A DNA stretch of 64,000 bases from Bacteroidales bacterium (GTDB lineage: Bacteria; Bacteroidota; Bacteroidia; Bacteroidales; UBA10428), in the NCBI GenBank assembly GCA_016934395.1, contig JAFGSZ010000087.1, positions 6,700-70,699 on the forward strand. The letters run 5' to 3'. The notes beneath the pieces were generated by a model, which worked only from the letters and a program-made list of their open reading frames with translations, was not told the origin of the DNA and did no database searches. Positions 1 through 64,000 of the stretch are shown piece after piece; within the stretch, counting starts at the first letter, position 1; each line of letters begins with the position of its first letter. A program made the position numbers and the translations under genes.

Positions 1-1096
1 TCTGGGCAATATTGGCCATTTTTACCCGGTCGCAATGATTGTTAAAAATATTCAGGTAAATGGAAGCCGTAAGCGCATCGCGCAGCGTGTTTTGCTGGTA
101 AAGGAATCCGGGATTTGTTCCGGGTTCAACATCGTGCCAGTTTCCCCATTCGTCAGCATATAACCCGATTTTTTTATCCGGATCGTACTTGTCCATTATC
201 GCCATATGTTCTTTTAAATTTTCTTCCATCTGAAAATTTTTCGAAATGGTTTTAAACCATTCATTTTCATCGAAATTGGTGGCAGAACCTTTCTTTTCCC
301 AAGTATTACAAACAGTGTAATGATGATAGGAATAACCCTGAATAAGGTCCTGATGGTTTTTTGTGCTGTTCATCACGGTTTCGGTCCATGCCGGATCATC
401 GTTTAATCCCCCGCTTGCAATCCGGTATTCGGCGCGGCAATAAGTTGCATAACGTTTATACAGAGAGGCATAATAAGAAGCATCCATATTTCCTCCGCAG
501 CCCCAGTTTTCGTTACCAATACCCCAAAACTTAACCTTCCATGGTTGTTCCCTTCCGTTTTGTTTTCTCAGCCTGCTCATCGGATTATCATTATCTGAAG
601 TTACATATTCAACCCATTCAGATGCTTCTTTAACGGTTCCGCTGCCAACATTAACGGCTATGTATGGTTCAGTACCCAGAATTTCACACAAATCGAGAAA
701 TTCGTGTGTGCCAAAACTGTTATCTTCAGTAACATTGCCCCAAAACATATTCACTATTGGGGGACGGTTTTCTTTTGGCCCGATACCGTCTTTCCAGTGA
801 TATGAATCTGCAAAACATCCACCCGGCCAGCGTAAAACCGGCAAATTTATACCTTTTAATGCTTCAATAACATCATTTCGTAATCCACGGGTATTTGGTA
901 TTGGTGAATCCTCGCCAACCCATATACCATCGTATATGCATCTTCCCAAATGTTCGGCAAAATGCCCGTAAATATATTTGCTGATCGTGTCTTTTCCCTC
1001 TTCGGTTTTTACAATCAGTTTATTTTCCTGTGATAATAAAGGAAAACAAAAACCCGAAAGAATAATAACAAAAATAGTCAGGTTAATTTTTTTCAT
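1..1096 (-). CDS. abfA: alpha-L-arabinofuranosidase, GH51 family (5' part only; gene runs off the left edge)
   Basis: Not in the ORF track because it is open at the window edge. My translation of the minus strand from ATG 1096..1094 gives a signal peptide (MKKINLTIFVIILSGFCFPLLSQ). It continues YGHFAEHLGRCIYDGIWVGEDS...LRWPGGCFADSYHWKDGIGP...FWGIGNENWGCGG, which is typical of GH51 and includes the GNE acid/base motif. It lies 4 nt downstream of araD. Confidence 0.85.
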   Translation of the reverse strand, partial: MKKINLTIFVIILSGFCFPLLSQENKLIVKTEEGKDTISKYIYGHFAEHLGRCIYDGIWVGEDSPIPNTRGLRNDVIEALKGINLPVLRWPGGCFADSYHWKDGIGPKENRPPIVNMFWGNVTEDNSFGTHEFLDLCEILGTEPYIAVNVGSGTVKEASEWVEYVTSDNDNPMSRLRKQNGREQPWKVKFWGIGNENWGCGGNMDASYYASLYKRYATYCRAEYRIASGGLNDDPAWTETVMNSTKNHQDLIQGYSYHHYTVCNTWEKKGSATNFDENEWFKTISKNFQMEENLKEHMAIMDKYDPDKKIGLYADEWGNWHDVEPGTNPGFLYQQNTLRDALTASIYLNIFNNHCDRVKMANIAQ

Positions 1097-1100
1097 AATA

Positions 1101-1802
1101 TTAGGATTTTAATTTTTTTTGTTGACCATAATAAGCATCTTTCCCATGTTTTCTGAAATAATGTTTATCAAGAAGATATTTATCTACCGGCTGTGTATTG
1201 CCCAGCACCTGGGTCCTGAATGCCATTTTTGCAACCTCCTCAAGCACTACGGCATTATGAACTGCCTCATCAGGGTCCTTACCCCAGGAAAAGGGTGCAT
1301 GGCCATTAACTAACACTCCGGGCATTACATTATAATCGAGGGTTTCAAAACATTCAACAATAACGTCACCTGTAGATTTTTCATAAATTTTTTCGGTTTC
1401 ATACCTGGTGAGTTTACGGGTACAGGGAATTTCACCATAAAAATAATCGGCATGAGTTGTACCATATGCCGGAATACCCTGCCCTGCCTGAGCCCATGAG
1501 GACGCCCATTCACTGTGGGTATGAACTACCCCTCCGATATTTTCAAAGTTTTTATATAAAACCAGATGGGTAGGAGTATCCGAAGAAGGGATCAGGTTAC
1601 CCTCAATAACTTTTCCATCAAGGTCTACAACCACCATATCAGTAACTTTCATCTGATCGTATGAAACCCCGCTGGGTTTTATTACCACCAGTCCCTTTTC
1701 CCGGTCAATACCACTTACATTACCCCAGGTGAAAATTACAAGGCCATGTTTTACCAGGTCCAGATTGGCCTTTAGTACGGATTGCTTTAAATCGCTGAGC
1801 AT
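1101..1802 (-). CDS. araD: L-ribulose-5-phosphate 4-epimerase
   Basis: 233 aa, collinear with E. coli AraD: [70 protein letters not shown]. Confidence 0.95.
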
Positions 1803-1819
1803 AATATTAAGGTTTAAAT

Positions 1820-3325
1820 TTAGCGGATGCCCTTTGCCATATAATAGTATACTTCATTTAATTTAATTTCTTTTTTAAAATCAGTGATCCTGGTGTTTTC
1901 ATCAATAACCAAACATTCTATTCCTGCCATCTCGGCAAAATCAAGGATATGATTAACTCCCAGAGCCTGTGTAAATGCTGTATGATGAGCACCCCCGGCC
2001 AGTATCCAAGCCCCGGCAGCTGTTTTTAAGTCCGGTTCGGGTTTCCACAACACCCTGGCTACCGGAAGTTTTGGAAGCTCGGGAGCATCAATAACCTGTA
2101 CCTTGTTTACCAGCAGCCGGAAACGATTTCCCATATCCATCAGGGAAACATTCAGCGCTTCCCCTTCGGGAACTTTAAATACCAGCCTTACCGGATCGGC
2201 TTTTCCACCAATAGACAAGGGGTGAATTTCCATATTCGGTATGCCTGCAGCAATTGATGAACATACCTCAAGCATATGCGCTCCAAGGACTTTCATTCCG
2301 GCAGGATCGAGATGGTAGGTGTAATCTTCCATAAAAGAAGTTCCTCCGGGTAATCCTGTTGCCATTACCTTCATTGCCCTAAGAAGGGCTGCGGTCTTCC
2401 AGTCACCTTCAGCACCAAATCCATATCCCTGCTGCATAAGCCGTTGTACTGCCAGGCCTGGAAGTTGAATTAATCCGTGCAGGTCTTCAAAATTTGTGGT
2501 AAATGCAGTAAAACCACCTTGTTCTAAAAATTTTTTAAGTCCCAATTCTATCCTTGCTGCATTCTTTATAGCAGTTAGATTAGAAGTTTCAGTAAACAGG
2601 GAAGGGTGAAAAATATATTGATCTTTATACTCATCCAATAAAACATTTATATCGTTGTCAGAAATTTCGTTTACCGCTTCCACCAAATCGCCTACACCAT
2701 AACCGTGCACAGAAAAACCAAACTGAATTTCAGCGGAAACCTTATTCCCTTCGGTAACAGCTACGTTACGCATATTATCACCAAACCGGGCAACCTTCAA
2801 CACTGAAAGTTCGTGTTTTCCAAGGGCAGCCCTTAACCAGACATCCAGCTCAGAAACAACATCTTTGTCCTTCCAGTGACCCACAATAATTTTCCTGTCG
2901 ATACCCATCCGGGCATTAATAAACCCGAATTCCCGACCTCCATGAGCTGATTGGTTCAGGTTCATAAAATCCATATCAATTTGCCCCCATGGGATATCTC
3001 TGTTAAATTGCGTATGGAGGTGAACATATGGCTTAGCCAGTATATTTAATCCTGCAATCCACATTTTAGCAGGTGAAAAAGTATGCATCCAGGCAATAAG
3101 TCCGAGACATTTATCAGAATTATTGGCTTCAAGGCATACTTTCCGTATGGCGTCTGATGTTGTAAGTACGGATTTGAATTTCAGAAGTACGGGTGTTTGA
3201 ATTGTTTCTGACAATCCTTTAACTATTTCTTTTGAGTTTTCTTCTACCTTTTTTAGCGTTTCCTCGCCATACAAATGCTGGCTTCCTGTTACAAACCAGA
3301 CTTCATAATTTACAGATTGCTTCAT
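1820..3325 (-). CDS. araA: L-arabinose isomerase
   Basis: 501 aa, collinear with E. coli AraA: [88 protein letters not shown]. Confidence 0.97.
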
Positions 3326-3343
3326 TATATTTTTTATAAATTT

Positions 3344-4993
3344 TTACCAGAAATAAATATAGAATACGATTATAATTGTAAGAATGATAACTGAATGGGC
3401 CACGTCCCAATTATTCCAGCTTGCCCGGGTTTCAATCTTTTCTTCAGCAGTTGCAGTGCCATAGGTAACTCCCACCAGCTTTGCTTTTTCCAGGGGTTTT
3501 GTGAGAAGCGATACAATCACAATTACCAGAATACAAAGGAAAAATAAATAAATTTCATAATGCAGCCAGTTAGGGGCCAGAAAAACTTTGTAAATAAGGC
3601 TTTCTGCATTTATGCCATTTTCAAATACTTTTAAACCAAGTCTTGTCATGCCTAGTACAAATCCGGTAGCTAATCCGGTAAAACCGGCAGCCGGAGTGGT
3701 ACGTTTCCAGAATACACCCAGCAGAAATACCGAAGCAATACCGGGAGCAAGTAAAGACTGAACATCCTGAAGATAGGCATATAATACTTTCCCTATACCC
3801 TTCATTACCGGAATCCAAAGGATACCAAAAATAACAATTGCAGCAGTGGCAATACGACCCACAATAACCAGGTGTTTTTCAGTAGACTGAGGTCTGTATT
3901 TTTTATAAAAATCTACTGTAAATAGCATAGCTGATGAATTAAACAACGATGCCAGCGAACTCATTAATGCTGCTATTAAACCACCCACAACCACACCTTT
4001 TAATCCTGCAGGAAGAATTTGAGAAACTAAAGCTGCAAAGGCTGCATCGGAAGATGAAAGATCTAATTTTCCCTGTTGAGCTAAAGCAAAGGCGATCATT
4101 CCGGGTATGAGAAAAATAAATACAGGAAGAAGTTTTAAATAGGCACCGAAAATGGCCCCGCGCCTGGCCTGTTTCTGATCCCTGCCGGATAACACACGTT
4201 GTACAATATACTGGTCGGTACACCAGTACCAAAATCCGATGATTGCCGAACCAAGGAGTACTCCGGTCCATGGAAATTCGGTATCTTTTGGGGACCGAAT
4301 CAAACTGGTCATTGAATCACCAAAAGATGTGGTATTTGCCCGGCAAATGTCCATGAGTGAACCCCAGCCTCCCACTTTTTCAAGTCCTATTATCAGGATC
4401 ACTATTGACCCAATTAACAATACAGGTGTTTGCAATACCGATGTGTATAAAACGGATTTCATTCCTCCGACCACAGTAAATATCCCGGTAACAACTACCA
4501 ATCCGACTGCACCGATCCAGAAAAAATCAATTCCCATAAATTCGTCAATGCCAAATACTTCTTTAAATACTATTCCACCCGCATATACTGTAACCGCAAC
4601 TTTTGTAAGTACATAGCTAACCAGTGATATTATGGATAAAAAAGAACGAGAGGCAGGATTAAAACGTTTTTCAAGGAATTCCGGCATGGTGAATATTTTA
4701 GTCCTTGCATAAAAAGGAACAAATACCCATCCCAGTATCAGGATAAGCCATCCATGCATTTCCCAGTGCGCCATGGCCATTCCACTTTCCGCACCTGCAC
4801 CCGCAAGTCCGACTAAGTGTTCCGAACCAATATTCGATGCGAAAATTGATGCACCAATAGCTATCCATCCGGCATTTCTTCCAGCCAGAAAATAATCGGT
4901 TGAGGTTTCCTCTTTCTGAAGGATCACCCACCAAACAATGCCTATTAATACTAAAAAGAACAGGCCTAATACAATCCAGTCTAAGGTAGTCAT
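3344..4993 (-). CDS. sodium:solute symporter family (SGLT-like) sugar transporter
   Basis: 549 aa and polytopic. It has SSS-family motifs (DYFLAGR, IGASIFASNIGSEHLVGLAG, WYWCTDQYIVQRVL). It is the first gene of the co-directional transporter-araA-araD-abfA block, which has gaps of 18, 17 and 4 nt. Confidence 0.85.
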   Translation of the reverse strand: MTTLDWIVLGLFFLVLIGIVWWVILQKEETSTDYFLAGRNAGWIAIGASIFASNIGSEHLVGLAGAGAESGMAMAHWEMHGWLILILGWVFVPFYARTKIFTMPEFLEKRFNPASRSFLSIISLVSYVLTKVAVTVYAGGIVFKEVFGIDEFMGIDFFWIGAVGLVVVTGIFTVVGGMKSVLYTSVLQTPVLLIGSIVILIIGLEKVGGWGSLMDICRANTTSFGDSMTSLIRSPKDTEFPWTGVLLGSAIIGFWYWCTDQYIVQRVLSGRDQKQARRGAIFGAYLKLLPVFIFLIPGMIAFALAQQGKLDLSSSDAAFAALVSQILPAGLKGVVVGGLIAALMSSLASLFNSSAMLFTVDFYKKYRPQSTEKHLVIVGRIATAAIVIFGILWIPVMKGIGKVLYAYLQDVQSLLAPGIASVFLLGVFWKRTTPAAGFTGLATGFVLGMTRLGLKVFENGINAESLIYKVFLAPNWLHYEIYLFFLCILVIVIVSLLTKPLEKAKLVGVTYGTATAEEKIETRASWNNWDVAHSVIILTIIIVFYIYFW

Positions 4994-5015
4994 AAAAGCA
5001 AGTTAAGGTTAGATA

Positions 5016-5043
5016 TTAAAAGTAAATTCTACTTTTAAAAGTA
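5016..5043. promoter_or_regulatory. candidate operator or leader hairpin upstream of the arabinose block
   Basis: Perfect 9-bp inverted arms TTAAAAGTA (5016..5024) and TACTTTTAA (5030..5038) with a 5-nt spacer. A third AAAAGTA half-site follows directly (5037..5043). The element lies 23-50 nt upstream of the transporter start at 4993. Confidence 0.25.
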
Positions 5044-5265
5044 AGGGAATATTTTGAAATAAAAAAACGATTTATACATTTTATCTGTATGATATTATTG
5101 ATTGTTCAAAAATAAACTAGCTGGCGCATCTAATATTTAAGCATTTGCTAAAATATCTCTGATATAAATTACAGGTTTTTTTTTAGAAACAGAATGTAAT
5201 ATTTTATACTTTTGAGTTTTTTATATTAAAAAGGGAATAGGTTTAAATCTGATAACTGTGGGACT

Positions 5266-7416
5266 ATGTTCCTGAAAATTGATCTGACACTGCCCCTTAC
5301 TAACCCGGTATTAATTTTCACCTTAATATTGTTTATTATTCTTTTTTCTCCCCTTCTTTTAAATAAATTAAAAATTCCTGCCATTATCGGATTTATTCTG
5401 GCGGGTATAATAATCAGTCCGTATGGTCTGAACCTGATGGTGCGGGACAGCAGTATTATCCTTTTTGGTACGATAGGCTTTTTGTATCTTATGTTTCTTG
5501 CAGGACTGGAAATTGATTTGTTGGATTTTAAAAAGAACAGCACAAAAAGTATCGTGTTCGGCATGTATACCTTTTTTATTCCAATGATTACCGGAACCCT
5601 TATCAGCTTGTATTTTCTTGGATTTTCCATTATTACTTCCGTATTACTGGCCAGTATGTTTGCATCACACACTTTAATAACCTATCCTATTGTCAGTAAG
5701 CTTGGAGTTACAAAAAATAAAGCTGTAAACATAGCAATAGGTGGTACGATGATTACAGATACGCTGGCGCTTTTGGTACTGGCCGTTATTGCTGGTATGA
5801 GTGAAGGGGAATTAACCAGCGGTTTCTGGATGAGACTCAGTTTCTCCATTATAATTTTTGTATGCATTGTTGTATTTATATTTCCGATTATTGGGAGGTG
5901 GTTTTTTAAACATTACAAGGATAATATTTCGCAGTTTATTTTTGTTCTGGGTATGGTTTTTTTAGGAGCATTTCTGGCACAGGTTGCAGGAATTGAATCA
6001 ATAATCGGTGCATTTTTAACAGGTTTGTCACTAAACAGATTAATCCCAAGGACATCGCCCTTAATGAACAGGATTGAGTTTGTGGGAAATGCACTCTTTA
6101 TTCCTTTTTTCCTTATCGGGATTGGAATGTTGATTGATTATAAGGCTTTCTTTAAAAATTTTGAGACCATAAAGGTAGCTGTTACAATGACTGTTATTGC
6201 CACCGCTTCAAAATTTATCGCCGCCTGGTTCACTCAAAAAACATTCCGGTTTACAACAGATCAGCGGCGGCTGATTTTTGGACTGAGCAATGCCCAGGCT
6301 GCAGCTACTCTGGCAGCTGTGTTAATAGGGTATAATATAATACTTGGACATACTGAATCCGGAGAACCAATAAGACTCCTAAATGACGCAGTTTTAAACG
6401 GGACAATTTTAATGATTATGGTAACCTGCATTATTGCTTCTTATGTTACACAAAAAGGAGCACAGAATATTGTTGATTCAGGAACCGAAGAAACACATGA
6501 AAAAAAATCAGGCCCCGAAGAAAGAATACTTATACCGGTTAATAATCCGGAAACCCTGGAAGAACTTGTTAACCTGAGTATTATTATAAAATCAAAAATC
6601 AACAACACCGGATTATACGCCTTAAATGTAATCGAAAGTAAAAACACAGACGAAAAAGCAGCATACGAAGCCGGTAAATTATTAAGAATAGCCACAGTTA
6701 CAGCTGCAGCCACAGATAACCAACTACATGAATTATTACGATATGACCTGGATATTGTAAATGGAATTCTCAGTGAAGTTAAAGAATTTAATATTACAGA
6801 TCTGGTTATTGGTTTGCATCAGAAAACAGATATTACCGACAGTTTTCTGGGCAACCTTACAGAATGTTTATTAAATAAATGCAATATTACTACTCTGATT
6901 TATAAACCCGTTCAACCCTTTTCTACTTTAGGCAGGCATTTGATTATTATGCCCTATGCCGCGGAAAAAGAAACCGGATTTCCCTACTGGCTTATAAAAA
7001 TTTGGAATATTGCATGGAATACCGGAAATAAACTGGTTTTTTATGCCACAGTTGAAACTCTAAAATACCTAAGAAAGGTGAATATCAGTTATCCTATAGA
7101 TGCTGAATTTATTGAATTTGAGAATTGGGATAATATTTCTACGGTATCGCAGAAAACAAAAAATAACGATAACCTGATTTTTATACTCAGCAGGGCGGGT
7201 TATCCTTCATATAATTTTCATATGGCAAATATATCAGCCCTTATAAAAACATGGTTTAAATCAAATAACCTTCTTCTGATATATCCATTGCAACATACAG
7301 CACCGGCTAATAGAAATAATAATGGTGACTCAACTGCTGAATCAGTCATTATAGATGCCTCAAATACACAGGATGAAACTGAAAAAACAATAATCCGTCT
7401 TTTTAGAAGTAAATAA
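5266..7416 (+). CDS. cation:proton antiporter (CPA-type membrane domain) with a ~300-aa cytoplasmic C-terminal extension
   Basis: 716 aa. The N-terminal ~400 aa are polytopic, with a Kef/NhaP-like start (LNKLKIPAIIGFILAGIIISPYGL, FLYLMFLAGLEIDL). The C-terminal half is soluble and looks like tandem USP-like folds (ILIPVNNPETLEELVNLS...DLVIGLH). Confidence 0.8.
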   Translation: MFLKIDLTLPLTNPVLIFTLILFIILFSPLLLNKLKIPAIIGFILAGIIISPYGLNLMVRDSSIILFGTIGFLYLMFLAGLEIDLLDFKKNSTKSIVFGMYTFFIPMITGTLISLYFLGFSIITSVLLASMFASHTLITYPIVSKLGVTKNKAVNIAIGGTMITDTLALLVLAVIAGMSEGELTSGFWMRLSFSIIIFVCIVVFIFPIIGRWFFKHYKDNISQFIFVLGMVFLGAFLAQVAGIESIIGAFLTGLSLNRLIPRTSPLMNRIEFVGNALFIPFFLIGIGMLIDYKAFFKNFETIKVAVTMTVIATASKFIAAWFTQKTFRFTTDQRRLIFGLSNAQAAATLAAVLIGYNIILGHTESGEPIRLLNDAVLNGTILMIMVTCIIASYVTQKGAQNIVDSGTEETHEKKSGPEERILIPVNNPETLEELVNLSIIIKSKINNTGLYALNVIESKNTDEKAAYEAGKLLRIATVTAAATDNQLHELLRYDLDIVNGILSEVKEFNITDLVIGLHQKTDITDSFLGNLTECLLNKCNITTLIYKPVQPFSTLGRHLIIMPYAAEKETGFPYWLIKIWNIAWNTGNKLVFYATVETLKYLRKVNISYPIDAEFIEFENWDNISTVSQKTKNNDNLIFILSRAGYPSYNFHMANISALIKTWFKSNNLLLIYPLQHTAPANRNNNGDSTAESVIIDASNTQDETEKTIIRLFRSK

Positions 7417-7504
7417 TTTAAAGAAACTAGAAATATAATTATAGAAATATCCAGGATTTTTAAAAATTTTCCTTGTTGTTATTTTTCCTGAGATACCTGA
7501 ATCC

Positions 7505-10500
7505 CTATTTTTTAATCATTTTTTTCAAGCGTTCAATTTCTTTCTTATAATCATGTTCTTTTTTTTGAAATTCTTCAGATTTCCTGTTCAACTCTTCCTC
7601 TCGTCTTGCAGCCTCTTCCTGTGTTGCCTGCATCTCTTCCATGTTTTGTCTTAGTTCTTCTTCTTGTGCAGCCATTTCTTCTGCGTGCATATTTGTCTGT
7701 TCAAGTAATCTATTTGTTTTAACGCTGGCTTGTAAGGTTACAAGGTGAGAAGTTATACTTTCGCTAAGCTTTTCAATAAAATGAACTTTAAATGCTTCAA
7801 GTTTTTTAAAAGAAGAAAGTTCAATAACACCAATTATAGTTTCATCGAGTTTTAAGGGTATAAGCAAAGAATTGGTAGGTGAGGCTTCACCCAGACCCGA
7901 AGTAAGCCTGGCATATGTGGATGGCAGGTTTTCGAGCTGAATAATTCGACATTCCTTAAAACAGGTACCAACCTCTCCTTCTCCGATTAAAATATGCTGA
8001 TTGTTTAACCGCTGTTCATCCAAAGCATAACCAGCTACAAGTTTAAGGTGAAGATCCTGAGGGTCATCGTCCTGAAATAAATATAAAGCACCCTGAATGG
8101 CATCAGTATAATTTACCAGATTTGTAATAATTGCATTACACAATTTCTCTGTATTTTCTTTATTCTTACTTAATATGTCGCTAAATTTTACCATTCCATT
8201 GTTAAACCATTTCTGGTCTTTTTCTGCAATTTCGCGTTCCTTAAGTTCCTTTTCAATATTCGCTACTTCAAGTTTTTGTTGTTCAACTAATTTTAATCCC
8301 TCCTGCATTTTATGTTCCAGTATTTCTTTATCATGCCGTATGTTTTTTACTCTGATTTTTATGAAATAATAGATAGAAAAAGAAATTGCTAAAATTACAA
8401 AAGCTACAAACCATACCGTTTTCCAAAATGGCGGTTTTACGCTGATAATTAAACTTACTCCCTCATTATTCCATATATTATCACTATTCGATCCGATAAC
8501 CCTGAAAATATAATCGCCTCCTTTAAGATTTGTATAGGAGGCATAACGTTTGCCGGCTGAAGTATAATTCCAGTCTTTATCAAATCCCTCAAGCTTATAA
8601 GCATATTGGTTTTTTTGAGGATTTGTAAAATCAAGCGCTGCAAACTCAAATCCGATTACATTTTGTTTATGCGTTAATTTTAATTTTTTTGTTTCTCCAA
8701 TCGTACGGTATACAGTTTTTCGTCCTTCCTTTGTTGGGATAAATTTTATCGGCTTATTATAAATCTGGAATGCTGTGATCACCACAGGTGGGATATAAGG
8801 ATTATCTTCAATTTTATCCGGATTAATAATATTAAATCCGTTATTTCCTCCAAAATACAATTCGCCGGTGCTGGTTTTACATTGAGATGTATAGTTAAAT
8901 TCATTTCCCTGCAGGCCATCGCTGATATCGTAATTTCTGAATTTCAGCGTAGTGGGATTAAACCTTGAAAGGCCCTTGTTTGTGGTAATCCAAAGGTTCC
9001 CAGAATTATCTTCCAGTATCCCGTTTATCGAATTATCCGGTAGGCCATCCTCTTTCCTGAACACAGTAAAAGTAAAACTATTATAATCGAGCAAATTTAA
9101 ACCGTCACCGGTTCCAATCCATAGGTTGCCGTTGTGGTCTTCATATATGGCTTTAATATCAAAGTGACTTATTGTAGTATTATCATCAGGATTATTTTGA
9201 AACCTTCTAAAAGTACCCTGGTCTCTGTCCATAAGATTTAAACCACCCCCATCAGTACCAATCCAAAGGTTGTCTTTACTGTCTTCAAAAATAACCTTAA
9301 GATTATTGCTGCTGAGCGTGGATGAATCTGCCTGGTTGCTTCTAAAATGTTTAAATGTGCCGGATTCTTTATCATACAGATCAAGTCCTCGTCCCATTAA
9401 TCCGAACCATAAATTCTCCTGACTGTCTTCATACACTGCCCAAACATTATTAAATCCAAGAGATAGCGGATCATCCGGATTATTCTTAAAGTGGCGGAAA
9501 GAATTTGTTTCTTTAATATAAAGATTCACACCTTCTTTATATGTGCCAAGCCATATATCCCCATCACTATCTTCATAAACACAAATTACAGCATCGGAAC
9601 TTATGCTTGACGGATTCTCAGGATCATGCCTGAAATGTGTAAACGATTTAGAAAACGGATCAAAAATATCCGCCCCTCCGCCATCGATCCCGAGCCAAAT
9701 ACGATTATTACTGTCTTCACAAATTGACATAACAATTTTGTATGACAGGCTGTTTGGATTATTTGGATCGTTAGTATAATGTTCAAATTTATATTTGTAC
9801 TTTTTATAAAAGTCAACACCCCCGCTGTAAGTTCCTACCCATACTATTTCTGAACGATCTTTGTACAGAGAATATATGGCATTTGTACTTATCCCCATAC
9901 TGTTTTTTGGATCGTATTTAATATACTCAAAAGTTTCCGCTGAAGGATCAAAAACGTTTATACCACCACCGTCGGTTCCAACCCAAATCTTACCTGATTC
10001 ATCTTCTAAAAAAGAGGTTATAGTATTATTATTCAAGCCTTCAGTATCCGAATAATAACTAAATTGATAAAAATTACGGGTTTTTATATTAAACCTGAAA
10101 AAGCCATCTCCTTCACACCCCATCCAAATATTCCCTTTACTGTCGCGGTATAATTTTTTACCAAAGTGCCCATTCGAAACATTTATGTTTTCCAATGGAT
10201 TGGGAATATATTCAAAACTTTCATTACTGATATCGAATCTGCTTATTCCTGAACCATTCGTGTTCACCCATAGAAATCCCTGTTCATCTTCCAACAGAGA
10301 ATATACCAGATTATCATGTATGCTGGTCTCTTTTCCTTCCACATGCAGATACCGTTTAAAAGTATCGGTCTCTTTTAGATACCGGTTTAACCCAAAAGAT
10401 GTCGCGATCCAAAGACTGTTATTGCTAAAAAGTAAATTTCTGATGGTATTGTTTGAAATTCCATTATCATTATCCGGTGAAGTAATATAACGAACAAATG

Positions 10501-10840
10501 TTTCTGTTTTAGGGTCGAATTTATTTAATCCGTTCCAACGGGTACCGAGCCAAAGATTTCCATCAGTGTCTTCGCATATTGCCATAATTGTATTACCGCC
10601 AAGCGATAATGAGTCTTTCGGATCATGTTTATAAACCGTTATCGAATACCCGTCATATTTATTTAAACCATCGTTAGTCCCAAGCCAGATAAATCCCTTA
10701 CTATCCTGAAATATGCAATTTACCGTGCTTTGAGACAATCCCTCGTTAGTAGTAATATGTTCAAAATTAAGGTCGAAAGCAAAACATACCTTATAAAACA
10801 GAAATAAAAGGATGACAGAGCTTAAAATATTTTTTTTCAT
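7505..10840 (-). CDS. periplasmic double beta-propeller / Y_Y_Y sensor fused to TM, GAF and coiled coils, with no kinase, receiver or DNA-binding domain
   Basis: Likely start is ATG 10840 (MKKNILSSVILLF signal); the track ORF begins at an upstream TTG (10906). It has 14 blade motifs of the G-x-[IL]-W-[ILV]-G-T-x-x-G-[LI] type, then YAYKLEGFDKDWNY...GDYIFRV (Y_Y_Y). A TM segment follows (WFVAFVILAISFSIYYFIKI), then a GAF-like region (ALYLFQDD...GEGEVGTCF...IGVIELSSF). The protein ends in EEMAAQEEELRQNMEEMQATQEE coiled coil. Confidence 0.8.
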   Translation of the reverse strand: MKKNILSSVILLFLFYKVCFAFDLNFEHITTNEGLSQSTVNCIFQDSKGFIWLGTNDGLNKYDGYSITVYKHDPKDSLSLGGNTIMAICEDTDGNLWLGTRWNGLNKFDPKTETFVRYITSPDNDNGISNNTIRNLLFSNNSLWIATSFGLNRYLKETDTFKRYLHVEGKETSIHDNLVYSLLEDEQGFLWVNTNGSGISRFDISNESFEYIPNPLENINVSNGHFGKKLYRDSKGNIWMGCEGDGFFRFNIKTRNFYQFSYYSDTEGLNNNTITSFLEDESGKIWVGTDGGGINVFDPSAETFEYIKYDPKNSMGISTNAIYSLYKDRSEIVWVGTYSGGVDFYKKYKYKFEHYTNDPNNPNSLSYKIVMSICEDSNNRIWLGIDGGGADIFDPFSKSFTHFRHDPENPSSISSDAVICVYEDSDGDIWLGTYKEGVNLYIKETNSFRHFKNNPDDPLSLGFNNVWAVYEDSQENLWFGLMGRGLDLYDKESGTFKHFRSNQADSSTLSSNNLKVIFEDSKDNLWIGTDGGGLNLMDRDQGTFRRFQNNPDDNTTISHFDIKAIYEDHNGNLWIGTGDGLNLLDYNSFTFTVFRKEDGLPDNSINGILEDNSGNLWITTNKGLSRFNPTTLKFRNYDISDGLQGNEFNYTSQCKTSTGELYFGGNNGFNIINPDKIEDNPYIPPVVITAFQIYNKPIKFIPTKEGRKTVYRTIGETKKLKLTHKQNVIGFEFAALDFTNPQKNQYAYKLEGFDKDWNYTSAGKRYASYTNLKGGDYIFRVIGSNSDNIWNNEGVSLIISVKPPFWKTVWFVAFVILAISFSIYYFIKIRVKNIRHDKEILEHKMQEGLKLVEQQKLEVANIEKELKEREIAEKDQKWFNNGMVKFSDILSKNKENTEKLCNAIITNLVNYTDAIQGALYLFQDDDPQDLHLKLVAGYALDEQRLNNQHILIGEGEVGTCFKECRIIQLENLPSTYARLTSGLGEASPTNSLLIPLKLDETIIGVIELSSFKKLEAFKVHFIEKLSESITSHLVTLQASVKTNRLLEQTNMHAEEMAAQEEELRQNMEEMQATQEEAARREEELNRKSEEFQKKEHDYKKEIERLKKMIKK

Positions 10841-11060
10841 AGCTGTAAAAATAATATCTGTTGTACGAAAAAAATATGATATTAGTTTTTTATAAGAAAC
10901 TGGCAAGGTAGATGAAAAAATTATAAAATCCTGACTCTTTACTTTATAATTGCCCTTTACTTAATTTGTTGTAAAAAGGAGAAATATAGTACTTTTCTGA
11001 TTTTGAATTTCTGAATGAATTTTAACATAATTCTTATCTTAACCGGGAAAAGCGCTGCCT

Positions 11061-11333
11061 TTAACTCATTGGGGTTATGTTGGTCAAAGATTTGAATTGC
11101 CTTTTGAATATAACAATGTTTTCATATCCGCAACTAAAACAGATTTCGGAAACCGGATTTAAATTTTCGGTAAGCATTTTGCTGGTATGGGCAATATCTT
11201 CAAGGATTACTTTATTTCTGAAATTGTTTTTTATATAGGTATATGCAAAATTTATTCTGGAACAATCACAAATCAAATCATCTATCAGAAAAATCTGCAA
11301 GATGGTCTCCGACAAACCGTTATCCGCTTTCAC
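11061..11333 (-). pseudogene. remnant of an AraC-family HTH domain
   Basis: 90-aa ORF that starts at GTG. Its C-terminus (ICFSCGYENIVIFKRQFKSLTNITPMS) resembles the second AraC helix-turn-helix. The first HTH is largely missing (ILEDIAHTSKM joins directly to LTENLNPVSE). There is no sensor or dimerisation domain upstream. Confidence 0.45.
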
Positions 11334-11598
11334 TATTGATATAGGTTAATTCGTATTCGTGATGGAGATGTCATGTATCCTGGTTTTCGCAACAATAAAA
11401 TTTCTTTATTCTGAATGCACTGTCAAATGGATTTGAAAATTTTTCAAACAATTGTTGCATAAAATTGTAAATTTGATTGTAAAAATTTCTATAATATAAA
11501 TGCAAAACAATATAGTATTTATTTATCCTCTATTATCTTAATACATTTATCCCGGGTTATTACAAAAATTATATATTAATCTTTTTAAAATATTAATT

Positions 11599-12489
11599 AT
11601 GAGTAAAATGCGCATTACCGAAGCAGTAAAAAACAATAAAATACTTGTTTCCGACGGTGCATGGGGCACATTTCTTCACAAAAAAGGGTTGCATGCCGGG
11701 GAATGTCCGGAAAACTGGTGTATTAACCGGCCCGATGATGTACTTGAAATTGCTGAAAGTTATATCAATGCAGGTTCTGATATGATTGAAACAAATAGCT
11801 TTGGTGGCACAGCCTTTAAATTGGAGCATTATGGTCTGGCCGATAAAGTAAGTGAAATCAATAAAGCCGCTGCCAGCATATCATCCCGGGCAGCCGGCAA
11901 AGAAAAATGGGTGATTGCTTCTATTGGTCCTACCGGAAAAATGCTGGTGATGGGAGATGTAACTGAAAAGGAATTATATAATAATTTCAAAGACCAGGCT
12001 ATTGCTTTAGAGGAAGGAGGTGCAGATGCTGTTTGTATTGAGACTATGAGCGCTATTGATGAAGCTGTACTAGCTATTAAAGCTGCAAAGGAAAATACAA
12101 AACTTGAAGTTATTTCAACCTTTACCTACGAGAAAATTTCAGAAGGTGAGTACAGAACCATGATGGGGGTATCACCTGCTGAAGCTGCAAAAGCTTGTAT
12201 TGAAGCAGGCGCTGATATAATCGGAACAAATTGTGGAAACGGCATGGAAAGGATGATTGATATTGTAAAAGAACTTCGTTCTGTTGCTCCGGATATTCCA
12301 ATATTGGTTCATGCCAATGCAGGATTGCCCAAAATAGTAGATGGAAAAGATGTTTTTCCGGATACGCCGGAACAGATGGCCTCATTTGTACCCGGCATTA
12401 TTGCGGCCGGTGCAAATATTATTGGAGGATGTTGCGGAACAACCCCGGAACATATCAGGGCCATAAAAGAAAAAATCGGCACCCTTTAA
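11599..12489 (+). CDS. homocysteine S-methyltransferase-domain protein (stand-alone MetH N-terminal-like module)
   Basis: 296 aa. Motifs: LVSDGAWGTFL, AGSDMIETNSFGG, IGTNCGNG, and the C-terminal GGCCGTTPEHI zinc-ligand Cys motif of the S-methyl_trans fold. Confidence 0.85.
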   Translation: MSKMRITEAVKNNKILVSDGAWGTFLHKKGLHAGECPENWCINRPDDVLEIAESYINAGSDMIETNSFGGTAFKLEHYGLADKVSEINKAAASISSRAAGKEKWVIASIGPTGKMLVMGDVTEKELYNNFKDQAIALEEGGADAVCIETMSAIDEAVLAIKAAKENTKLEVISTFTYEKISEGEYRTMMGVSPAEAAKACIEAGADIIGTNCGNGMERMIDIVKELRSVAPDIPILVHANAGLPKIVDGKDVFPDTPEQMASFVPGIIAAGANIIGGCCGTTPEHIRAIKEKIGTL

Positions 12490-12522
12490 AATAGAATAAA
12501 AAACTAAAAAACGATCACAATA

Positions 12523-12828
12523 ATGTTCAAACCTAAATTCTTATCCACTGCCAGTTGGAGTATGCCCCATACAGATATCCCCAAATCAATAGATTTATCT
12601 TTATCAAAACTGGATATTCCTACCTGGCTTCAGTTGCTAAAATTCGGACGAAACGAACAGATGAAAATTGAATATTCTTAAAATAAACCATGCATAGTAA
12701 TTGATCGTGAAAAGGGAAGGACGTATTTTGATATCAGCGAGGATTATTCCGAGAAATATTCGAATTCTGGAAAAATGATCCCTTTCACACCTGCCCAGGC
12801 TGCTCCAAAATAATCCGCAATCCCCGTT
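12523..12828 (+). pseudogene. decayed cobalamin-independent (MetE-core / URO-D-like) methyltransferase gene
   Basis: My translation from ATG 12523 gives MFKPKFLSTASWSMPHTDIPKSIDLSLSKLDIPTWLQLLKFGRNEQMKIEYS, then an in-frame TAA at 12679. The same frame continues NKPCIVIDREKGRTYFDIS... to a second in-frame TAA at 12811. This resembles the N-terminus of short MetE-like proteins (GSxPH ... IPfWPQLP ... GvviD.e.k.iyFD). Only about 0.44 kb remains before the next gene, against the ~1 kb expected. Confidence 0.4.
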
Positions 12829-12964
12829 TGAACAATGGATGTGCCGCATGGTGCAAGCACGCTGATGAATGTATTTTAGGAGAATTGGCTAAATGAAAAC
12901 TTCTGGTAACGGAAAAACCGTTGAAAGTTTATATGCACAAATAATCAATATAGAATAAGGAATA

Positions 12965-13858
12965 TTATGATCCGGTAAGAATCAGGATTATTCCGATTAA
13001 AATTCCCGCAAGGGCAAAACCTTTTTGTTTTAGGTTTCCTTCACGAAATAGTAAAACGCCGGCAAAAAAAGAAATTATTACACTACTTCTTCGCAGAACC
13101 GAAAGTACAGCAATTAAAGATCCCTGTTCGGAAAGGGCTTTAAAATATAAAAAATCGGCCAGCACTAGTACGATACCAATCAGAGGAATTAAAGGATTCC
13201 AATGAAATTGAAACGTTCTTTTTCGTTTCGGGTACCATAAAATCATCAGAAAGGGGAACAATACCGGTATCATATAAATTGAAAACCAGGCCTGAACGGC
13301 CATACGGGGATAATTCCCAATAAGGTATTTATCAAATAAACTGCTGGCAGCGCCGAGCCAGGTAGCTATAAAAACATACAATATCCATTTATTACGCCTG
13401 AAATTTATTCCTTCTTTTTTCCCGGCCAGTGAAAAAATATAAAAAAATCCCAGTACAAGGATAATCCCTGCCCATTGAGCAAAACTCAGCTTTTCAGCAT
13501 AAATTAATAATGCACCGATCAGGGTCCACATGGGGCCGGTTGAACGAATGGGTATCACGATAGTCAAAGGAAGTTCACTAATGGCATAATATGCAAAAAA
13601 CCAGGAAGAACCTACCAGCACCGATTTGCAAAAAAACAAAATGTGTTCATGCATATTTGCGGACGGAATGTATAACACATTTTCGCTTTGAATAACACCG
13701 GAACCGGAGAGGATCACCAGGGGTAAAAAAAGCATGCTGCCTGTGGCGCTGGCAAGAAACAAGACCGGAATTACAGGATTGTCTTTTAACGCTATTTTTC
13801 GCAACACATCATATAATCCAAGAAATACAGCAGAAGATAATCCCAGTAAAACCCACAT
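12965..13858 (-). CDS. EamA/DMT-family permease
   Basis: 297 aa with about 10 TM segments arranged as two EamA-like halves. Confidence 0.8.
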   Translation of the reverse strand: MWVLLGLSSAVFLGLYDVLRKIALKDNPVIPVLFLASATGSMLFLPLVILSGSGVIQSENVLYIPSANMHEHILFFCKSVLVGSSWFFAYYAISELPLTIVIPIRSTGPMWTLIGALLIYAEKLSFAQWAGIILVLGFFYIFSLAGKKEGINFRRNKWILYVFIATWLGAASSLFDKYLIGNYPRMAVQAWFSIYMIPVLFPFLMILWYPKRKRTFQFHWNPLIPLIGIVLVLADFLYFKALSEQGSLIAVLSVLRRSSVIISFFAGVLLFREGNLKQKGFALAGILIGIILILTGS

Positions 13859-14004
13859 AAAAATTGAAAATTAGCGGCGAAGATAACCGTTTTTTGCTGA
13901 ATTCCAGACAATAATTATCAGGGATTATGGAATATGGGATTGCCAAAACTAAGAAACCATCTACATGCAGATATATACATGTCTTTAGAAAAATATGAAA
14001 ATTC

Positions 14005-15300
14005 CTAGTTGCTATTCGTCCAGTTATAACTGTGCGGCCATCTGCTGCGGTCGGCGGGTACCGAAGTATGACACACATTGCAGGCAGTAACTTTTTCGGG
14101 ATTGCTCCCACCATGTTTTTCAGTAAATTCAGAAATTTCATCCTCCTCACCACGGGAACTGGAATGGCAAACACCGCAGCTGCCTATGGATTTAACCTTA
14201 CTGGAAAAGTCCTGATATTGTTTTGCCTGGTAATTATCAGCAGTCTCCGTTGATGGAATCATGGCATGGGGGCTGCCATGACACACTGCACAGTACAAAC
14301 TTCCATGTCCTTTATCATTGCGGTACAATATTCCTGCATGCGCATCGGTTATGTTGGTATGGCATGATGTACAACTGGGTTCACTTACCCAGGGTACCCT
14401 GCCATCCTCAATAGTCTGGGCAACATTAGCCATGGTACCATGGCAGGTAGTGCAATTTCCGTCAGCGCTGGTATGCGCAATACTCCGGCTGCATTTGGTA
14501 ATATTTCCGGGATGACAATCATAACATGAAGCATCACGGTCCGCATGGCTTCCATGTATGGCTTGCGATAAATATTTTCCTGATGATCCGGCACCATATA
14601 TAACAAGTGCAGGGCTTCCGTGACATGATGCGCATAGTACCGGCTGACTTGATATCAGTTGTGTCCCATTTTCAGCATCGTGCTTTTCAAGAATATCCGG
14701 GAATGGATCAGAGTCGTGGCATTTCGCACAGTTGATTTCGTCTGAAGTAGGAACGGTGGCCCGTGTAGTGATAAGCTCTTTACCAACATTGTCTTTTACA
14801 ATAATCTCAGCAACCTGGTAAGGATTCCATGTACCATCATCATCAACCGGCGTAACCGGAAGCCCTTCAACAATAAAATGATCCCCGGAGGCAATCATAA
14901 TCCCGCTAAGTGTGTTGCCCGTAAGCCCTTCATTTTGTGGCAAAGAAGAAAAATTGAACAGGGTTCCGAATAATTGAACGGCTGAAGTCCAGAATTGTCC
15001 GTAATCCCGTTTATCAGCAGAAGAAGTGTTATTCAAAATAGAATATTCCACAACAATATCATTGGTCACTATCTGAGGCGGATTGCCTCTTTTTATTACC
15101 TGGGCCCATACCGTATTGTAGGGTGGAAGAATTACCAGCTCATCATACGTAGGGTTCAGGCAATGCATGCCGAGATCATTCCAAGCAAATACCACATAAT
15201 CTCCGGAGGGGATTATGTCCGCATTATTATCTTTCTTACATGAAGTAAAAAACAGGAACGTAAACAAAACGAATACAGCAATTTGAATAGTGCGTTTCAT
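14005..15300 (-). CDS. octaheme c-type cytochrome lipoprotein
   Basis: 431 aa. Signal peptide plus lipobox (FLFFTSC). Eight CXXCH motifs lie in the C-terminal ~240 aa: CAKCH, CASCH, CYDCH, CTTCH, CTSCH, CAVCH, CGVCH, CNVCH. The N-terminal ~190 aa have no heme motifs. Confidence 0.85.
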   Translation of the reverse strand: MKRTIQIAVFVLFTFLFFTSCKKDNNADIIPSGDYVVFAWNDLGMHCLNPTYDELVILPPYNTVWAQVIKRGNPPQIVTNDIVVEYSILNNTSSADKRDYGQFWTSAVQLFGTLFNFSSLPQNEGLTGNTLSGIMIASGDHFIVEGLPVTPVDDDGTWNPYQVAEIIVKDNVGKELITTRATVPTSDEINCAKCHDSDPFPDILEKHDAENGTQLISSQPVLCASCHGSPALVIYGAGSSGKYLSQAIHGSHADRDASCYDCHPGNITKCSRSIAHTSADGNCTTCHGTMANVAQTIEDGRVPWVSEPSCTSCHTNITDAHAGILYRNDKGHGSLYCAVCHGSPHAMIPSTETADNYQAKQYQDFSSKVKSIGSCGVCHSSSRGEEDEISEFTEKHGGSNPEKVTACNVCHTSVPADRSRWPHSYNWTNSN

Positions 15301-15477
15301 GTTTTCAGGATTTACTGTTGAGCTAAGTTAATATGAAAACAAGTGTAAATCTGAATTTAGTATTAGCTGTATCTAATTTATAATTAAACTGATTAAGCCA
15401 AACATCCATCTTCATAATCATAATTAGGCATTACCACTGGCCATTAAAAACCAGTAGTCCGATTAGGGCTATAGTAT

Positions 15478-15906
15478 TCATTCCCAATCCGGCTTTTTGC
15501 GTGATTCTTTTTTTCCTGATATTTTTTTCTTACCCTCAATTCTTTTTTCCACTGCTCCCCTGCCCGGTTTTGTAGGAATACGTTTTTTTCGCTTTTGCAG
15601 GGCATAAGAAAGCAAACTGTATAATCGCTGAACAGCCTCCTTTTTATTTTTTATCTGGCTGCGGTGTTCCTGGGCAACAACCTGTAAATAGCCTTCCTTA
15701 TTAATATTATTCTTCAATTTTCTATTTATGACTATTTTTTCGCTGTCTGATAACCATGCAGAAGAGTTGACATGAAACCGCAGCTCAACTTTTGTTTCGG
15801 TTTTATTCACATGCTGTCCGCCCGGTCCGCCGCTGCGGGCAGTAAGAAAAAAATACTCGCTATCCAGCGGGCGTTCAGTTATGGGAAGAGGCAAACTCAC
15901 GTTCAT
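15478..15906 (-). CDS. arfB: alternative ribosome-rescue factor / peptidyl-tRNA hydrolase ArfB
   Basis: 142 aa. GGQ motif (SGGPGGQHVNKTETKVELRF) and a basic C-terminal tail, collinear with E. coli YaeJ/ArfB. Confidence 0.9.
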   Translation of the reverse strand: MNVSLPLPITERPLDSEYFFLTARSGGPGGQHVNKTETKVELRFHVNSSAWLSDSEKIVINRKLKNNINKEGYLQVVAQEHRSQIKNKKEAVQRLYSLLSYALQKRKKRIPTKPGRGAVEKRIEGKKKISGKKESRKKPDWE

Positions 15907-16105
15907 ATTCCTTTAAATAATCCTGTAAAGATAAAATACCCTTTTAAAAATCTGAAATTGTTCAAACAAATACCCACGGATAGCCATCTATTATACTTAA
16001 TTTTACAAAGTATCATTTCATTCGTATTTTCTCTGCCGGATAAAAAACAAATAATAAAACCGGTAAATTTTTAGTTTAATAAAAATACAAATTGATCGTT
16101 TCCCC

Positions 16106-18460
16106 ATGATCAAAAGAATTTCAGTATTACTGTTTATTATAATCTTCAGCAGCCATTTACCAACTGCCATCTGGGGTCAACGGTCTGATGATATTCGTTT
16201 CAGGTCTTCATCAGCAACTATTGAACTTGGGGATACCCTTTTGCTGTCCTGGGAAATAAAAAAGGCAAAACATGTGGAATTAACCGGAATAGCCGACAGT
16301 CTTCCTCTATTTGGAAGTATCCCTGTGATACCCGATACAAATACACGCTATGAATTAAAAGTGACCATAAACAACAGAAAGGAAGTTACCAAAAGAAGAA
16401 GAATAAAAGTTGTTATTCCTGAGATCGAGTATTTTAATGTGCCCGACAGCGCCACAGACGAGGAAGATATAACGGTTGCCTGGAGAACAGAAAATACACA
16501 ATTCGTAAAAATTTCAGGCGTGCAGGATTCATTTCCATCTTTCGGGAAAACCCAAATTCGCATGGACACTTCAGGAACAGTTACATTATATGCTCACGGA
16601 AAATTTAATGTCGACTCCATTTCCGATACCCTTTTTATTCGGATAATTGAAGATTTTAATGTTTCCAAAAAACTCCTGTACCGAGGAGATACTTTGAATA
16701 TAAAATGGAAGACCAAGCTGTCGAATGGTGTGAGGATAGAAGGTATGGATTCACTATTCAGCCCGATAGGGGAACTTATATTACAGCCCAAAGAAAACAC
16801 TAACTACAGGGTATTTGTGGAAAGAAGGTATGGAGCAACAGAATTATTTGCCGGTTTTGATGTAAAGGTGCAGGAGCCCTTTATCAGCTATTTCTGGGGT
16901 GATAATTCCATGCTAAAAGGTGACGAAGCTATGCTGAGCTGGAGTGTAAACGGGGGTGAAAAAATTTCAATCGATGGAATTCCCGCCCATTTACCACGAA
17001 AAGGTTCAAAAACAGTCCGGCCAGATGAGTCCGCCACATACACCTTGCGGGTAAAAGACGGAGCCAGGGAACTCACACAGGATTGGACTGTAAAAGTATA
17101 CCCGTTTCGAAAATATATTTCCTCGACCCGTCATATAAGTCAGATCAATCCAAACGAAAGGCTGGATATGGATATTCTTTCCATTGACCGGGAAAAGTAT
17201 CCCGACGAAATTGTGTTGCGGGCCATTGTGGTGGATACGGCCGGCTATTATATTTCCGGACTGGCAGGTCCCGATTCCTCAGGATATTCATTCGGCAATT
17301 TTTTCTCTAAGGTTAGCGAAACCGTAAACAACAAAAATTCTGCCCGACAGTTTAAGGTGAAAGAAATTCAGGAAACAGCATCAAAACCATATGATATAGC
17401 TTTAGTGCTCGATTACAGCGGATCGATGCAGGGTACGATCAGCTACCTGGAAAAAGCAGTGGAGACTTTTGTTAAACAAAAATACCTGAACGACAGGATT
17501 TCCATAACCAAATTCGATCAAAAAATTGCTACTGAAGTTGCCCTTTCGGGAGATATCCAGGCCATCCTTAAACAGATGGAATTCAGCCAGCTTCGTGGGT
17601 ATGGCGGCCAGACGGCGCTGTATGCCGGGGCAGATGAAGGATTGCGGAATATAGATTCCACACAGCAGCATAAAGTTCTGATATTATTTACAGACGGCAA
17701 TGAAAATTCATCCTTTCAATATTTTGGCCAACTGGCAGTCACGGCCAATCAGCTTGCCCACAGGCTCAGGGAAACCAATACAAAATTGTTTATTGTTTCT
17801 TATGGCACCGGTACCAATACGGACCTTCTGCTCGAACTGGCTTCATTATGCGATGGGAAAACATATTTTATTCATTCGCCGGAAAACATCACCAGGGTGT
17901 TTAATGAAATGCCCAGGGTACTGCACCAGTATTATGAATTCCGGTTTAAACCCATTGAATCCCCGGGAAAACACAGGGTATTTGTCAATTTTAATACAAC
18001 ACCACAAAAACCGGGAAGTGTTTTTACCGATTATTTTATTGGTGATAATTTTACAATTGCCGAGCAGGAATTTGCGGAAGATAATTACTGGTACAGGGAG
18101 ATTGATGGGAAAAAGCCCGTTTCTTCACCCCAGGTTGCCGTAAATTTTGTTTTTAACGAAAATCATATCCGTGAGGAATATCTGAAAAACCTTGAGAAAT
18201 TTTTACATTACCTCGAATCCTTTCCTGATACGGAACTGGATATCCTGGCCCATGCCGATCATGTGGGAACGGCAGAGCAGTGTTTAATTATCGCAGAGCA
18301 AAGGGCATCTGCGGTAAAACAATATTTTATCGAGAGGGGAATTCAGGGAAACAGAATCCATACCCGGGCATTCGGAAAACAATATCCTTTGTGGCCCGAA
18401 GAAAACCAGGACTGGCAATCGTCTGAAAACCGGCGAGTGGAATTGATTTTGCTGGAGTAA
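16106..18460 (+). CDS. secreted protein: four Ig-like repeats + vWA domain + C-terminal OmpA-like peptidoglycan-binding domain
   Basis: 784 aa with a signal peptide. Four repeats of ~85-95 aa follow the pattern L.W....A..V.I.G....F...G...V.P...T.Y.L.V. The vWA MIDAS motif is LVLDYSGSM. The OmpA_C end is RASAVKQYFIERGIQGNRIHTRAFG...NRRVELILLE. Confidence 0.8.
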   Translation: MIKRISVLLFIIIFSSHLPTAIWGQRSDDIRFRSSSATIELGDTLLLSWEIKKAKHVELTGIADSLPLFGSIPVIPDTNTRYELKVTINNRKEVTKRRRIKVVIPEIEYFNVPDSATDEEDITVAWRTENTQFVKISGVQDSFPSFGKTQIRMDTSGTVTLYAHGKFNVDSISDTLFIRIIEDFNVSKKLLYRGDTLNIKWKTKLSNGVRIEGMDSLFSPIGELILQPKENTNYRVFVERRYGATELFAGFDVKVQEPFISYFWGDNSMLKGDEAMLSWSVNGGEKISIDGIPAHLPRKGSKTVRPDESATYTLRVKDGARELTQDWTVKVYPFRKYISSTRHISQINPNERLDMDILSIDREKYPDEIVLRAIVVDTAGYYISGLAGPDSSGYSFGNFFSKVSETVNNKNSARQFKVKEIQETASKPYDIALVLDYSGSMQGTISYLEKAVETFVKQKYLNDRISITKFDQKIATEVALSGDIQAILKQMEFSQLRGYGGQTALYAGADEGLRNIDSTQQHKVLILFTDGNENSSFQYFGQLAVTANQLAHRLRETNTKLFIVSYGTGTNTDLLLELASLCDGKTYFIHSPENITRVFNEMPRVLHQYYEFRFKPIESPGKHRVFVNFNTTPQKPGSVFTDYFIGDNFTIAEQEFAEDNYWYREIDGKKPVSSPQVAVNFVFNENHIREEYLKNLEKFLHYLESFPDTELDILAHADHVGTAEQCLIIAEQRASAVKQYFIERGIQGNRIHTRAFGKQYPLWPEENQDWQSSENRRVELILLE

Positions 18461-18668
18461 TACGTGACGTCATCACGAGGAATTACAAAAGAGAAAGTGT
18501 GCGAGAAAGTAATTCCGTGGTGATCTCAAAACAAAGGAATATAATCCAACTGAAGCCTTAACTTTCTAAAAGATTGCTTCATCCCGATATAATCATCGGG
18601 ATTCGCAATTGTAGATGTTAAGTAATTCGAGGAATTACTTGAGTAGGTTTAGGAATACCCGCTCCTAT

Positions 18669-20243
18669 TTATTCCACCCTGAACCATTCAAATTCCGTAT
18701 ATCCTTCACTTTCTGTTATATTCGGATTTATACAAAACAATCCGACTTTAGCGCCAATCCAGACTCCTTTTTGTGCCCTGAACTCTTTGCCTATTAAATT
18801 ATATTTGATATTATCAGTACTGTAACTGAAGTGACAAATCCCGTATTGATTTACAAACACCCTAAGATAACAGGTGTTTACATCCAAAGGAATTGATTCA
18901 ATTTCCCTGGTGTCATCCTCACATCGAACATAACTTCCTTCATACATACCTATTTTAATTTCGTCTCCGGTTTTGGTGAGCGCCAGGAAGGCCCATTCTT
19001 TTCCCATAATAACCAGTCCGCTGCGATTATTATCCTGCATTTCTGTAAAATTAATTTTTGTGGTTACCGTAAAGGACGGGGCAGGAAATTTTTGTAATAG
19101 CAGGTTAGGGACAAACCAGAGGTTTCCGTTCTGTGTAAAATTCTTCACCGCATAGAGCCTGAGGTTTCCCTGATTTTCCGTTATTGAATACCAATTTCCT
19201 TTCGGATTGGCATGCCACTGCCACTGAAGGCCTAACGTGCTGTTTTCAAATTCATCAGAAGTCTGTGGAACCAAAATTCCGGGAGATGCCGAAACAGCCG
19301 GCTTTTTATAAGAATCCACCGGTTCACCAATCCCGTCGTTATTATTATCAACTCCAATCAAAGGCCATCCATCCTTCCAGCTAACCGGTTGCAGATGTAC
19401 GATACGGCCGTATAAATCCCGGTCCTGGAAATGCATAAACCACCATTCGCCCGAAGGCAATTCTACCAGTCCTCCCTGATGGGGCCCGTTAATTTCCGTA
19501 TTTCCCTGGTGTAACACCACCCTGGATTCATACGGCCCGTAAATATTTTTCGAACGCAATATAGTTTGCCACCCTTTTGGCACACCACCTGCAGGGGCAA
19601 AAATATAATAATACCCATTCATCTTATAAAATTTAGGGCCCTCAATGGTAGGCTGACTGATATCCTTGTATAAAGAAACCCCGTTATCCAGAATTTTTTT
19701 TCCGTCGGGGCTCATTTTGTGAAGAAACAATTCATTACCGCACAATTTACTGCGCACCAGGTAAGCATTCCCGTCTTCGTCCCAAATCGGACAGGGATCT
19801 TCCCATAGTGCCACATTTTCAATATGATGTAAATTCCATTTCCCGGCAGGATCGTCTGCTTCTGCCATAAACAGACCTTCGTGGGGAGTGCAGAAATACA
19901 CGTAAAATTTCTGATTAAAATGCCGGATAGCCGGCGCCCAGGAACCTTCGCCATGAACCGGCTTATTATATTTCTCAAAGGGAAGTCTGTCGTAAACATG
20001 GTTGATAATCTTCCAGTTTACCAGGTCTTTGGAGTGTAATACCGGGATGCCCGGCATACAGTTAAAACTTGAACTCACCATATAAAAATCCTCACCTACC
20101 CTGATAATATCCGGATCGGAATAGTCGGCAAAGATCACAGGATTTTTATAAGTGCCGTTCCCCAATTCAGGAACCCAGGGCTGTGCATGAAGGTTTAAAC
20201 AAATAATTAATCCGATGGGGAACAAACGATAAATTTTTTTCAT
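18669..20243 (-). CDS. GH43 glycoside hydrolase (beta-xylosidase/alpha-L-arabinofuranosidase type) with C-terminal beta-sandwich domain
   Basis: 524 aa with a signal peptide. Motifs: NPVIFADYSDPDIIRVGEDFYMVSSSF, WAPAIRH, EGPKFYKMNGYYYIF. It carries a C-terminal jelly-roll domain. Confidence 0.85.
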   Translation of the reverse strand: MKKIYRLFPIGLIICLNLHAQPWVPELGNGTYKNPVIFADYSDPDIIRVGEDFYMVSSSFNCMPGIPVLHSKDLVNWKIINHVYDRLPFEKYNKPVHGEGSWAPAIRHFNQKFYVYFCTPHEGLFMAEADDPAGKWNLHHIENVALWEDPCPIWDEDGNAYLVRSKLCGNELFLHKMSPDGKKILDNGVSLYKDISQPTIEGPKFYKMNGYYYIFAPAGGVPKGWQTILRSKNIYGPYESRVVLHQGNTEINGPHQGGLVELPSGEWWFMHFQDRDLYGRIVHLQPVSWKDGWPLIGVDNNNDGIGEPVDSYKKPAVSASPGILVPQTSDEFENSTLGLQWQWHANPKGNWYSITENQGNLRLYAVKNFTQNGNLWFVPNLLLQKFPAPSFTVTTKINFTEMQDNNRSGLVIMGKEWAFLALTKTGDEIKIGMYEGSYVRCEDDTREIESIPLDVNTCYLRVFVNQYGICHFSYSTDNIKYNLIGKEFRAQKGVWIGAKVGLFCINPNITESEGYTEFEWFRVE

Positions 20244-20281
20244 GGATTGTTATAGTTATAATAAAGTATACACTATTCTTT

Positions 20282-21415
20282 TCAAAGTTTTCCTTCCTTC
20301 TTTTCTTTCAACACCTGTTTCACCATTTTTCCGAAATCTTTATCTTTTTTTCGTTTTTCAGCTATAGTCGACTGAAAATGCTCTTTTTCCCGTTCCAGTT
20401 TCAGAAAATTGTGATAGTCTTCCTGATTTAGTTCCCCGCTTTCAACAGCGGCACGCACAGCACAACCGGCTTCATTGATATGGGAACAATCGGAAAACCG
20501 GCACATATTTGATAATCGTGTAATGGTATCAAAAGTCTGTTCCAATCCATTGCCGGAGTCGGCGATGCCAACTTCTCTCATTCCCGGGGTATCGATTACT
20601 ATTCCTCCATCTTTGAGAACAATTAATTCCCGGTGACTTGTGGTATGTTTGCCTTTATTGGTACTCAGGCTTATTTCACGGGTTTTCAGATATTCGTTTC
20701 CTGCAAGGTGGTTGATCAGAGTGGATTTCCCAACCCCTGAAGATCCCAGAAAACAAAAGGTTTTTCCTTTTGTAAGCAAATTTTTAATTTCCGTAAATCC
20801 CGAAAAATCTTCATTGCTTACCGGAATTACCTGAACATTCAGATCCCTTGACTTAATGCTGCGTAATATTTTATCCAATTCGGTATTGCCCAAAAGATCA
20901 ATTTTACTTAATAAAAGAATGGGATCAACCCTGGCTTCATAACATAATGTAAGGTAGCGTTCCATCCGGTTGATATTAAAATCGCGGTCGGCAGCCTGCA
21001 TGATAAATGCAAAATCAATATTGGCAGCAATAATTTGTTTTTCACCAAACTTCCCTACAGCCTGTCTTTCAATAACAGTGTTCCGGGGAAAAACGGCATG
21101 GATGCTGGCTTTGTCTTCCTCAAATACCTGAAGGGCAACCCAATCGCCCACAGCAGGGAATGCAGACCTGTCGGTTGCAGCATATCGAAGATTTCCGGTT
21201 ATTTCCGATTCATACTCCCCCCTGTTATTTTTAACTATGTATCGTTCTTTATGTTCTACCACCACCCTTCCTACGTCAAAGGATTTATCGATATTTTTCT
21301 TCCGGTAGAGTTCAAATTCTTTTGTATATCCCAGATCTTCGAGAGTCATTTCAGATGATATTATTTTTGGTTCCCATAAAAGTAAGGTTTTCACTTTAAT
21401 ATCGCAAGAATCCAT
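20282..21415 (-). CDS. rsgA: ribosome small-subunit-dependent GTPase A
   Basis: P-loop GSSGVGKSTLINHL, circularly permuted GTPase order, and C-terminal zinc knuckle CRFSDCSHINEAGCAV. The true start may be the internal ATG at 21349 (MTLEDLGY...). Confidence 0.9.
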   Translation of the reverse strand: MDSCDIKVKTLLLWEPKIISSEMTLEDLGYTKEFELYRKKNIDKSFDVGRVVVEHKERYIVKNNRGEYESEITGNLRYAATDRSAFPAVGDWVALQVFEEDKASIHAVFPRNTVIERQAVGKFGEKQIIAANIDFAFIMQAADRDFNINRMERYLTLCYEARVDPILLLSKIDLLGNTELDKILRSIKSRDLNVQVIPVSNEDFSGFTEIKNLLTKGKTFCFLGSSGVGKSTLINHLAGNEYLKTREISLSTNKGKHTTSHRELIVLKDGGIVIDTPGMREVGIADSGNGLEQTFDTITRLSNMCRFSDCSHINEAGCAVRAAVESGELNQEDYHNFLKLEREKEHFQSTIAEKRKKDKDFGKMVKQVLKEKKEGKL

Positions 21416-21647
21416 AAATACAGATTTCTATAACTACAGAATTTAAAGGAATTGAAAAATTAAAACAGATGAAGGATATGAAATCTATCAAAGGCAGGAT
21501 GGCATCTCAGTATTCAGCTACCTGGAACATTATAATCGTTTACGACCACGGCAGGAAGATATTTTAAAACATTTTAAGTGAAATATTTCCGGTTTATTAA
21601 ATAAAATCTCCGATTAAAATTGCCAAACCAGGATTCATTAGAAATCA

Positions 21648-22664
21648 CTAATATCTGTCAAGGAATCTATAACGACGAACATTATCGCCTAATTTCAAGG
21701 CTAACATAACCTCATGAGAACCATAGGAATAGTTAAGTAATCCTTTGGTGCTAAAATCAAAAGAATAGCCAAAATAAAATCTGCTAATTATTAAGCCTGT
21801 TGAGCCGACAAAAGTCATCCCGGACCGGTAACCCAACCCTAACCAAAACTTATTATTATAAATATATTTTAATGAGGCATCCAGCTGAAATCGCAATTGA
21901 TCAGTAGTTTTAAGGAAAATCGAAGACTCCAGCACATCCTGATCATTCACATCATAAATATACCCTCCAATTAAACTATACTGTCTGTTTAGAACAAATT
22001 CTGAGTTTTCACTAATACTAAAATTAATTGATGCCTGTAATATTTGCAGAATTGATAACCCAAAATATTTATTACGGTCGGTATAATAAAAACCAATATT
22101 TGCATCAGGAATGGATAGAGAAATAATGCTGTTATAGATAGGATCATCTGTTGCATTGGTTAGTGTTAATTCTTTTGTATCAATCACATACGACAAGTAT
22201 CCAAGCGACATACCCATTGAAAATTGTGATTGTCTTCGCAGCTGAAAATGATATGCATAAGAAATTTGTGCCCCGTTTTGAGCAATTTGTCCGGCGTGAA
22301 AATTGTATACGTTAAGGCCCAATCCTACCCGTCCATTACGTAAACGAGCTTTATTTCTATTTCTAACGGAAGCATTTCTATTGATATGACTTTGTTTCAT
22401 CAATCTGGTTTGTACACTGGCCGAATAAACCTTGGGGGCATCTTCAATACCAACCCATTGGTTCCTGTTGGTAAGACTTATTGAAGTAAAACCTTCAGCG
22501 CCGGCTGCAGCCGGGTTCAATAAAAACGGATTAAATGTATATTGACTGTAAACAGGTATTTGTTGTGCAGTACTATTTATTGGCGAGCATAAAAGTATAC
22601 TGCATGTAATAATTATGAGGAGATAATTATTATATTTTATAGTTTTATTGTTATTAATGCTCAT
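21648..22664 (-). CDS. PorP/SprF-family type IX secretion system membrane protein
   Basis: 338 aa with a signal peptide. The family-typical start is AQQIPVYSQYTFNPFLLNPAAAG. The rest is beta-barrel-like with alternating-hydrophobicity segments. It lies 26 nt downstream of the type-B-CTD gene. Confidence 0.85.
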   Translation of the reverse strand: MSINNNKTIKYNNYLLIIITCSILLCSPINSTAQQIPVYSQYTFNPFLLNPAAAGAEGFTSISLTNRNQWVGIEDAPKVYSASVQTRLMKQSHINRNASVRNRNKARLRNGRVGLGLNVYNFHAGQIAQNGAQISYAYHFQLRRQSQFSMGMSLGYLSYVIDTKELTLTNATDDPIYNSIISLSIPDANIGFYYTDRNKYFGLSILQILQASINFSISENSEFVLNRQYSLIGGYIYDVNDQDVLESSIFLKTTDQLRFQLDASLKYIYNNKFWLGLGYRSGMTFVGSTGLIISRFYFGYSFDFSTKGLLNYSYGSHEVMLALKLGDNVRRYRFLDRY

Positions 22665-22690
22665 TATATATCAATTTTGAAATATTGTAA

Positions 22691-23698
22691 TTATCTGATA
22701 AGCGTTATACTACCAACGATTTCTTTTGAACCATCACCCGGATTAATAACATAATAATAGGCATTCACCGGTAAATCTTTTCCGTTCGATTTACCATCCC
22801 ATGGTTTTGAATATCCATTTTCAGATTGAAAAACGAGGGTTCCCCACGGATCGTAAATCCTAACGGATAGGTTTGGATAATTATCATATCCATTTATCAG
22901 CCACAGGTCATTATATCCATCCCCATTTGGAGTAAATGCATTCGGTATGATCAAATCAAAACGGTTAGTACACTGCAATATTTGGATAGTATCGTTCCCA
23001 ATACAGCCATTTGAATCGGTTACCTTAACCCAGATTTGACCATCACCTTCCCGGGCGATGATATTTCTGGTATTCTCGCCGTTACTCCAATCGAAATACC
23101 CCTCAATATCACCGGCATCAAGCAATAACTCATCAGATGCACAAAGCATTGTATCCCCACCCAGATCGATTAATGGCGGTGGACTTACAATCAATAAAAC
23201 AGAATCGCGAATAGTACAACCATTCTGGTTTGTAACCTCTACCCAATAGATTCCATTTTCGTTCGCTACATAGGTAGATGCTGAACTGCCATCCTGCCAG
23301 AGATAACTATCATATCCTTCACCTGGATTAAATTCAATCTGTTCGCCCTCGCAGATCCCTCTTACTTCACCAAGGTTCACAAAAGGAGACTCATTAAGCT
23401 GAATTGATATTTGAATATTATTTCCTAAGCAACTTTTAGCTGTTTCTTCATATACAGTAATCGAGTAGTTGCCCGGAACATTGCCCCAGTTTACTGTGAT
23501 TATATCGGCACGGGATTCAGAAACAATCTGACCGCCCTCAACCATCCAATTAAAACTTGAACCCACATTACCTGTTACTTTGTACTTAATGCCTTTCTGG
23601 GAAGTACAAACCGTATATTGCCCCTGAGCATTCAAGGCAATAATCGTATTTATAACGACCAGATATAACAAATATGTAACAAAGCTTGTAATCTTCAT
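22691..23698 (-). CDS. T9SS type-B sorting-domain (gliding-motility-associated C-terminal domain) protein
   Basis: 335 aa. Order: signal peptide, a PKD-like module (YKVTGNVGSSFNWMVEGG...ITVNWGNVPGNYSITVYEET..CLG), then two ~70-aa Cys-containing repeats (Y.W.dGS...G.YwV.VT..NGC). The C-terminus is IPNAFTPNGDGYNDLWLINGYDNYPNLSVRIYDPWG...GKDLPVNAYYYVINPGDG...ITLIR. Confidence 0.85.
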   Translation of the reverse strand: MKITSFVTYLLYLVVINTIIALNAQGQYTVCTSQKGIKYKVTGNVGSSFNWMVEGGQIVSESRADIITVNWGNVPGNYSITVYEETAKSCLGNNIQISIQLNESPFVNLGEVRGICEGEQIEFNPGEGYDSYLWQDGSSASTYVANENGIYWVEVTNQNGCTIRDSVLLIVSPPPLIDLGGDTMLCASDELLLDAGDIEGYFDWSNGENTRNIIAREGDGQIWVKVTDSNGCIGNDTIQILQCTNRFDLIIPNAFTPNGDGYNDLWLINGYDNYPNLSVRIYDPWGTLVFQSENGYSKPWDGKSNGKDLPVNAYYYVINPGDGSKEIVGSITLIR

Positions 23699-23833
23699 GT
23701 GAAAAAAATGTGTTAAGTATTACTCCTTAACATGTTATTTATATTTTTAATAGTTACTATCTTATTGTTTCTCAATCTGTTCATTAGGAATTATTATTTA
23801 AAATGTCTTTTATATCGGGTATCCTGTTCTTCA

Positions 23834-24520
23834 TTATAATTGAATTATACTCGAAGTGTTTGGTGTCGGATCAATTGTAACTGTATATAATCGTTTTGCT
23901 GCATCAGCCTCGGATCCTGTATAATTAACCGTATAATTATCAGGTGTGGTAATTGATGTAATTCGAATGGTATGGTTTGCCTGTGTTGTACTTGAAGGAT
24001 TTATAAATCCGTCAATATTAACAGTTGTGCTGTTACCTGCCGGAATAGTTACAGTTTGTTCAGCAGCGCCATCGATACTGTAACTAAAACTCCATGCCCC
24101 TGCTACACCAGTATAATCAGCAGTAATGAAAAAATCACCTGTCTGGTTATCTGTTTTCGGACATTGAATTGAGCTGGTCGAATTCCATTTTATATCCATA
24201 TCAACCACGCTTACCAGAAGAGTCTGGTTATTACCTGCACAACCTGACACAAGTCTTGTAGGATACACCGTAATGGTATACATTCCCGGTGCCCCATCCC
24301 ATAGTATATCATTAGATATAGAATCAGTACCAAAAATAGATGAAGTACCTCCAGGAGTTACTGACCAGTTATAATTATAGCTAGCTACTGCAGGAATGGG
24401 AGATACCGTATAGTGATGTGTAGATCCCTTAGTTACCTGAACCTGAGCATTAGAAAAAATAATACAACAAAATAGGAAGACTGTAACCAAACAACTGTAA
24501 ACAATACCTTTTCTCTTCAT
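23834..24520 (-). CDS. secreted two-domain (PKD-like + beta-sandwich) protein, uncharacterised
   Basis: The likely start is ATG 24520 (MKRKGIVYSCLVTVFLFCCIIFSNA-QV); the track ORF extends to 24562. The N-terminal module (STHHYTVSP...YNYNWSVTPGG...ILWDGAPGMYTITVYPT...GCAG) is paralogous to modules in the three neighbouring genes. Confidence 0.6.
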   Translation of the reverse strand: MKRKGIVYSCLVTVFLFCCIIFSNAQVQVTKGSTHHYTVSPIPAVASYNYNWSVTPGGTSSIFGTDSISNDILWDGAPGMYTITVYPTRLVSGCAGNNQTLLVSVVDMDIKWNSTSSIQCPKTDNQTGDFFITADYTGVAGAWSFSYSIDGAAEQTVTIPAGNSTTVNIDGFINPSSTTQANHTIRITSITTPDNYTVNYTGSEADAAKRLYTVTIDPTPNTSSIIQL

Positions 24521-24817
24521 TTTCCTCTCTTGTAAATCTTTTCCCCTTTTTTGCATGTTCATTCAGATACATGATAATAATGCACTGCCTTATAAGTCAA
24601 CGAGATGATTCATTAACTTCATTAAGTTTTCAGGTATTATCTGAAATCTCTTAGAAACTCAGAGGATTCCACAAAGAGAAAAGAATATTATCTCTTTGCG
24701 GAATTCACTTTGTGTTTTTTAGTTGCATAAAGACCTTTATCACCTGTTGCGCAGTATGCTTTACAAAACTCCCTGAAAAGTAGTTTTTCAAAAGCAGACT
24801 AAGCAGTCACTAAATTA

Positions 24818-25588
24818 TTAGTCGTGACGTATTGTTGTTGTTGCAGGTATTGACCAAACAGCAAAGGCATGAGCATTTGTTGCTTCAATAGTTAAGTCTC
24901 CTCCGTAGGAATCTTTTGCACCTGTAATAGTAACAGTTCTAGCCAGGTCATCGGTTGTTGTTGCATTAGCAAGGAATCCAACTCCGGCCGGGATATCCAG
25001 TGTAGCACCAGCATTAGCAACAGAGATTGTAGCTGTACTCGTTGCTCCGGCTATGGTATATTGAACATCAACAGTTATAGGATACGAAACAGTACCTGTA
25101 TATGCTAAAGCCAAAGAATATCCGCCAGCTGCTGGACACTGGTCTGTACCTGTTGCAGTTGAAAATTCAACAGTACCTGTTGGACCTACAAAAACATTTA
25201 ATGATTGTAAAGTACCCGCGCAGCTTCCAAAAGCGGCAGGATTGGTTTCCTGAAGATCAACAACATAATAACCGGCCACTAACCATTCAATATTCTGAAG
25301 CGCATCATTTCCGCCAGCAGTAATATTATAATCAATACCAGCAGTTGCCGCAGCACCCTTTACGTAGGATGAATTCGCTGTATAAATGGTCCATGTATAC
25401 ACGTTAGGAACAGCGCCTCTAACTGTATATGCAACGTCATAAATATGCGTTGAATTAACCCCAACATTATGCGGTGTTGCCAAACTTGGTTGAGTAGGAG
25501 GTGTAGTGGTCTGGGCAAATGAATACCCTGTTAACATAATAGTCAGTAACATACTGCCTATAACTTTTATTAAATAATTTGTTTTCAT
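24818..25588 (-). CDS. secreted two-domain (PKD-like + beta-sandwich) protein, Thr/Ala/Gly-rich, uncharacterised
   Basis: 256 aa with a signal peptide (MLLTIMLTGYSFA-QT). It has the same two-domain layout as the 23834 product (STHIYDV...YTWTIY...NIEWLVAGYYVVDLQET...SCAG, then ..DQCPAAGGYSLALAYTG..). It lies 47 nt downstream of the giant gene. Confidence 0.6.
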   Translation of the reverse strand: MKTNYLIKVIGSMLLTIMLTGYSFAQTTTPPTQPSLATPHNVGVNSTHIYDVAYTVRGAVPNVYTWTIYTANSSYVKGAAATAGIDYNITAGGNDALQNIEWLVAGYYVVDLQETNPAAFGSCAGTLQSLNVFVGPTGTVEFSTATGTDQCPAAGGYSLALAYTGTVSYPITVDVQYTIAGATSTATISVANAGATLDIPAGVGFLANATTTDDLARTVTITGAKDSYGGDLTIEATNAHAFAVWSIPATTTIRHD

Positions 25589-25635
25589 AATGTTACTTTT
25601 TTTTGTTTATTTTTAAAATATTTAGTTTACTTCAA

Positions 25636-28600
25636 TTAATTTTCTTCTAAATCATGATAAATAGGGCTTGTAGGCGGTAGAGTATAAACTGTAACATCCA
25701 ATGTAAGTGGAGAACTTGTTCCGCATCCATTAGTTGTTGTAACACTTAATGTTCCACTGGTTGCGATATCACTATAATCTAAGGTAATCGAATTACCAGT
25801 TCCATTTAAGGATACTCCGGTCGCGGTATAATTCCAGTTATAGGTTGCAGTTGCATCATTGTTTACGGAATACATTACACCGGCAGTATTCTGACAGACA
25901 TAGTCCAGACTTGAAATAAACATGCCGGGTTGTATGGGCAATAGTGGAAAATTAATGATCACATTATCGGAAGAAGTACAGGCACCATTACTTATTGTCC
26001 ATCGCAAGGTATAGGTGGTACCATTGGTACCATTAAACAAGCTGTTAGTAACAGTAGGTTGTACCAAAGTTCCACCTGCCCCGGTAAGAATGGTCCACAA
26101 GCCTGTACCTAAGACCGGAACATTACCTGCCAGCGTGGTACTTGTTCCACCGCAAATTGATTGATCAATTCCGGCATCAGCTACAGTTGGTAACGCGTAG
26201 GTGGTTACCGTTCCCGGATCAACAACACCTGTCCTAACAGGACCGGCATCCGGGGGATTATTATATGTAAAACTGGTCAACTGATATATTGCCCCTGTTG
26301 CCTCGGTTGGTAATAAATAAGGAAGCGAACTGACAGTAACCGGCGCCTGGGCTATTCCATTTTTTGTATAAGAGAGAATATAATTAAGATTAGCAGGAAT
26401 AGTGGTTGTAAAAGACACAGGTATTCCATCTGTACCACAAATTGCTCCTGCCGGGGTCAGCGAAGCCCTTGGTTTTGTACTGTTGATACAAGCCACGGTA
26501 TAGTTCCCTGAAATTGCTGAAGGGAACGTAACCCTGGATGAGGTATATACAGTGCCATTATTATTGTCCCCTATTGTTCCGGAACCTATACTCTGCCAAC
26601 TACCGACTCCTGTATTATAGCCGGCTACATACATATCGCTTAATCCATTCTCAGTCATCAGCGGTGTTAAATCGCTTAAAGGATCCCATTGTATATTAAC
26701 AACTGCCTGGTTCCCCGGACCGGCTCTGACTGCCCAGTATTCCTTTGCATTAACATACGATAAGGGTGAAGTAAGATTCGTTGAAGTTGGATTGGGCGTA
26801 AAATATTCGGCTGTCCATAATAAAGTTCCTGTCCGGGTGGATGAAAGTGACATTTTACTCCCCAATGTTGTGCCTTTTCCGATAGGGAAAAGGAAGCTAT
26901 CTCCCTGGTTAATTTTTTTAATTAAAGGGCCATTCACAAAAGAGGATGAGCTGCCGGCAGAGGGAATTACACAGTTTATAGCTACATTGTTAATTGTAAG
27001 GGTATTGGCTGAATCAGTTTGAATGGTTCCATTTGTTAATAATAAGTTACCGCTTACTTCAATTTCTCCATTGGCATTAATGCTAAGTCCCGCAGGATTG
27101 TTTATTTCCAGGTTATTAAAACTGTTTGTTCCTGTAAAATCACCTAAAGACCCGCCAATGGTTTGAGCTTCAGAACCCGAAAACGATACGGTTGCCCCTA
27201 CGCCGGAACCACTTATAAAGGCACCTGTATTATAAAGTTCCATAGTACCCAAAATGGTAAGCTTGCGATTATTTATGCTGTTGTCAAGTACAGGGCCATC
27301 GATTATAAGCTTTTTGCAGATAGTAAGGTCTTTATTGGGCAACGTTCTTTTGCCACTGCCGGTAAAATGCAGGTTCGGAACAGAACTGAAAAGATCTGCA
27401 ACGATGCCATAATCTGAACTACCTCCATATTCCAGGGTGCTGTTTCCAGAACAATCAAAAAAAGAGTTGTATTTTCCTGCCGGGAGAGTACTGCCTTCCA
27501 AATAGAATGTTCCGTTACCATTAATGGTACCCAGGTTATGTCCAAAATACGGGGCAATTATATTGAGCTTTCCGTTTATTGTTGTTCTGTAGGCAGAACA
27601 AAAACTGGCATCAACATTTATGTCATGATCAACGATTACCACAAAACCATTGGGTCCTCCCGGAGGACATGGATACGTATCACCCCCTGTCTGCACCCAG
27701 TTGTCTTTATCAGACCAACTGCCATCAGCCAGACTTGTATATTCAGGTACCTGATTTGGTATAGCAATATCAATACCAGCTGTATATTCACCACTAAGGT
27801 TATTTGAACTGGTGTAGTTATACGATATCCTATTACCGGTTTCATCAACATTATCAGTTCCCGCTCCAGGGGCAGCTTTAATCCAGCTCGTACCTGGTAT
27901 CAGCAACCGCGCTGCAATAAAATCGGCTTCGGAATTCGAACCGCTTACAAAAACATCAGCATCCTTATAATTAAGCGCCAGCTTGCCACTGAATCCGTTA
28001 ATACCTGAACTTTCAACCTCCCAGAAGTATTGCAGTACATTGGCAGCATCAAGAATCCCTGGATGGTGACTGTTAATATTATTTATCCGGATTGAGCCAA
28101 CGTTTGTGATTGAAGTATACGTTAATTCGGCAGGTGTATATTTTGAGGCTGTACCAATAGGATAGGTAAAAGATAACTCAGGGCCACTATATATACTAAA
28201 GAATTTTTTTATTCCCACGTTACTGAAAACTCCGTCAGAGGCAATCATTTTGGTTGAATTGAATGAACTTCCCTCAATATTGCTGTTCACTCCAAGAGTA
28301 AGTAAGTACTGATTGATATTAAAAACCCCATTGGTTAATATAAGGTTTTTCTGTAAAGTAATGTTGTTCAGAATTCTGGCGCCTTCGGTGTTATCCAGTT
28401 CCAGACGGCCAAATGTTCCGGTGCCGGAAACATGTTGCAGCGATGATCCGTTCAGAATTAATCCTCCCGTGCCGGGATCGCCATCGTAATTGGCATTGTT
28501 TACCATATCGCCTTTCACGTTTATTTTAAAGGTGCTTCCCAATAATTGCCCGGCGTTAAGGGTAAGATCGTTGAATACGGTGATGTCTCTGATTAAAGAA

Positions 28601-31600
28601 AGAGAAGTAACCGGAGTAACCAGCAAATCGTAAAAATCCGTTGACGTTGATCCCTGCAGTGTTTGGATGCCGCCATTAAAAGTTGTGAGGTTATTATAAT
28701 GGTTATAGGCGCCATTGTTGGTAAAGTCACCCTTGATAGTTACATCTATATTATAGGTAGTATTGGCATCAAAAAAACTCCTGTTGTTGGTAAGTGTCAC
28801 ATCGCCATTTAATACCAGGGGACTGATCAACAGGGTAACCGTGGCATTGCGGGGAATACCCGTAGTTTTTCCTGTAATAGTCAGATCATTAAGGGCAACA
28901 TTAGCATCAAGTATATAATTTTGAACAGCATCTACCACCGGACCAACAGGCGGGCTCTGGCTAAAAAGAATTTCACCACCGGTAACAGAACCTGATTCCG
29001 GTCGCAAGTATAAATCTCCAAAGGTATTGCCCCCGCCACCTCGAACAATGGCAAGAGTACCACCAGACATGTTAAATACACTACCGCTGTTAAGTATTTC
29101 AAGTTTTGCATTTGTGCTGATTGCAGCATGCCCATTAATTACAACCGTTCCCCCGCTTTGCGTATAGGATAAAATACCATTAGTTGTGGCAGGATTGCGA
29201 CGTATCTGCCCATTAACGATTAAATTTCCACCCTTTACATCGATAGCCGAAGCGCCCCCTCCGGAATATTCTATATCGTTATCATTGTTTGTGGTGCCAT
29301 TCGTCTGTCCAACGTAAACATTTCCATTTATAAGAGTAAGTCTGCCATTCAGATAGAGGTCATTTGTGCCGGATGCAGCATCTGCAATTAGAATATTCCT
29401 GCTATTAGCGTTAGTATAATCAACATATAAACCCGCAGTAGATGGAATCGTAAATGTACTTACCTGGGTAATTGTAAAATCGGTCCCGGGATCAGTAAGC
29501 ATATATCGAAGGGTGCCATTTAACAACGAGAGCCAGTTATCCGCCGGAGTAATTAGTGTTCCGCCGATATCGATAGTTAGCAGCGTTGCCTGTGAATTAC
29601 CCTTGTTCACGATAAGACTTTCGAAATTGGTATAAGGTGTACTTCCGGTGGCTGGTGTAGTTCCAGTATTGGTCACCGAGGCTGAGTTGTTCCCGAAAAA
29701 GGTAACGGGTAGCAATCGAAAATCGCACCTGCTGGGTGTGGATGTGCCACCTGCATTGGTATTTGTAGTGTTATTGATCAGGCTGCCGCCAATGGATAAA
29801 CTTTGACTTGTAGCGCCACTCCACACATCAATAGCTGCCAAAGGAGCCACTTTAACATCCCCATGAACTACAATATTTTGTGCAATAGCGCCATTCCCAT
29901 ACCAAATGAGGGCGCCGCCCTGTATATCCAGATTACCGTTTATTGTAATTGTCTTTGGAACTCTTACTATTGGCGCCGTTGGATAATTTGTATTCCAGGT
30001 TGGTAAGAACCATGAATCAGCATTCTGGCCCCTGGTAATACAGTTTCCATATATCAGAAGATCTCCGTTGGGGAAAATAATATTTGAACCACCAAGTGGT
30101 GAAAGTATCAGGTTACCGTAGGAAGAAACATTATTGGGCAACCAATAAGTTGTCCCGGCAATGGGATTCACGGAATATAATTCGGTAGTTCCCAGGTTAA
30201 TATTAAATTCGGAAAAATCGCCCGAAGGAAAAGCGTAAGTACTTCCATCGGCATAATTGGTGGTTAATCTGAAAATACCATTCCCATTGGTGTGTGATCT
30301 CACTATACCAAAATTACAGCCCGGGTTGTTTTCAATATCAAGCACAGAACCCGATTCTATTTGCAAACTGGCACAACTAACCACTGAATTATTTAGCTGA
30401 TAATAAGTGGCAGGAGGAGCCGGAGGAATTGTAATGATTGGTGCAGCATATAAATATACCGAATCATTTCCGCCAATAATCACAATATCGGATGCCCCGG
30501 GAACCATAGCGGGTACATTATCAATTGTGTGACTGGTCAGTGACCATGTATTCACATCGCTCCAAAGTCCTGATTGCCGGCTGTAATAAATATTCGGGGT
30601 GCCAAATGGATCGGTTGCATTAATATCTCCTGCAGTATATTCACCATCAATAAAACTTACATTTTCCATAAAACTTCCACTGCCCGGTTCACCAATGCGG
30701 TTGATCACTTCGTCCACATCGTTAATAGTGCCTTTTGTCCATGTATAGGCTGAACTGTTGTACCTGGCAGCCACATAATCATTTTCAGTTACATCACCAC
30801 CATCTACAACATCATTCTCAGAGTAAATATAGGTATGATTGACCTTTGCAGAACCGAGGGTAAATCCGGAAGACACAACTCTCCAAAAATAAGTCAGGCT
30901 TCTATCGCTCGTAGTAACATTAGAATGCTCATACCCTACCGGGATAACCGTTATTGAACCAAAAACCGATGGCGCGGTACCAAAACCAATTGAGGCAGGT
31001 GAATAATTTGCAGCGATATGACTTGCTGAAGGAGCCCCGACCGGAAAATTAAAAGTTGTGCTTGATAAATAAACCTTAGTCAATCCACCATCTCCAGCAT
31101 TACCGCTGGTTTGAATATATCTGTTCGCGCCGGCACCAATAACAGAAGCCGATGGTCCAAGTCTTAAATTATAGGTACCAATATTAAAAAGTTTATCCTG
31201 TGAAAGAGTAAGGGTCCCATTCACAGTGATATTAGCAGCCAAAGAAACCGGAGCAGAAAGGGTATTTGTATTGTTAAGTTCGATATTTTGGAAAATACCG
31301 TCTCCATTACCTGTAATAAGCTGTGGATCATCATCAGCCAGTACAATTTTACCTGTTCCTGAATGAACACCGGAATTGTATAAATAAGAAGTCGTAGTGG
31401 TTGCCGAAGTGGTAAAGTTTATTATTTTCCCTCCGTCAACCAGGTTGCCGTTCAGAATCATCACAGAATCAGCAACTGAAATTATCGATTGGGATCCATC
31501 CAGGGTCAACGATGTTCCTGTTGGTTTATCTAGCTTAAATTTTTTCAACGATAATGCAATAGTAGTATTTACAAAAAAACTCTGGCTGCCTAAACCGTTA

Positions 31601-34600
31601 AATATAGTCCAGTTATTCCCCGGAGTATAGGAAGTTCCATTTGTTATGCTAAAATCTCCACCTACTGAAACATTAAGATCGTTTGTATTAAAATCTCCAG
31701 AGGTCAGAGTTAAATCGTTTAAAACTTTTAAGGGGTAGGTACTCAGAAGCACCACCGATGTGCTGCTTGCCCTGTTAATATTGAGGTTTCCCAGGCTGGC
31801 ATTTGAAATAATAATCTGGTTAGGAGAATCCCCGCCTGTTCCGGTAGTAGGAATTAATTCCAGTGTTCCACCTGTAATGTTAATATTCCCGGTAGAGGAC
31901 AATACTTCGAAAACTTTCTGCTGATTTGCTACCGAGCCATTACCACAGATATCGTAAATGCGAATTGTACCTCCGGATATAGCAAATACATTGGCAGCAT
32001 TATTCACATTAAAAGTTCCCTTAATACCTTCAAGGCCGGCCGTGGACCTGTTGGTATTCAGGGTAGATGTTGTAACATCAATAAGATCATCCACACTTGT
32101 ATATGCAATTGGGGTGCGCTGAAAACGGCCGCGTAAAATGAATGTTCCACCAGACTGGTCGAATGATGCCAATCCACCTGCACCTCCGGCCGCACGGAAT
32201 TGCTTGGCATCCAACGTACCTCCGTTAATTACAAACTGTCCTGATGCCAAATCCCAGGTTATAAAACCTCCCGATTCACGTGTAGAGAAATAACCATTAT
32301 TAATCTGTATTTTTCCATATATCGAAAACGAGCTGCATCCACCGGTACCAACCCCAATTGCTGCATCGTTTGGTGCATTAACATTGTAGGCTACATTCAC
32401 TTCCTTATAATCATCAGCTGTGGATAATACTACCACATCGGGTCCGTCAAGAACCAACGCGCCATTGGCTGGAATATAAAAATCGGAATTAGGACTTGCG
32501 CCTCCCTCGGCGCAAGTACCTTCTGAAAGAGATGGAATTGTGGTTAAACCTTTCAAAATTAATGATCCTGTCCGAATCCACAGCGCTTTTTTCAGGTTAG
32601 GATTACTACCCCCTCCATCCCCACCTGCTATATTGGCTCCAAAAAGTCTGAAGTTAGGATAAGCTGTTGAATACACCGTTAGAGAAAAACTCTGGTCGAC
32701 ACCTTTATCTAATACAAGATTGTAGAAATCAGTAGTATTATTGCAGGTAAGTGTATTATTGGTCGCTCCCATAAAATAAACGGTGGCAAAACCGGTTGTA
32801 GCTCCCAGGGTTATTGGTGGAAAAAAATTATACAAAGGATAACTCAGATTGGTAAACCGCACTGTTCCATTATTTGTAAAATTGCCATAAAGCGCTATCC
32901 TGTGTGAATGGGCATCGTAATAATTTATAAATGGCGCTGCCGTTGAAGTGACAATATTTAAAGGACTGGTGGTTGTGTTTGTAACCCCTGTTCCAACGGT
33001 TATGGAAGCTCCATTATCGACGGTAACATCTCCGTAAACAGTCAGTTGCCGCTTGTTAGCTGTGTTATCATTAATCCTGAAAGTTCCCTGTTTTACCTGC
33101 AGATTGCCATAAATTATTAAATTATTTAACTGTGTGCCAATTGCTCCGGGAGCATTTATTCGTAAATTATTGTATAAAGTCTGTGGAACCGGTAATGTAA
33201 AATTGGCAGTATTATAATATTCTGTTGTTCCTCCTTCTGCATTTACAAAGGTATTTATTAGAGCTGCAGGAAAACTTTCAGAGGCAAGTTTCAGTAATCC
33301 CTGTCCATTAAGTTTCGAAAGACCAGCTGTAAAACTAAAAGTGCTCATGTTAAGAATACCGCCGCTGTTAATATTCAATTCGAGGCCGGAAGCAATAACA
33401 TCACCAGATAAGCTGACAGTTCTGCCATCGAGTATAACAACCACATCATTGTTTCCGGGAATAGTGGTACCAACCTGTGTTGTTCCACCCGGGTCTGAAG
33501 TCCATGTTGAAGGCATATTCCAGTCACCGGTTTGATAGGAATAATAAGTTCCCAAAACACTGGCTGTCCATGAGGAAGTTGTTGTTCCAATATCAGTAGT
33601 ATTTGTAATGGTAAAATTTTGGATCCCAAAACTTGCTGTGCCTGTTGGTACCTGCCAGACTCCCTCACCGGGTTTCATCCAAACAGTTGTAGGGGAAAGA
33701 ACGGCTTCAGCCGGATCATATTGAAAAGTGGCTGTCATTGTTTTTCCACCAGTGCTGGTAATAACATCCCAGTACTTGCTTACACTTTTTGAACCCAGGG
33801 TACCCGAAGGAACTGCTTTTAAACTTAGGGTACCTGTAACAGTACCTGATATTGCCGAAATGCTCATTGGGGAGTAGTAACCGCCTGAACCAACAGGAAA
33901 GAGTATTGGAGTTGTTGCCTGCGCATTTCTGATAAAATCACCTGTGCCGTTGGTTTCGATCATGCTCGTTGAACCCGGAGTACCTTGGATAGCATTAACC
34001 AAATTGTTAGTTAAGATAAGATCATAATTGCCCAATTGTATTACCCCGTTTTCTAAAGCAAGAACGCCTTCAACTGTTGATGTTCCCTGTAAGGATTTAT
34101 TTCCGCCATTTGAAACAGTTAGATTATAATAAGTATAGGCACCCACGTTCTGATCGCCATTCTTATTGTAATTAATAAATCCCGAAGTTGGCGCAGCTCC
34201 GCCTCCGCCATAAGTACTGGTAATACCTCCCCCTGTTATTGTGCCACCAACATTTAAAGTACCCGTATCTGTAAATCGAATATAAGTGCGGTTATTAGTG
34301 TTATCCATAGTAATATCACCAGATACATTAACAGTACCGGTACTTATTTCAATATATGAATCACGGTTATTATTATTTGTTGCACTCAATGAAATGGACC
34401 CGGTAGTATACGTTCCGGTATTTACCAAAATTGCCTTCCAGTCGCCAGTTGAATTTGATGAAATAGAAGTTGCACCGGTTACAGTCAGTATATAAGCACC
34501 GGAAAATGTTAACCACGAATCTTGATTACCTCCTGGGATTTCTATAGAACCAATAACATTTGCAGGAGAAACATCAAGAGTAATGATATGATTATTACCA

Positions 34601-34980
34601 ATCGTAACATTTCCTGTACCCGTATTTTGTCCGGGATATGAAGTAGCTGCAGACCAGTTTCCGGCAGTTATACATTGCTGCCACGTACCCGGAACACTCC
34701 AATTTCCAATTGCATTTGACCGGTAATCTCCTACTGACTGACCAACTAATTCAAAACTGCTAAAAAAATATACACTCGCGGCCAATACAGTAATTTGCAC
34801 CAAATGCTTTCTGCCAGTTTTAAATCTTCCAATGTTTTTATAATGAAAAAAAGAAATAAAGAAAAGAACCCATAAACGAATTTTAAACAAAACAAATTCA
34901 GAGTCACTGTTCAGACTCAAAAACCGGAGATTATAACTACATCCCGATTTAAGCTGCTTATGGTTGCCTATGTATTGCAC
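25636..34980 (-). CDS. giant (about 3050-3114 aa) secreted Asn/Thr/Gly/Ser-rich repeat protein, predicted beta-helix-like fibre with C-terminal Ig/PKD-like modules
   Basis: One uninterrupted ORF. A signal-peptide-like segment lies at aa ~55-82 (RKHLVQITVLAASVYFFSSFELVGQS). Four super-modules each open with Y.S...G.W.....W and close with F.[FY]P[VI]G...Y[FW]W.V. The last ~280 aa are three Ig-like modules. The start codon is uncertain: codon 1 is GTG and there is no in-frame ATG before aa 225. Confidence 0.8.
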   Translation of the reverse strand: MQYIGNHKQLKSGCSYNLRFLSLNSDSEFVLFKIRLWVLFFISFFHYKNIGRFKTGRKHLVQITVLAASVYFFSSFELVGQSVGDYRSNAIGNWSVPGTWQQCITAGNWSAATSYPGQNTGTGNVTIGNNHIITLDVSPANVIGSIEIPGGNQDSWLTFSGAYILTVTGATSISSNSTGDWKAILVNTGTYTTGSISLSATNNNNRDSYIEISTGTVNVSGDITMDNTNNRTYIRFTDTGTLNVGGTITGGGITSTYGGGGAAPTSGFINYNKNGDQNVGAYTYYNLTVSNGGNKSLQGTSTVEGVLALENGVIQLGNYDLILTNNLVNAIQGTPGSTSMIETNGTGDFIRNAQATTPILFPVGSGGYYSPMSISAISGTVTGTLSLKAVPSGTLGSKSVSKYWDVITSTGGKTMTATFQYDPAEAVLSPTTVWMKPGEGVWQVPTGTASFGIQNFTITNTTDIGTTTSSWTASVLGTYYSYQTGDWNMPSTWTSDPGGTTQVGTTIPGNNDVVVILDGRTVSLSGDVIASGLELNINSGGILNMSTFSFTAGLSKLNGQGLLKLASESFPAALINTFVNAEGGTTEYYNTANFTLPVPQTLYNNLRINAPGAIGTQLNNLIIYGNLQVKQGTFRINDNTANKRQLTVYGDVTVDNGASITVGTGVTNTTTSPLNIVTSTAAPFINYYDAHSHRIALYGNFTNNGTVRFTNLSYPLYNFFPPITLGATTGFATVYFMGATNNTLTCNNTTDFYNLVLDKGVDQSFSLTVYSTAYPNFRLFGANIAGGDGGGSNPNLKKALWIRTGSLILKGLTTIPSLSEGTCAEGGASPNSDFYIPANGALVLDGPDVVVLSTADDYKEVNVAYNVNAPNDAAIGVGTGGCSSFSIYGKIQINNGYFSTRESGGFITWDLASGQFVINGGTLDAKQFRAAGGAGGLASFDQSGGTFILRGRFQRTPIAYTSVDDLIDVTTSTLNTNRSTAGLEGIKGTFNVNNAANVFAISGGTIRIYDICGNGSVANQQKVFEVLSSTGNINITGGTLELIPTTGTGGDSPNQIIISNASLGNLNINRASSTSVVLLSTYPLKVLNDLTLTSGDFNTNDLNVSVGGDFSITNGTSYTPGNNWTIFNGLGSQSFFVNTTIALSLKKFKLDKPTGTSLTLDGSQSIISVADSVMILNGNLVDGGKIINFTTSATTTTSYLYNSGVHSGTGKIVLADDDPQLITGNGDGIFQNIELNNTNTLSAPVSLAANITVNGTLTLSQDKLFNIGTYNLRLGPSASVIGAGANRYIQTSGNAGDGGLTKVYLSSTTFNFPVGAPSASHIAANYSPASIGFGTAPSVFGSITVIPVGYEHSNVTTSDRSLTYFWRVVSSGFTLGSAKVNHTYIYSENDVVDGGDVTENDYVAARYNSSAYTWTKGTINDVDEVINRIGEPGSGSFMENVSFIDGEYTAGDINATDPFGTPNIYYSRQSGLWSDVNTWSLTSHTIDNVPAMVPGASDIVIIGGNDSVYLYAAPIITIPPAPPATYYQLNNSVVSCASLQIESGSVLDIENNPGCNFGIVRSHTNGNGIFRLTTNYADGSTYAFPSGDFSEFNINLGTTELYSVNPIAGTTYWLPNNVSSYGNLILSPLGGSNIIFPNGDLLIYGNCITRGQNADSWFLPTWNTNYPTAPIVRVPKTITINGNLDIQGGALIWYGNGAIAQNIVVHGDVKVAPLAAIDVWSGATSQSLSIGGSLINNTTNTNAGGTSTPSRCDFRLLPVTFFGNNSASVTNTGTTPATGSTPYTNFESLIVNKGNSQATLLTIDIGGTLITPADNWLSLLNGTLRYMLTDPGTDFTITQVSTFTIPSTAGLYVDYTNANSRNILIADAASGTNDLYLNGRLTLINGNVYVGQTNGTTNNDNDIEYSGGGASAIDVKGGNLIVNGQIRRNPATTNGILSYTQSGGTVVINGHAAISTNAKLEILNSGSVFNMSGGTLAIVRGGGGNTFGDLYLRPESGSVTGGEILFSQSPPVGPVVDAVQNYILDANVALNDLTITGKTTGIPRNATVTLLISPLVLNGDVTLTNNRSFFDANTTYNIDVTIKGDFTNNGAYNHYNNLTTFNGGIQTLQGSTSTDFYDLLVTPVTSLSLIRDITVFNDLTLNAGQLLGSTFKINVKGDMVNNANYDGDPGTGGLILNGSSLQHVSGTGTFGRLELDNTEGARILNNITLQKNLILTNGVFNINQYLLTLGVNSNIEGSSFNSTKMIASDGVFSNVGIKKFFSIYSGPELSFTYPIGTASKYTPAELTYTSITNVGSIRINNINSHHPGILDAANVLQYFWEVESSGINGFSGKLALNYKDADVFVSGSNSEADFIAARLLIPGTSWIKAAPGAGTDNVDETGNRISYNYTSSNNLSGEYTAGIDIAIPNQVPEYTSLADGSWSDKDNWVQTGGDTYPCPPGGPNGFVVIVDHDINVDASFCSAYRTTINGKLNIIAPYFGHNLGTINGNGTFYLEGSTLPAGKYNSFFDCSGNSTLEYGGSSDYGIVADLFSSVPNLHFTGSGKRTLPNKDLTICKKLIIDGPVLDNSINNRKLTILGTMELYNTGAFISGSGVGATVSFSGSEAQTIGGSLGDFTGTNSFNNLEINNPAGLSINANGEIEVSGNLLLTNGTIQTDSANTLTINNVAINCVIPSAGSSSSFVNGPLIKKINQGDSFLFPIGKGTTLGSKMSLSSTRTGTLLWTAEYFTPNPTSTNLTSPLSYVNAKEYWAVRAGPGNQAVVNIQWDPLSDLTPLMTENGLSDMYVAGYNTGVGSWQSIGSGTIGDNNNGTVYTSSRVTFPSAISGNYTVACINSTKPRASLTPAGAICGTDGIPVSFTTTIPANLNYILSYTKNGIAQAPVTVSSLPYLLPTEATGAIYQLTSFTYNNPPDAGPVRTGVVDPGTVTTYALPTVADAGIDQSICGGTSTTLAGNVPVLGTGLWTILTGAGGTLVQPTVTNSLFNGTNGTTYTLRWTISNGACTSSDNVIINFPLLPIQPGMFISSLDYVCQNTAGVMYSVNNDATATYNWNYTATGVSLNGTGNSITLDYSDIATSGTLSVTTTNGCGTSSPLTLDVTVYTLPPTSPIYHDLEEN

Positions 34981-35754
34981 TTTTTCAGATACATGATCGG
35001 GTTGATTTTATAATTGAAATAAAATGTTCATCAAGCAATAGATTACTGAAAGTCAACACTATAAATCTTCCAGATGTATTAATCAGCAGATCCAATCCGT
35101 CTTATGAAATACAAAATCAAATTTTTCCTTAACAAATATTCTCATGGTTGACTTTTAAATTACCTCTATACTATGTTGTTACGAATCAGCATATTCAATG
35201 TTGTTCAGATACAAATGATATATATTTAAGTAATTGATGACTTCTATCATCGCGCTTACCATAGAATAACCGATAGTAACAATTTATATCTTTACATTTA
35301 TTGTAATTAAGATTGGATTAAAAGGACCAAATTCCAATTCCATTTTATTACTTATTACTATTGCAAATCTTGATTACCATTCTTTCATTGATTTGCACCC
35401 TGTTAGTTAATGACTGAATGAGCAAAAAAGCTTGTGCTTTAATAACATGCTGATTTTCAAGATGTAATGTAAAATATTGAAGTTTACAAAAAATCAAATT
35501 TGAGAATTACTTATTTCCTCTAAGGATTCATTACGGGAACAACAGGAATCATGAAACCGAATCTGTCAATTGCCTTAGAATTATTCAAGATATATTATAA
35601 GAAAACTTGTTTGAATGTTGCTTATGTTTAGAAATATGAAAAAACATAATTATTAAAAAAATTCTTTGTCTTTGTATGTATCTCAGAAAAGAAAAATATA
35701 TACGGACAAAGGAATTCATTGCTGAAAAATATTCACGATGAACTTCCTGTTAAT

Positions 35755-36495
35755 TCAGTTTTCCTGATGTATGACATTTTCTATTTCTACATATACCTGT
35801 TCCACAATTTCTTCAATATCCCGATTGACGGGCTCTATCGGATCAAGAACCGTATATGTAATTTTTTGTCCGAATTGTAAGGGAAAATATCCTTTTGTCA
35901 TGAGCCGGCTGTGCCCGTTAATAACAAAAGGGACAATAACTGCCGAAGGAGCGGCACGAAGTAAGGTGTGGATCCCGCCTGTCATAAATTTTTTCAGCTT
36001 TCCGGTTTTGCTGCGTGTACCTTCAGGAAAAATACAGGCTGCATAATTGTTTTCCTGAATAAGACGACCAAGCTTAAATATTTCCTTTACAGCCTGTGAT
36101 CCGTTTTTCCGGTCGATTAATGCTGATTTTCCATGCCGTAAATTATAAGAGATACTTGGTATATTTTTAGACAGCTCAATTTTTGAAATAAATTTCGGGT
36201 AGTACTTTTTAAATCCATGCACCACTGCCGGAATATCGTACATGCTCTGATGGTTTGAAACAATAATAAGGGGCCGGTTATCCGGAATTTTTTCAAATCC
36301 CGAAAATTTTACTCTGCATCCCAACAAGTATAACCCCCTGACAAGGGAAAGATTAAGGAAATCGACCACTCCTTTTCGTGCCCTATCACCAAATAGAAGT
36401 TGTGCGCCCACCTGGATGGGATGGAACAAACCCAACATAAGAAAATAATAAATGTAGAATACAGGGGTGAGCAGATAACTAAAAATGAGTTTCAT
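35755..36495 (-). CDS. lysophospholipid (1-acyl-sn-glycerol-3-phosphate) acyltransferase family protein
   Basis: HX4D motif NHQSMYD and FPEGTRS motif, with an N-terminal TM segment. The likely start is ATG 36495 (MKLIFSYLL...); the track ORF extends to 36621. Confidence 0.8.
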   Translation of the reverse strand: MKLIFSYLLTPVFYIYYFLMLGLFHPIQVGAQLLFGDRARKGVVDFLNLSLVRGLYLLGCRVKFSGFEKIPDNRPLIIVSNHQSMYDIPAVVHGFKKYYPKFISKIELSKNIPSISYNLRHGKSALIDRKNGSQAVKEIFKLGRLIQENNYAACIFPEGTRSKTGKLKKFMTGGIHTLLRAAPSAVIVPFVINGHSRLMTKGYFPLQFGQKITYTVLDPIEPVNRDIEEIVEQVYVEIENVIHQEN

Positions 36496-36745
36496 GAAAT
36501 AATTGTGATGTTTTGAAATATAAAAAAACAAATTTAAACGCTTAATCCGGAAATTTTCTCCGTATTCAAAAAAAGTTATCCGGATTTCAGCATAACAGGA
36601 GAAAAGATAATTGTCTAACAAAACATAAGAATATCTCTAATGATATGCAATTACTTTTCAATTTCAGGAAAATTCAGTATCGGATTTTTGGTACTGTAGA
36701 AACTATAAGTTATCTTTTATAAGGTATTTTTAAAGCAACACAATA

Positions 36746-37513
36746 ATGAAAAAATATACACGAAGGCATTTTTTGGCTAATACCGTACCTGTTACCCTTG
36801 GGACTACCGTTGGATTAAGCAAGGTAAACGCCCTGGGGAATCAAACCTCAACCCCGATTGAAAAGAAAATAAAAATAGTAGCTGTCGGGGCTCATCCTGA
36901 TGATCCGGAAACTATATGTGGCGGAATAATGGCTCTGTATGCGAATTCAGGCCATGAGGTAGTTTCAGCATATTTAACACGGGGAGAAGCAGGTATTGAT
37001 GGGATTTCATTTGAAGAATCTGCAAGGATCCGCACTGCCGAAGCGCTGACTGCCTGCGAAATTTTAAAAGTTCGTCCTGAGTTCCTTGGACAAATCGACG
37101 GGAACTGCGAAATTACCAAAGAGAGATACGCTCCGCTATTGGATTTATTCAAAAAAGAAGAACCAGACATCATTCTCACCCACTGGCCAATTGATTCTCA
37201 CCGCGATCACCGTATCTGCTCAATGTTGGTTTACGATGCCTGGTTAAATCTGGGACGTAAATCCGCACTTTACTACTGCGAAGCTATGAGCGGTGTTCAA
37301 TCGCAAAATTTTGCACCTACGGATTATATCAATATAACCAGTGTAATACAGCAAAAGCACAAAGCGTGTTTTGCACATGTAAGTCAGAAAATAGAAGAAA
37401 CGTACAAAGACCATCATGGTAAAATGGAAATATTTCGTGGAATGGAATTTGGCTGCGATTATGCAGAGGCATTTGTAAGACATGTTAAAAGTCCCGGAAT
37501 TTACCTGATGTAG
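36746..37513 (+). CDS. PIG-L/LmbE-family deacetylase with Tat-type signal
   Basis: 255 aa. Twin-arginine motif TRRHFLANT. Family motifs are VGAHPDDPE and HRDH. Confidence 0.75.
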   Translation: MKKYTRRHFLANTVPVTLGTTVGLSKVNALGNQTSTPIEKKIKIVAVGAHPDDPETICGGIMALYANSGHEVVSAYLTRGEAGIDGISFEESARIRTAEALTACEILKVRPEFLGQIDGNCEITKERYAPLLDLFKKEEPDIILTHWPIDSHRDHRICSMLVYDAWLNLGRKSALYYCEAMSGVQSQNFAPTDYINITSVIQQKHKACFAHVSQKIEETYKDHHGKMEIFRGMEFGCDYAEAFVRHVKSPGIYLM

Positions 37514-37808
37514 TGCAATTTCTAACTTAAAGAAAGGCAGTTACTAGGTATAAGAGAAATTAAATAAATTTGGGGTAATGTTGATGGCCTGCACAAAAAA
37601 AATGTTTTAAGATTTTCCGAGGTATAAAATAACATCCGGGATATTGCTTTCCCTTCAGTTGTGTTTACTTTTTATGCAGCAATACCCATAATTGTCCGTC
37701 TATACATAGTAATGGATAATATATTATTAATACGCTAAAAAATCACACTTAAAAGGGTTAACCTTTTTCAGGGTTTTACAATAAAATTTAACTTAAATTT
37801 TTTGAACT

Positions 37809-38747
37809 ATGAAGAACGGATTAAATATTCTTGTTTGTACAATAATTATACTTACACAGACAGGATGTAATAAAGATAGGGCAGAAAATGTAAATGATTA
37901 TATCATAGAAAAGGAGAACGGGCAAATAATTTTAGCCTACAAAGCCTTTGAGGATTTTCTTGATTCTGACCGGAGTTGGGAAAGTTATAAATCCATTCTG
38001 CTCAATGCCTATCCGCAGGTACAGATTGTTCATAACCGTCAATTGGGATGGGGGGCCATTGATTCGGTCACATTCCGGGAAGATATTAAACATTACCAAA
38101 AAGAAGATTACGAACATTTTTTTACACAATACAGCAATCAGACACTAAATTATTTGTACGATTCTATCATTGAAATATCTCATACCATCCTGCCTCCTGT
38201 TAGTAAAAAACAAGTTGATTTATGCTTCTTTCTACCTTATGGCAGTTGTTTTGTGATCCCCGAAAAAGATAAAAACACCATTTATATTTCTATGCGTATA
38301 AATCCCAAAGAAGTAGAAAAAATAATGGCTCATGAATACAGTCACGTGTTACATTTCGACAGAAGACCGGATGAACCCTTAACCTTAAAAAGAGAACTGG
38401 TATCTGAAGGAATGGCTGTTTATTTAACAAACCAGATTATAAAAGATATCGAAGTGTCAAATTCAATACCGTTTATGCCTGAAGAATCATTTGAGTGGTG
38501 TAAAAAAAATGAACAGTTAATTAAAGATTCCATAAAGCTCGACTTAAATGACACCACCATGCAGCTGTTTACAAGGTATATATCAGACGGGAATTTTGCC
38601 AAACCACCGCAGGGATTTGTCCAGAAGACAGCCTATTTTGCAGGGTACCGGATTATTGAAGCATGCGTGAAACAGGGAATAACTATTGAAGAAATTTGTT
38701 CGCTAAATTCAGAAACAGTTATTGATAAAAGCAATTATTTTAAATAG
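37809..38747 (+). CDS. putative zinc-dependent peptidase lipoprotein (DUF2268-like)
   Basis: 312 aa. Lipobox (ILTQTGC) and an HExxH motif (MAHEYSHVLH). The family assignment is from memory only. Confidence 0.5.
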   Translation: MKNGLNILVCTIIILTQTGCNKDRAENVNDYIIEKENGQIILAYKAFEDFLDSDRSWESYKSILLNAYPQVQIVHNRQLGWGAIDSVTFREDIKHYQKEDYEHFFTQYSNQTLNYLYDSIIEISHTILPPVSKKQVDLCFFLPYGSCFVIPEKDKNTIYISMRINPKEVEKIMAHEYSHVLHFDRRPDEPLTLKRELVSEGMAVYLTNQIIKDIEVSNSIPFMPEESFEWCKKNEQLIKDSIKLDLNDTTMQLFTRYISDGNFAKPPQGFVQKTAYFAGYRIIEACVKQGITIEEICSLNSETVIDKSNYFK

Positions 38748-39095
38748 AGTAATACAAGCCACAAGAACAATATGGCGAATTACGAAAACATGAGGGGGTT
38801 TGAACTGCAAAATCCGCTCCATGCTTTTTCTTCGGTGTATAAGAACACACTCCAAAATACACATATATACATATAGCAGACCACCTGACGGTAATAAAAG
38901 TATAATAGTTTTCGACTTAAATATTCGTTGTAACAGTTCTAATTTTTAAATTTGTTATTGAGAAAAGAAATTTACTCCGAATAAAAAAACTTATGATTTG
39001 AAAATCGAAATTTATTTCAAACAAAAACAAGTTTATGCAGATTAGATTTTCTTATTAGGACCATTGAGAAAATGGAAAAATAATAAATTAAAATA

Positions 39096-40349
39096 ATGGT
39101 ATACAACCGAAGGAATTTTTTAAAAACAGCCTCTGCAGCAAGTTTAGTGTTGCCGCTTACTTCCTGTACAAATGTGCCAAAGGATAGTGAGCAAATAAAT
39201 GAACAAAAACTTATTGATATATGTAATACGCCTGTATTAAGACTCGATTCGCTTACACAACCCGTTATAATCGAGTCCATGGAATTGTTAAAACTGGGCG
39301 ATACCTATTTTGTTAAAACAAGATCAAAAGATGGGATCGAAGGTATTTCTGTAACCAATAAAAAGATAGATGTTCTTTATCCGATTCTTCTTAAACTCAT
39401 CATTCCATTTTTTATAGGAAAAGATGCCCGGCAAATTGAAACCTTACTGGAAGAATTATATGTTTATAAAAGCAATTACAAAATGCAGGGGTTGGCGCTA
39501 TGGTGTTGTGTAGCATGGGCAGAAGGCAGTATAATCGATTTGTTGGGTAAAACCTCAGGCCAACATATAAGTGCCCTGTTTGGAGAGAAAATCAGAGATA
39601 AAATACCCATATATGTTGCAAGTGGTAACAGGGATACGACTCCTGAAGAAGAAATTAAAATTCTTCAACAAAAAATTGCTGAAACAGGAACCAAAGCAAT
39701 AAAGTTTAAGGTGGGTGGTCGTATGAGCCGAAATATGGATTCTCTTCCCGGACGATCTGAAAGTCTGATTGAACTCTCAAGAAAAATTCTGGGTAACGAA
39801 ATAACAATTCAGGCTGATGCCAATGGTTCATATGGTGTGCAAAAAGCCATTGAAACCGGCAGAAGACTTGAGGCTATTGATGCTTATTTATTTGAAGAAC
39901 CCTGTCGTTTTGATAATATCGAAGAAACAAAACAGGTGGCCGATGCACTTACCATACCCGTTTCAGGGGGTGAACAGGAATCAAGTGAATATCGTTTTCG
40001 CAAACTGATCGCAGACAATGTATTGCAGATTGTGCAACCTGATTTACATTATTATGGAGGATTTATTCGTACTACACGCGTTGCCCGGATGGCAGAGCAG
40101 GCAGGTAAGCCTGTAACGGTTCATATTTCAAATGATAACGCAGGTTATGCCGAGATGGTGAATTTCAGCAGTTTTACGCCAAATATAGGTCGGTTTCAGG
40201 AACTAAAAACCGGAATGGAGGCCACGGCAGATTTATTCGAACCTCGGATTCAGGTTAAAGATGGTTTGCTAAATGTACCAACAGCACCCGGTTTAGGTAT
40301 GGTTCATGCTGAATACGCCCTGAAAAATGCAGAACGGATATCTCTTTGA
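39096..40349 (+). CDS. enolase-superfamily (mandelate racemase/muconate lactonizing enzyme-like) protein with Tat signal and lipobox
   Basis: 417 aa. Signal NRRNFLKTASAASLVLPLTSC. Barrel motifs are AIKFKVGG, IQADANGSY, LFEEPC and SGGEQE. Confidence 0.8.
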   Translation: MVYNRRNFLKTASAASLVLPLTSCTNVPKDSEQINEQKLIDICNTPVLRLDSLTQPVIIESMELLKLGDTYFVKTRSKDGIEGISVTNKKIDVLYPILLKLIIPFFIGKDARQIETLLEELYVYKSNYKMQGLALWCCVAWAEGSIIDLLGKTSGQHISALFGEKIRDKIPIYVASGNRDTTPEEEIKILQQKIAETGTKAIKFKVGGRMSRNMDSLPGRSESLIELSRKILGNEITIQADANGSYGVQKAIETGRRLEAIDAYLFEEPCRFDNIEETKQVADALTIPVSGGEQESSEYRFRKLIADNVLQIVQPDLHYYGGFIRTTRVARMAEQAGKPVTVHISNDNAGYAEMVNFSSFTPNIGRFQELKTGMEATADLFEPRIQVKDGLLNVPTAPGLGMVHAEYALKNAERISL

Positions 40350-40548
40350 TAAAATGATAATCTGATAATACACCCATATATTTTAAATAATAACGGCTTT
40401 TGGTTTTGAGTTAACTGAAAACAAATGACCACCCTACCCTAACGATCTGCCGGGATTGGCAAACATACTATTCATTTAATTAGACTGAATTTAATAAGAA
40501 TTTTATGGCATAATTATTTCTCATCGGAATAAATTGTATTTTTAAAAA

Positions 40549-41382
40549 ATGAAAAAGACAATACAAAAAATAAGTATTGCATCTGTATTTGTGATACTTA
40601 TTGCTGCATTAACCACGCTTAAAATATCATGGGCAAATAATCCCGACATTTTTAGTAACCGGGAACATAAGGCCTTGTTCCAATCCGATACCTGTGCGGA
40701 AAACTGGGAAACCCTGTTTAACGGAGAAAATTTAGACGGCTGGGAAGTGAAATGTACAAAAGCAGATAAAGACAAAACATATTGGACCATAGACAACGGG
40801 ACCATTCTGTGCAACTCAATGAATTCAGCTAACCAGCAGTATGTTTGGCTGTTAAGCAACAAGGAGTATGATAATTTTGAACTGAAACTAAAATTTCAGG
40901 TATCCCGGATTCATTTAGGCAATAGCGGGGTACAATTCAGAAGCCGCTACGACGACACTTCTGTTGTTGAAGATGGTCTGGCCGGATGGCTGGACGGCCC
41001 CCAGGTAGATATCGAACCCAATAATCCCTGGCGCACGGGATTTATTTACGACGAAACCCGGGATACAAAACGCTGGATAAATCCAGACCTCCCCGACTGG
41101 AATATTTCAAAAGAGGAATATGCCCCGGATACTGTAATCTACTATGCCGAAGATGAAGGGACCGGGTGGAATGATTTAACGATTATAGCGGATGGTAACC
41201 ATATTGTTACCAGGGTAAATAATGTGGTTGTTTCCAATTTCGACGGCACCGGGGTTCTGGATGACGAGGCCCATAAAAAGTATAATGTAGGAACAACAGG
41301 CCACATAGCTTTACAATTGCATAAAAATTCGGAGAATTTTATCCGGTTTAAGGATATTAAAATCAGGAGGCTGGAATATTGA
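40549..41382 (+). CDS. DUF1080 (3-keto-disaccharide hydrolase-like, LamG fold) protein
   Basis: 277 aa with an N-terminal signal or anchor. Motifs: FNGENLDGWEV, WTIDNGTILC, GNSGVQFRSRYD, GHIALQLH...IRFKDIKIRRL. Confidence 0.75.
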   Translation: MKKTIQKISIASVFVILIAALTTLKISWANNPDIFSNREHKALFQSDTCAENWETLFNGENLDGWEVKCTKADKDKTYWTIDNGTILCNSMNSANQQYVWLLSNKEYDNFELKLKFQVSRIHLGNSGVQFRSRYDDTSVVEDGLAGWLDGPQVDIEPNNPWRTGFIYDETRDTKRWINPDLPDWNISKEEYAPDTVIYYAEDEGTGWNDLTIIADGNHIVTRVNNVVVSNFDGTGVLDDEAHKKYNVGTTGHIALQLHKNSENFIRFKDIKIRRLEY

Positions 41383-41480
41383 ATCGTTCCAATCCTTTAA
41401 TGATTAGTCATACAATGTATATTCAATTTAACAGAAGGATTGCCCTGAAAACACAGAGACAAACCTTCTGATTAAATTAT

Positions 41481-42254
41481 TTAAATCTTCTTTCCGATAT
41501 AGAATACATAGCCGTAATACTCTTTATACTTGTAATACAATTGAGTCTCATGCCGTTGGTTTGCTATGAATTCTTCGGCAGCTTTATTGCCTGCATGTTC
41601 CTTCAGGAAGACTTCCTGAGCGGAAACTTGCGGAGCATAGAAATGTTCGGTCCAGCAGATTTCCGGCAGTATAAAAGTGGCAACAGGAATATATCCCGCA
41701 TTTTGCATGTGAACGATCTTATTTGGAATGGTGTCTATTTCAGGATATGCATCCATCCAATACTCATCGATTTCAGAAGGCCGTTCTTTGGTAAACCATG
41801 ATACTTCTGAAACAGCAACATAGCCTCCTGTTTTCAGAAATTTCCGCCATTCGTTTAAACCTCGTTCAAAACCGATATTATAGATTGCTCCTTCCGACCA
41901 GATCAAGTCCAATTCTTCGTTCTGAAAAGGAAGGTTATCCATTGAACCGACGATACCTTTTATTCTGTCCTGAAGATTCAGTTTACGGGCATTGGTGTTG
42001 AACAGATTGACAAAGGAGGGAAACAGGTCGATGCCTGTAATACGTCCCGGTGCATGTTGTGCCAGCACCATTGTCTGATCGCCTGTTCCGCAACCAATAT
42101 CTGCAATACGGGATTTGTTGGTAAGATTATCGATAAAGCTCAATGCCTTAATGGTTACTTCGGGACTGCCGGGTCCCTGTCGTTTTAAACTTGAAAAATA
42201 TTCACAAATTAAATTGAAGTCGAACTCGTGAATTGATTTAATTTCATTACTCAT
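41481..42254 (-). CDS. class I SAM-dependent methyltransferase
   Basis: 257 aa. Motif I is [12 protein letters not shown], in a Rossmann-like layout. Confidence 0.8.
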
Positions 42255-42607
42255 GATGTTTAAATTTTATATAATTGAGGACATGGCTTAAGAATTCAAT
42301 ATAGCCTTTGCCAGGTCTCAAACTGTGATTACTATAAATACAAGAAAATAACTCCGGTAAGAATATACCTGAGTTTAATAATGGATAACCCCGGGCTGAA
42401 TACCAAAGGTTATTTACTTTACCGAATCCTTCATATATTTAAACATCCAACTTTTTTAGATGGGATAAAGATAGTAATTTATTTAATTGCGTTGATTATC
42501 AACTTGAATTATTTAGTTCCAGCCTTATCAGATACCTTGGCGCGCTCCCAATAATTATCGGGATGTAATGCCTTACAAAACCTCCTTTTCCCTTGGCGTG
42601 TCCTATG

Positions 42608-42628
42608 GCGCGCATTTATAATGCGTGC
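42608..42628. repeat. REP-like hairpin (variant of the RAYT-flanking REP)
   Basis: GCGCGCAT-ttata-ATGCGTGC. It has the same 8-nt arms as the REP at 47638, and similar downstream sequence (CTATATTTAAATAAAAAAAT versus CTGAATTTATTAGAAAATT). Confidence 0.5.
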
Positions 42629-42934
42629 TATATTTAAATAAAAAAATATGTAAAATTCAATGAATTAAAGTAACTGATTTTTCGCGTTTAACCTAAACAA
42701 CAACAATACAATCTTAACCGGATACACTCCTGATTTTTTGCGTAGTATAAAAAATAACTTTAAATTTCGGTTTGCTCCCGATTAGGAAAAAGTTTGTTAC
42801 AGGGCAAAAAAGAAAGAAGATGAATCTGGAAAAGCAGGTAGATAATAAATAAAAACCATTGTGTTTATTAAATATAAACGACAATTGTGTTTATACTCAT
42901 GTTTAGCAAATATTATTCAGTGAAACTACAAAAT

Positions 42935-43534
42935 ATGAGACAATTAACTTTATTATTAACAATGTTATTGACTTATGAAGCATTTAGCCAAATTCCGAAT
43001 GATAGCATTTATTCAAGTTGGTGGGAGAATAAAAACAGTTCTATTTTTAATTCAATTGATTCAGGACAATTCGATGGAAATACATATGGATACCTAAAGC
43101 TCAATAATAGTGGGAAAATAATTGTTCTTGATTTTCAATCGACCAAAACAATTCTTGATATTGACATGGATCCTAATAAAGTTTATGATAATAGTATTAA
43201 AAGGTATTCAACTCAAACAACAAGTGGAAAAACTTTTTTGACTTACGAAACATATGCACTTGCTAATATTTTAACGATAATGCTTAATGGAGAGCATTAT
43301 AGAATTGGAACAATAGATGGAGCAAGTGATATGCCAATCATCGGAATGACTTTTAACTATTGTAATGAAAAAACTACCGAGTATTTAACCCTATTTGTAA
43401 ATAATCCATTAGAATTGACAACAACAAGGCAAATCATGAAAGATGGAGATATTAATTATCTCGAAGCAAAAAAGATAGCAAAGAAAATAACTTTGTTTCC
43501 GGGTTCAACTTTAATAGTGACAATTAGTAAATAA
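42935..43534 (+). CDS. secreted hypothetical protein
   Basis: The likely start is ATG 42935 (MRQLTLLLTMLLTYEAFSQ signal); the track ORF starts at GTG 42887. I recognise no motif. Confidence 0.5.
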   Translation: MRQLTLLLTMLLTYEAFSQIPNDSIYSSWWENKNSSIFNSIDSGQFDGNTYGYLKLNNSGKIIVLDFQSTKTILDIDMDPNKVYDNSIKRYSTQTTSGKTFLTYETYALANILTIMLNGEHYRIGTIDGASDMPIIGMTFNYCNEKTTEYLTLFVNNPLELTTTRQIMKDGDINYLEAKKIAKKITLFPGSTLIVTISK

Positions 43535-43609
43535 AACGTTAACTTACAGATTATTAAGCGCATTAAAACCCACATTCCACCAACCGCCTGGGAATTATAT
43601 AAAAAAACA

Positions 43610-44434
43610 ATGAACATTATAAATACCATAAAAAAACGAAAATCATGCAGGACATTTAATCCGGTTTTGCTGTCGGTTGAGGATAAAAAAATACTTGAAG
43701 ACTATATCAGTGAAAACAGAAAATTTTTAACAGATGAGGTTATAACCCTGAGCATTTTTGAGAAAACAACTGATTCTAAAAAAATGAAACTTGACTATGG
43801 AATGATCCGGGGACACAACAGCTACTTACTGGGAACGTCAAAGTCTTCAGCAGATTCAAGAGTACATTACGGATATCTTTTAGAAAAGATTGTATTAAAA
43901 GCCACTGAAATTGGAATTTCAACCTGCTGGGTTGGCTACTTTGATCAGCATTATTTTAATGAGGTTGTTGTTGAAAACGGTTTTGAAATACCAGGTATTG
44001 TAATACTGGGATATCCAAAAGATAAACAGACCCGTGTAGATAAACTGTTAAGGTTTTCTGCTAATGCTTCAAAAAGAAAGGATTGGACAACATTGTTTTT
44101 TAATTACCATACCAAATTACCGCTTTTGCCGGACTCAATACATAAATATGCCGATTCTCTGGAGATGGTGAGATTAGCCCCATCATCGGGGAATACGCAA
44201 CCCTGGAGAATATTCTTTGATGATAAAACCCATGCGTTTCATTTTTTTAAAAAGTCAATAAGTAACCGGTATGAAAAGAAAGGATTACATGATATTGATA
44301 TGGGGATTGCTTTAGCTCATTTTGAGTTGACATCGTTGTACAATAAGCTGTCAGGCAGCTGGATTAAGTATACAGATGACAATGTTAAACCGATTGAAAA
44401 TTTACAATATATAAAAACCTGGCAAAACAAATAG
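43610..44434 (+). CDS. nitroreductase-family protein
   Basis: 274 aa. The N-terminal KKRKSCRTF and the later APSSGNTQPW are typical of the nitroreductase fold. Confidence 0.65.
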   Translation: MNIINTIKKRKSCRTFNPVLLSVEDKKILEDYISENRKFLTDEVITLSIFEKTTDSKKMKLDYGMIRGHNSYLLGTSKSSADSRVHYGYLLEKIVLKATEIGISTCWVGYFDQHYFNEVVVENGFEIPGIVILGYPKDKQTRVDKLLRFSANASKRKDWTTLFFNYHTKLPLLPDSIHKYADSLEMVRLAPSSGNTQPWRIFFDDKTHAFHFFKKSISNRYEKKGLHDIDMGIALAHFELTSLYNKLSGSWIKYTDDNVKPIENLQYIKTWQNK

Positions 44435-44574
44435 TATGTATTTACGATGAGAAACCGTAGACTGCTCATATGGGCAACACGTTTGGGAATAATACTATTT
44501 ATGTCTTAAACCTCTATTGTTTTATGATAAAATAGTATTAAAATTGCACAACAAAAAATTTGATTTTATACTCC

Positions 44575-44895
44575 ATGCCAAAAATTATCATCATTTTAAT
44601 TTCAATAGTTTTATTGGTTCTGATATTTTATCTGGCTGATTTAAAGTTTGAATTCAAATTCGATAATAAAACAAAACAGAGTGAACCCGAGGCAGATAAC
44701 ACCCATCTTGATACGTTAAGTAATGCTGAACTAAATATTTTAAAACTGGTTTCAGAGGGTAAATCCAATCAGCAAATTGCCAACGAACTGTTTATATCGG
44801 TTCATACGGTTAAAAAACATGTTTCCAATATCTTCAAAAAACTAAATTTAAATTCAAGGTCTGAAGCAAGAAAATATAAAAACTCTCTCACCTGA
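44575..44895 (+). CDS. membrane-anchored LuxR/GerE-family HTH protein (no sensor or receiver domain)
   Basis: The likely start is ATG 44575 (MPKIIIILISIVLLVLIFYLA is one TM segment). The C-terminus is LSNAELNILKLVSEGKSNQQIANELFISVHTVKKHVSNIFKKLNLNSRSEA. Confidence 0.75.
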   Translation: MPKIIIILISIVLLVLIFYLADLKFEFKFDNKTKQSEPEADNTHLDTLSNAELNILKLVSEGKSNQQIANELFISVHTVKKHVSNIFKKLNLNSRSEARKYKNSLT

Positions 44896-44998
44896 GTATC
44901 CGATAATACTACTTTTATAATCCTCTTTTACTCCTGTATTTTTTAGGTTAATTTTTTATATCAAAATATTTTTGCAGCAACACTTAAATATTTATGAT

Positions 44999-46246
44999 AT
45001 GAAAAAAATAAAATTAATCATTACGCTTATGTTCACATCTAGTATAATAAACCTATTCGGACAAAACGATCTTGAGAATGCCTTGAACTATTGGGCAAAC
45101 GGAGACATATCAAGAGCGCATGAAAGTATTTTACAGTTTGTTAAAAAATCACCAGATAACGAAAAGGCAAAACATCTTCTGATGAAAACATGGTTTGTAC
45201 AGGGCAACTATAAAGAAGCGCTTCAAACCTTCAACACCTTGGATAATGCTTATCAAAAATATAAGGAATGTGTTGATTTGGCCATACAGGCAAATATTCA
45301 TCTGAAAAATTTTAATAATGCCTTGGTTATTGCAGAGAAGAACAAATCGGAACAACTACTCTATTTGAAAAACTTCATGAACAAACGTTTTACAGTAATT
45401 GCCGATAAAACGTACAGGGTTCCATTTTTACATGACGATCAAATATCGTCAGATTATTGGCCGGGGGTTACAGGTGCCATAAATGGCGTAAAATCTTCAA
45501 TCCGGTTTGATACGGGAGGTGATTATATTATTGTGGGTTTGTCAGCCGCTCAAAAACTGGGGATAGACCTGACATACAAATCAAAAAGTTTACATGGCGC
45601 TGAAAAAGTTACCGTGTGGTTTTCCATTATTGACTCGATGAGTTTTGACAACGGCCCAAAATTTTTGAATGTACCTGTAACAGTTATGGCCGATTTAGGA
45701 GATTACATAATCTTTGGTACGAATATACTGGAGCCGTTTCTTTCAACTATCGACTACCCCAATAATCAGTTTATATTTTCCCCAAGAAATAATCCTCAGC
45801 TAATTGAAGCGCATAATAAATTAATATCAAATGATATGGTTAAAGTACCCTTCTATTTGTGGGATGATCATTTTATGTTTTCTAAAGGAAAATTTGGAAA
45901 TAACGACAGTATAACCCTGTTTTTCGATTCCGGTTTAATTTTTCTTGAAAATATTGATGGCCAACTGGTTCAGGCCTCTTTTACAGTATCTGAGGAAAGA
46001 CTTTTAGAATGGGGATTTGATAAAAAAATTCTAAAAGAAAGCGGCTTTATCCATACAGATTATTCACTTTCGATTGAACGTTTGAGCCAACCAAATACTC
46101 TAATCTGGTACGACAGTAAATTAAAAAAAGACAGGTATTTTGGCGGAGTTCGCATAGATGGATTAATTTCGCATGCCTGGTTAAAAAATTACGCATGGAC
46201 AATAGATTTTGATAAAATGGTATATACCTTTGGAATGAATCAGTAG
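44999..46246 (+). CDS. secreted TPR + retropepsin-like (two-lobed) putative aspartic protease
   Basis: The likely start is ATG 44999 (MKKIKLIITLMFTSSIINLFGQ). The N-terminal ~100 aa are helical and TPR-like. They are followed by SIRFDTGGDYIIVG and, ~135 aa later, LFFDSGLIFL. Confidence 0.5.
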   Translation: MKKIKLIITLMFTSSIINLFGQNDLENALNYWANGDISRAHESILQFVKKSPDNEKAKHLLMKTWFVQGNYKEALQTFNTLDNAYQKYKECVDLAIQANIHLKNFNNALVIAEKNKSEQLLYLKNFMNKRFTVIADKTYRVPFLHDDQISSDYWPGVTGAINGVKSSIRFDTGGDYIIVGLSAAQKLGIDLTYKSKSLHGAEKVTVWFSIIDSMSFDNGPKFLNVPVTVMADLGDYIIFGTNILEPFLSTIDYPNNQFIFSPRNNPQLIEAHNKLISNDMVKVPFYLWDDHFMFSKGKFGNNDSITLFFDSGLIFLENIDGQLVQASFTVSEERLLEWGFDKKILKESGFIHTDYSLSIERLSQPNTLIWYDSKLKKDRYFGGVRIDGLISHAWLKNYAWTIDFDKMVYTFGMNQ

Positions 46247-46421
46247 ATATCTGTTGCCTTCAACAAGATTACCCTTTATTCCTTGAATTTGGGTATTAAT
46301 TTGAACGAAAAAAGCACACTCAAACATACGAAAATGAAAACGTCCTGGTATCAACCTTTGGAATTTTCAACATGAATCCTGTTCAACTATCTTGTGGGTA
46401 CGGATTTTATTTCTAAAAAAT

Positions 46422-46459
46422 ATAACAGTACCCCAGAAAAAAATCTGGGGTACTGTTAT
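46422..46459. terminator. bidirectional intrinsic terminator
   Basis: A perfect 15-16 bp stem (ATAACAGTACCCCAG / CTGGGGTACTGTTAT) around an A7 loop, with A/T runs on both sides. It sits between convergent genes ending at 46246 (+) and 46474 (-). Confidence 0.8.
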
Positions 46460-46473
46460 TATAAAAAATTTTA

Positions 46474-47460
46474 TTACTCCATCAAACCATCAAGGGTTTC
46501 GATAGTCCCGTCGGGCCTGTAAGTAATCTCAGCAACCTTAATACTTCTGAGGTGCGTTTGTCCGCCGGATAATTTACTGTCGTGATGGAACAGGTACCAT
46601 TTGCCTTTAAACTCAACAATAGAGTGGTGGCTGGTCCATCCTACAACCGGAGTTAAAACTTTACCCTTGTATGTAAACGGGCCATATGGGTTGTCTGCAA
46701 TAGCATAACAAATAAAATGAGTATTTCCTGTTGAATATGAAAAATAATACTTGCCTTTGTATTTGTGCATCCAGGCAGCTTCAAAAAAGCGTCGATCATG
46801 ATCGCCTGCCAGCAAGGGTTTCCCGTTTTCATCAAGGATGACCAGATCACGGGGATCTTCGGCAAATTCAAGCATATCTGCTGTCATACGGGCAACCTTT
46901 GCACACATTGCGGGTTCGTTATCTGCCGGTTCATTATCATCCGGTTTTGGTCCGTTCGGATTAAACTTACCGGTCCGCCAGCGTTGTAACTGTCCACCCC
47001 ATATTCCGCCAAAGTACATGTAAAATTCTCCGTCGTCATCGCCAAAAACAGCCGGATCGATGCTGAAACTTTTTTTGATTGCCTCGGGCTGAGGTTTAAA
47101 TGGTCCTTTGGGTGATGAGCTGGTAGCAACACCGATACGGAAAATATCATTTTTGTCTTTTGCAGGAAAATAAAAATAATAGGTGCCGTTTTTATACGCT
47201 GCGTCCGGAGCCCACATTTGCCGGCCCACCCATGGAACATCTTTTTTATCAAGAACAACACCATGATCGGTAACTTCACCATCAATACTATCCATTGAAA
47301 ATACGTGATAATCCCTCATATCAAAATGGCTGCCCAGATCATCCTCGGGAACGCCGGCATCGATATCGTGTGAAGGATAAATATATATTTTACCTTCAAA
47401 TACATGTGCCGAAGGATCGGCAGTATAAATGTGCTTTACTAAGTGCCTGGTTTTTGTCAT
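46474..47460 (-). CDS. GH43 xylosidase/arabinosidase (Bacteroides Xsa-like, single domain)
   Basis: 328 aa. Motifs: YTADPSAHVFEGKIYIYPSHD, DYHVFSM, GRQMWAPDAAYKNGTYYFYFP, DIFRIGVATS, YMYFGGIWGGQLQRW. Confidence 0.9.
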   Translation of the reverse strand: MTKTRHLVKHIYTADPSAHVFEGKIYIYPSHDIDAGVPEDDLGSHFDMRDYHVFSMDSIDGEVTDHGVVLDKKDVPWVGRQMWAPDAAYKNGTYYFYFPAKDKNDIFRIGVATSSSPKGPFKPQPEAIKKSFSIDPAVFGDDDGEFYMYFGGIWGGQLQRWRTGKFNPNGPKPDDNEPADNEPAMCAKVARMTADMLEFAEDPRDLVILDENGKPLLAGDHDRRFFEAAWMHKYKGKYYFSYSTGNTHFICYAIADNPYGPFTYKGKVLTPVVGWTSHHSIVEFKGKWYLFHHDSKLSGGQTHLRSIKVAEITYRPDGTIETLDGLME

Positions 47461-47583
47461 TGTATTTCTTTTTTATTGGTTTTTATTACTGTTTGGATGT
47501 CAAATATAACGATTCTCAAAAAAGCAACAAACATAAAAATCCATAAAAAATACAGTTAATAGTATTCCTCACTCGAAAGTGTT

Positions 47584-47627
47584 TATTTGATTATAACCGG
47601 AATAAATTTTAATTTTATTCAAATTCC
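47584..47627. repeat. 44-nt direct repeat, left copy
   Basis: TATTTGATTATAACCGGAATAAATTTTAATTTTATTCAAATTCC matches 48318..48361 at 43 of 44 positions. Confidence 0.9.
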
Positions 47628-47637
47628 AACTTCATTA

Positions 47638-48296
47638 GCGCGCATCTGCGATGCGTGCTGAATTTATTAGAAAATTAAGATGGTTATGTTAGGCAATAAA
47701 CAATAAATAGAACCTCATTAAATGTCTCACAGATATAAAGTAAAAAATCCTCAGGGAATTTATTTTGTTACAATCACGGTTGTCGATTGGGTCGATTTAT
47801 TTATACGACCGGTCTATAAGCATGTCCTTATTGATTCTTTGAAATTTTGCATGGAAAATAAAGGACTTGTCGTATATGCTTATGTTATTATGACAAGTCA
47901 CATACACCTTATTGTTTGTAGTAATGAAAAAAATTCCCTGGAAAACATTATTCGCGATTTTAAAAAGCTCACTTCGAAGAAATTAATAGAAGCGATCAAT
48001 GAAAATAATGAAAGTAGAAAACAGTGGCTTCTTAAAAAATTCGAATTTGCTGCGAACAGAATTAAACGGGGAGAAAAATTTAGAATATGGAAAGATGGTT
48101 TTCATCCTATTGAAATGTTTGACCGTGAAATATTGGAGCAAAAGTTAAATTATATTCATGAGAATCCGGTTATTAATGAAATTGTTGAAAGAGAAGAAGA
48201 CTATAAATATTCATCTGCAATTTCATATGCAGGGGGTATTGGTCAATTAGAAGTTACTATTATTGAGTAAATTCCACACGCATCGCAGATGCGCGC
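47638..48296 (+). mobile_element. REP-RAYT-REP unit
   Basis: GCGCGCATCTGCGATGCGTG (47638..47657) and its exact reverse complement CACGCATCGCAGATGCGCGC (48277..48296) bracket the RAYT gene. Each copy can fold as a hairpin (CGCATC-tgc-GATGCG core). The similarity extends imperfectly about 13 nt inward on each side. Confidence 0.8.
47722..48270 (+). CDS. REP-associated tyrosine transposase (IS200/IS605 Y1-family, RAYT)
   Basis: 182 aa. HUH motif (MTSHIHLIV) and a catalytic-Tyr region (LNYIHENPV). Its size and flanking inverted REPs are typical of RAYTs. Confidence 0.85.
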   Translation: MSHRYKVKNPQGIYFVTITVVDWVDLFIRPVYKHVLIDSLKFCMENKGLVVYAYVIMTSHIHLIVCSNEKNSLENIIRDFKKLTSKKLIEAINENNESRKQWLLKKFEFAANRIKRGEKFRIWKDGFHPIEMFDREILEQKLNYIHENPVINEIVEREEDYKYSSAISYAGGIGQLEVTIIE

Positions 48297-48317
48297 GATA
48301 TAATCGTCACAGGCATA

Positions 48318-48361
48318 TATTTGCTTATAACCGGAATAAATTTTAATTTTATTCAAATTCC
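48318..48361. repeat. 44-nt direct repeat, right copy
   Basis: TATTTGCTTATAACCGGAATAAATTTTAATTTTATTCAAATTCC. See 47584..47627. Confidence 0.9.
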
Positions 48362-48413
48362 CGTTAAGTATTATGTTTTTCCTGATGTTTAACAATACTT
48401 AAACCAAGCTGAT

Positions 48414-49232
48414 ATGAAACGAAGAACCTTTATTCAGACTTTTATTTTAAGTTCAGGTTACATTCTAATGAATCCAGGGAAACTAAAAGGGATACATTCA
48501 GACAATAACACTCTTTCGGTATCCATGATATACAATAATTATAAGGGATCCAGTGACCTGAAAAATGCCTGGGGATTGTCCATCTGGATTGAGGATGCTG
48601 ATAATGCTACCTTACTGGACACTGGTGGAGATGCATCTATAATGTGGGAAAATATCGAGCACACCGGTATTAACCTGAACAAATTATCAAACATTATTAT
48701 TTCTCATAATCACTGGGACCATATTAATGGCCTGGCTACTATCCTGGAAAAAACAAATAATAAACCGAAGGTTTATGTGGTAAAAAATGATATCAATTTG
48801 TATATAAATAAATATCCGGATGCCAACATCAATGCAGTTTCTTATGTGCATGAAATCTATCCCAATCAATGGTCTACCGGACCATTAAAAGGCACTGTAA
48901 TGTTAGGGGATATCTATGAACAATCTTTAATATTAATTCAAAATAATTCTTTATTTCTTCTTACCGGTTGCTCCCACCCCGGAATTGTGAAAATTGTAGA
49001 AACTGCCAAAGAAAAATTTCCTGATAAACAAATTAAACTGGTGGCCGGAGGTTTTCATTTAATAAATAAATCGGAAAAAGAAGTCAAAGAAATTTCTGCT
49101 GAATTAAAAACCATGGAGGTGCTGAATATAGCTCCTTCGCATTGCACCGGAGATTTTGCTATAAAAATATTTAAAGAAGACTGGGGCGAAAAATTTGTGG
49201 ATTTTAACCTGGGTGATGAAATGGAAATTTAA
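48414..49232 (+). CDS. MBL-fold metallo-hydrolase with Tat-like signal
   Basis: 272 aa. Signal [15 protein letters not shown] and the HxHxDH motif ([12 protein letters not shown]). Confidence 0.8.
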
Positions 49233-49261
49233 AAAACAATCAACAAATAAACCAATACATT

Positions 49262-50752
49262 ATGAACAACACTATAAAATTTCTTGCTTTTATTTTAATT
49301 GCTGTATTTGCAGTTTCATGCAATACAACCCCCAACCTGGGCATATTTGAGGAAAACGGTGATATCGGCAATGTTAAGCATGCCGGATCAGTAAAGTTCG
49401 ATCCTTCCGACAGTACATATACCGTATCAGGTGGCGGAACCAACATGTGGTACAAAAATGATGAACTGTTTTATGTATGGAAAAAAATGTCGGGCGATGT
49501 TTCGATTGCCGCCACCATAGATTGGATTGGCACAAGCGTCGAACCACACAGAAAAGCCTGCCTGATAATCCGCCAAAGTCTGGATACCTCCTCAGCGTAT
49601 GCAGATGCAGCGGTACATGGAGACGGGCTTACATCAATCCAATACAGGGAAATTGAAGGGGAAATTACACGGGAGGTACAATCCAGCATTTCAGCGCCAA
49701 AAAGAGTACGTATAGAAAAAGAAGGCGATTATATTTCCATGTCCGTGGATTATGGCGATGGAGAGCTCCGTTCATCAGGCGGCACGTTTAAGCTCACCTT
49801 CACAGAACCTTTTTATGTGGGCCTGGGGGTTTGTTCACATAACAACGACACTATAGAGACAGCCAAATTTTCTGACGTTGTAATTGAAACTCTCGTTTCA
49901 AAACCGGATTCTTTAAAAGTTGTAGAAAGCACATTGGAAACTATTCCTATTGCTTCTTTCGACAGAAGGGTCATATATCATACTCAAGATCATATTGAAG
50001 CGCCAAACTGGTCACCAGATGGCAAAACTCTAGTATATAACAGTAGCGGACTTCTTTACAAAATCCCTGTTGAGGGCGGCAAACCCGAATTGATCCCCAC
50101 AGATTTTGCAAAAAAGATTAACAACGATCATGGTATATCACCAGATGGTAGACAAATCGTAATCAGCGACCAGACTGAAACAGGTAAATCGATAATTTAC
50201 ACGATTCCCTTTGAAGGCGGAACTCCCAAAAGGATTACAGAATCCGGCCCGTCATACTGGCACGGATGGTCTCCTGATGGTAAGACCCTGGCTTATTGTG
50301 CAGAGCGTAACGGTAACTACGATATTTATACTATTCCGGTAAAAGGCGGTAAAGAAACCAGGCTCACTACAGCAGAAGGACTGGATGACGGTCCGGATTA
50401 TTCTCCAGACGGAAAATACATCTATTTTAATTCTGTCCGCTCAGGCACCATGCAGATCTGGAGAATGAAAACAGACGGTACCGGACAGGAACAAATTACC
50501 ACCGATAAATACAACGACTGGTTTGCCCATCCCTCACCTGATGGTAAATGGATCGCTTATGTAACCTTCGGTACAGACGTGCCTGCCGATTCGCACCCGC
50601 CCAACAAAGATGTTATGTTGCGATTGATGAACCTTGAAACAGGAGACATACAGATTATGGCAAAACTGTTCGGCGGACAGGGTACCATTAATGTACCTTC
50701 ATGGTCGCCCGATAGTGAGAGGCTGGCATTTGTGAGTTACCGGTTGAAATAA
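49262..50752 (+). CDS. lipoprotein with N-terminal jelly-roll domain and TolB-like (PD40) beta-propeller
   Basis: 496 aa. Lipobox (VFAVSC). Repeated PD40-type motifs: [80 protein letters not shown]. Confidence 0.8.
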
Positions 50753-50770
50753 AAGAAATCAATTTAATAC

Positions 50771-50801
50771 AGCACACATTGTTGTTAATGCGTGCTTTTT
50801 T
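50771..50801 (+). terminator. intrinsic terminator built on a REP-like hairpin
   Basis: AGCACACAT-tgttgtta-ATGCGTGCT followed by T6, 19 nt after the stop of the 49262 gene. Its 3' arm ATGCGTGC is identical to the REP arm. Confidence 0.65.
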
Positions 50802-51015
50802 ATGTGTTTTAACTCCCCGGGGTGTTATAAGAAATTTCAGCACCTATCCTCTTTTCCCGGAAAAAATACGCTATGTTAACCCATGGGAAAAAAAGAGCTG
50901 AATAACGATTTATCTGAAAATTTACGTCAATATGTCCCCCATAAAAAATAAATTATATGGATATTTTTGTTTTAATGTATGAAAGCAAATATGCAAACTA
51001 AAATTTTAGAATTAC

Positions 51016-52104
51016 ATGAAACAATTTTTTAAAAAAACCTGCACACTGTTAATTATTAGTTTTTTATTCAGTAACCTTCAGTCCCAAATTCTTAATCATT
51101 CATGGGGGAAAATTGTGCATACAAAAGATGAAGCCTGGTTTGCCACTGATGAAGCCAAAAGAATTGCCGATAATGTGTTACTCTACCAGCGCAATATAGG
51201 CGGTTGGCCAAAAAATATCCAGATGCAGGATTCTCTTACTGAGGTTGAAAAACAGAAACTACGTGAACTAAAAGCAGTTCCTGAAGGGGCCACCACCGAT
51301 AACGGGGCCACAATCCTGGAAATGACATATCTTTCAAAAATGTACAAACAGGTTCCCGATGAACGGTATAAAAAGGCATTTCTTCTTGCATTAAACTATC
51401 TGCTCGATGCACAATACGAAAATGGAGGGTGGCCACAATATTATCCTCTGCATAAAGGATATTACACTCATATAACATTCAACGACAATTCCATGGTGAA
51501 CATCATGAACGTATTAAGCGAAATATTTAATAAAACCGAATATTTCTCCATTGTACCTGATGAAAATACCATAAACAGGTCGAAAAAAGCTTTTAATAAA
51601 GGCATTGAATGTATTCTAAAAACACAGTATATACAAAACGGAGTGCTTACCGGCTGGTGTGCCCAGCACGATGAACGCACACTGCTTCCCGCAAAAGCCC
51701 GTTCATATGAATTACCTTCACTTAGCGGACAGGAATCGGCGGGTATAGTGCTGCTGCTTATGTCGTTGGATAATCCGACACCGCAGGTAAAAAATGCAAT
51801 ACATAGCGCTGTGGCCTGGTTTGAAAAAACAAAAATTACAGGATTGCGCCAGGAGCGTTATTTTACAGAAACCGGCGTACATGAAAAACGCCTGGTGCCC
51901 GATCCTTTGGCGCCTCCCTTGTGGGCCCGCTTTATGGAACTGGAAGATAATACGCCTTTCTTTTGTGACCGCGATGGAATTAAAAAAGCTACGATGTTTG
52001 AAATTGGCCGGGAACGCCGCAACGGTTATGGCTGGTACTCCGAACAACCACAGAAAGTACTTGAAAAATATCCGGCCTGGAAAGCAAAGTGGGACAACAA
52101 TTAA
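51016..52104 (+). CDS. pectate lyase, PelA/Pel-15E (PL10) type
   Basis: 362 aa with a signal peptide. Motifs: RIADNVLLYQRNIGGWPKN, TTDNGAT, YENGGWPQYYPL, ITFNDNSM. Confidence 0.8.
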   Translation: MKQFFKKTCTLLIISFLFSNLQSQILNHSWGKIVHTKDEAWFATDEAKRIADNVLLYQRNIGGWPKNIQMQDSLTEVEKQKLRELKAVPEGATTDNGATILEMTYLSKMYKQVPDERYKKAFLLALNYLLDAQYENGGWPQYYPLHKGYYTHITFNDNSMVNIMNVLSEIFNKTEYFSIVPDENTINRSKKAFNKGIECILKTQYIQNGVLTGWCAQHDERTLLPAKARSYELPSLSGQESAGIVLLLMSLDNPTPQVKNAIHSAVAWFEKTKITGLRQERYFTETGVHEKRLVPDPLAPPLWARFMELEDNTPFFCDRDGIKKATMFEIGRERRNGYGWYSEQPQKVLEKYPAWKAKWDNN

Positions 52105-52380
52105 AAAATATAACTTATAAAAACACGGTCAGAAGTATAGTTTCCTGAGCAGTACACATGCCGTAAGGAAGGTAGTTCTGCGAAAATACGACAGACTTAA
52201 AAATAATGTACACGGTGATCATTTGCTTATCACAAGAAATAATTTTATATTTATTAGAAGTTGTAATAACAATATTATTAAATGGGTTAATCTACTATTA
52301 AATCAAACGTTCTCTGTTTTAGCATCAATAATAAACTTCATATTTATCGTTTTTTGTTTAATGCTTAAAATAAGGTATTT

Positions 52381-52755
52381 ATGAATAAAAAATTCCACTA
52401 TGAATTCGATCCTGCCACGGGTATTCTTTTTAAGTATTATTATGGTGTAATCTCCATCGAAGACCTTTCATCATCCTGGGAATATGCATTTGAAAAAAAA
52501 TTAATTCCAAAAGAAGTTAAAGGTTTTATTTTGGATTACCGTAAGGCAACATTCAATATAAAAGCTAATGAATACAAGGAAATACCAAAGTTTTATAAAA
52601 AACACATCGATATATTCAGAAACTTTAAAATAGCCATTATTACACAAGATCCAAAAGACGTTGTAATCCCGATGTTAGTTAAAACCGAGGATGACGGATA
52701 TTTCTCAAGGCCCTTTAGTACAATAGAGGCGGCTGTTGAATGGGTTTTAAGTTGA
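52381..52755 (+). CDS. hypothetical protein (124 aa)
   Basis: An ORF with clean flanks and coding-like composition. I recognise no motif. Confidence 0.5.
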   Translation: MNKKFHYEFDPATGILFKYYYGVISIEDLSSSWEYAFEKKLIPKEVKGFILDYRKATFNIKANEYKEIPKFYKKHIDIFRNFKIAIITQDPKDVVIPMLVKTEDDGYFSRPFSTIEAAVEWVLS

Positions 52756-52927
52756 GTAAAAAAGAAAAACGCTATAAAAACAAAAAGATTATTGCTAAAT
52801 AATCGTAATAAGTTAGTCTTCGCTACTGCAAAGCAATATCCTATTTAGAACAGTTCAATTTTACCATTATAAAAAAAATAGTATATTGCATACCTGCATT
52901 TTTTAATCCAAAAACACCCTATCCGCT

Positions 52928-54094
52928 ATGAAAAATCGTGATAATTACAGAAGCCCTTTGACATGGCAGGCTGTTTTATTATTCTGTTTTTCTTTTTTTT
53001 TATTTACGCAATGTAAAAATCCACAGGCTGAAAAACTTCAAACACCTGAACTCTTTGCCAGTCTGCCCGAATATTGTGCAACACCCGATGGTTTTGCAAT
53101 AGATAATGATGGGAACCTGATTGTGGCCTGCCCGAATTATGCCAACCAGTCGAAACCGGCATGCCTGTTGAAAATTACCAAAGACCTTGAAATACAGAAG
53201 TGGATAGACGTTCCGCCACTGGAAGAAACCGGTGTGGCTTGTCCTATGGGCATCACGTTTGGCCCTGATAATAGTCTTTATATATGCGATAACCAGGGAT
53301 GGACCGGAAGTAAAGAAGGCCAGTTTAAAGGCAGGGTCTTACGGTTGAAATTTAAAGAGAACCTGCCGGACACTACGATAGTGGTTGCCGAAGGAATGGA
53401 ACATCCAAACGGGGTGCGGGTTTTTGGTGATTATATTTATGTAACCCAAAGCCTGATGACCCGGGTGGAAGATACTTCCGGTTTCCTTGTAAGCGCTGTG
53501 TATCGTTTTGGATTAGACGACCGGAATATTCTGGTTACCAACACACTGGCAGACACAAACATCATCGCTACTTTTATTACAGAAAACCCCTTTTGCCAGT
53601 ATGGCGCCGACGGCCTGGTATTCGACAGTAAAGGGAACCTTTATGTAGGCAACTTCTGCGATGGCAAACTGCATAAAATTTCATTCGATGCCGAAGGAAA
53701 CGTAACCGGTACTTCGGTATTTGCCCAAACCGATTTAGACTATACCCTTGACCCGTCATCTCCCGGCTTTTTGGATAAGGCAACCAAAGCTATTATGCGC
53801 ACCACAGACGGAATCTGTATCGACAGTCTGGATAATATTTATGTAGCTGATTTTTCAAACAACGCACTGGTAGCTGTTTCCCCGGAAGGGAAAATGATTG
53901 TAATTTCCCAAAACGGGGATACCGATGGCTTTAACGGGCAACTTGACCAGCCGGGTGAACCGATTATATGGAACGAAAAAATTGTAATTTCGAACTTCGA
54001 TATTGTTTTCGGGCCCGACAAAGTAAACACACAGAATGAATCCCCGGCAACACTGTCGGCCATTAATACTAATCTGAATTTATTCAATAAATAA
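52928..54094 (+). CDS. six-bladed beta-propeller lipoprotein, SMP-30/gluconolactonase/LRE-like
   Basis: 388 aa. Lipobox (FLFTQC). Repeated blade motifs: PDGFAIDNDGNLIVA, PMGITFGPDNSLYICD, PNGVRVFGDYIYV, ADGLVFDSKGNLYVGN, TDGICIDSLDNIYVAD. Confidence 0.7.
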   Translation: MKNRDNYRSPLTWQAVLLFCFSFFLFTQCKNPQAEKLQTPELFASLPEYCATPDGFAIDNDGNLIVACPNYANQSKPACLLKITKDLEIQKWIDVPPLEETGVACPMGITFGPDNSLYICDNQGWTGSKEGQFKGRVLRLKFKENLPDTTIVVAEGMEHPNGVRVFGDYIYVTQSLMTRVEDTSGFLVSAVYRFGLDDRNILVTNTLADTNIIATFITENPFCQYGADGLVFDSKGNLYVGNFCDGKLHKISFDAEGNVTGTSVFAQTDLDYTLDPSSPGFLDKATKAIMRTTDGICIDSLDNIYVADFSNNALVAVSPEGKMIVISQNGDTDGFNGQLDQPGEPIIWNEKIVISNFDIVFGPDKVNTQNESPATLSAINTNLNLFNK

Positions 54095-54136
54095 ACCAAC
54101 TAACTCTATTATTAACCTAACTAAAAAAGAAATCAA

Positions 54137-55162
54137 ATGATTATCGGTTTAGGATGGATTTTACTGGCTTCAATTTTTCTGGGCACATTTGCCTTTCCTG
54201 AAAAATTTATTAAAAACTTTACCTGGGAAAATACCTGGGGCGCTTTTTTCTTTTTCGCGATGTTTGTTGTTCCCGTGGCTTTTGGTTTTTCCATATTAAA
54301 AGGCTTATTGCCTACCTACAGTCAGATACCGGGAAACGTAATATTCGGTGTTATGTCTCTTGGCTTTTTGTGGGGAGCAGGATTTTGTATGTGGGGCTAC
54401 GGACTTTCCAAACTGGGGTTGTCCCTCGGTTATGCCCTTACTATGGGAACCATGGCGCTTTGCGGTTCCATGCTGCCCTTTTTCCTGGGAAGCGCTGATA
54501 AGGCAACCACTCCGGGCGGAATGCTGGTAATTGCCGGCATACTTGTTTGTATTGTCGGGGTTGCCATTAATGGTATTGCGGGCATGAAAAGAGAAAACGC
54601 TGCAAAATCAGCTTCAGGCCAGAGAAAGGATAACAGTACCTTAATCGGAGTAATTATCTGTGTTCTGGCCGGTTTGTTCTCCTCAGGCTGTAACATCGCC
54701 TTTCACATTGGCGGCAGTATAGGTAAAATTGACAGCATCTCCGTAAACAAGTATGGTAATCCTGCCTGGCTCGGAGGCCTGGCCATCTGGGTGCTTATAT
54801 TTCTTGGCGGCCTCATATCCAGTTTCGGATATACTTCTTACCTGTTAACATGGAGACGTACCTGGAAAAACTTTTTCCGTAATGCCGCTGTTCCCGGTCT
54901 TTCCCTGGCTCTGCTGATGGGTTTACTGCATTTTGCCTGCCTGTTTTTTTATGGCGTGGGTGGATGGAAACTCGGAGTTTTAGGTACTTCCGTTGGATTT
55001 GCTATATTCCAGTCTGGCTCCATATTAGTCGGCAATTTATTGGGATTCCGAAGCGGGGAATGGAAAAATGCTCCTGCAGTAAGTAAAAGATGGCTGGCAA
55101 CCGGACTCATAGTTCTGATCTCCGGTATTGTAATCGTTTCCATAGGAAATTATATTATTTAA
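54137..55162 (+). CDS. RhaT-family sugar:proton symporter
   Basis: 341 aa with about 10 TM segments. The N-terminal pattern F.FP.KF.K.F.WE..W and the GFLWGAGF.MWGYG region parallel E. coli RhaT. Confidence 0.75.
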   Translation: MIIGLGWILLASIFLGTFAFPEKFIKNFTWENTWGAFFFFAMFVVPVAFGFSILKGLLPTYSQIPGNVIFGVMSLGFLWGAGFCMWGYGLSKLGLSLGYALTMGTMALCGSMLPFFLGSADKATTPGGMLVIAGILVCIVGVAINGIAGMKRENAAKSASGQRKDNSTLIGVIICVLAGLFSSGCNIAFHIGGSIGKIDSISVNKYGNPAWLGGLAIWVLIFLGGLISSFGYTSYLLTWRRTWKNFFRNAAVPGLSLALLMGLLHFACLFFYGVGGWKLGVLGTSVGFAIFQSGSILVGNLLGFRSGEWKNAPAVSKRWLATGLIVLISGIVIVSIGNYII

Positions 55163-55170
55163 TAGTTTAG

Positions 55171-56694
55171 ATGGGTAGATATTTATTAGCGCACGATTTG
55201 GGTACCAGCGGAAATAAAGCCACTCTGTATACCAGGGATGGTAAACTGGTGGCCAGTAAAACATATCCCTATCCAACAAATTTTTTTAACGGGAACTGGG
55301 CCGAGCAAGACCCGGAAGACTGGTGGAAAGCTATTTGTGAATCCACCAAAATGTTATTAAAAAATATCGAACCTACCGAAATTGCTGTTGTTGCTCTAAG
55401 CGGCCAAATGATGGGCTGCACTATCGTGGATAAATCGGGGAATGCGCTGCGTCCTTCCATTTTGTATTGCGACCAGCGGGCATCGGTTCAGGCTGAAAAT
55501 ATTCTGAATAAGATTGAACAAAAGGCCTTTTATGGTATTGTTGGCCATCGTGTCAGCCCTTCTTATACGCTGGAGAAGCTGATGTGGCTTCGCGATAATG
55601 AGCCTGAAAATTATAAAAAAACGCACAAAACTCTTTGCGCCAAGGATTATATTAATTTTCGCCTTACCGGTGAAATGGCCACCGACTTTTCGGATGCATC
55701 CGGTACAAACGCTTTCGACTTAAATACATTTCAATGGTCGGAAAAATTAATCGATATTGCCGGGGTTGACGGGGAGATGTTCCCGAAAGCACAGGAATCA
55801 ACCACCATTATTGGTGAAATAACCAAAAAGGCGGCAGAGGAAACCGGGCTTAGAGCCGGAACACCTGTTGCCACAGGCGGTGGTGATGGCAGTTGTGCCG
55901 GTGTTGGAGTAGGCTGCATTAAGCCGGGAACCGCTTATAATTACCTGGGATCATCAAGCTGGGTAGCTCTCACCGTAAAAGAACCTATTGTTGACCCGCA
56001 AATGCGCACCATGAACTGGGCCCATTGTGTTCCGGGGTATCTGCATCCCTCAGGGACTATGCAGACTGCAGGCTCAAGCCACAACTGGCTGAAAAATACA
56101 CTGTGCTTTGAAGAAATTCAGGAAGCGGCCAAAAAAGGGGTGAGCCCGTATGCTTTAATTGATGAATCGATTAAAAAATCACCAGTTGGCGCAAACGGAA
56201 TTCTATTTTTGCCTTATATGCTCGGGGAACGTACACCCTGGTGGAACCCCAACGCACGGGGCGCTTTTATTGGTCTTAATCTGACTTCAAAACGTGAAGA
56301 TATGCTGCGGGCAGTTTTAGAAGGGATAACCCTAAATCTTGGCTATATTGTAAATATCTTCAGACAGCATGTACCTATTGATAACATTACTGTAATCGGC
56401 GGCGGCGCCCAAAGCGCCCTGTGGCGACAGATGATGGCCGATATATACAACTGCAGGGTACAGTCACTTAACTTTCTGGAAGAAGCCACATCCATGGGAG
56501 CGGCTGTAATCGGCGGAGTTGCTGCCGGGCTTTTCCCGGATTTTGAAGTAATTCACCGTTTTATTGCTGTTAATCATGTTGCCGAAGCCAATCCAAAAAA
56601 CACGGCTGTTTATGAAAAAATGATGCCTGTGTTTGAACAGAGCTATCTGGCGCTGGTAAATGTATATGAACAATTGGCAACTTTGCAGGAATAA
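55171..56694 (+). CDS. FGGY-family carbohydrate kinase (xylulokinase-like)
   Basis: 507 aa. Motifs: LAHDLGTSGNKATL, AEQDPEDWW, GGGDGSCAGVGVG, VIGGGAQSALWRQMMADI. Confidence 0.85.
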   Translation: MGRYLLAHDLGTSGNKATLYTRDGKLVASKTYPYPTNFFNGNWAEQDPEDWWKAICESTKMLLKNIEPTEIAVVALSGQMMGCTIVDKSGNALRPSILYCDQRASVQAENILNKIEQKAFYGIVGHRVSPSYTLEKLMWLRDNEPENYKKTHKTLCAKDYINFRLTGEMATDFSDASGTNAFDLNTFQWSEKLIDIAGVDGEMFPKAQESTTIIGEITKKAAEETGLRAGTPVATGGGDGSCAGVGVGCIKPGTAYNYLGSSSWVALTVKEPIVDPQMRTMNWAHCVPGYLHPSGTMQTAGSSHNWLKNTLCFEEIQEAAKKGVSPYALIDESIKKSPVGANGILFLPYMLGERTPWWNPNARGAFIGLNLTSKREDMLRAVLEGITLNLGYIVNIFRQHVPIDNITVIGGGAQSALWRQMMADIYNCRVQSLNFLEEATSMGAAVIGGVAAGLFPDFEVIHRFIAVNHVAEANPKNTAVYEKMMPVFEQSYLALVNVYEQLATLQE

Positions 56695-56885
56695 AGAGTT
56701 TTATATTTATAACCATTAATGTCCGGTTAAAATATTTATATTTCCTGAAAGCATTGTATTTATTACGTCCCTAAGTGACTTTAAAATTATTTGGGCTATT
56801 TATAATTTCTGCCGATATTTGGTTTTTAACGAAACTGTACTGTATGGACTAAATTTCGGTAGAATGTTGGTCATGAAAATTCCAT

Positions 56886-56951
56886 TGTCCCGTAAGGGAC
56901 AAAATATGTGTAGAATAATAGAATTCAAAAATTAAAAGTCCCGTTAGGGAC
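56886..56951. promoter_or_regulatory. pair of GTCCC-N4-GGGAC palindromes
   Basis: TGTCCCGTAAGGGACA (56886..56901) and GTCCCGTTAGGGAC (56938..56951). Both are preceded by AAAATT-N4-5. A degenerate third copy, GTCCCTAAGTGAC, lies at 56767..56779. All three sit in the 294-nt gap upstream of the gene starting at 56989. Confidence 0.35.
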
Positions 56952-56988
56952 GATATATCATAAAACAAATTAAAATTTTAGCTTTATA

Positions 56989-57930
56989 ATGTATACACCG
57001 GCAAGCAAACCCACCATGTATTTTATCGGGGTAACAACAGGCAAATCATCCATTATGAAGGTTTTCCCCAAATGGGCCGAATTTCTGAATTTTGGTGATT
57101 GTGAAATAAAGGGAATTGATTTAAAATGGCACGATGATCCTTCAAAATATCATGAAGTTGTGGAATTCATAAAAAACGACAGGTATTCGCTGGGCGCCCT
57201 GGTAACCACCCACAAAATTGACCTGTTAAATGCCAGCCTCGATTTATTTGATGAGCTTGATGATTTTGCAACCGTAATGGGAGAAGTCAGTGGTATTTCA
57301 AAACTTCAGAAAAAGTTATACGGCCATGCAAAAGACCCGATTACCAGCGGTCTGTCACTTGAGGCATTTCTTCCAAAAGATTACTGGATACAAACCGGGG
57401 CCGAGGTTTTTATTCTGGGCGCAGGCGGATCATCCATTGCACTGTCTTCGTACTTTATGAAAAAAGAGCATGGTAAAAACAAACCCTCAAAAATAATTGT
57501 GAGCAACCGGAGTACTCGGCGCCTTGAAGAAATGAAAAAAATTCATGAAAAAATCAATACCGGCATACCCGTGGAATATTATTTTACACCAAATCCTGAA
57601 GACAGCGATCTTATCGTAAATAATCTTAAATCTGGTTCTCTCGTGGTTAATGCCACCGGTCTGGGAAAAGATGCTCCGGGATCCCCGATTACCTTTAATG
57701 CCCGGTTTCCCGAAAAGGGTATTGCCTGGGATTTTAATTACCGCGGAGAACTTGTATTTCTCAATCAGGCCAGGGCTCAGCAACATGATCGTAACCTGCA
57801 GATTGAAGACGGATGGATATATTTTATTCATGGCTGGACGCGTGTTATAGCAGAAGTATTTCATGTTGACATTCCTGTTAAAGGACCAATGTTCGATAAA
57901 TTATCTGAAATTGCAGCAAGTACAAGGTAA
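56989..57930 (+). CDS. shikimate-dehydrogenase-fold (AroE-like) oxidoreductase, divergent
   Basis: 313 aa in AroE-like order: FIGVTTGKSSI, ALVTTHKIDL, ILGAGGSSIA, SNRS, VNATGLGKD, DFNYRGELVFLNQA. The canonical shikimate-binding residues are replaced. Confidence 0.6.
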   Translation: MYTPASKPTMYFIGVTTGKSSIMKVFPKWAEFLNFGDCEIKGIDLKWHDDPSKYHEVVEFIKNDRYSLGALVTTHKIDLLNASLDLFDELDDFATVMGEVSGISKLQKKLYGHAKDPITSGLSLEAFLPKDYWIQTGAEVFILGAGGSSIALSSYFMKKEHGKNKPSKIIVSNRSTRRLEEMKKIHEKINTGIPVEYYFTPNPEDSDLIVNNLKSGSLVVNATGLGKDAPGSPITFNARFPEKGIAWDFNYRGELVFLNQARAQQHDRNLQIEDGWIYFIHGWTRVIAEVFHVDIPVKGPMFDKLSEIAASTR

Positions 57931-57947
57931 ATAACTTTTATAACTCT

Positions 57948-57982
57948 TAAATTCTAAATTCTAAATTCTAAATTCTAAATTC
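57948..57982. repeat. heptanucleotide microsatellite (TAAATTC)x5
   Basis: Five perfect tandem copies plus a partial sixth (TAAAAT). It lies between the stop at 57930 and the ATG at 57999. Confidence 0.95.
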
Positions 57983-57998
57983 TAAAATAAAAAGAGTA

Positions 57999-58577
57999 AT
58001 GACTCCAATTGATAAATTAAAAATGGAACCCTTTGGCGTTAATTTTGACCTTGAAACCGGTGAAATGCTGAATCCAAAAAACCACCTGGTGCGCAGAGCT
58101 TCGGATATGAAAGGGCATTATAAAAGTGAGGCATCCTTAAACGAATTAATACAAAATCAAAACAATCCCTTACACTATGAAGTGTTTGAAGTGCCGGTTC
58201 CTGAAAAAAGCGGGCAACTGATGTATTGTATCAGCAAGCTCCAGCCCGGGCTGGTGGGTGATGAGTGTTTTATGACCAAAGGCCATTATCATACGGTTCC
58301 GGAAACTGCCGAAATTTATCTTTGTTTGCGCGGAGAAGGTTTTATGATGATGAAAACATCGGATGGTGAATGCCGGCTGGAAAAAATGACCCGGGGACGT
58401 ATGGTGTATGTGCCTCCTTTCTGGGCGCACCGTTCAATAAATACAGGCAGCGAAGCATTAATTTCTTTTTGCGTGTATCCCGGTAATGCCGGCCATAATT
58501 ATGGTGATATTGAAAAAGAAGGTTTTCCCGAAAGAGTTTTCCTGCGAAATGGTAAAGTTGTAATTGAAAAAAGATAA
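57999..58577 (+). CDS. cupin-type glucose-6-phosphate isomerase-family protein (archaeal cPGI type)
   Basis: 192 aa, collinear with Pyrococcus furiosus PGI: EPFGV.FD.ETG, RR.SDM.G.Y, TKGHYH, EIYL.L.GEG.MM, MVYVPPFWAHRSINTG, YPGNAGHNYGDIEKEGF. An alternative start is ATG 58023. Confidence 0.85.
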   Translation: MTPIDKLKMEPFGVNFDLETGEMLNPKNHLVRRASDMKGHYKSEASLNELIQNQNNPLHYEVFEVPVPEKSGQLMYCISKLQPGLVGDECFMTKGHYHTVPETAEIYLCLRGEGFMMMKTSDGECRLEKMTRGRMVYVPPFWAHRSINTGSEALISFCVYPGNAGHNYGDIEKEGFPERVFLRNGKVVIEKR

Positions 58578-58589
58578 AGAAAAAAAGGA

Positions 58590-59516
58590 ATGAATAAAAT
58601 ACTGGTAACACCACGTTCGGTAACAAAATCAGGACATCCCTCACTCGACCTTTTAAAACAGGCAGGTTATGAAGTGGTATTTTCAAAACCCGGAGAGCAA
58701 CCCACAGAAGATGAACTTAAAGAACTTCTTAACGGCTGTGTTGGCTATCTGGCAGGAGTAGAAAAAGTTTCTGCCGCAGTGCTCGAGTCGGCCAAAGATC
58801 TTAAAGTAATCAGCCGAAACGGGGTAGGCATTGACAATGTGGACTTAAAAATTGCTGAAAAATTAAAAATTAAAGTTTGTAAAACCGATGGCGCAAATGC
58901 CCGGGGAGTATCTGAACTTGCATTATCACTGATTTTTGCATTAACCCGTTCACTGCCCTTTTGCGACTACAATTTGAAAGCCGGGAACTGGGAGCGTCGT
59001 AAAGGAACCGAAATTTTCGGGAAAACCCTTGGTGTAATCGGCTGCGGACGTATTGGCCGGGAACTTTCAATTTTAGCCCTGGCGCTCAATATGAAAGTTA
59101 TAGCCTATGATCCGTTTTCAGAACTGTTTTTTACGCCCGATCCCGGTTTCAGATTTGGTACATTGGAAGATATCTGGGCATCGGCAGATATTATCAGCCT
59201 GCATTGCCCCCCTTTACCAAACGGGCAGGCCCTGATTAATGCTGAAAATCTGGCCAAAATGAAAAAAGGGGTTTATATTGTAAACACTGCCCGCGCCGCA
59301 TTAGTAAATGAACCGGCAATATTGGCATTTTTAGACAATAATAAAATTGCAGGATATGCCACAGATGTCTTTCCACAGGAACCTCCTGCTGATCGTAAAC
59401 TTGCAGCCCATCCAAAAGTTATTGCCACTCCGCATATCGGTGGATTTACAGATGAAAGTGTAAACCGGGCAATGTATGGAGCGGTAGAGAATATTTTAAA
59501 TACATTAAAGAATTGA
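58590..59516 (+). CDS. D-isomer-specific 2-hydroxyacid dehydrogenase
   Basis: 308 aa. NAD-binding motif GVIGCGRIGREL and a catalytic His region PHIGGFT. Confidence 0.85.
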   Translation: MNKILVTPRSVTKSGHPSLDLLKQAGYEVVFSKPGEQPTEDELKELLNGCVGYLAGVEKVSAAVLESAKDLKVISRNGVGIDNVDLKIAEKLKIKVCKTDGANARGVSELALSLIFALTRSLPFCDYNLKAGNWERRKGTEIFGKTLGVIGCGRIGRELSILALALNMKVIAYDPFSELFFTPDPGFRFGTLEDIWASADIISLHCPPLPNGQALINAENLAKMKKGVYIVNTARAALVNEPAILAFLDNNKIAGYATDVFPQEPPADRKLAAHPKVIATPHIGGFTDESVNRAMYGAVENILNTLKN

Positions 59517-59549
59517 TTAACTTTTTATTAATTATATTATAATAAGAAA

Positions 59550-60182
59550 ATGAAACATCAGGAATTATACCAGACACTAAAGAGCCTTAAAGTGATCCCC
59601 ATTATTGCCATTGAACAGGCTGAAGCAGCTCTGCTTTTAGCCGACGCGCTTATTGAAGGGGGCTTGCCCGTGGCCGAGATAACATTCAGAACAGAAGCAG
59701 CTGCAAATGTGATAAAAAAGCTTGCTAAAGAAAGACCCGGCTTATTGGTTGGAGCAGGCACTATTTTAACCATCGATAATTTGAAAAAAGCACAGGATTG
59801 TGGCGCCAGGTTTGGCGTAGCTCCCGGTTTTAATCGAAAGGTTGTAGAAGAAACCATAAAAATCGGTTTCCCGTTTTCACCGGGGATTATGACACCCAGC
59901 GATGTGGAGGCTGCCCTGGAACTGGGTATAAAAGTTCAGAAATTTTTCCCTGCTGAAGCTGCCGGAGGATTAACCATGCTGAAAAGCCTGGTGGCTCCTT
60001 ATGCACACATGGGCGTTCAGTTTATTCCTACAGGAGGCCTTAATATTAATAATGCAAAAGACTACCTCGCTATTCCGCAGGTTATTGCTGTTGGCGGCAC
60101 CTGGATTGCTAAAAAAGAAGATATTTCAGCCGGAAGTTGGAAGGAAATAAAAGAACGCTGCCAGGCTGTTAAAAATTTGTAA
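59550..60182 (+). CDS. eda: KDPG/KHG aldolase
   Basis: 210 aa, collinear with E. coli Eda: VIPIIAIE, EITFRTEAA, VGAGTIL, PGIMTPSDV, KFFPAEAAGG, FIPTGG. Confidence 0.9.
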   Translation: MKHQELYQTLKSLKVIPIIAIEQAEAALLLADALIEGGLPVAEITFRTEAAANVIKKLAKERPGLLVGAGTILTIDNLKKAQDCGARFGVAPGFNRKVVEETIKIGFPFSPGIMTPSDVEAALELGIKVQKFFPAEAAGGLTMLKSLVAPYAHMGVQFIPTGGLNINNAKDYLAIPQVIAVGGTWIAKKEDISAGSWKEIKERCQAVKNL

Positions 60183-60191
60183 TGTAATTTT

Positions 60192-61043
60192 ATGATTTTA
60201 CCCTGTTCAATAAAAACAAAAGATTTTTTTTCACCGACATACCGCCAACAAAAAAAACTTTGTTTTGTATGGCTTGGACAGGCAGGATTTGCTTTTAGGT
60301 ACAGGGACTTATTTTTACTTATTGACCCGTATTTATCGGATTTTCTTGCGGAAAAATATAAAGGTACACCCTTCCCGCATATCCGCATGATGGAGGCCCC
60401 GGTAAAACCTGAAAATATTTACAGGCCGGATTATGTTTTCTGCACGCATCGGCATTCCGACCACATGGACCCGGGATCTTTGTCCATACTTGCGGGCAAT
60501 AATCCTCAATGTAAATTTATTGTTCCCCGGGCGGAATTAACGGAAGCAGAAAACAGAGGAATACCCCGGTCACAATTAACAGGTGTAAATGCAGGCGAGA
60601 ATTATATACTGAATAATTCTTTAAAACTGGAAATTATACCGGCTGCCCATGAAGAAGTAAAAACCAACCAAGCAGGTGAACATCTTTTTCTGGGCTATAT
60701 TATTTCATTGAATAACCTGAACATTTATCACAGTGGTGATTGTTTGCCATTTGATGGTTTAGCAGAATTGTTGTCTGATAAAAACATTGACATAGCCATA
60801 CTGCCAATAAACGGCAGGGATAAATTCAGGAAAAATAACGGAGTGCCCGGAAATTTTACATTTACCGAAGCGCTGGAATTATGCAGGATTGCCAATATAA
60901 AACATATGGTAGCCAGTCATTTTGGTATGTTCGATTTTAATACGATTTCAGATACTGAAATAGAGCACACCTTAAAGACCGCCCTGCCTGAAAATGTATC
61001 CTGCCTTATACCGGATTCAAAAATAGTATATGAAATAATTTAA
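60192..61043 (+). CDS. MBL-fold metallo-hydrolase (UlaG-like)
   Basis: 283 aa. Motifs: FVWLGQAGFAFR, LIDPYLS, CTHRHSDHMD. Confidence 0.75.
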   Translation: MILPCSIKTKDFFSPTYRQQKKLCFVWLGQAGFAFRYRDLFLLIDPYLSDFLAEKYKGTPFPHIRMMEAPVKPENIYRPDYVFCTHRHSDHMDPGSLSILAGNNPQCKFIVPRAELTEAENRGIPRSQLTGVNAGENYILNNSLKLEIIPAAHEEVKTNQAGEHLFLGYIISLNNLNIYHSGDCLPFDGLAELLSDKNIDIAILPINGRDKFRKNNGVPGNFTFTEALELCRIANIKHMVASHFGMFDFNTISDTEIEHTLKTALPENVSCLIPDSKIVYEII

Positions 61044-61308
61044 TTGTACAAGCATTATACATAAGATAGAAAATTACAAACCGATAAATAAACAAATAAC
61101 TATTACCCGGATTAGCAGCATTGCCCTGATTTATAAAACAAGCCTGGCGCTATTGAACCTGTACAGTTAGTATTTGTTCGATTTCCTGATCATGTGCAGA
61201 AAACTATTTTCTAATTGGAAAAATAGCCCGAAAAAAGGTATCTTTCCCTTGAGAAAAGCCAGAAATTTTCTTTTGAATATAAATATGTAAAACCAGCAAA
61301 TCAATTCT

Positions 61309-62349
61309 ATGAAAGCAATAGCAGTGATTAAACCGGAACATGTAGATCTTGTGGAAGTTGCCAAGCCTGCTGTTGGAAAATACCAGGCCCTGGTGCGGAC
61401 GGAAATAGCCGCCTTGTGTAATGCCACAGATGGCAAACTTATTTCAGGACATTTTCCAGGTATTGAGGATTACCCCCTGATGCTGGGGCATGAAAGCTGC
61501 GGCATTGTGGAAATGGTTGGAGAAAAAGTACGGAATTTTAAAGTGGGCGACAGGGCAATCGGCGGACTGGTTTTTGATTTTCCCGGAACAAATTATATTA
61601 GCGGATGGGGTGGATTTTGTGAATACACCCTGGTGAACGATCACGATGCCATGGTGGCTGATGGTGTTGCCGATGAGGAACATGGCTGGTTTGAATGTTA
61701 CGAGATACAGCGAAAAACAGACCATGATATTCCTCCTGAAGAAGCCACCCTGTTGTGTACCTGGAGAGAAGTTTATGCTGCTTTTGGAGATTTTAACTTA
61801 CAGCCCGGAAACAATATCCTGGTTTTTGGCGCAGGTCCTGTTGGATTAAGTTTTGTAAAATTCGGTAAATTGCTCGAACTGGATTGGATCGGTGTGGTTG
61901 ATCCTCTGGAACATAAAAGAAACAAAGCGCTTTCTATGGGCGCTGATGCTGTTTTTGCACCTGAAAGCCCTGAATTTGAAAAACTATACACCGAAAAAGC
62001 CGGTAAATTCGATGCCGTAATCGATGCCGTGGGCAAACCAGCTATAATCAATAAAGCGCTGCCCCTGATTAAATTAGGAGGATCGGTTTGTGTTTATGGC
62101 GTTATCGCGGAGAGCCGCCTGCCTGTTGAGAAATCTTCCGGTCCGCTAAATTTTAATCTATTTGTTCACCAGTGGCCCACACGCTGGCGCGAGCGGGAAG
62201 CACAAAAGCCTCTTAGTGATTGGATACGGCAGGGTAAACTAAAAGCATCCGAGTTTGTAACCCATGAATTTAAGGTAGAACGAATAAACGATGCGCTTGT
62301 CGCTGTTAAAAACGGTTCGGTAATTAAATGCCTGCTTAAGTATACATAA
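61309..62349 (+). CDS. zinc-type medium-chain alcohol/polyol dehydrogenase
   Basis: 346 aa. Motifs: GHESCGIV, VFGAGPVGL. Confidence 0.85.
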   Translation: MKAIAVIKPEHVDLVEVAKPAVGKYQALVRTEIAALCNATDGKLISGHFPGIEDYPLMLGHESCGIVEMVGEKVRNFKVGDRAIGGLVFDFPGTNYISGWGGFCEYTLVNDHDAMVADGVADEEHGWFECYEIQRKTDHDIPPEEATLLCTWREVYAAFGDFNLQPGNNILVFGAGPVGLSFVKFGKLLELDWIGVVDPLEHKRNKALSMGADAVFAPESPEFEKLYTEKAGKFDAVIDAVGKPAIINKALPLIKLGGSVCVYGVIAESRLPVEKSSGPLNFNLFVHQWPTRWREREAQKPLSDWIRQGKLKASEFVTHEFKVERINDALVAVKNGSVIKCLLKYT

Positions 62350-62391
62350 ACCTTTTTTCACTTTAATGCAAAAAAACAAAATTTGACCATC

Positions 62392-64000
62392 ATGAAAATA
62401 AAACCAAAAAATTGTTCCGGTATCCTTTTAATTGTTGTTTTGTTTATTTTTTCTTTCACGGGTTGTGATACACAAAAAGATTCTAAAAGTTTAAATGTGT
62501 ATTTTCAGAGTGATATACCTCAGCAACAATTTGGAATAAAAAAGCTGGAGGCTCTGCGGACAATTAAAAAAGTTAATACACCGGAGGAAGCAGATATAAT
62601 TGTGGTTTCTTCCGAAGAAGAAGGCATCGTACTAAACGGAATGTCACTGTTTCAAACCATTACTTCGGAAGGTTTTATTATTAAAAAACTTCCCGGAAAA
62701 AAAGTAGCGGTTATTGCTGCCGATCCCACCGGGGTTATGTATGGCCTCCTGGAACTTGCCGAACAATTTCAGATGGGCAAAACCCTAAAAACGATTAAGG
62801 ATAAAAGTGTGAATCCGAAAGTAGCTATCCGGGGAATTAAATTTAACCTGCCCTGGAATTCTTACCGGGTAGACACCAGCCTGCAATTACACTATGAAAC
62901 GGTCAGGGATCTCGAATTCTGGAGCAGTTTTCTGGATATGATGGCCGAAAACCGGTTAAATGCATTAACCCTGTGGAACCTGCATCCCTTTCCGTATATG
63001 ATAAAGCCCATAAACTTTCCCGAGGCCTGCCCTTTTAGTGATGAAGAAATGGAAAGCTGGCAGTTTTTCTGGCATTCGTTGTTTCAAATGGCGGCTGACC
63101 GGGGCATTAAAACTTACATGATCAACTGGAACATTTTTGTTTCTCCCGAATTTGCAAAGGCGCATAATGTGGCGGATTATTGCCTGCCCGAAATGGAAGG
63201 AAAAGAATATTACGGCGACGGGGATTATTCGGAAATAGTACAGCGATACAACCGCGAATGTATGACCCAGCTGATTAATGAATATCCCGAACTCACAGGT
63301 TTTGGAGTGAGTCAGAACGAACGTATGGATGGCGTTGAGGAACAGGTATGGCAGAACTGGATCGTGGACACATACTTTGATGCCATGGACAGTGCCGACC
63401 ACAAGATTGAGTTTATATTGAGGGCACATACCCATCCGGCCCCGGAACTTACACGAAAAGCTATTGAGGATAATGCTTACAGGCTCGAAACCATTTATGT
63501 TCCGGTTAAATTTAACTGGTCGCATGCCCATGCCACGCCCGACCTGATGTATATTCACGGAGGATCAAGGTCAAAGTCTCTTTGGGACCCGGCCCCGGAA
63601 AACTACAAAATGATATTTACCATGCGCAACGAAGACTTTTTTATTCTGCGCTGGGGTGAACCCAATTTTGTAAGAGAAATGTTGGCAAAAAATAACCAGG
63701 ATTATATTGGGGGCTTTTTAATCGGGTCGGAAACCTATATCCCGGCAAAGGAATATATTACCAAACCGGGCCCGCATCTCACCTGGAACTATGGATTTGA
63801 GAAACAATGGCTGTTTTATAAGGTCTGGGGCAGATTGTTATACGATCCTTCCACTGAAGATGAGGTTTTTGTAAATGCATTTGATTCTAAATATAATATA
63901 GATTTTGGCGATAAGCTGCTGGAAGCCCATAAAATTGCCGATCAGATGCCGCTGAAGCTGGCCTCGTTTTATGCAGCATCATGGGATTTTACATTGTATT
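62392..64000 (+). CDS. putative glycoside-hydrolase lipoprotein (partial; runs off the right edge)
   Basis: Not in the ORF track. My translation from ATG 62392 gives MKIKPKNCSGILLIVVLFIFSFTGC (lipobox). An N-terminal domain like those of alpha-glucuronidase and hexosaminidase families follows (VAVIAADPTGVMYGLLELAEQF). Then comes a TIM-barrel-like region (IRGIKFNLPWNSYR...NALTLWNLHPFPYM). The frame stays open to the window end. Confidence 0.55.
   Translation, partial: MKIKPKNCSGILLIVVLFIFSFTGCDTQKDSKSLNVYFQSDIPQQQFGIKKLEALRTIKKVNTPEEADIIVVSSEEEGIVLNGMSLFQTITSEGFIIKKLPGKKVAVIAADPTGVMYGLLELAEQFQMGKTLKTIKDKSVNPKVAIRGIKFNLPWNSYRVDTSLQLHYETVRDLEFWSSFLDMMAENRLNALTLWNLHPFPYMIKPINFPEACPFSDEEMESWQFFWHSLFQMAADRGIKTYMINWNIFVSPEFAKAHNVADYCLPEMEGKEYYGDGDYSEIVQRYNRECMTQLINEYPELTGFGVSQNERMDGVEEQVWQNWIVDTYFDAMDSADHKIEFILRAHTHPAPELTRKAIEDNAYRLETIYVPVKFNWSHAHATPDLMYIHGGSRSKSLWDPAPENYKMIFTMRNEDFFILRWGEPNFVREMLAKNNQDYIGGFLIGSETYIPAKEYITKPGPHLTWNYGFEKQWLFYKVWGRLLYDPSTEDEVFVNAFDSKYNIDFGDKLLEAHKIADQMPLKLASFYAASWDFTLY

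What the first reader, a model, noticed from the sequence alone, without database searches (positions are those of the whole stretch)
21648..34980. Five-gene surface-protein cluster: a giant protein and two small paralogues with no visible sorting domain, one small type-B-CTD protein, and a dedicated PorP/SprF
Seen in the sequence:
- Five co-directional minus-strand genes are separated by gaps of 47, about 255-297, 135 and 26 nt.
- They encode proteins of 3114 aa, 256 aa, 228-242 aa, 335 aa and 338 aa.
- The last gene is PorP/SprF-like (AQQIPVYSQYTFNPFLLNPAAAG).
- The 335-aa protein ends in a type-B T9SS sorting domain (IPNAFTPNGDGYNDLWLINGYDNYPN...AYYYVINPGDG...ITLIR).

Established knowledge: in Flavobacterium johnsoniae, type-B-CTD cargo such as SprB depends on a cognate PorP/SprF-like protein encoded next to it.

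What is unusual: the largest protein and the two small ones have Sec-type signal peptides. Yet each terminates right after a plain Ig/PKD-like module, with no type-A or type-B CTD that I can recognise. The only CTD sits on a small protein that shares that same module.

Inference: the CTD protein and the PorP/SprF protein may act as an export or anchoring adaptor for a multi-subunit surface fibre. The fibre would be the giant beta-helix-like shaft plus small accessory subunits. I am not aware that such an arrangement has been described.
Basis: partly seen in the sequence, partly recalled or inferred. Interest (0 to 1): 0.8.

Follow-up and report, generated by a model that had tools for sequence, protein, structure and literature searches.

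The report
Split T9SS surface fibre gene cluster
Five neighbouring genes of an uncultured Bacteroidales bacterium appear to build one cell-surface fibre from four separate secreted proteins, only the last of which carries the export-and-anchor signal, an arrangement I could not find described for the type IX secretion system.

Summary
Five co-directional minus-strand genes encode:
- a 3114-aa giant with no CTD;
- two small secreted proteins (256 aa, and 242 or 228 aa) with no CTD;
- a 335-aa protein with a type-B CTD (TIGR04131, 1.8e-21);
- a PorP/SprF protein (TIGR03519, 3.5e-71).

- Every CTD-less protein ends in a short conserved tail: LPPTSPIYHD.., IPATTTIRHD, PTPNTSSIIQL. The tail equals the interdomain linker plus first beta-strand of a PKD_6/Ig domain.
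- Every downstream protein starts, right after its signal peptide, with an Ig domain that lacks exactly that segment.
- In other genomes these proteins are fused to each other (242+335, 256+335 C-terminal half, small+small).

The module [tip protein]-[1 to 5 tailed small proteins]-[type-B CTD protein]-[PorP] recurs in at least ten independent loci with different flanks. Some giant homologues carry a type-A CTD in cis.

Best reading (confidence 0.55): a split T9SS cargo. The subunits join head-to-tail by tail-to-domain strand addition, and the chain is exported and anchored through the single CTD-B and its PorP carrier.

Docking and co-export are inferred, not shown. The one good AlphaFold model is a monomer, and no multimer modelling was possible. 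Some tail-bearing giants stand alone. I found no published description.

The parts
25636..34980 (-). Giant tip protein (3114-aa ORF, mature ~3034 aa). It has a donor tail only, no CTD and no acceptor-type N-terminal domain. It contains four G-x-W-[SN]-x(3-6)-W segments at aa 92, 485, 1471 and 2420, and Ig/PKD_6 domains at the C-terminus.
   Evidence: Orthologues are 78%, 52% and 46% identical in L006, L007 and L009. The only PDB similarity is to the Ig domains of GhpA (4.9e-16). The start codon is uncertain: the ATG of the L006 orthologue is AAA here. The likely signal peptide is ..VLAASVYFFSSFELVG|Q81.
25639..25683 (-). C-terminal tail of the giant, TLPPTSPIYHDLEEN (linker plus orphan A-strand).
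   Evidence: The tail is conserved in orthologues: LPPTTLIYHDLEGN, VPPTSLIYHDTE, IPNTSLIHHD, PPPSTTAIHHDE. It is equivalent to the cis segment PLLPVQPgsyi that precedes ..VC of PKD_6-like domains.
24818..25588 (-). Small subunit S256 (256 aa): signal peptide, conserved N-terminal extension QTTTPPTQPS.., two Ig-like domains, then the tail SIPATTTIRHD (nt 24821-24853).
   Evidence: The AlphaFold2 model has pLDDT 86.6 and shows two beta-sandwiches. Tail residues P248, T250 and I253 are invariant, and H255 and D256 are conserved in at least 90% of sequences.
24667..24704 (-). Stable 14-bp stem-loop in the spacer after the S256 gene.
   Evidence: -21 kcal/mol for the hairpin, z = -3.6 for the 101-nt stretch. 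The same TTCCGCAAAGAG motif occurs in L011 and L014, and other strong hairpins lie at the same place in L006, L013 and L009. Its function was not tested.
23834..24562 (-). Small subunit S242 (probably 228 aa from Met15 at nt 24520). The mature N-terminus QVQVTKGSTHHYTV starts an Ig domain without the linker and A-strand. The tail is DPTPNTSSIIQL (nt 23837-23872).
   Evidence: It occurs fused in frame to the CTD-B protein in L009/L010 (P0093).
22691..23698 (-). Anchor subunit CTDB335. It has an N-terminal acceptor-type PKD_6-like domain (aa 25-104, nt 23387-23626), two Ig_7-like domains, and a type-B CTD (aa 250-335, nt 22694-22951). It has no donor tail.
   Evidence: The mature N-terminus QGQYTVC begins at PKD_6 profile position 10.
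21648..22664 (-). PorP/SprF-family outer-membrane carrier and anchor for the type-B CTD.
   Evidence: Its C-tail (..RRYRFLDRY) has no cysteine, so it lacks the Cys-x-Cys motif that links SprF to GldK (PMC12635249).

Best explanation
The cluster encodes a type IX secretion (T9SS) type-B surface assembly whose 'polypeptide' is split among four Sec-exported proteins, plus its dedicated PorP/SprF outer-membrane carrier.

Proposed roles:
- The giant is the distal unit. It has a C-terminal tail but no acceptor domain.
- S256 and S242 are connectors. Each has an N-terminal Ig domain lacking its linker and first strand, plus a C-terminal tail.
- CTDB335 is the proximal unit. It has the same truncated N-terminal domain, no tail, and the only type-B CTD.

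Proposed mechanism (inferred):
1. In the periplasm, the tail of each protein docks by beta-strand addition onto the N-terminal domain of the next protein.
2. This gives a chain, giant > S256 (possibly several copies) > S242 > CTDB335, that is topologically equal to one SprB- or GhpA-like protein with a single C-terminal CTD.
3. The T9SS translocon exports the chain through that CTD.
4. The PorP-like protein keeps it on the cell surface. It acts as a static anchor, because it lacks the SprF cysteine motif.

Shown: gene content, absence of CTDs, synteny, tail conservation, gene fusions, and equivalence of the tail to a cis linker plus A-strand.
Inferred: docking, subunit order, co-export and surface location.
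For: 1. No CTD is found in the giant, S256 or S242, and none by profile-profile comparison.

2. The module recurs with different flanks:
- L003/L012, L006/L015, L011, L013 and L014 have the same five genes.
- L007/L008 has a giant, five small proteins and a 563-aa CHU_C protein.
- L009/L010 has a giant, S256, a 537-aa CHU_C protein and PorP.
- L017, a remote relative, has a giant, small proteins, CHU_C and PorP.
- L018 has a 508-aa HYR protein, four small proteins, an 853-aa CHU_C protein and two PorP genes.
- L019 has a small protein, CHU_C, PorP and five more small proteins.

3. The tail motif is specific to these proteins:
- present in 42 of 43 S256-family clusters;
- present in 33 of 36 remote 200-300-aa relatives;
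- present in 0 of 42 other window ORFs;
- present in 0 of 119 CHU_C proteins.
The tail is among the most conserved parts of S256.

4. Three independent fusions link the subunits:
- P0093 is S242 (54% identity) joined to CTDB335 (49% identity), with the S242 tail just upstream of the CTDB335 mature N-terminus.
- The L016 475-aa protein is S256 (54%) joined to CTDB335 aa 164-335 (60%). There the S256 tail position is occupied by PRPAINLGND, the linker plus A-strand of an Ig_7 domain.
- P0231 is two small subunits in tandem.

5. In cis copies of the acceptor-type domain, the upstream sequence is ..isFPLLPVQPgsyiVSSPQVC. The tail TLPPTSPIYHD matches PLLPVQPgsyi. The mature acceptors begin five residues before the VC position, at PKD_6 profile position 10.

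6. In every complete cluster, the number of tails equals the number of truncated N-terminal domains: 3 and 3 in the window, 6 and 6 in L007, 2 and 2 in L009. This count treats S256 as an acceptor.

7. Giant homologues elsewhere end in a cis type-A CTD (P0016, P0025, P0027, P0030, P0031, and the L004 538-aa ORF). The family is therefore T9SS cargo.

8. A type-B CTD bound to its neighbouring PorP-like carrier is established biology (PMC9143113, PMC12618676).
Against: - No structure of a complex could be computed.
- The AlphaFold2 monomer of S256 leaves the tail as a coil (pLDDT about 79). It places a short strand from the protein's own N-terminal extension somewhere in the fold, so S256 might be self-complemented.
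- The model of the natural fusion P0093 was too poor to judge (pLDDT 46; tail region below 30).
- In that model, the CTDB N-terminal domain already shows seven strands without the tail. Docking would therefore be edge-strand addition rather than filling of a deep groove.
- Adding tails to acceptor domains raises the Pfam PKD_6 score by only about 2 bits.
- Tail-bearing giants occur with no small, CTD-B or PorP genes nearby (L001, L002).
- I found no precedent for T9SS export of a non-covalent multi-protein complex.
- All relatives are uncultured metagenome genomes, so there are no expression or localisation data.
Confidence: 0.55

Rival explanations
1. The short tail is a new, self-standing C-terminal sorting or recognition peptide. 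Each CTD-less protein would be exported on its own: the tail would be read by the PorP-like carrier, the T9SS or another machine. The proteins would assemble, or act separately, only at the surface.
For: - Within the giant family the tail alternates with a cis type-A CTD, as a sorting signal might.
- Giants with the longer variant K[IQ]PETGPxYH[IV]PNxF stand alone, without partner genes.
- T9SS cargo with non-canonical C-terminal signals is known in Flavobacterium johnsoniae (ChiA; from my own knowledge).
Against: - Known T9SS signals are folded domains of 70-100 residues, whereas this tail has 11-15 residues.
- In the fusions the tail is internal yet kept in place, directly upstream of the next Ig domain. 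That fits a structural strand, not a terminal signal.
- The tail matches the linker plus A-strand of cis domains.
- Downstream proteins lack exactly that segment.
Confidence: 0.2
2. The giant and the small proteins are periplasmic or outer-membrane accessory factors of the CTD-B protein/PorP pair, comparable to SprC/SprD beside SprB. They would not be parts of an exported fibre.
For: - They have Sec signal peptides but no CTD.
- The sprCDBF operon shows that CTD-B cargo genes can sit next to helper genes (reference cited in PMC12635249).
Against: - In three genomes small subunits are fused to one another or to the exported CTD-B protein, so there they travel with it.
- Giant homologues carry their own type-A CTD elsewhere.
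- The giant's Ig domains resemble those of the surface filament GhpA.
Confidence: 0.12
3. The cluster is a decayed single giant type-B adhesin gene, broken by stop codons. The tails would be leftover linkers with no function.
For: - The chain of proteins is collinear with a single SprB/GhpA-like protein.
- Fused versions exist.
- Several homologous giants in long-read assemblies are fragmented (L001, L004, L005).
- The giant's start codon is uncertain in the window.
Against: - Each ORF has its own signal peptide with Gln at +1, and the ORFs are separated by spacers of 26-255 nt.
- The split architecture is kept at 45-83% identity in at least ten loci, and in remote relatives.
- Tail residues are invariant and the proteins end at a fixed point (..HD).
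Confidence: 0.03

Closest known systems
SprB-SprF of Flavobacterium johnsoniae, and type-B CTD cargo with cognate PorP/SprF-like carriers in general (PMC9143113, PMC12618676, PMC12635249)
   Same: A type-B CTD protein is encoded next to a PorP/SprF-family gene. A very large repetitive surface protein lies in the same operon. The carrier is expected to export the cargo and then hold it on the surface.
   Different: - SprB carries its CTD in cis. Here the giant and two further secreted proteins have none, and the CTD sits on a separate 335-aa protein.
- The PorP-like protein lacks the C-tail Cys-x-Cys motif that ties SprF to the gliding track. A static fibre is therefore more likely than a gliding adhesin.
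GhpA grappling hook of Aureispira (PDB 9flp; bioRxiv 10.1101/2024.01.29.577165)
   Same: It is the only solved structure with sequence similarity: CTDB335 at 9.7e-34 (10 stretches, including the CTD) and the giant's Ig domains at 4.9e-16. It is a T9SS surface filament built of Ig-like domains, and its gene is followed by a PorP homologue (ghpB).
   Different: - GhpA is one 5898-aa chain with its own CTD that forms a parallel heptamer.
- Its cluster includes a PorE homologue (ghpC), whereas no PorE-like gene adjoins the window cluster.
- Here several different chains are proposed to join end to end.
Type V pili of Bacteroidia (FimA/Mfa1; PMC4789730, PMC5954841)
   Same: The logic is the same. 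A C-terminal strand of one subunit fills the place of a missing N-terminal strand in the next. There is a tip protein, connector subunits, and an anchor subunit that accepts a strand but does not donate one.
   Different: - Type V pilins are lipoproteins whose N-terminal strand is removed by an Arg-specific protease. They are not T9SS cargo themselves and use no CTD or PorP.
- Here the open site would be created by signal peptidase I alone.
- There is no lipobox, and no FimA or Mfa Pfam family matches.
Chaperone-usher pili and other donor-strand filaments
   Same: Incomplete Ig-like subunits are completed in trans by a neighbour's terminal extension. A large adhesin sits at the tip.
   Different: - In chaperone-usher pili the donor strand is N-terminal and replaces the last (G) strand.
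- They need a chaperone and an usher, and neither gene is present here.

Membership tests
T9SS type-B CTD cargo (TIGR04131 / PF13585 CHU_C) | A C-terminal type-B sorting domain that scores above the curated cut-off. | tested here: met
   335-aa protein: TIGR04131 76 bits (cut-off 35) and PF13585 82.7 bits (cut-off 27) at aa 250-335.
T9SS type-B CTD cargo (TIGR04131 / PF13585 CHU_C) | The same domain in the giant, the 256-aa protein and the 242-aa protein. | tested here: not met
   No hit even at E<=1. hhalign of the S256 family against the CTDB family aligns only the N-terminal domains.
T9SS type-A CTD cargo (TIGR04183 / PF18962) | A C-terminal type-A sorting domain. | tested here: not met
   None of the five window proteins has it. 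It is present in cis in some giant homologues: P0016 with PF18962 and the L004 538-aa ORF.
PorP/SprF family (TIGR03519 / PF11751) | A full-length match above the cut-off. | tested here: met
   338-aa protein: TIGR03519 240 bits (cut-off 90.55) and PF11751 235 bits.
SprF proper (gliding-adhesin carrier) | A Cys-x-Cys motif in the periplasmic C-tail that forms a disulfide with GldK (PMC12635249). | tested here: not met
   The C-tail ..GDNVRRYRFLDRY has no cysteine, and the only cysteines lie in the signal peptide. PorP-like genes in L018 and L019 do have a C-tail Cys (..CPK..).
PorP-PorE type static anchor (as in PG1035 and GhpB/C) | An adjacent PorE-like gene (TPR/WD40/OmpA_C). | tested here: not met
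   The neighbouring genes are an RsgA GTPase, a GH43 glycosidase and an acyltransferase. A VWA+OmpA protein lies 3 kb away on the other strand and is not PorE-like by Pfam.
Type V pilins (FimA/Mfa) | A lipoprotein signal (Cys at +1) and FimA/Mfa-family domains. | tested here: not met
   All signal peptides end ..A|Q or ..G|Q with no lipobox Cys. There are no FimA or Mfa Pfam hits. Foldseek of the S256 model returns generic tandem Ig/Fn3 folds only.
Type V pilins (FimA/Mfa) | Exchange of a C-terminal donor strand into the neighbouring subunit. | not testable with these tools
   This needs multimer modelling or experiment. The sequence evidence is compatible with an analogous mechanism.
Chaperone-usher pili | Chaperone and usher genes in the cluster. 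| tested here: not met
   No such genes occur in or beside the cluster.

The most novel reading that the evidence does not exclude
This is a previously unrecognised class of Bacteroidota surface fibre. It would be a T9SS-dependent 'pilus' built from Sec-exported Ig-domain subunits that join head-to-tail: the C-terminal tail of one subunit completes the N-terminal domain of the next. Only the basal subunit carries a type-B CTD, so CTD-less proteins, including a 3000-residue tip adhesin, cross the outer membrane by riding on it. The S256-type subunit may polymerise as the shaft. Its tail resembles the giant's tail, and its gene is followed by a conserved stem-loop, as major-pilin genes often are.
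Probability: 0.4. Interest if true: 0.9.

Novelty: new variant of a known kind. Interest (0 to 1): 0.78.

Why it matters
- T9SS cargo is defined by a C-terminal domain on each exported protein, and genome surveys count cargo that way. If CTD-less proteins are exported by attachment to a CTD-bearing partner, the T9SS secretome is under-counted.
- It would also mean the translocon can carry non-covalent complexes.
- It would add a strand-addition assembly route that needs no chaperone, usher or activating protease.
- It makes a concrete question testable: can one CTD and one PorP-like carrier export and anchor a chain of separate proteins?
- The short tail motif, together with an N-terminal Ig domain that starts directly after the signal peptide, gives a simple search rule for finding more such systems.

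Tried and rejected
- The homology search with the full 3114-aa giant timed out. The last 700 aa were used instead.
- AlphaFold2 of the natural S242-CTDB fusion P0093 was run to see whether the tail pairs with the next domain. MAFFT would not place S242 on the N-terminal half, so only a shallow clean alignment (A6) could be used. The model was too poor to judge (pLDDT 46).
- I tried to model S242 and CTDB335 as one chain by translating through the spacer.
- Tails were concatenated to acceptor domains and scored against Pfam PKD_6. The gain was about 2 bits, and the alignment start moved from profile position 10 to 6. This is too weak to count.
- Sequence search of the S256 family against the PDB found nothing. 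Foldseek of the S256 model gave only generic tandem Ig/Fn3 hits.
- The sigma-70 promoter and terminator scans found no more sites than chance. No Bacteroidetes-type TAnnTTTG box occurs in the spacers.
- Literature searches for donor-strand or strand-complementation assembly, hitchhiking, or filament subunits in T9SS found only type V pili and unrelated systems.
- The pseudogene (decayed single gene) reading was considered and rejected. See the rival explanations.

Full report
**1. Observation**

Profile searches gave these results:
- The 338-aa protein is PorP/SprF (PF11751 1.1e-69; TIGR03519 3.5e-71).
- The 335-aa protein (CTDB335) ends in a type-B CTD (PF13585 2e-23; TIGR04131 1.8e-21; aa 250-335).
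- The giant matches only PKD_6, at aa 3021-3096.
- The 256-aa (S256) and 242-aa (S242) proteins match no family.
- No CTD model, type A or type B, touches the giant, S256 or S242, even at E<=1.
- Profile-profile comparison of the S256 family with the CTDB335 family aligns only the two N-terminal domains.

The flanking genes are unrelated: an RsgA GTPase and a GH43 glycosidase downstream, and an acyltransferase upstream. The cluster is therefore self-contained.

S242 probably starts at Met15, giving 228 aa as in its orthologues. The giant's start is uncertain because the ATG of the closest complete orthologue is AAA here.

**2. Conservation**

- The C-terminal 700 aa of the giant finds relatives only in uncultured Bacteroidales and Tenuifilaceae assemblies.
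- S256 defines a rare family. It has 43 clusters at 90% identity, six species-level genomes among 185,579, and 54 clusters at 50% identity among 1.84 billion representatives.

The gene module recurs with different flanking genes:

| Locus | Content |
|---|---|
| L003/L012, L006/L015 (a 6.2-Mb contig), L011, L013, L014 | The same five genes |
| L007/L008 | Giant, five small proteins, 563-aa CHU_C protein |
| L009/L010 | Giant, S256, 537-aa CHU_C protein, PorP |
| L017 (remote relative) | Giant, small proteins, CHU_C, PorP |
| L018 | 508-aa HYR-domain protein instead of a giant, four small proteins, CHU_C, two PorP |
| L019 | Small protein, CHU_C, PorP, then five more small proteins |

The invariant content is one 'tip' protein, one to five small Ig proteins, one type-B CTD protein and PorP.

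There are exceptions. Tail-bearing giants in L001 and L002 have no such neighbours.

**3.

Every CTD-less protein ends in a short conserved tail.
- Giants: LPPTSPIYHDLEEN, LPPTTLIYHDLEGN, IPNTSLIHHD, PPPSTTAIHHDE.
- S256 family: W-S-[IL]-P-A-T-[TS]-[PT]-I-[HR]-H-D at the very end. P248, T250 and I253 are invariant.
- S242 family: PTP[NG]TSxIIQL.

Remote relatives at below 30% identity keep the pattern: Pro about 10 residues from the end and Ile about 4 from the end. A longer form, PxTGPxY[HR][IVLK]PN, ends the stand-alone giants and the L017 proteins.

A simple motif test gave these counts:
- 42 of 43 S256-family clusters match.
- 33 of 36 remote small relatives match.
- 0 of 42 other window ORFs match.
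- 0 of 119 CHU_C proteins match.

In other branches of the giant family the same position carries a type-A CTD (P0016 with PF18962; P0025, P0027, P0030, P0031; the L004 538-aa ORF).

**4. What the tail is**

In cis copies of the domain that opens CTDB335, the sequence before the conserved ..VC is ..isF-PLLPVQP-gsyi-VSSPQ-VC. The giant's tail TLPPTSP-IYHD-LEEN aligns with PLLPVQP-gsyi-VSSPQ. That segment is the interdomain linker plus the first (A) strand.

The downstream proteins lack this segment.
- Mature CTDB335 starts QGQYT-VC, at PKD_6 profile position 10.
- Mature S242 starts QVQVTKGSTHHYTV.
- The same holds for all small proteins and CHU_C proteins of the other loci.

The break between consecutive proteins therefore always falls between strand A and the rest of an Ig domain.

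If S256 counts as an acceptor, the number of tails equals the number of truncated N-terminal domains: 3 and 3 here, 6 and 6 in L007, and 2 and 2 in L009.

**5. Fusions**

Three independent fusions join these proteins in other genomes.
- **P0093 (L009/L010, 537 aa)** is S242 (54% identity) followed by CTDB335 (49% identity). The junction reads RLYTVKVEPAPGTFWIVPDTSLFSKDSVSLCAG. The S242 tail sits directly upstream of the CTDB335 mature N-terminus, and only the signal peptide is replaced by a short linker.
- **The L016 475-aa protein** is S256 (54%) followed by CTDB335 aa 164-335 (60%). Its junction HTLTIW-PRPAINLGND-TMLC puts the linker and A-strand of an Ig_7 domain where S256 has SIPATTTIRHD.
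- **P0231** is two small subunits in tandem, with the first tail retained.

By Rosetta-stone reasoning, the split proteins act in series and in physical contact.

**6. Structure**

- AlphaFold2 of mature S256 (40 sequences) gives a confident model (pLDDT 86.6) of two Ig-like sandwiches. The tail is a coil of intermediate confidence, and a short strand forms in the conserved N-terminal extension.
- Foldseek finds only generic tandem Ig/Fn3 folds.
- The P0093 model was too poor to test docking. It does show that the CTDB N-terminal domain folds with seven strands beginning at the ..VSLC segment.
- Any docking would therefore be edge-strand addition, not filling of a deep groove.

**7. Mechanism proposed**

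1. All five proteins are exported by Sec. Their signal peptides have Gln at +1.
2. In the periplasm, tails dock on the next subunit's N-terminal domain. This gives the chain giant > S256 > S242 > CTDB335, which is equivalent to one SprB- or GhpA-like chain with a single C-terminal type-B CTD.
3. The T9SS exports the chain through the CTD, and the PorP-like carrier retains it on the surface. That role for the carrier is established for type-B cargo (PMC9143113, PMC12618676).

Two further points:
- The carrier lacks the Cys-x-Cys C-tail motif that couples SprF to the gliding track (PMC12635249). No PorE-like gene is adjacent. A static fibre held by PorP alone is therefore most likely.
- The S256 tail resembles the giant's tail more than the S242 tail does. 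A conserved stem-loop also follows the S256 gene. S256 might therefore be present in several copies as a shaft. This is speculation.

**8. Comparison with known systems**

- **SprB/SprF and GhpA/GhpB.** These share the type-B CTD and PorP logic. GhpA is the only solved structure with sequence similarity. Both carry the CTD in cis.
- **Type V pili.** These share the idea of a C-terminal strand replacing a missing N-terminal strand. Their pilins are lipoproteins opened by a protease and belong to different families.
- **Chaperone-usher pili.** These need genes that are absent here.

Searches of the paper library found no description of CTD-less subunits attached to a T9SS cargo.

**9. Verdict**

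Docking, subunit order, co-export and surface location remain inferred. The finding is a new variant of type-B T9SS cargo, and possibly a new kind of fibre.

Noticed in passing
window 24667-24704 (-): A 14-bp stem-loop lies in the 255-nt spacer after the S256 gene. The same TTCCGCAAAGAG arm sequence occurs in L011 and L014, and unrelated strong hairpins sit at the same position in L006, L013 and L009. It may tune the amount of S256 relative to the downstream genes.
   Followed up: partly
window 34797-34842 (-): The ATG start of the giant's closest complete orthologue (L006) is AAA in the window. Possible starts are ATT (Ile50), TTG (Leu60), GTG (Val61) or the far-upstream GTG at 34980. This could be a sequencing error or an unusual start codon.
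   Followed up: partly
L018 13917-16263; L019 8065-9114: PorP/SprF-like proteins of related clusters end in a basic C-tail with a single Cys (..ALSCPKF.., ..ALDCPKS.., ..AIACPKF..). The window's PorP has no C-tail Cys. Some of these fibres may therefore be disulfide-linked to the GldK/PorK track, while this one is not.
   Followed up: no
L016 8455-20019: This locus has a variant layout. PorP is on the opposite strand, followed by the S256-CTD-B fusion and then a giant of more than 2743 aa from a different family, which runs off the contig downstream.
   Followed up: partly
L001, L004, L005: Giant homologues in long-read metagenome contigs are called as 3-6 consecutive ORFs. This probably reflects frameshift errors in the assemblies rather than real gene splitting.
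   Followed up: no
window 14005-15300 (-): A 431-aa multihaem cytochrome c (Cytochrome_C7, MtrC/MtrF domain II/IV, paired CXXCH). This is unusual for a Bacteroidales genome.
   Followed up: no
window 7505-10906 (-): A 1133-aa protein with Reg_prop beta-propeller repeats, a Y_Y_Y domain and a GAF domain. It looks like a sensor or regulator of the hybrid two-component type, but no kinase domain was detected.
   Followed up: no
window 16106-18460 (+): A 784-aa protein with VWA and OmpA domains lies about 3 kb from the cluster on the other strand. It binds peptidoglycan like PorE but has a different architecture. No link to the cluster was shown.
   Followed up: no
window 24818-25588 (-), mature N-terminus: S256 has a nearly invariant Thr/Pro-rich extension, QTTTPPTQPS.A.PHN, before its first Ig strand. 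Part of it resembles the tail motif (PPTQPS against PPTSPI). It could be a self-complementing strand, part of the acceptor site, or a glycosylation site.
   Followed up: partly
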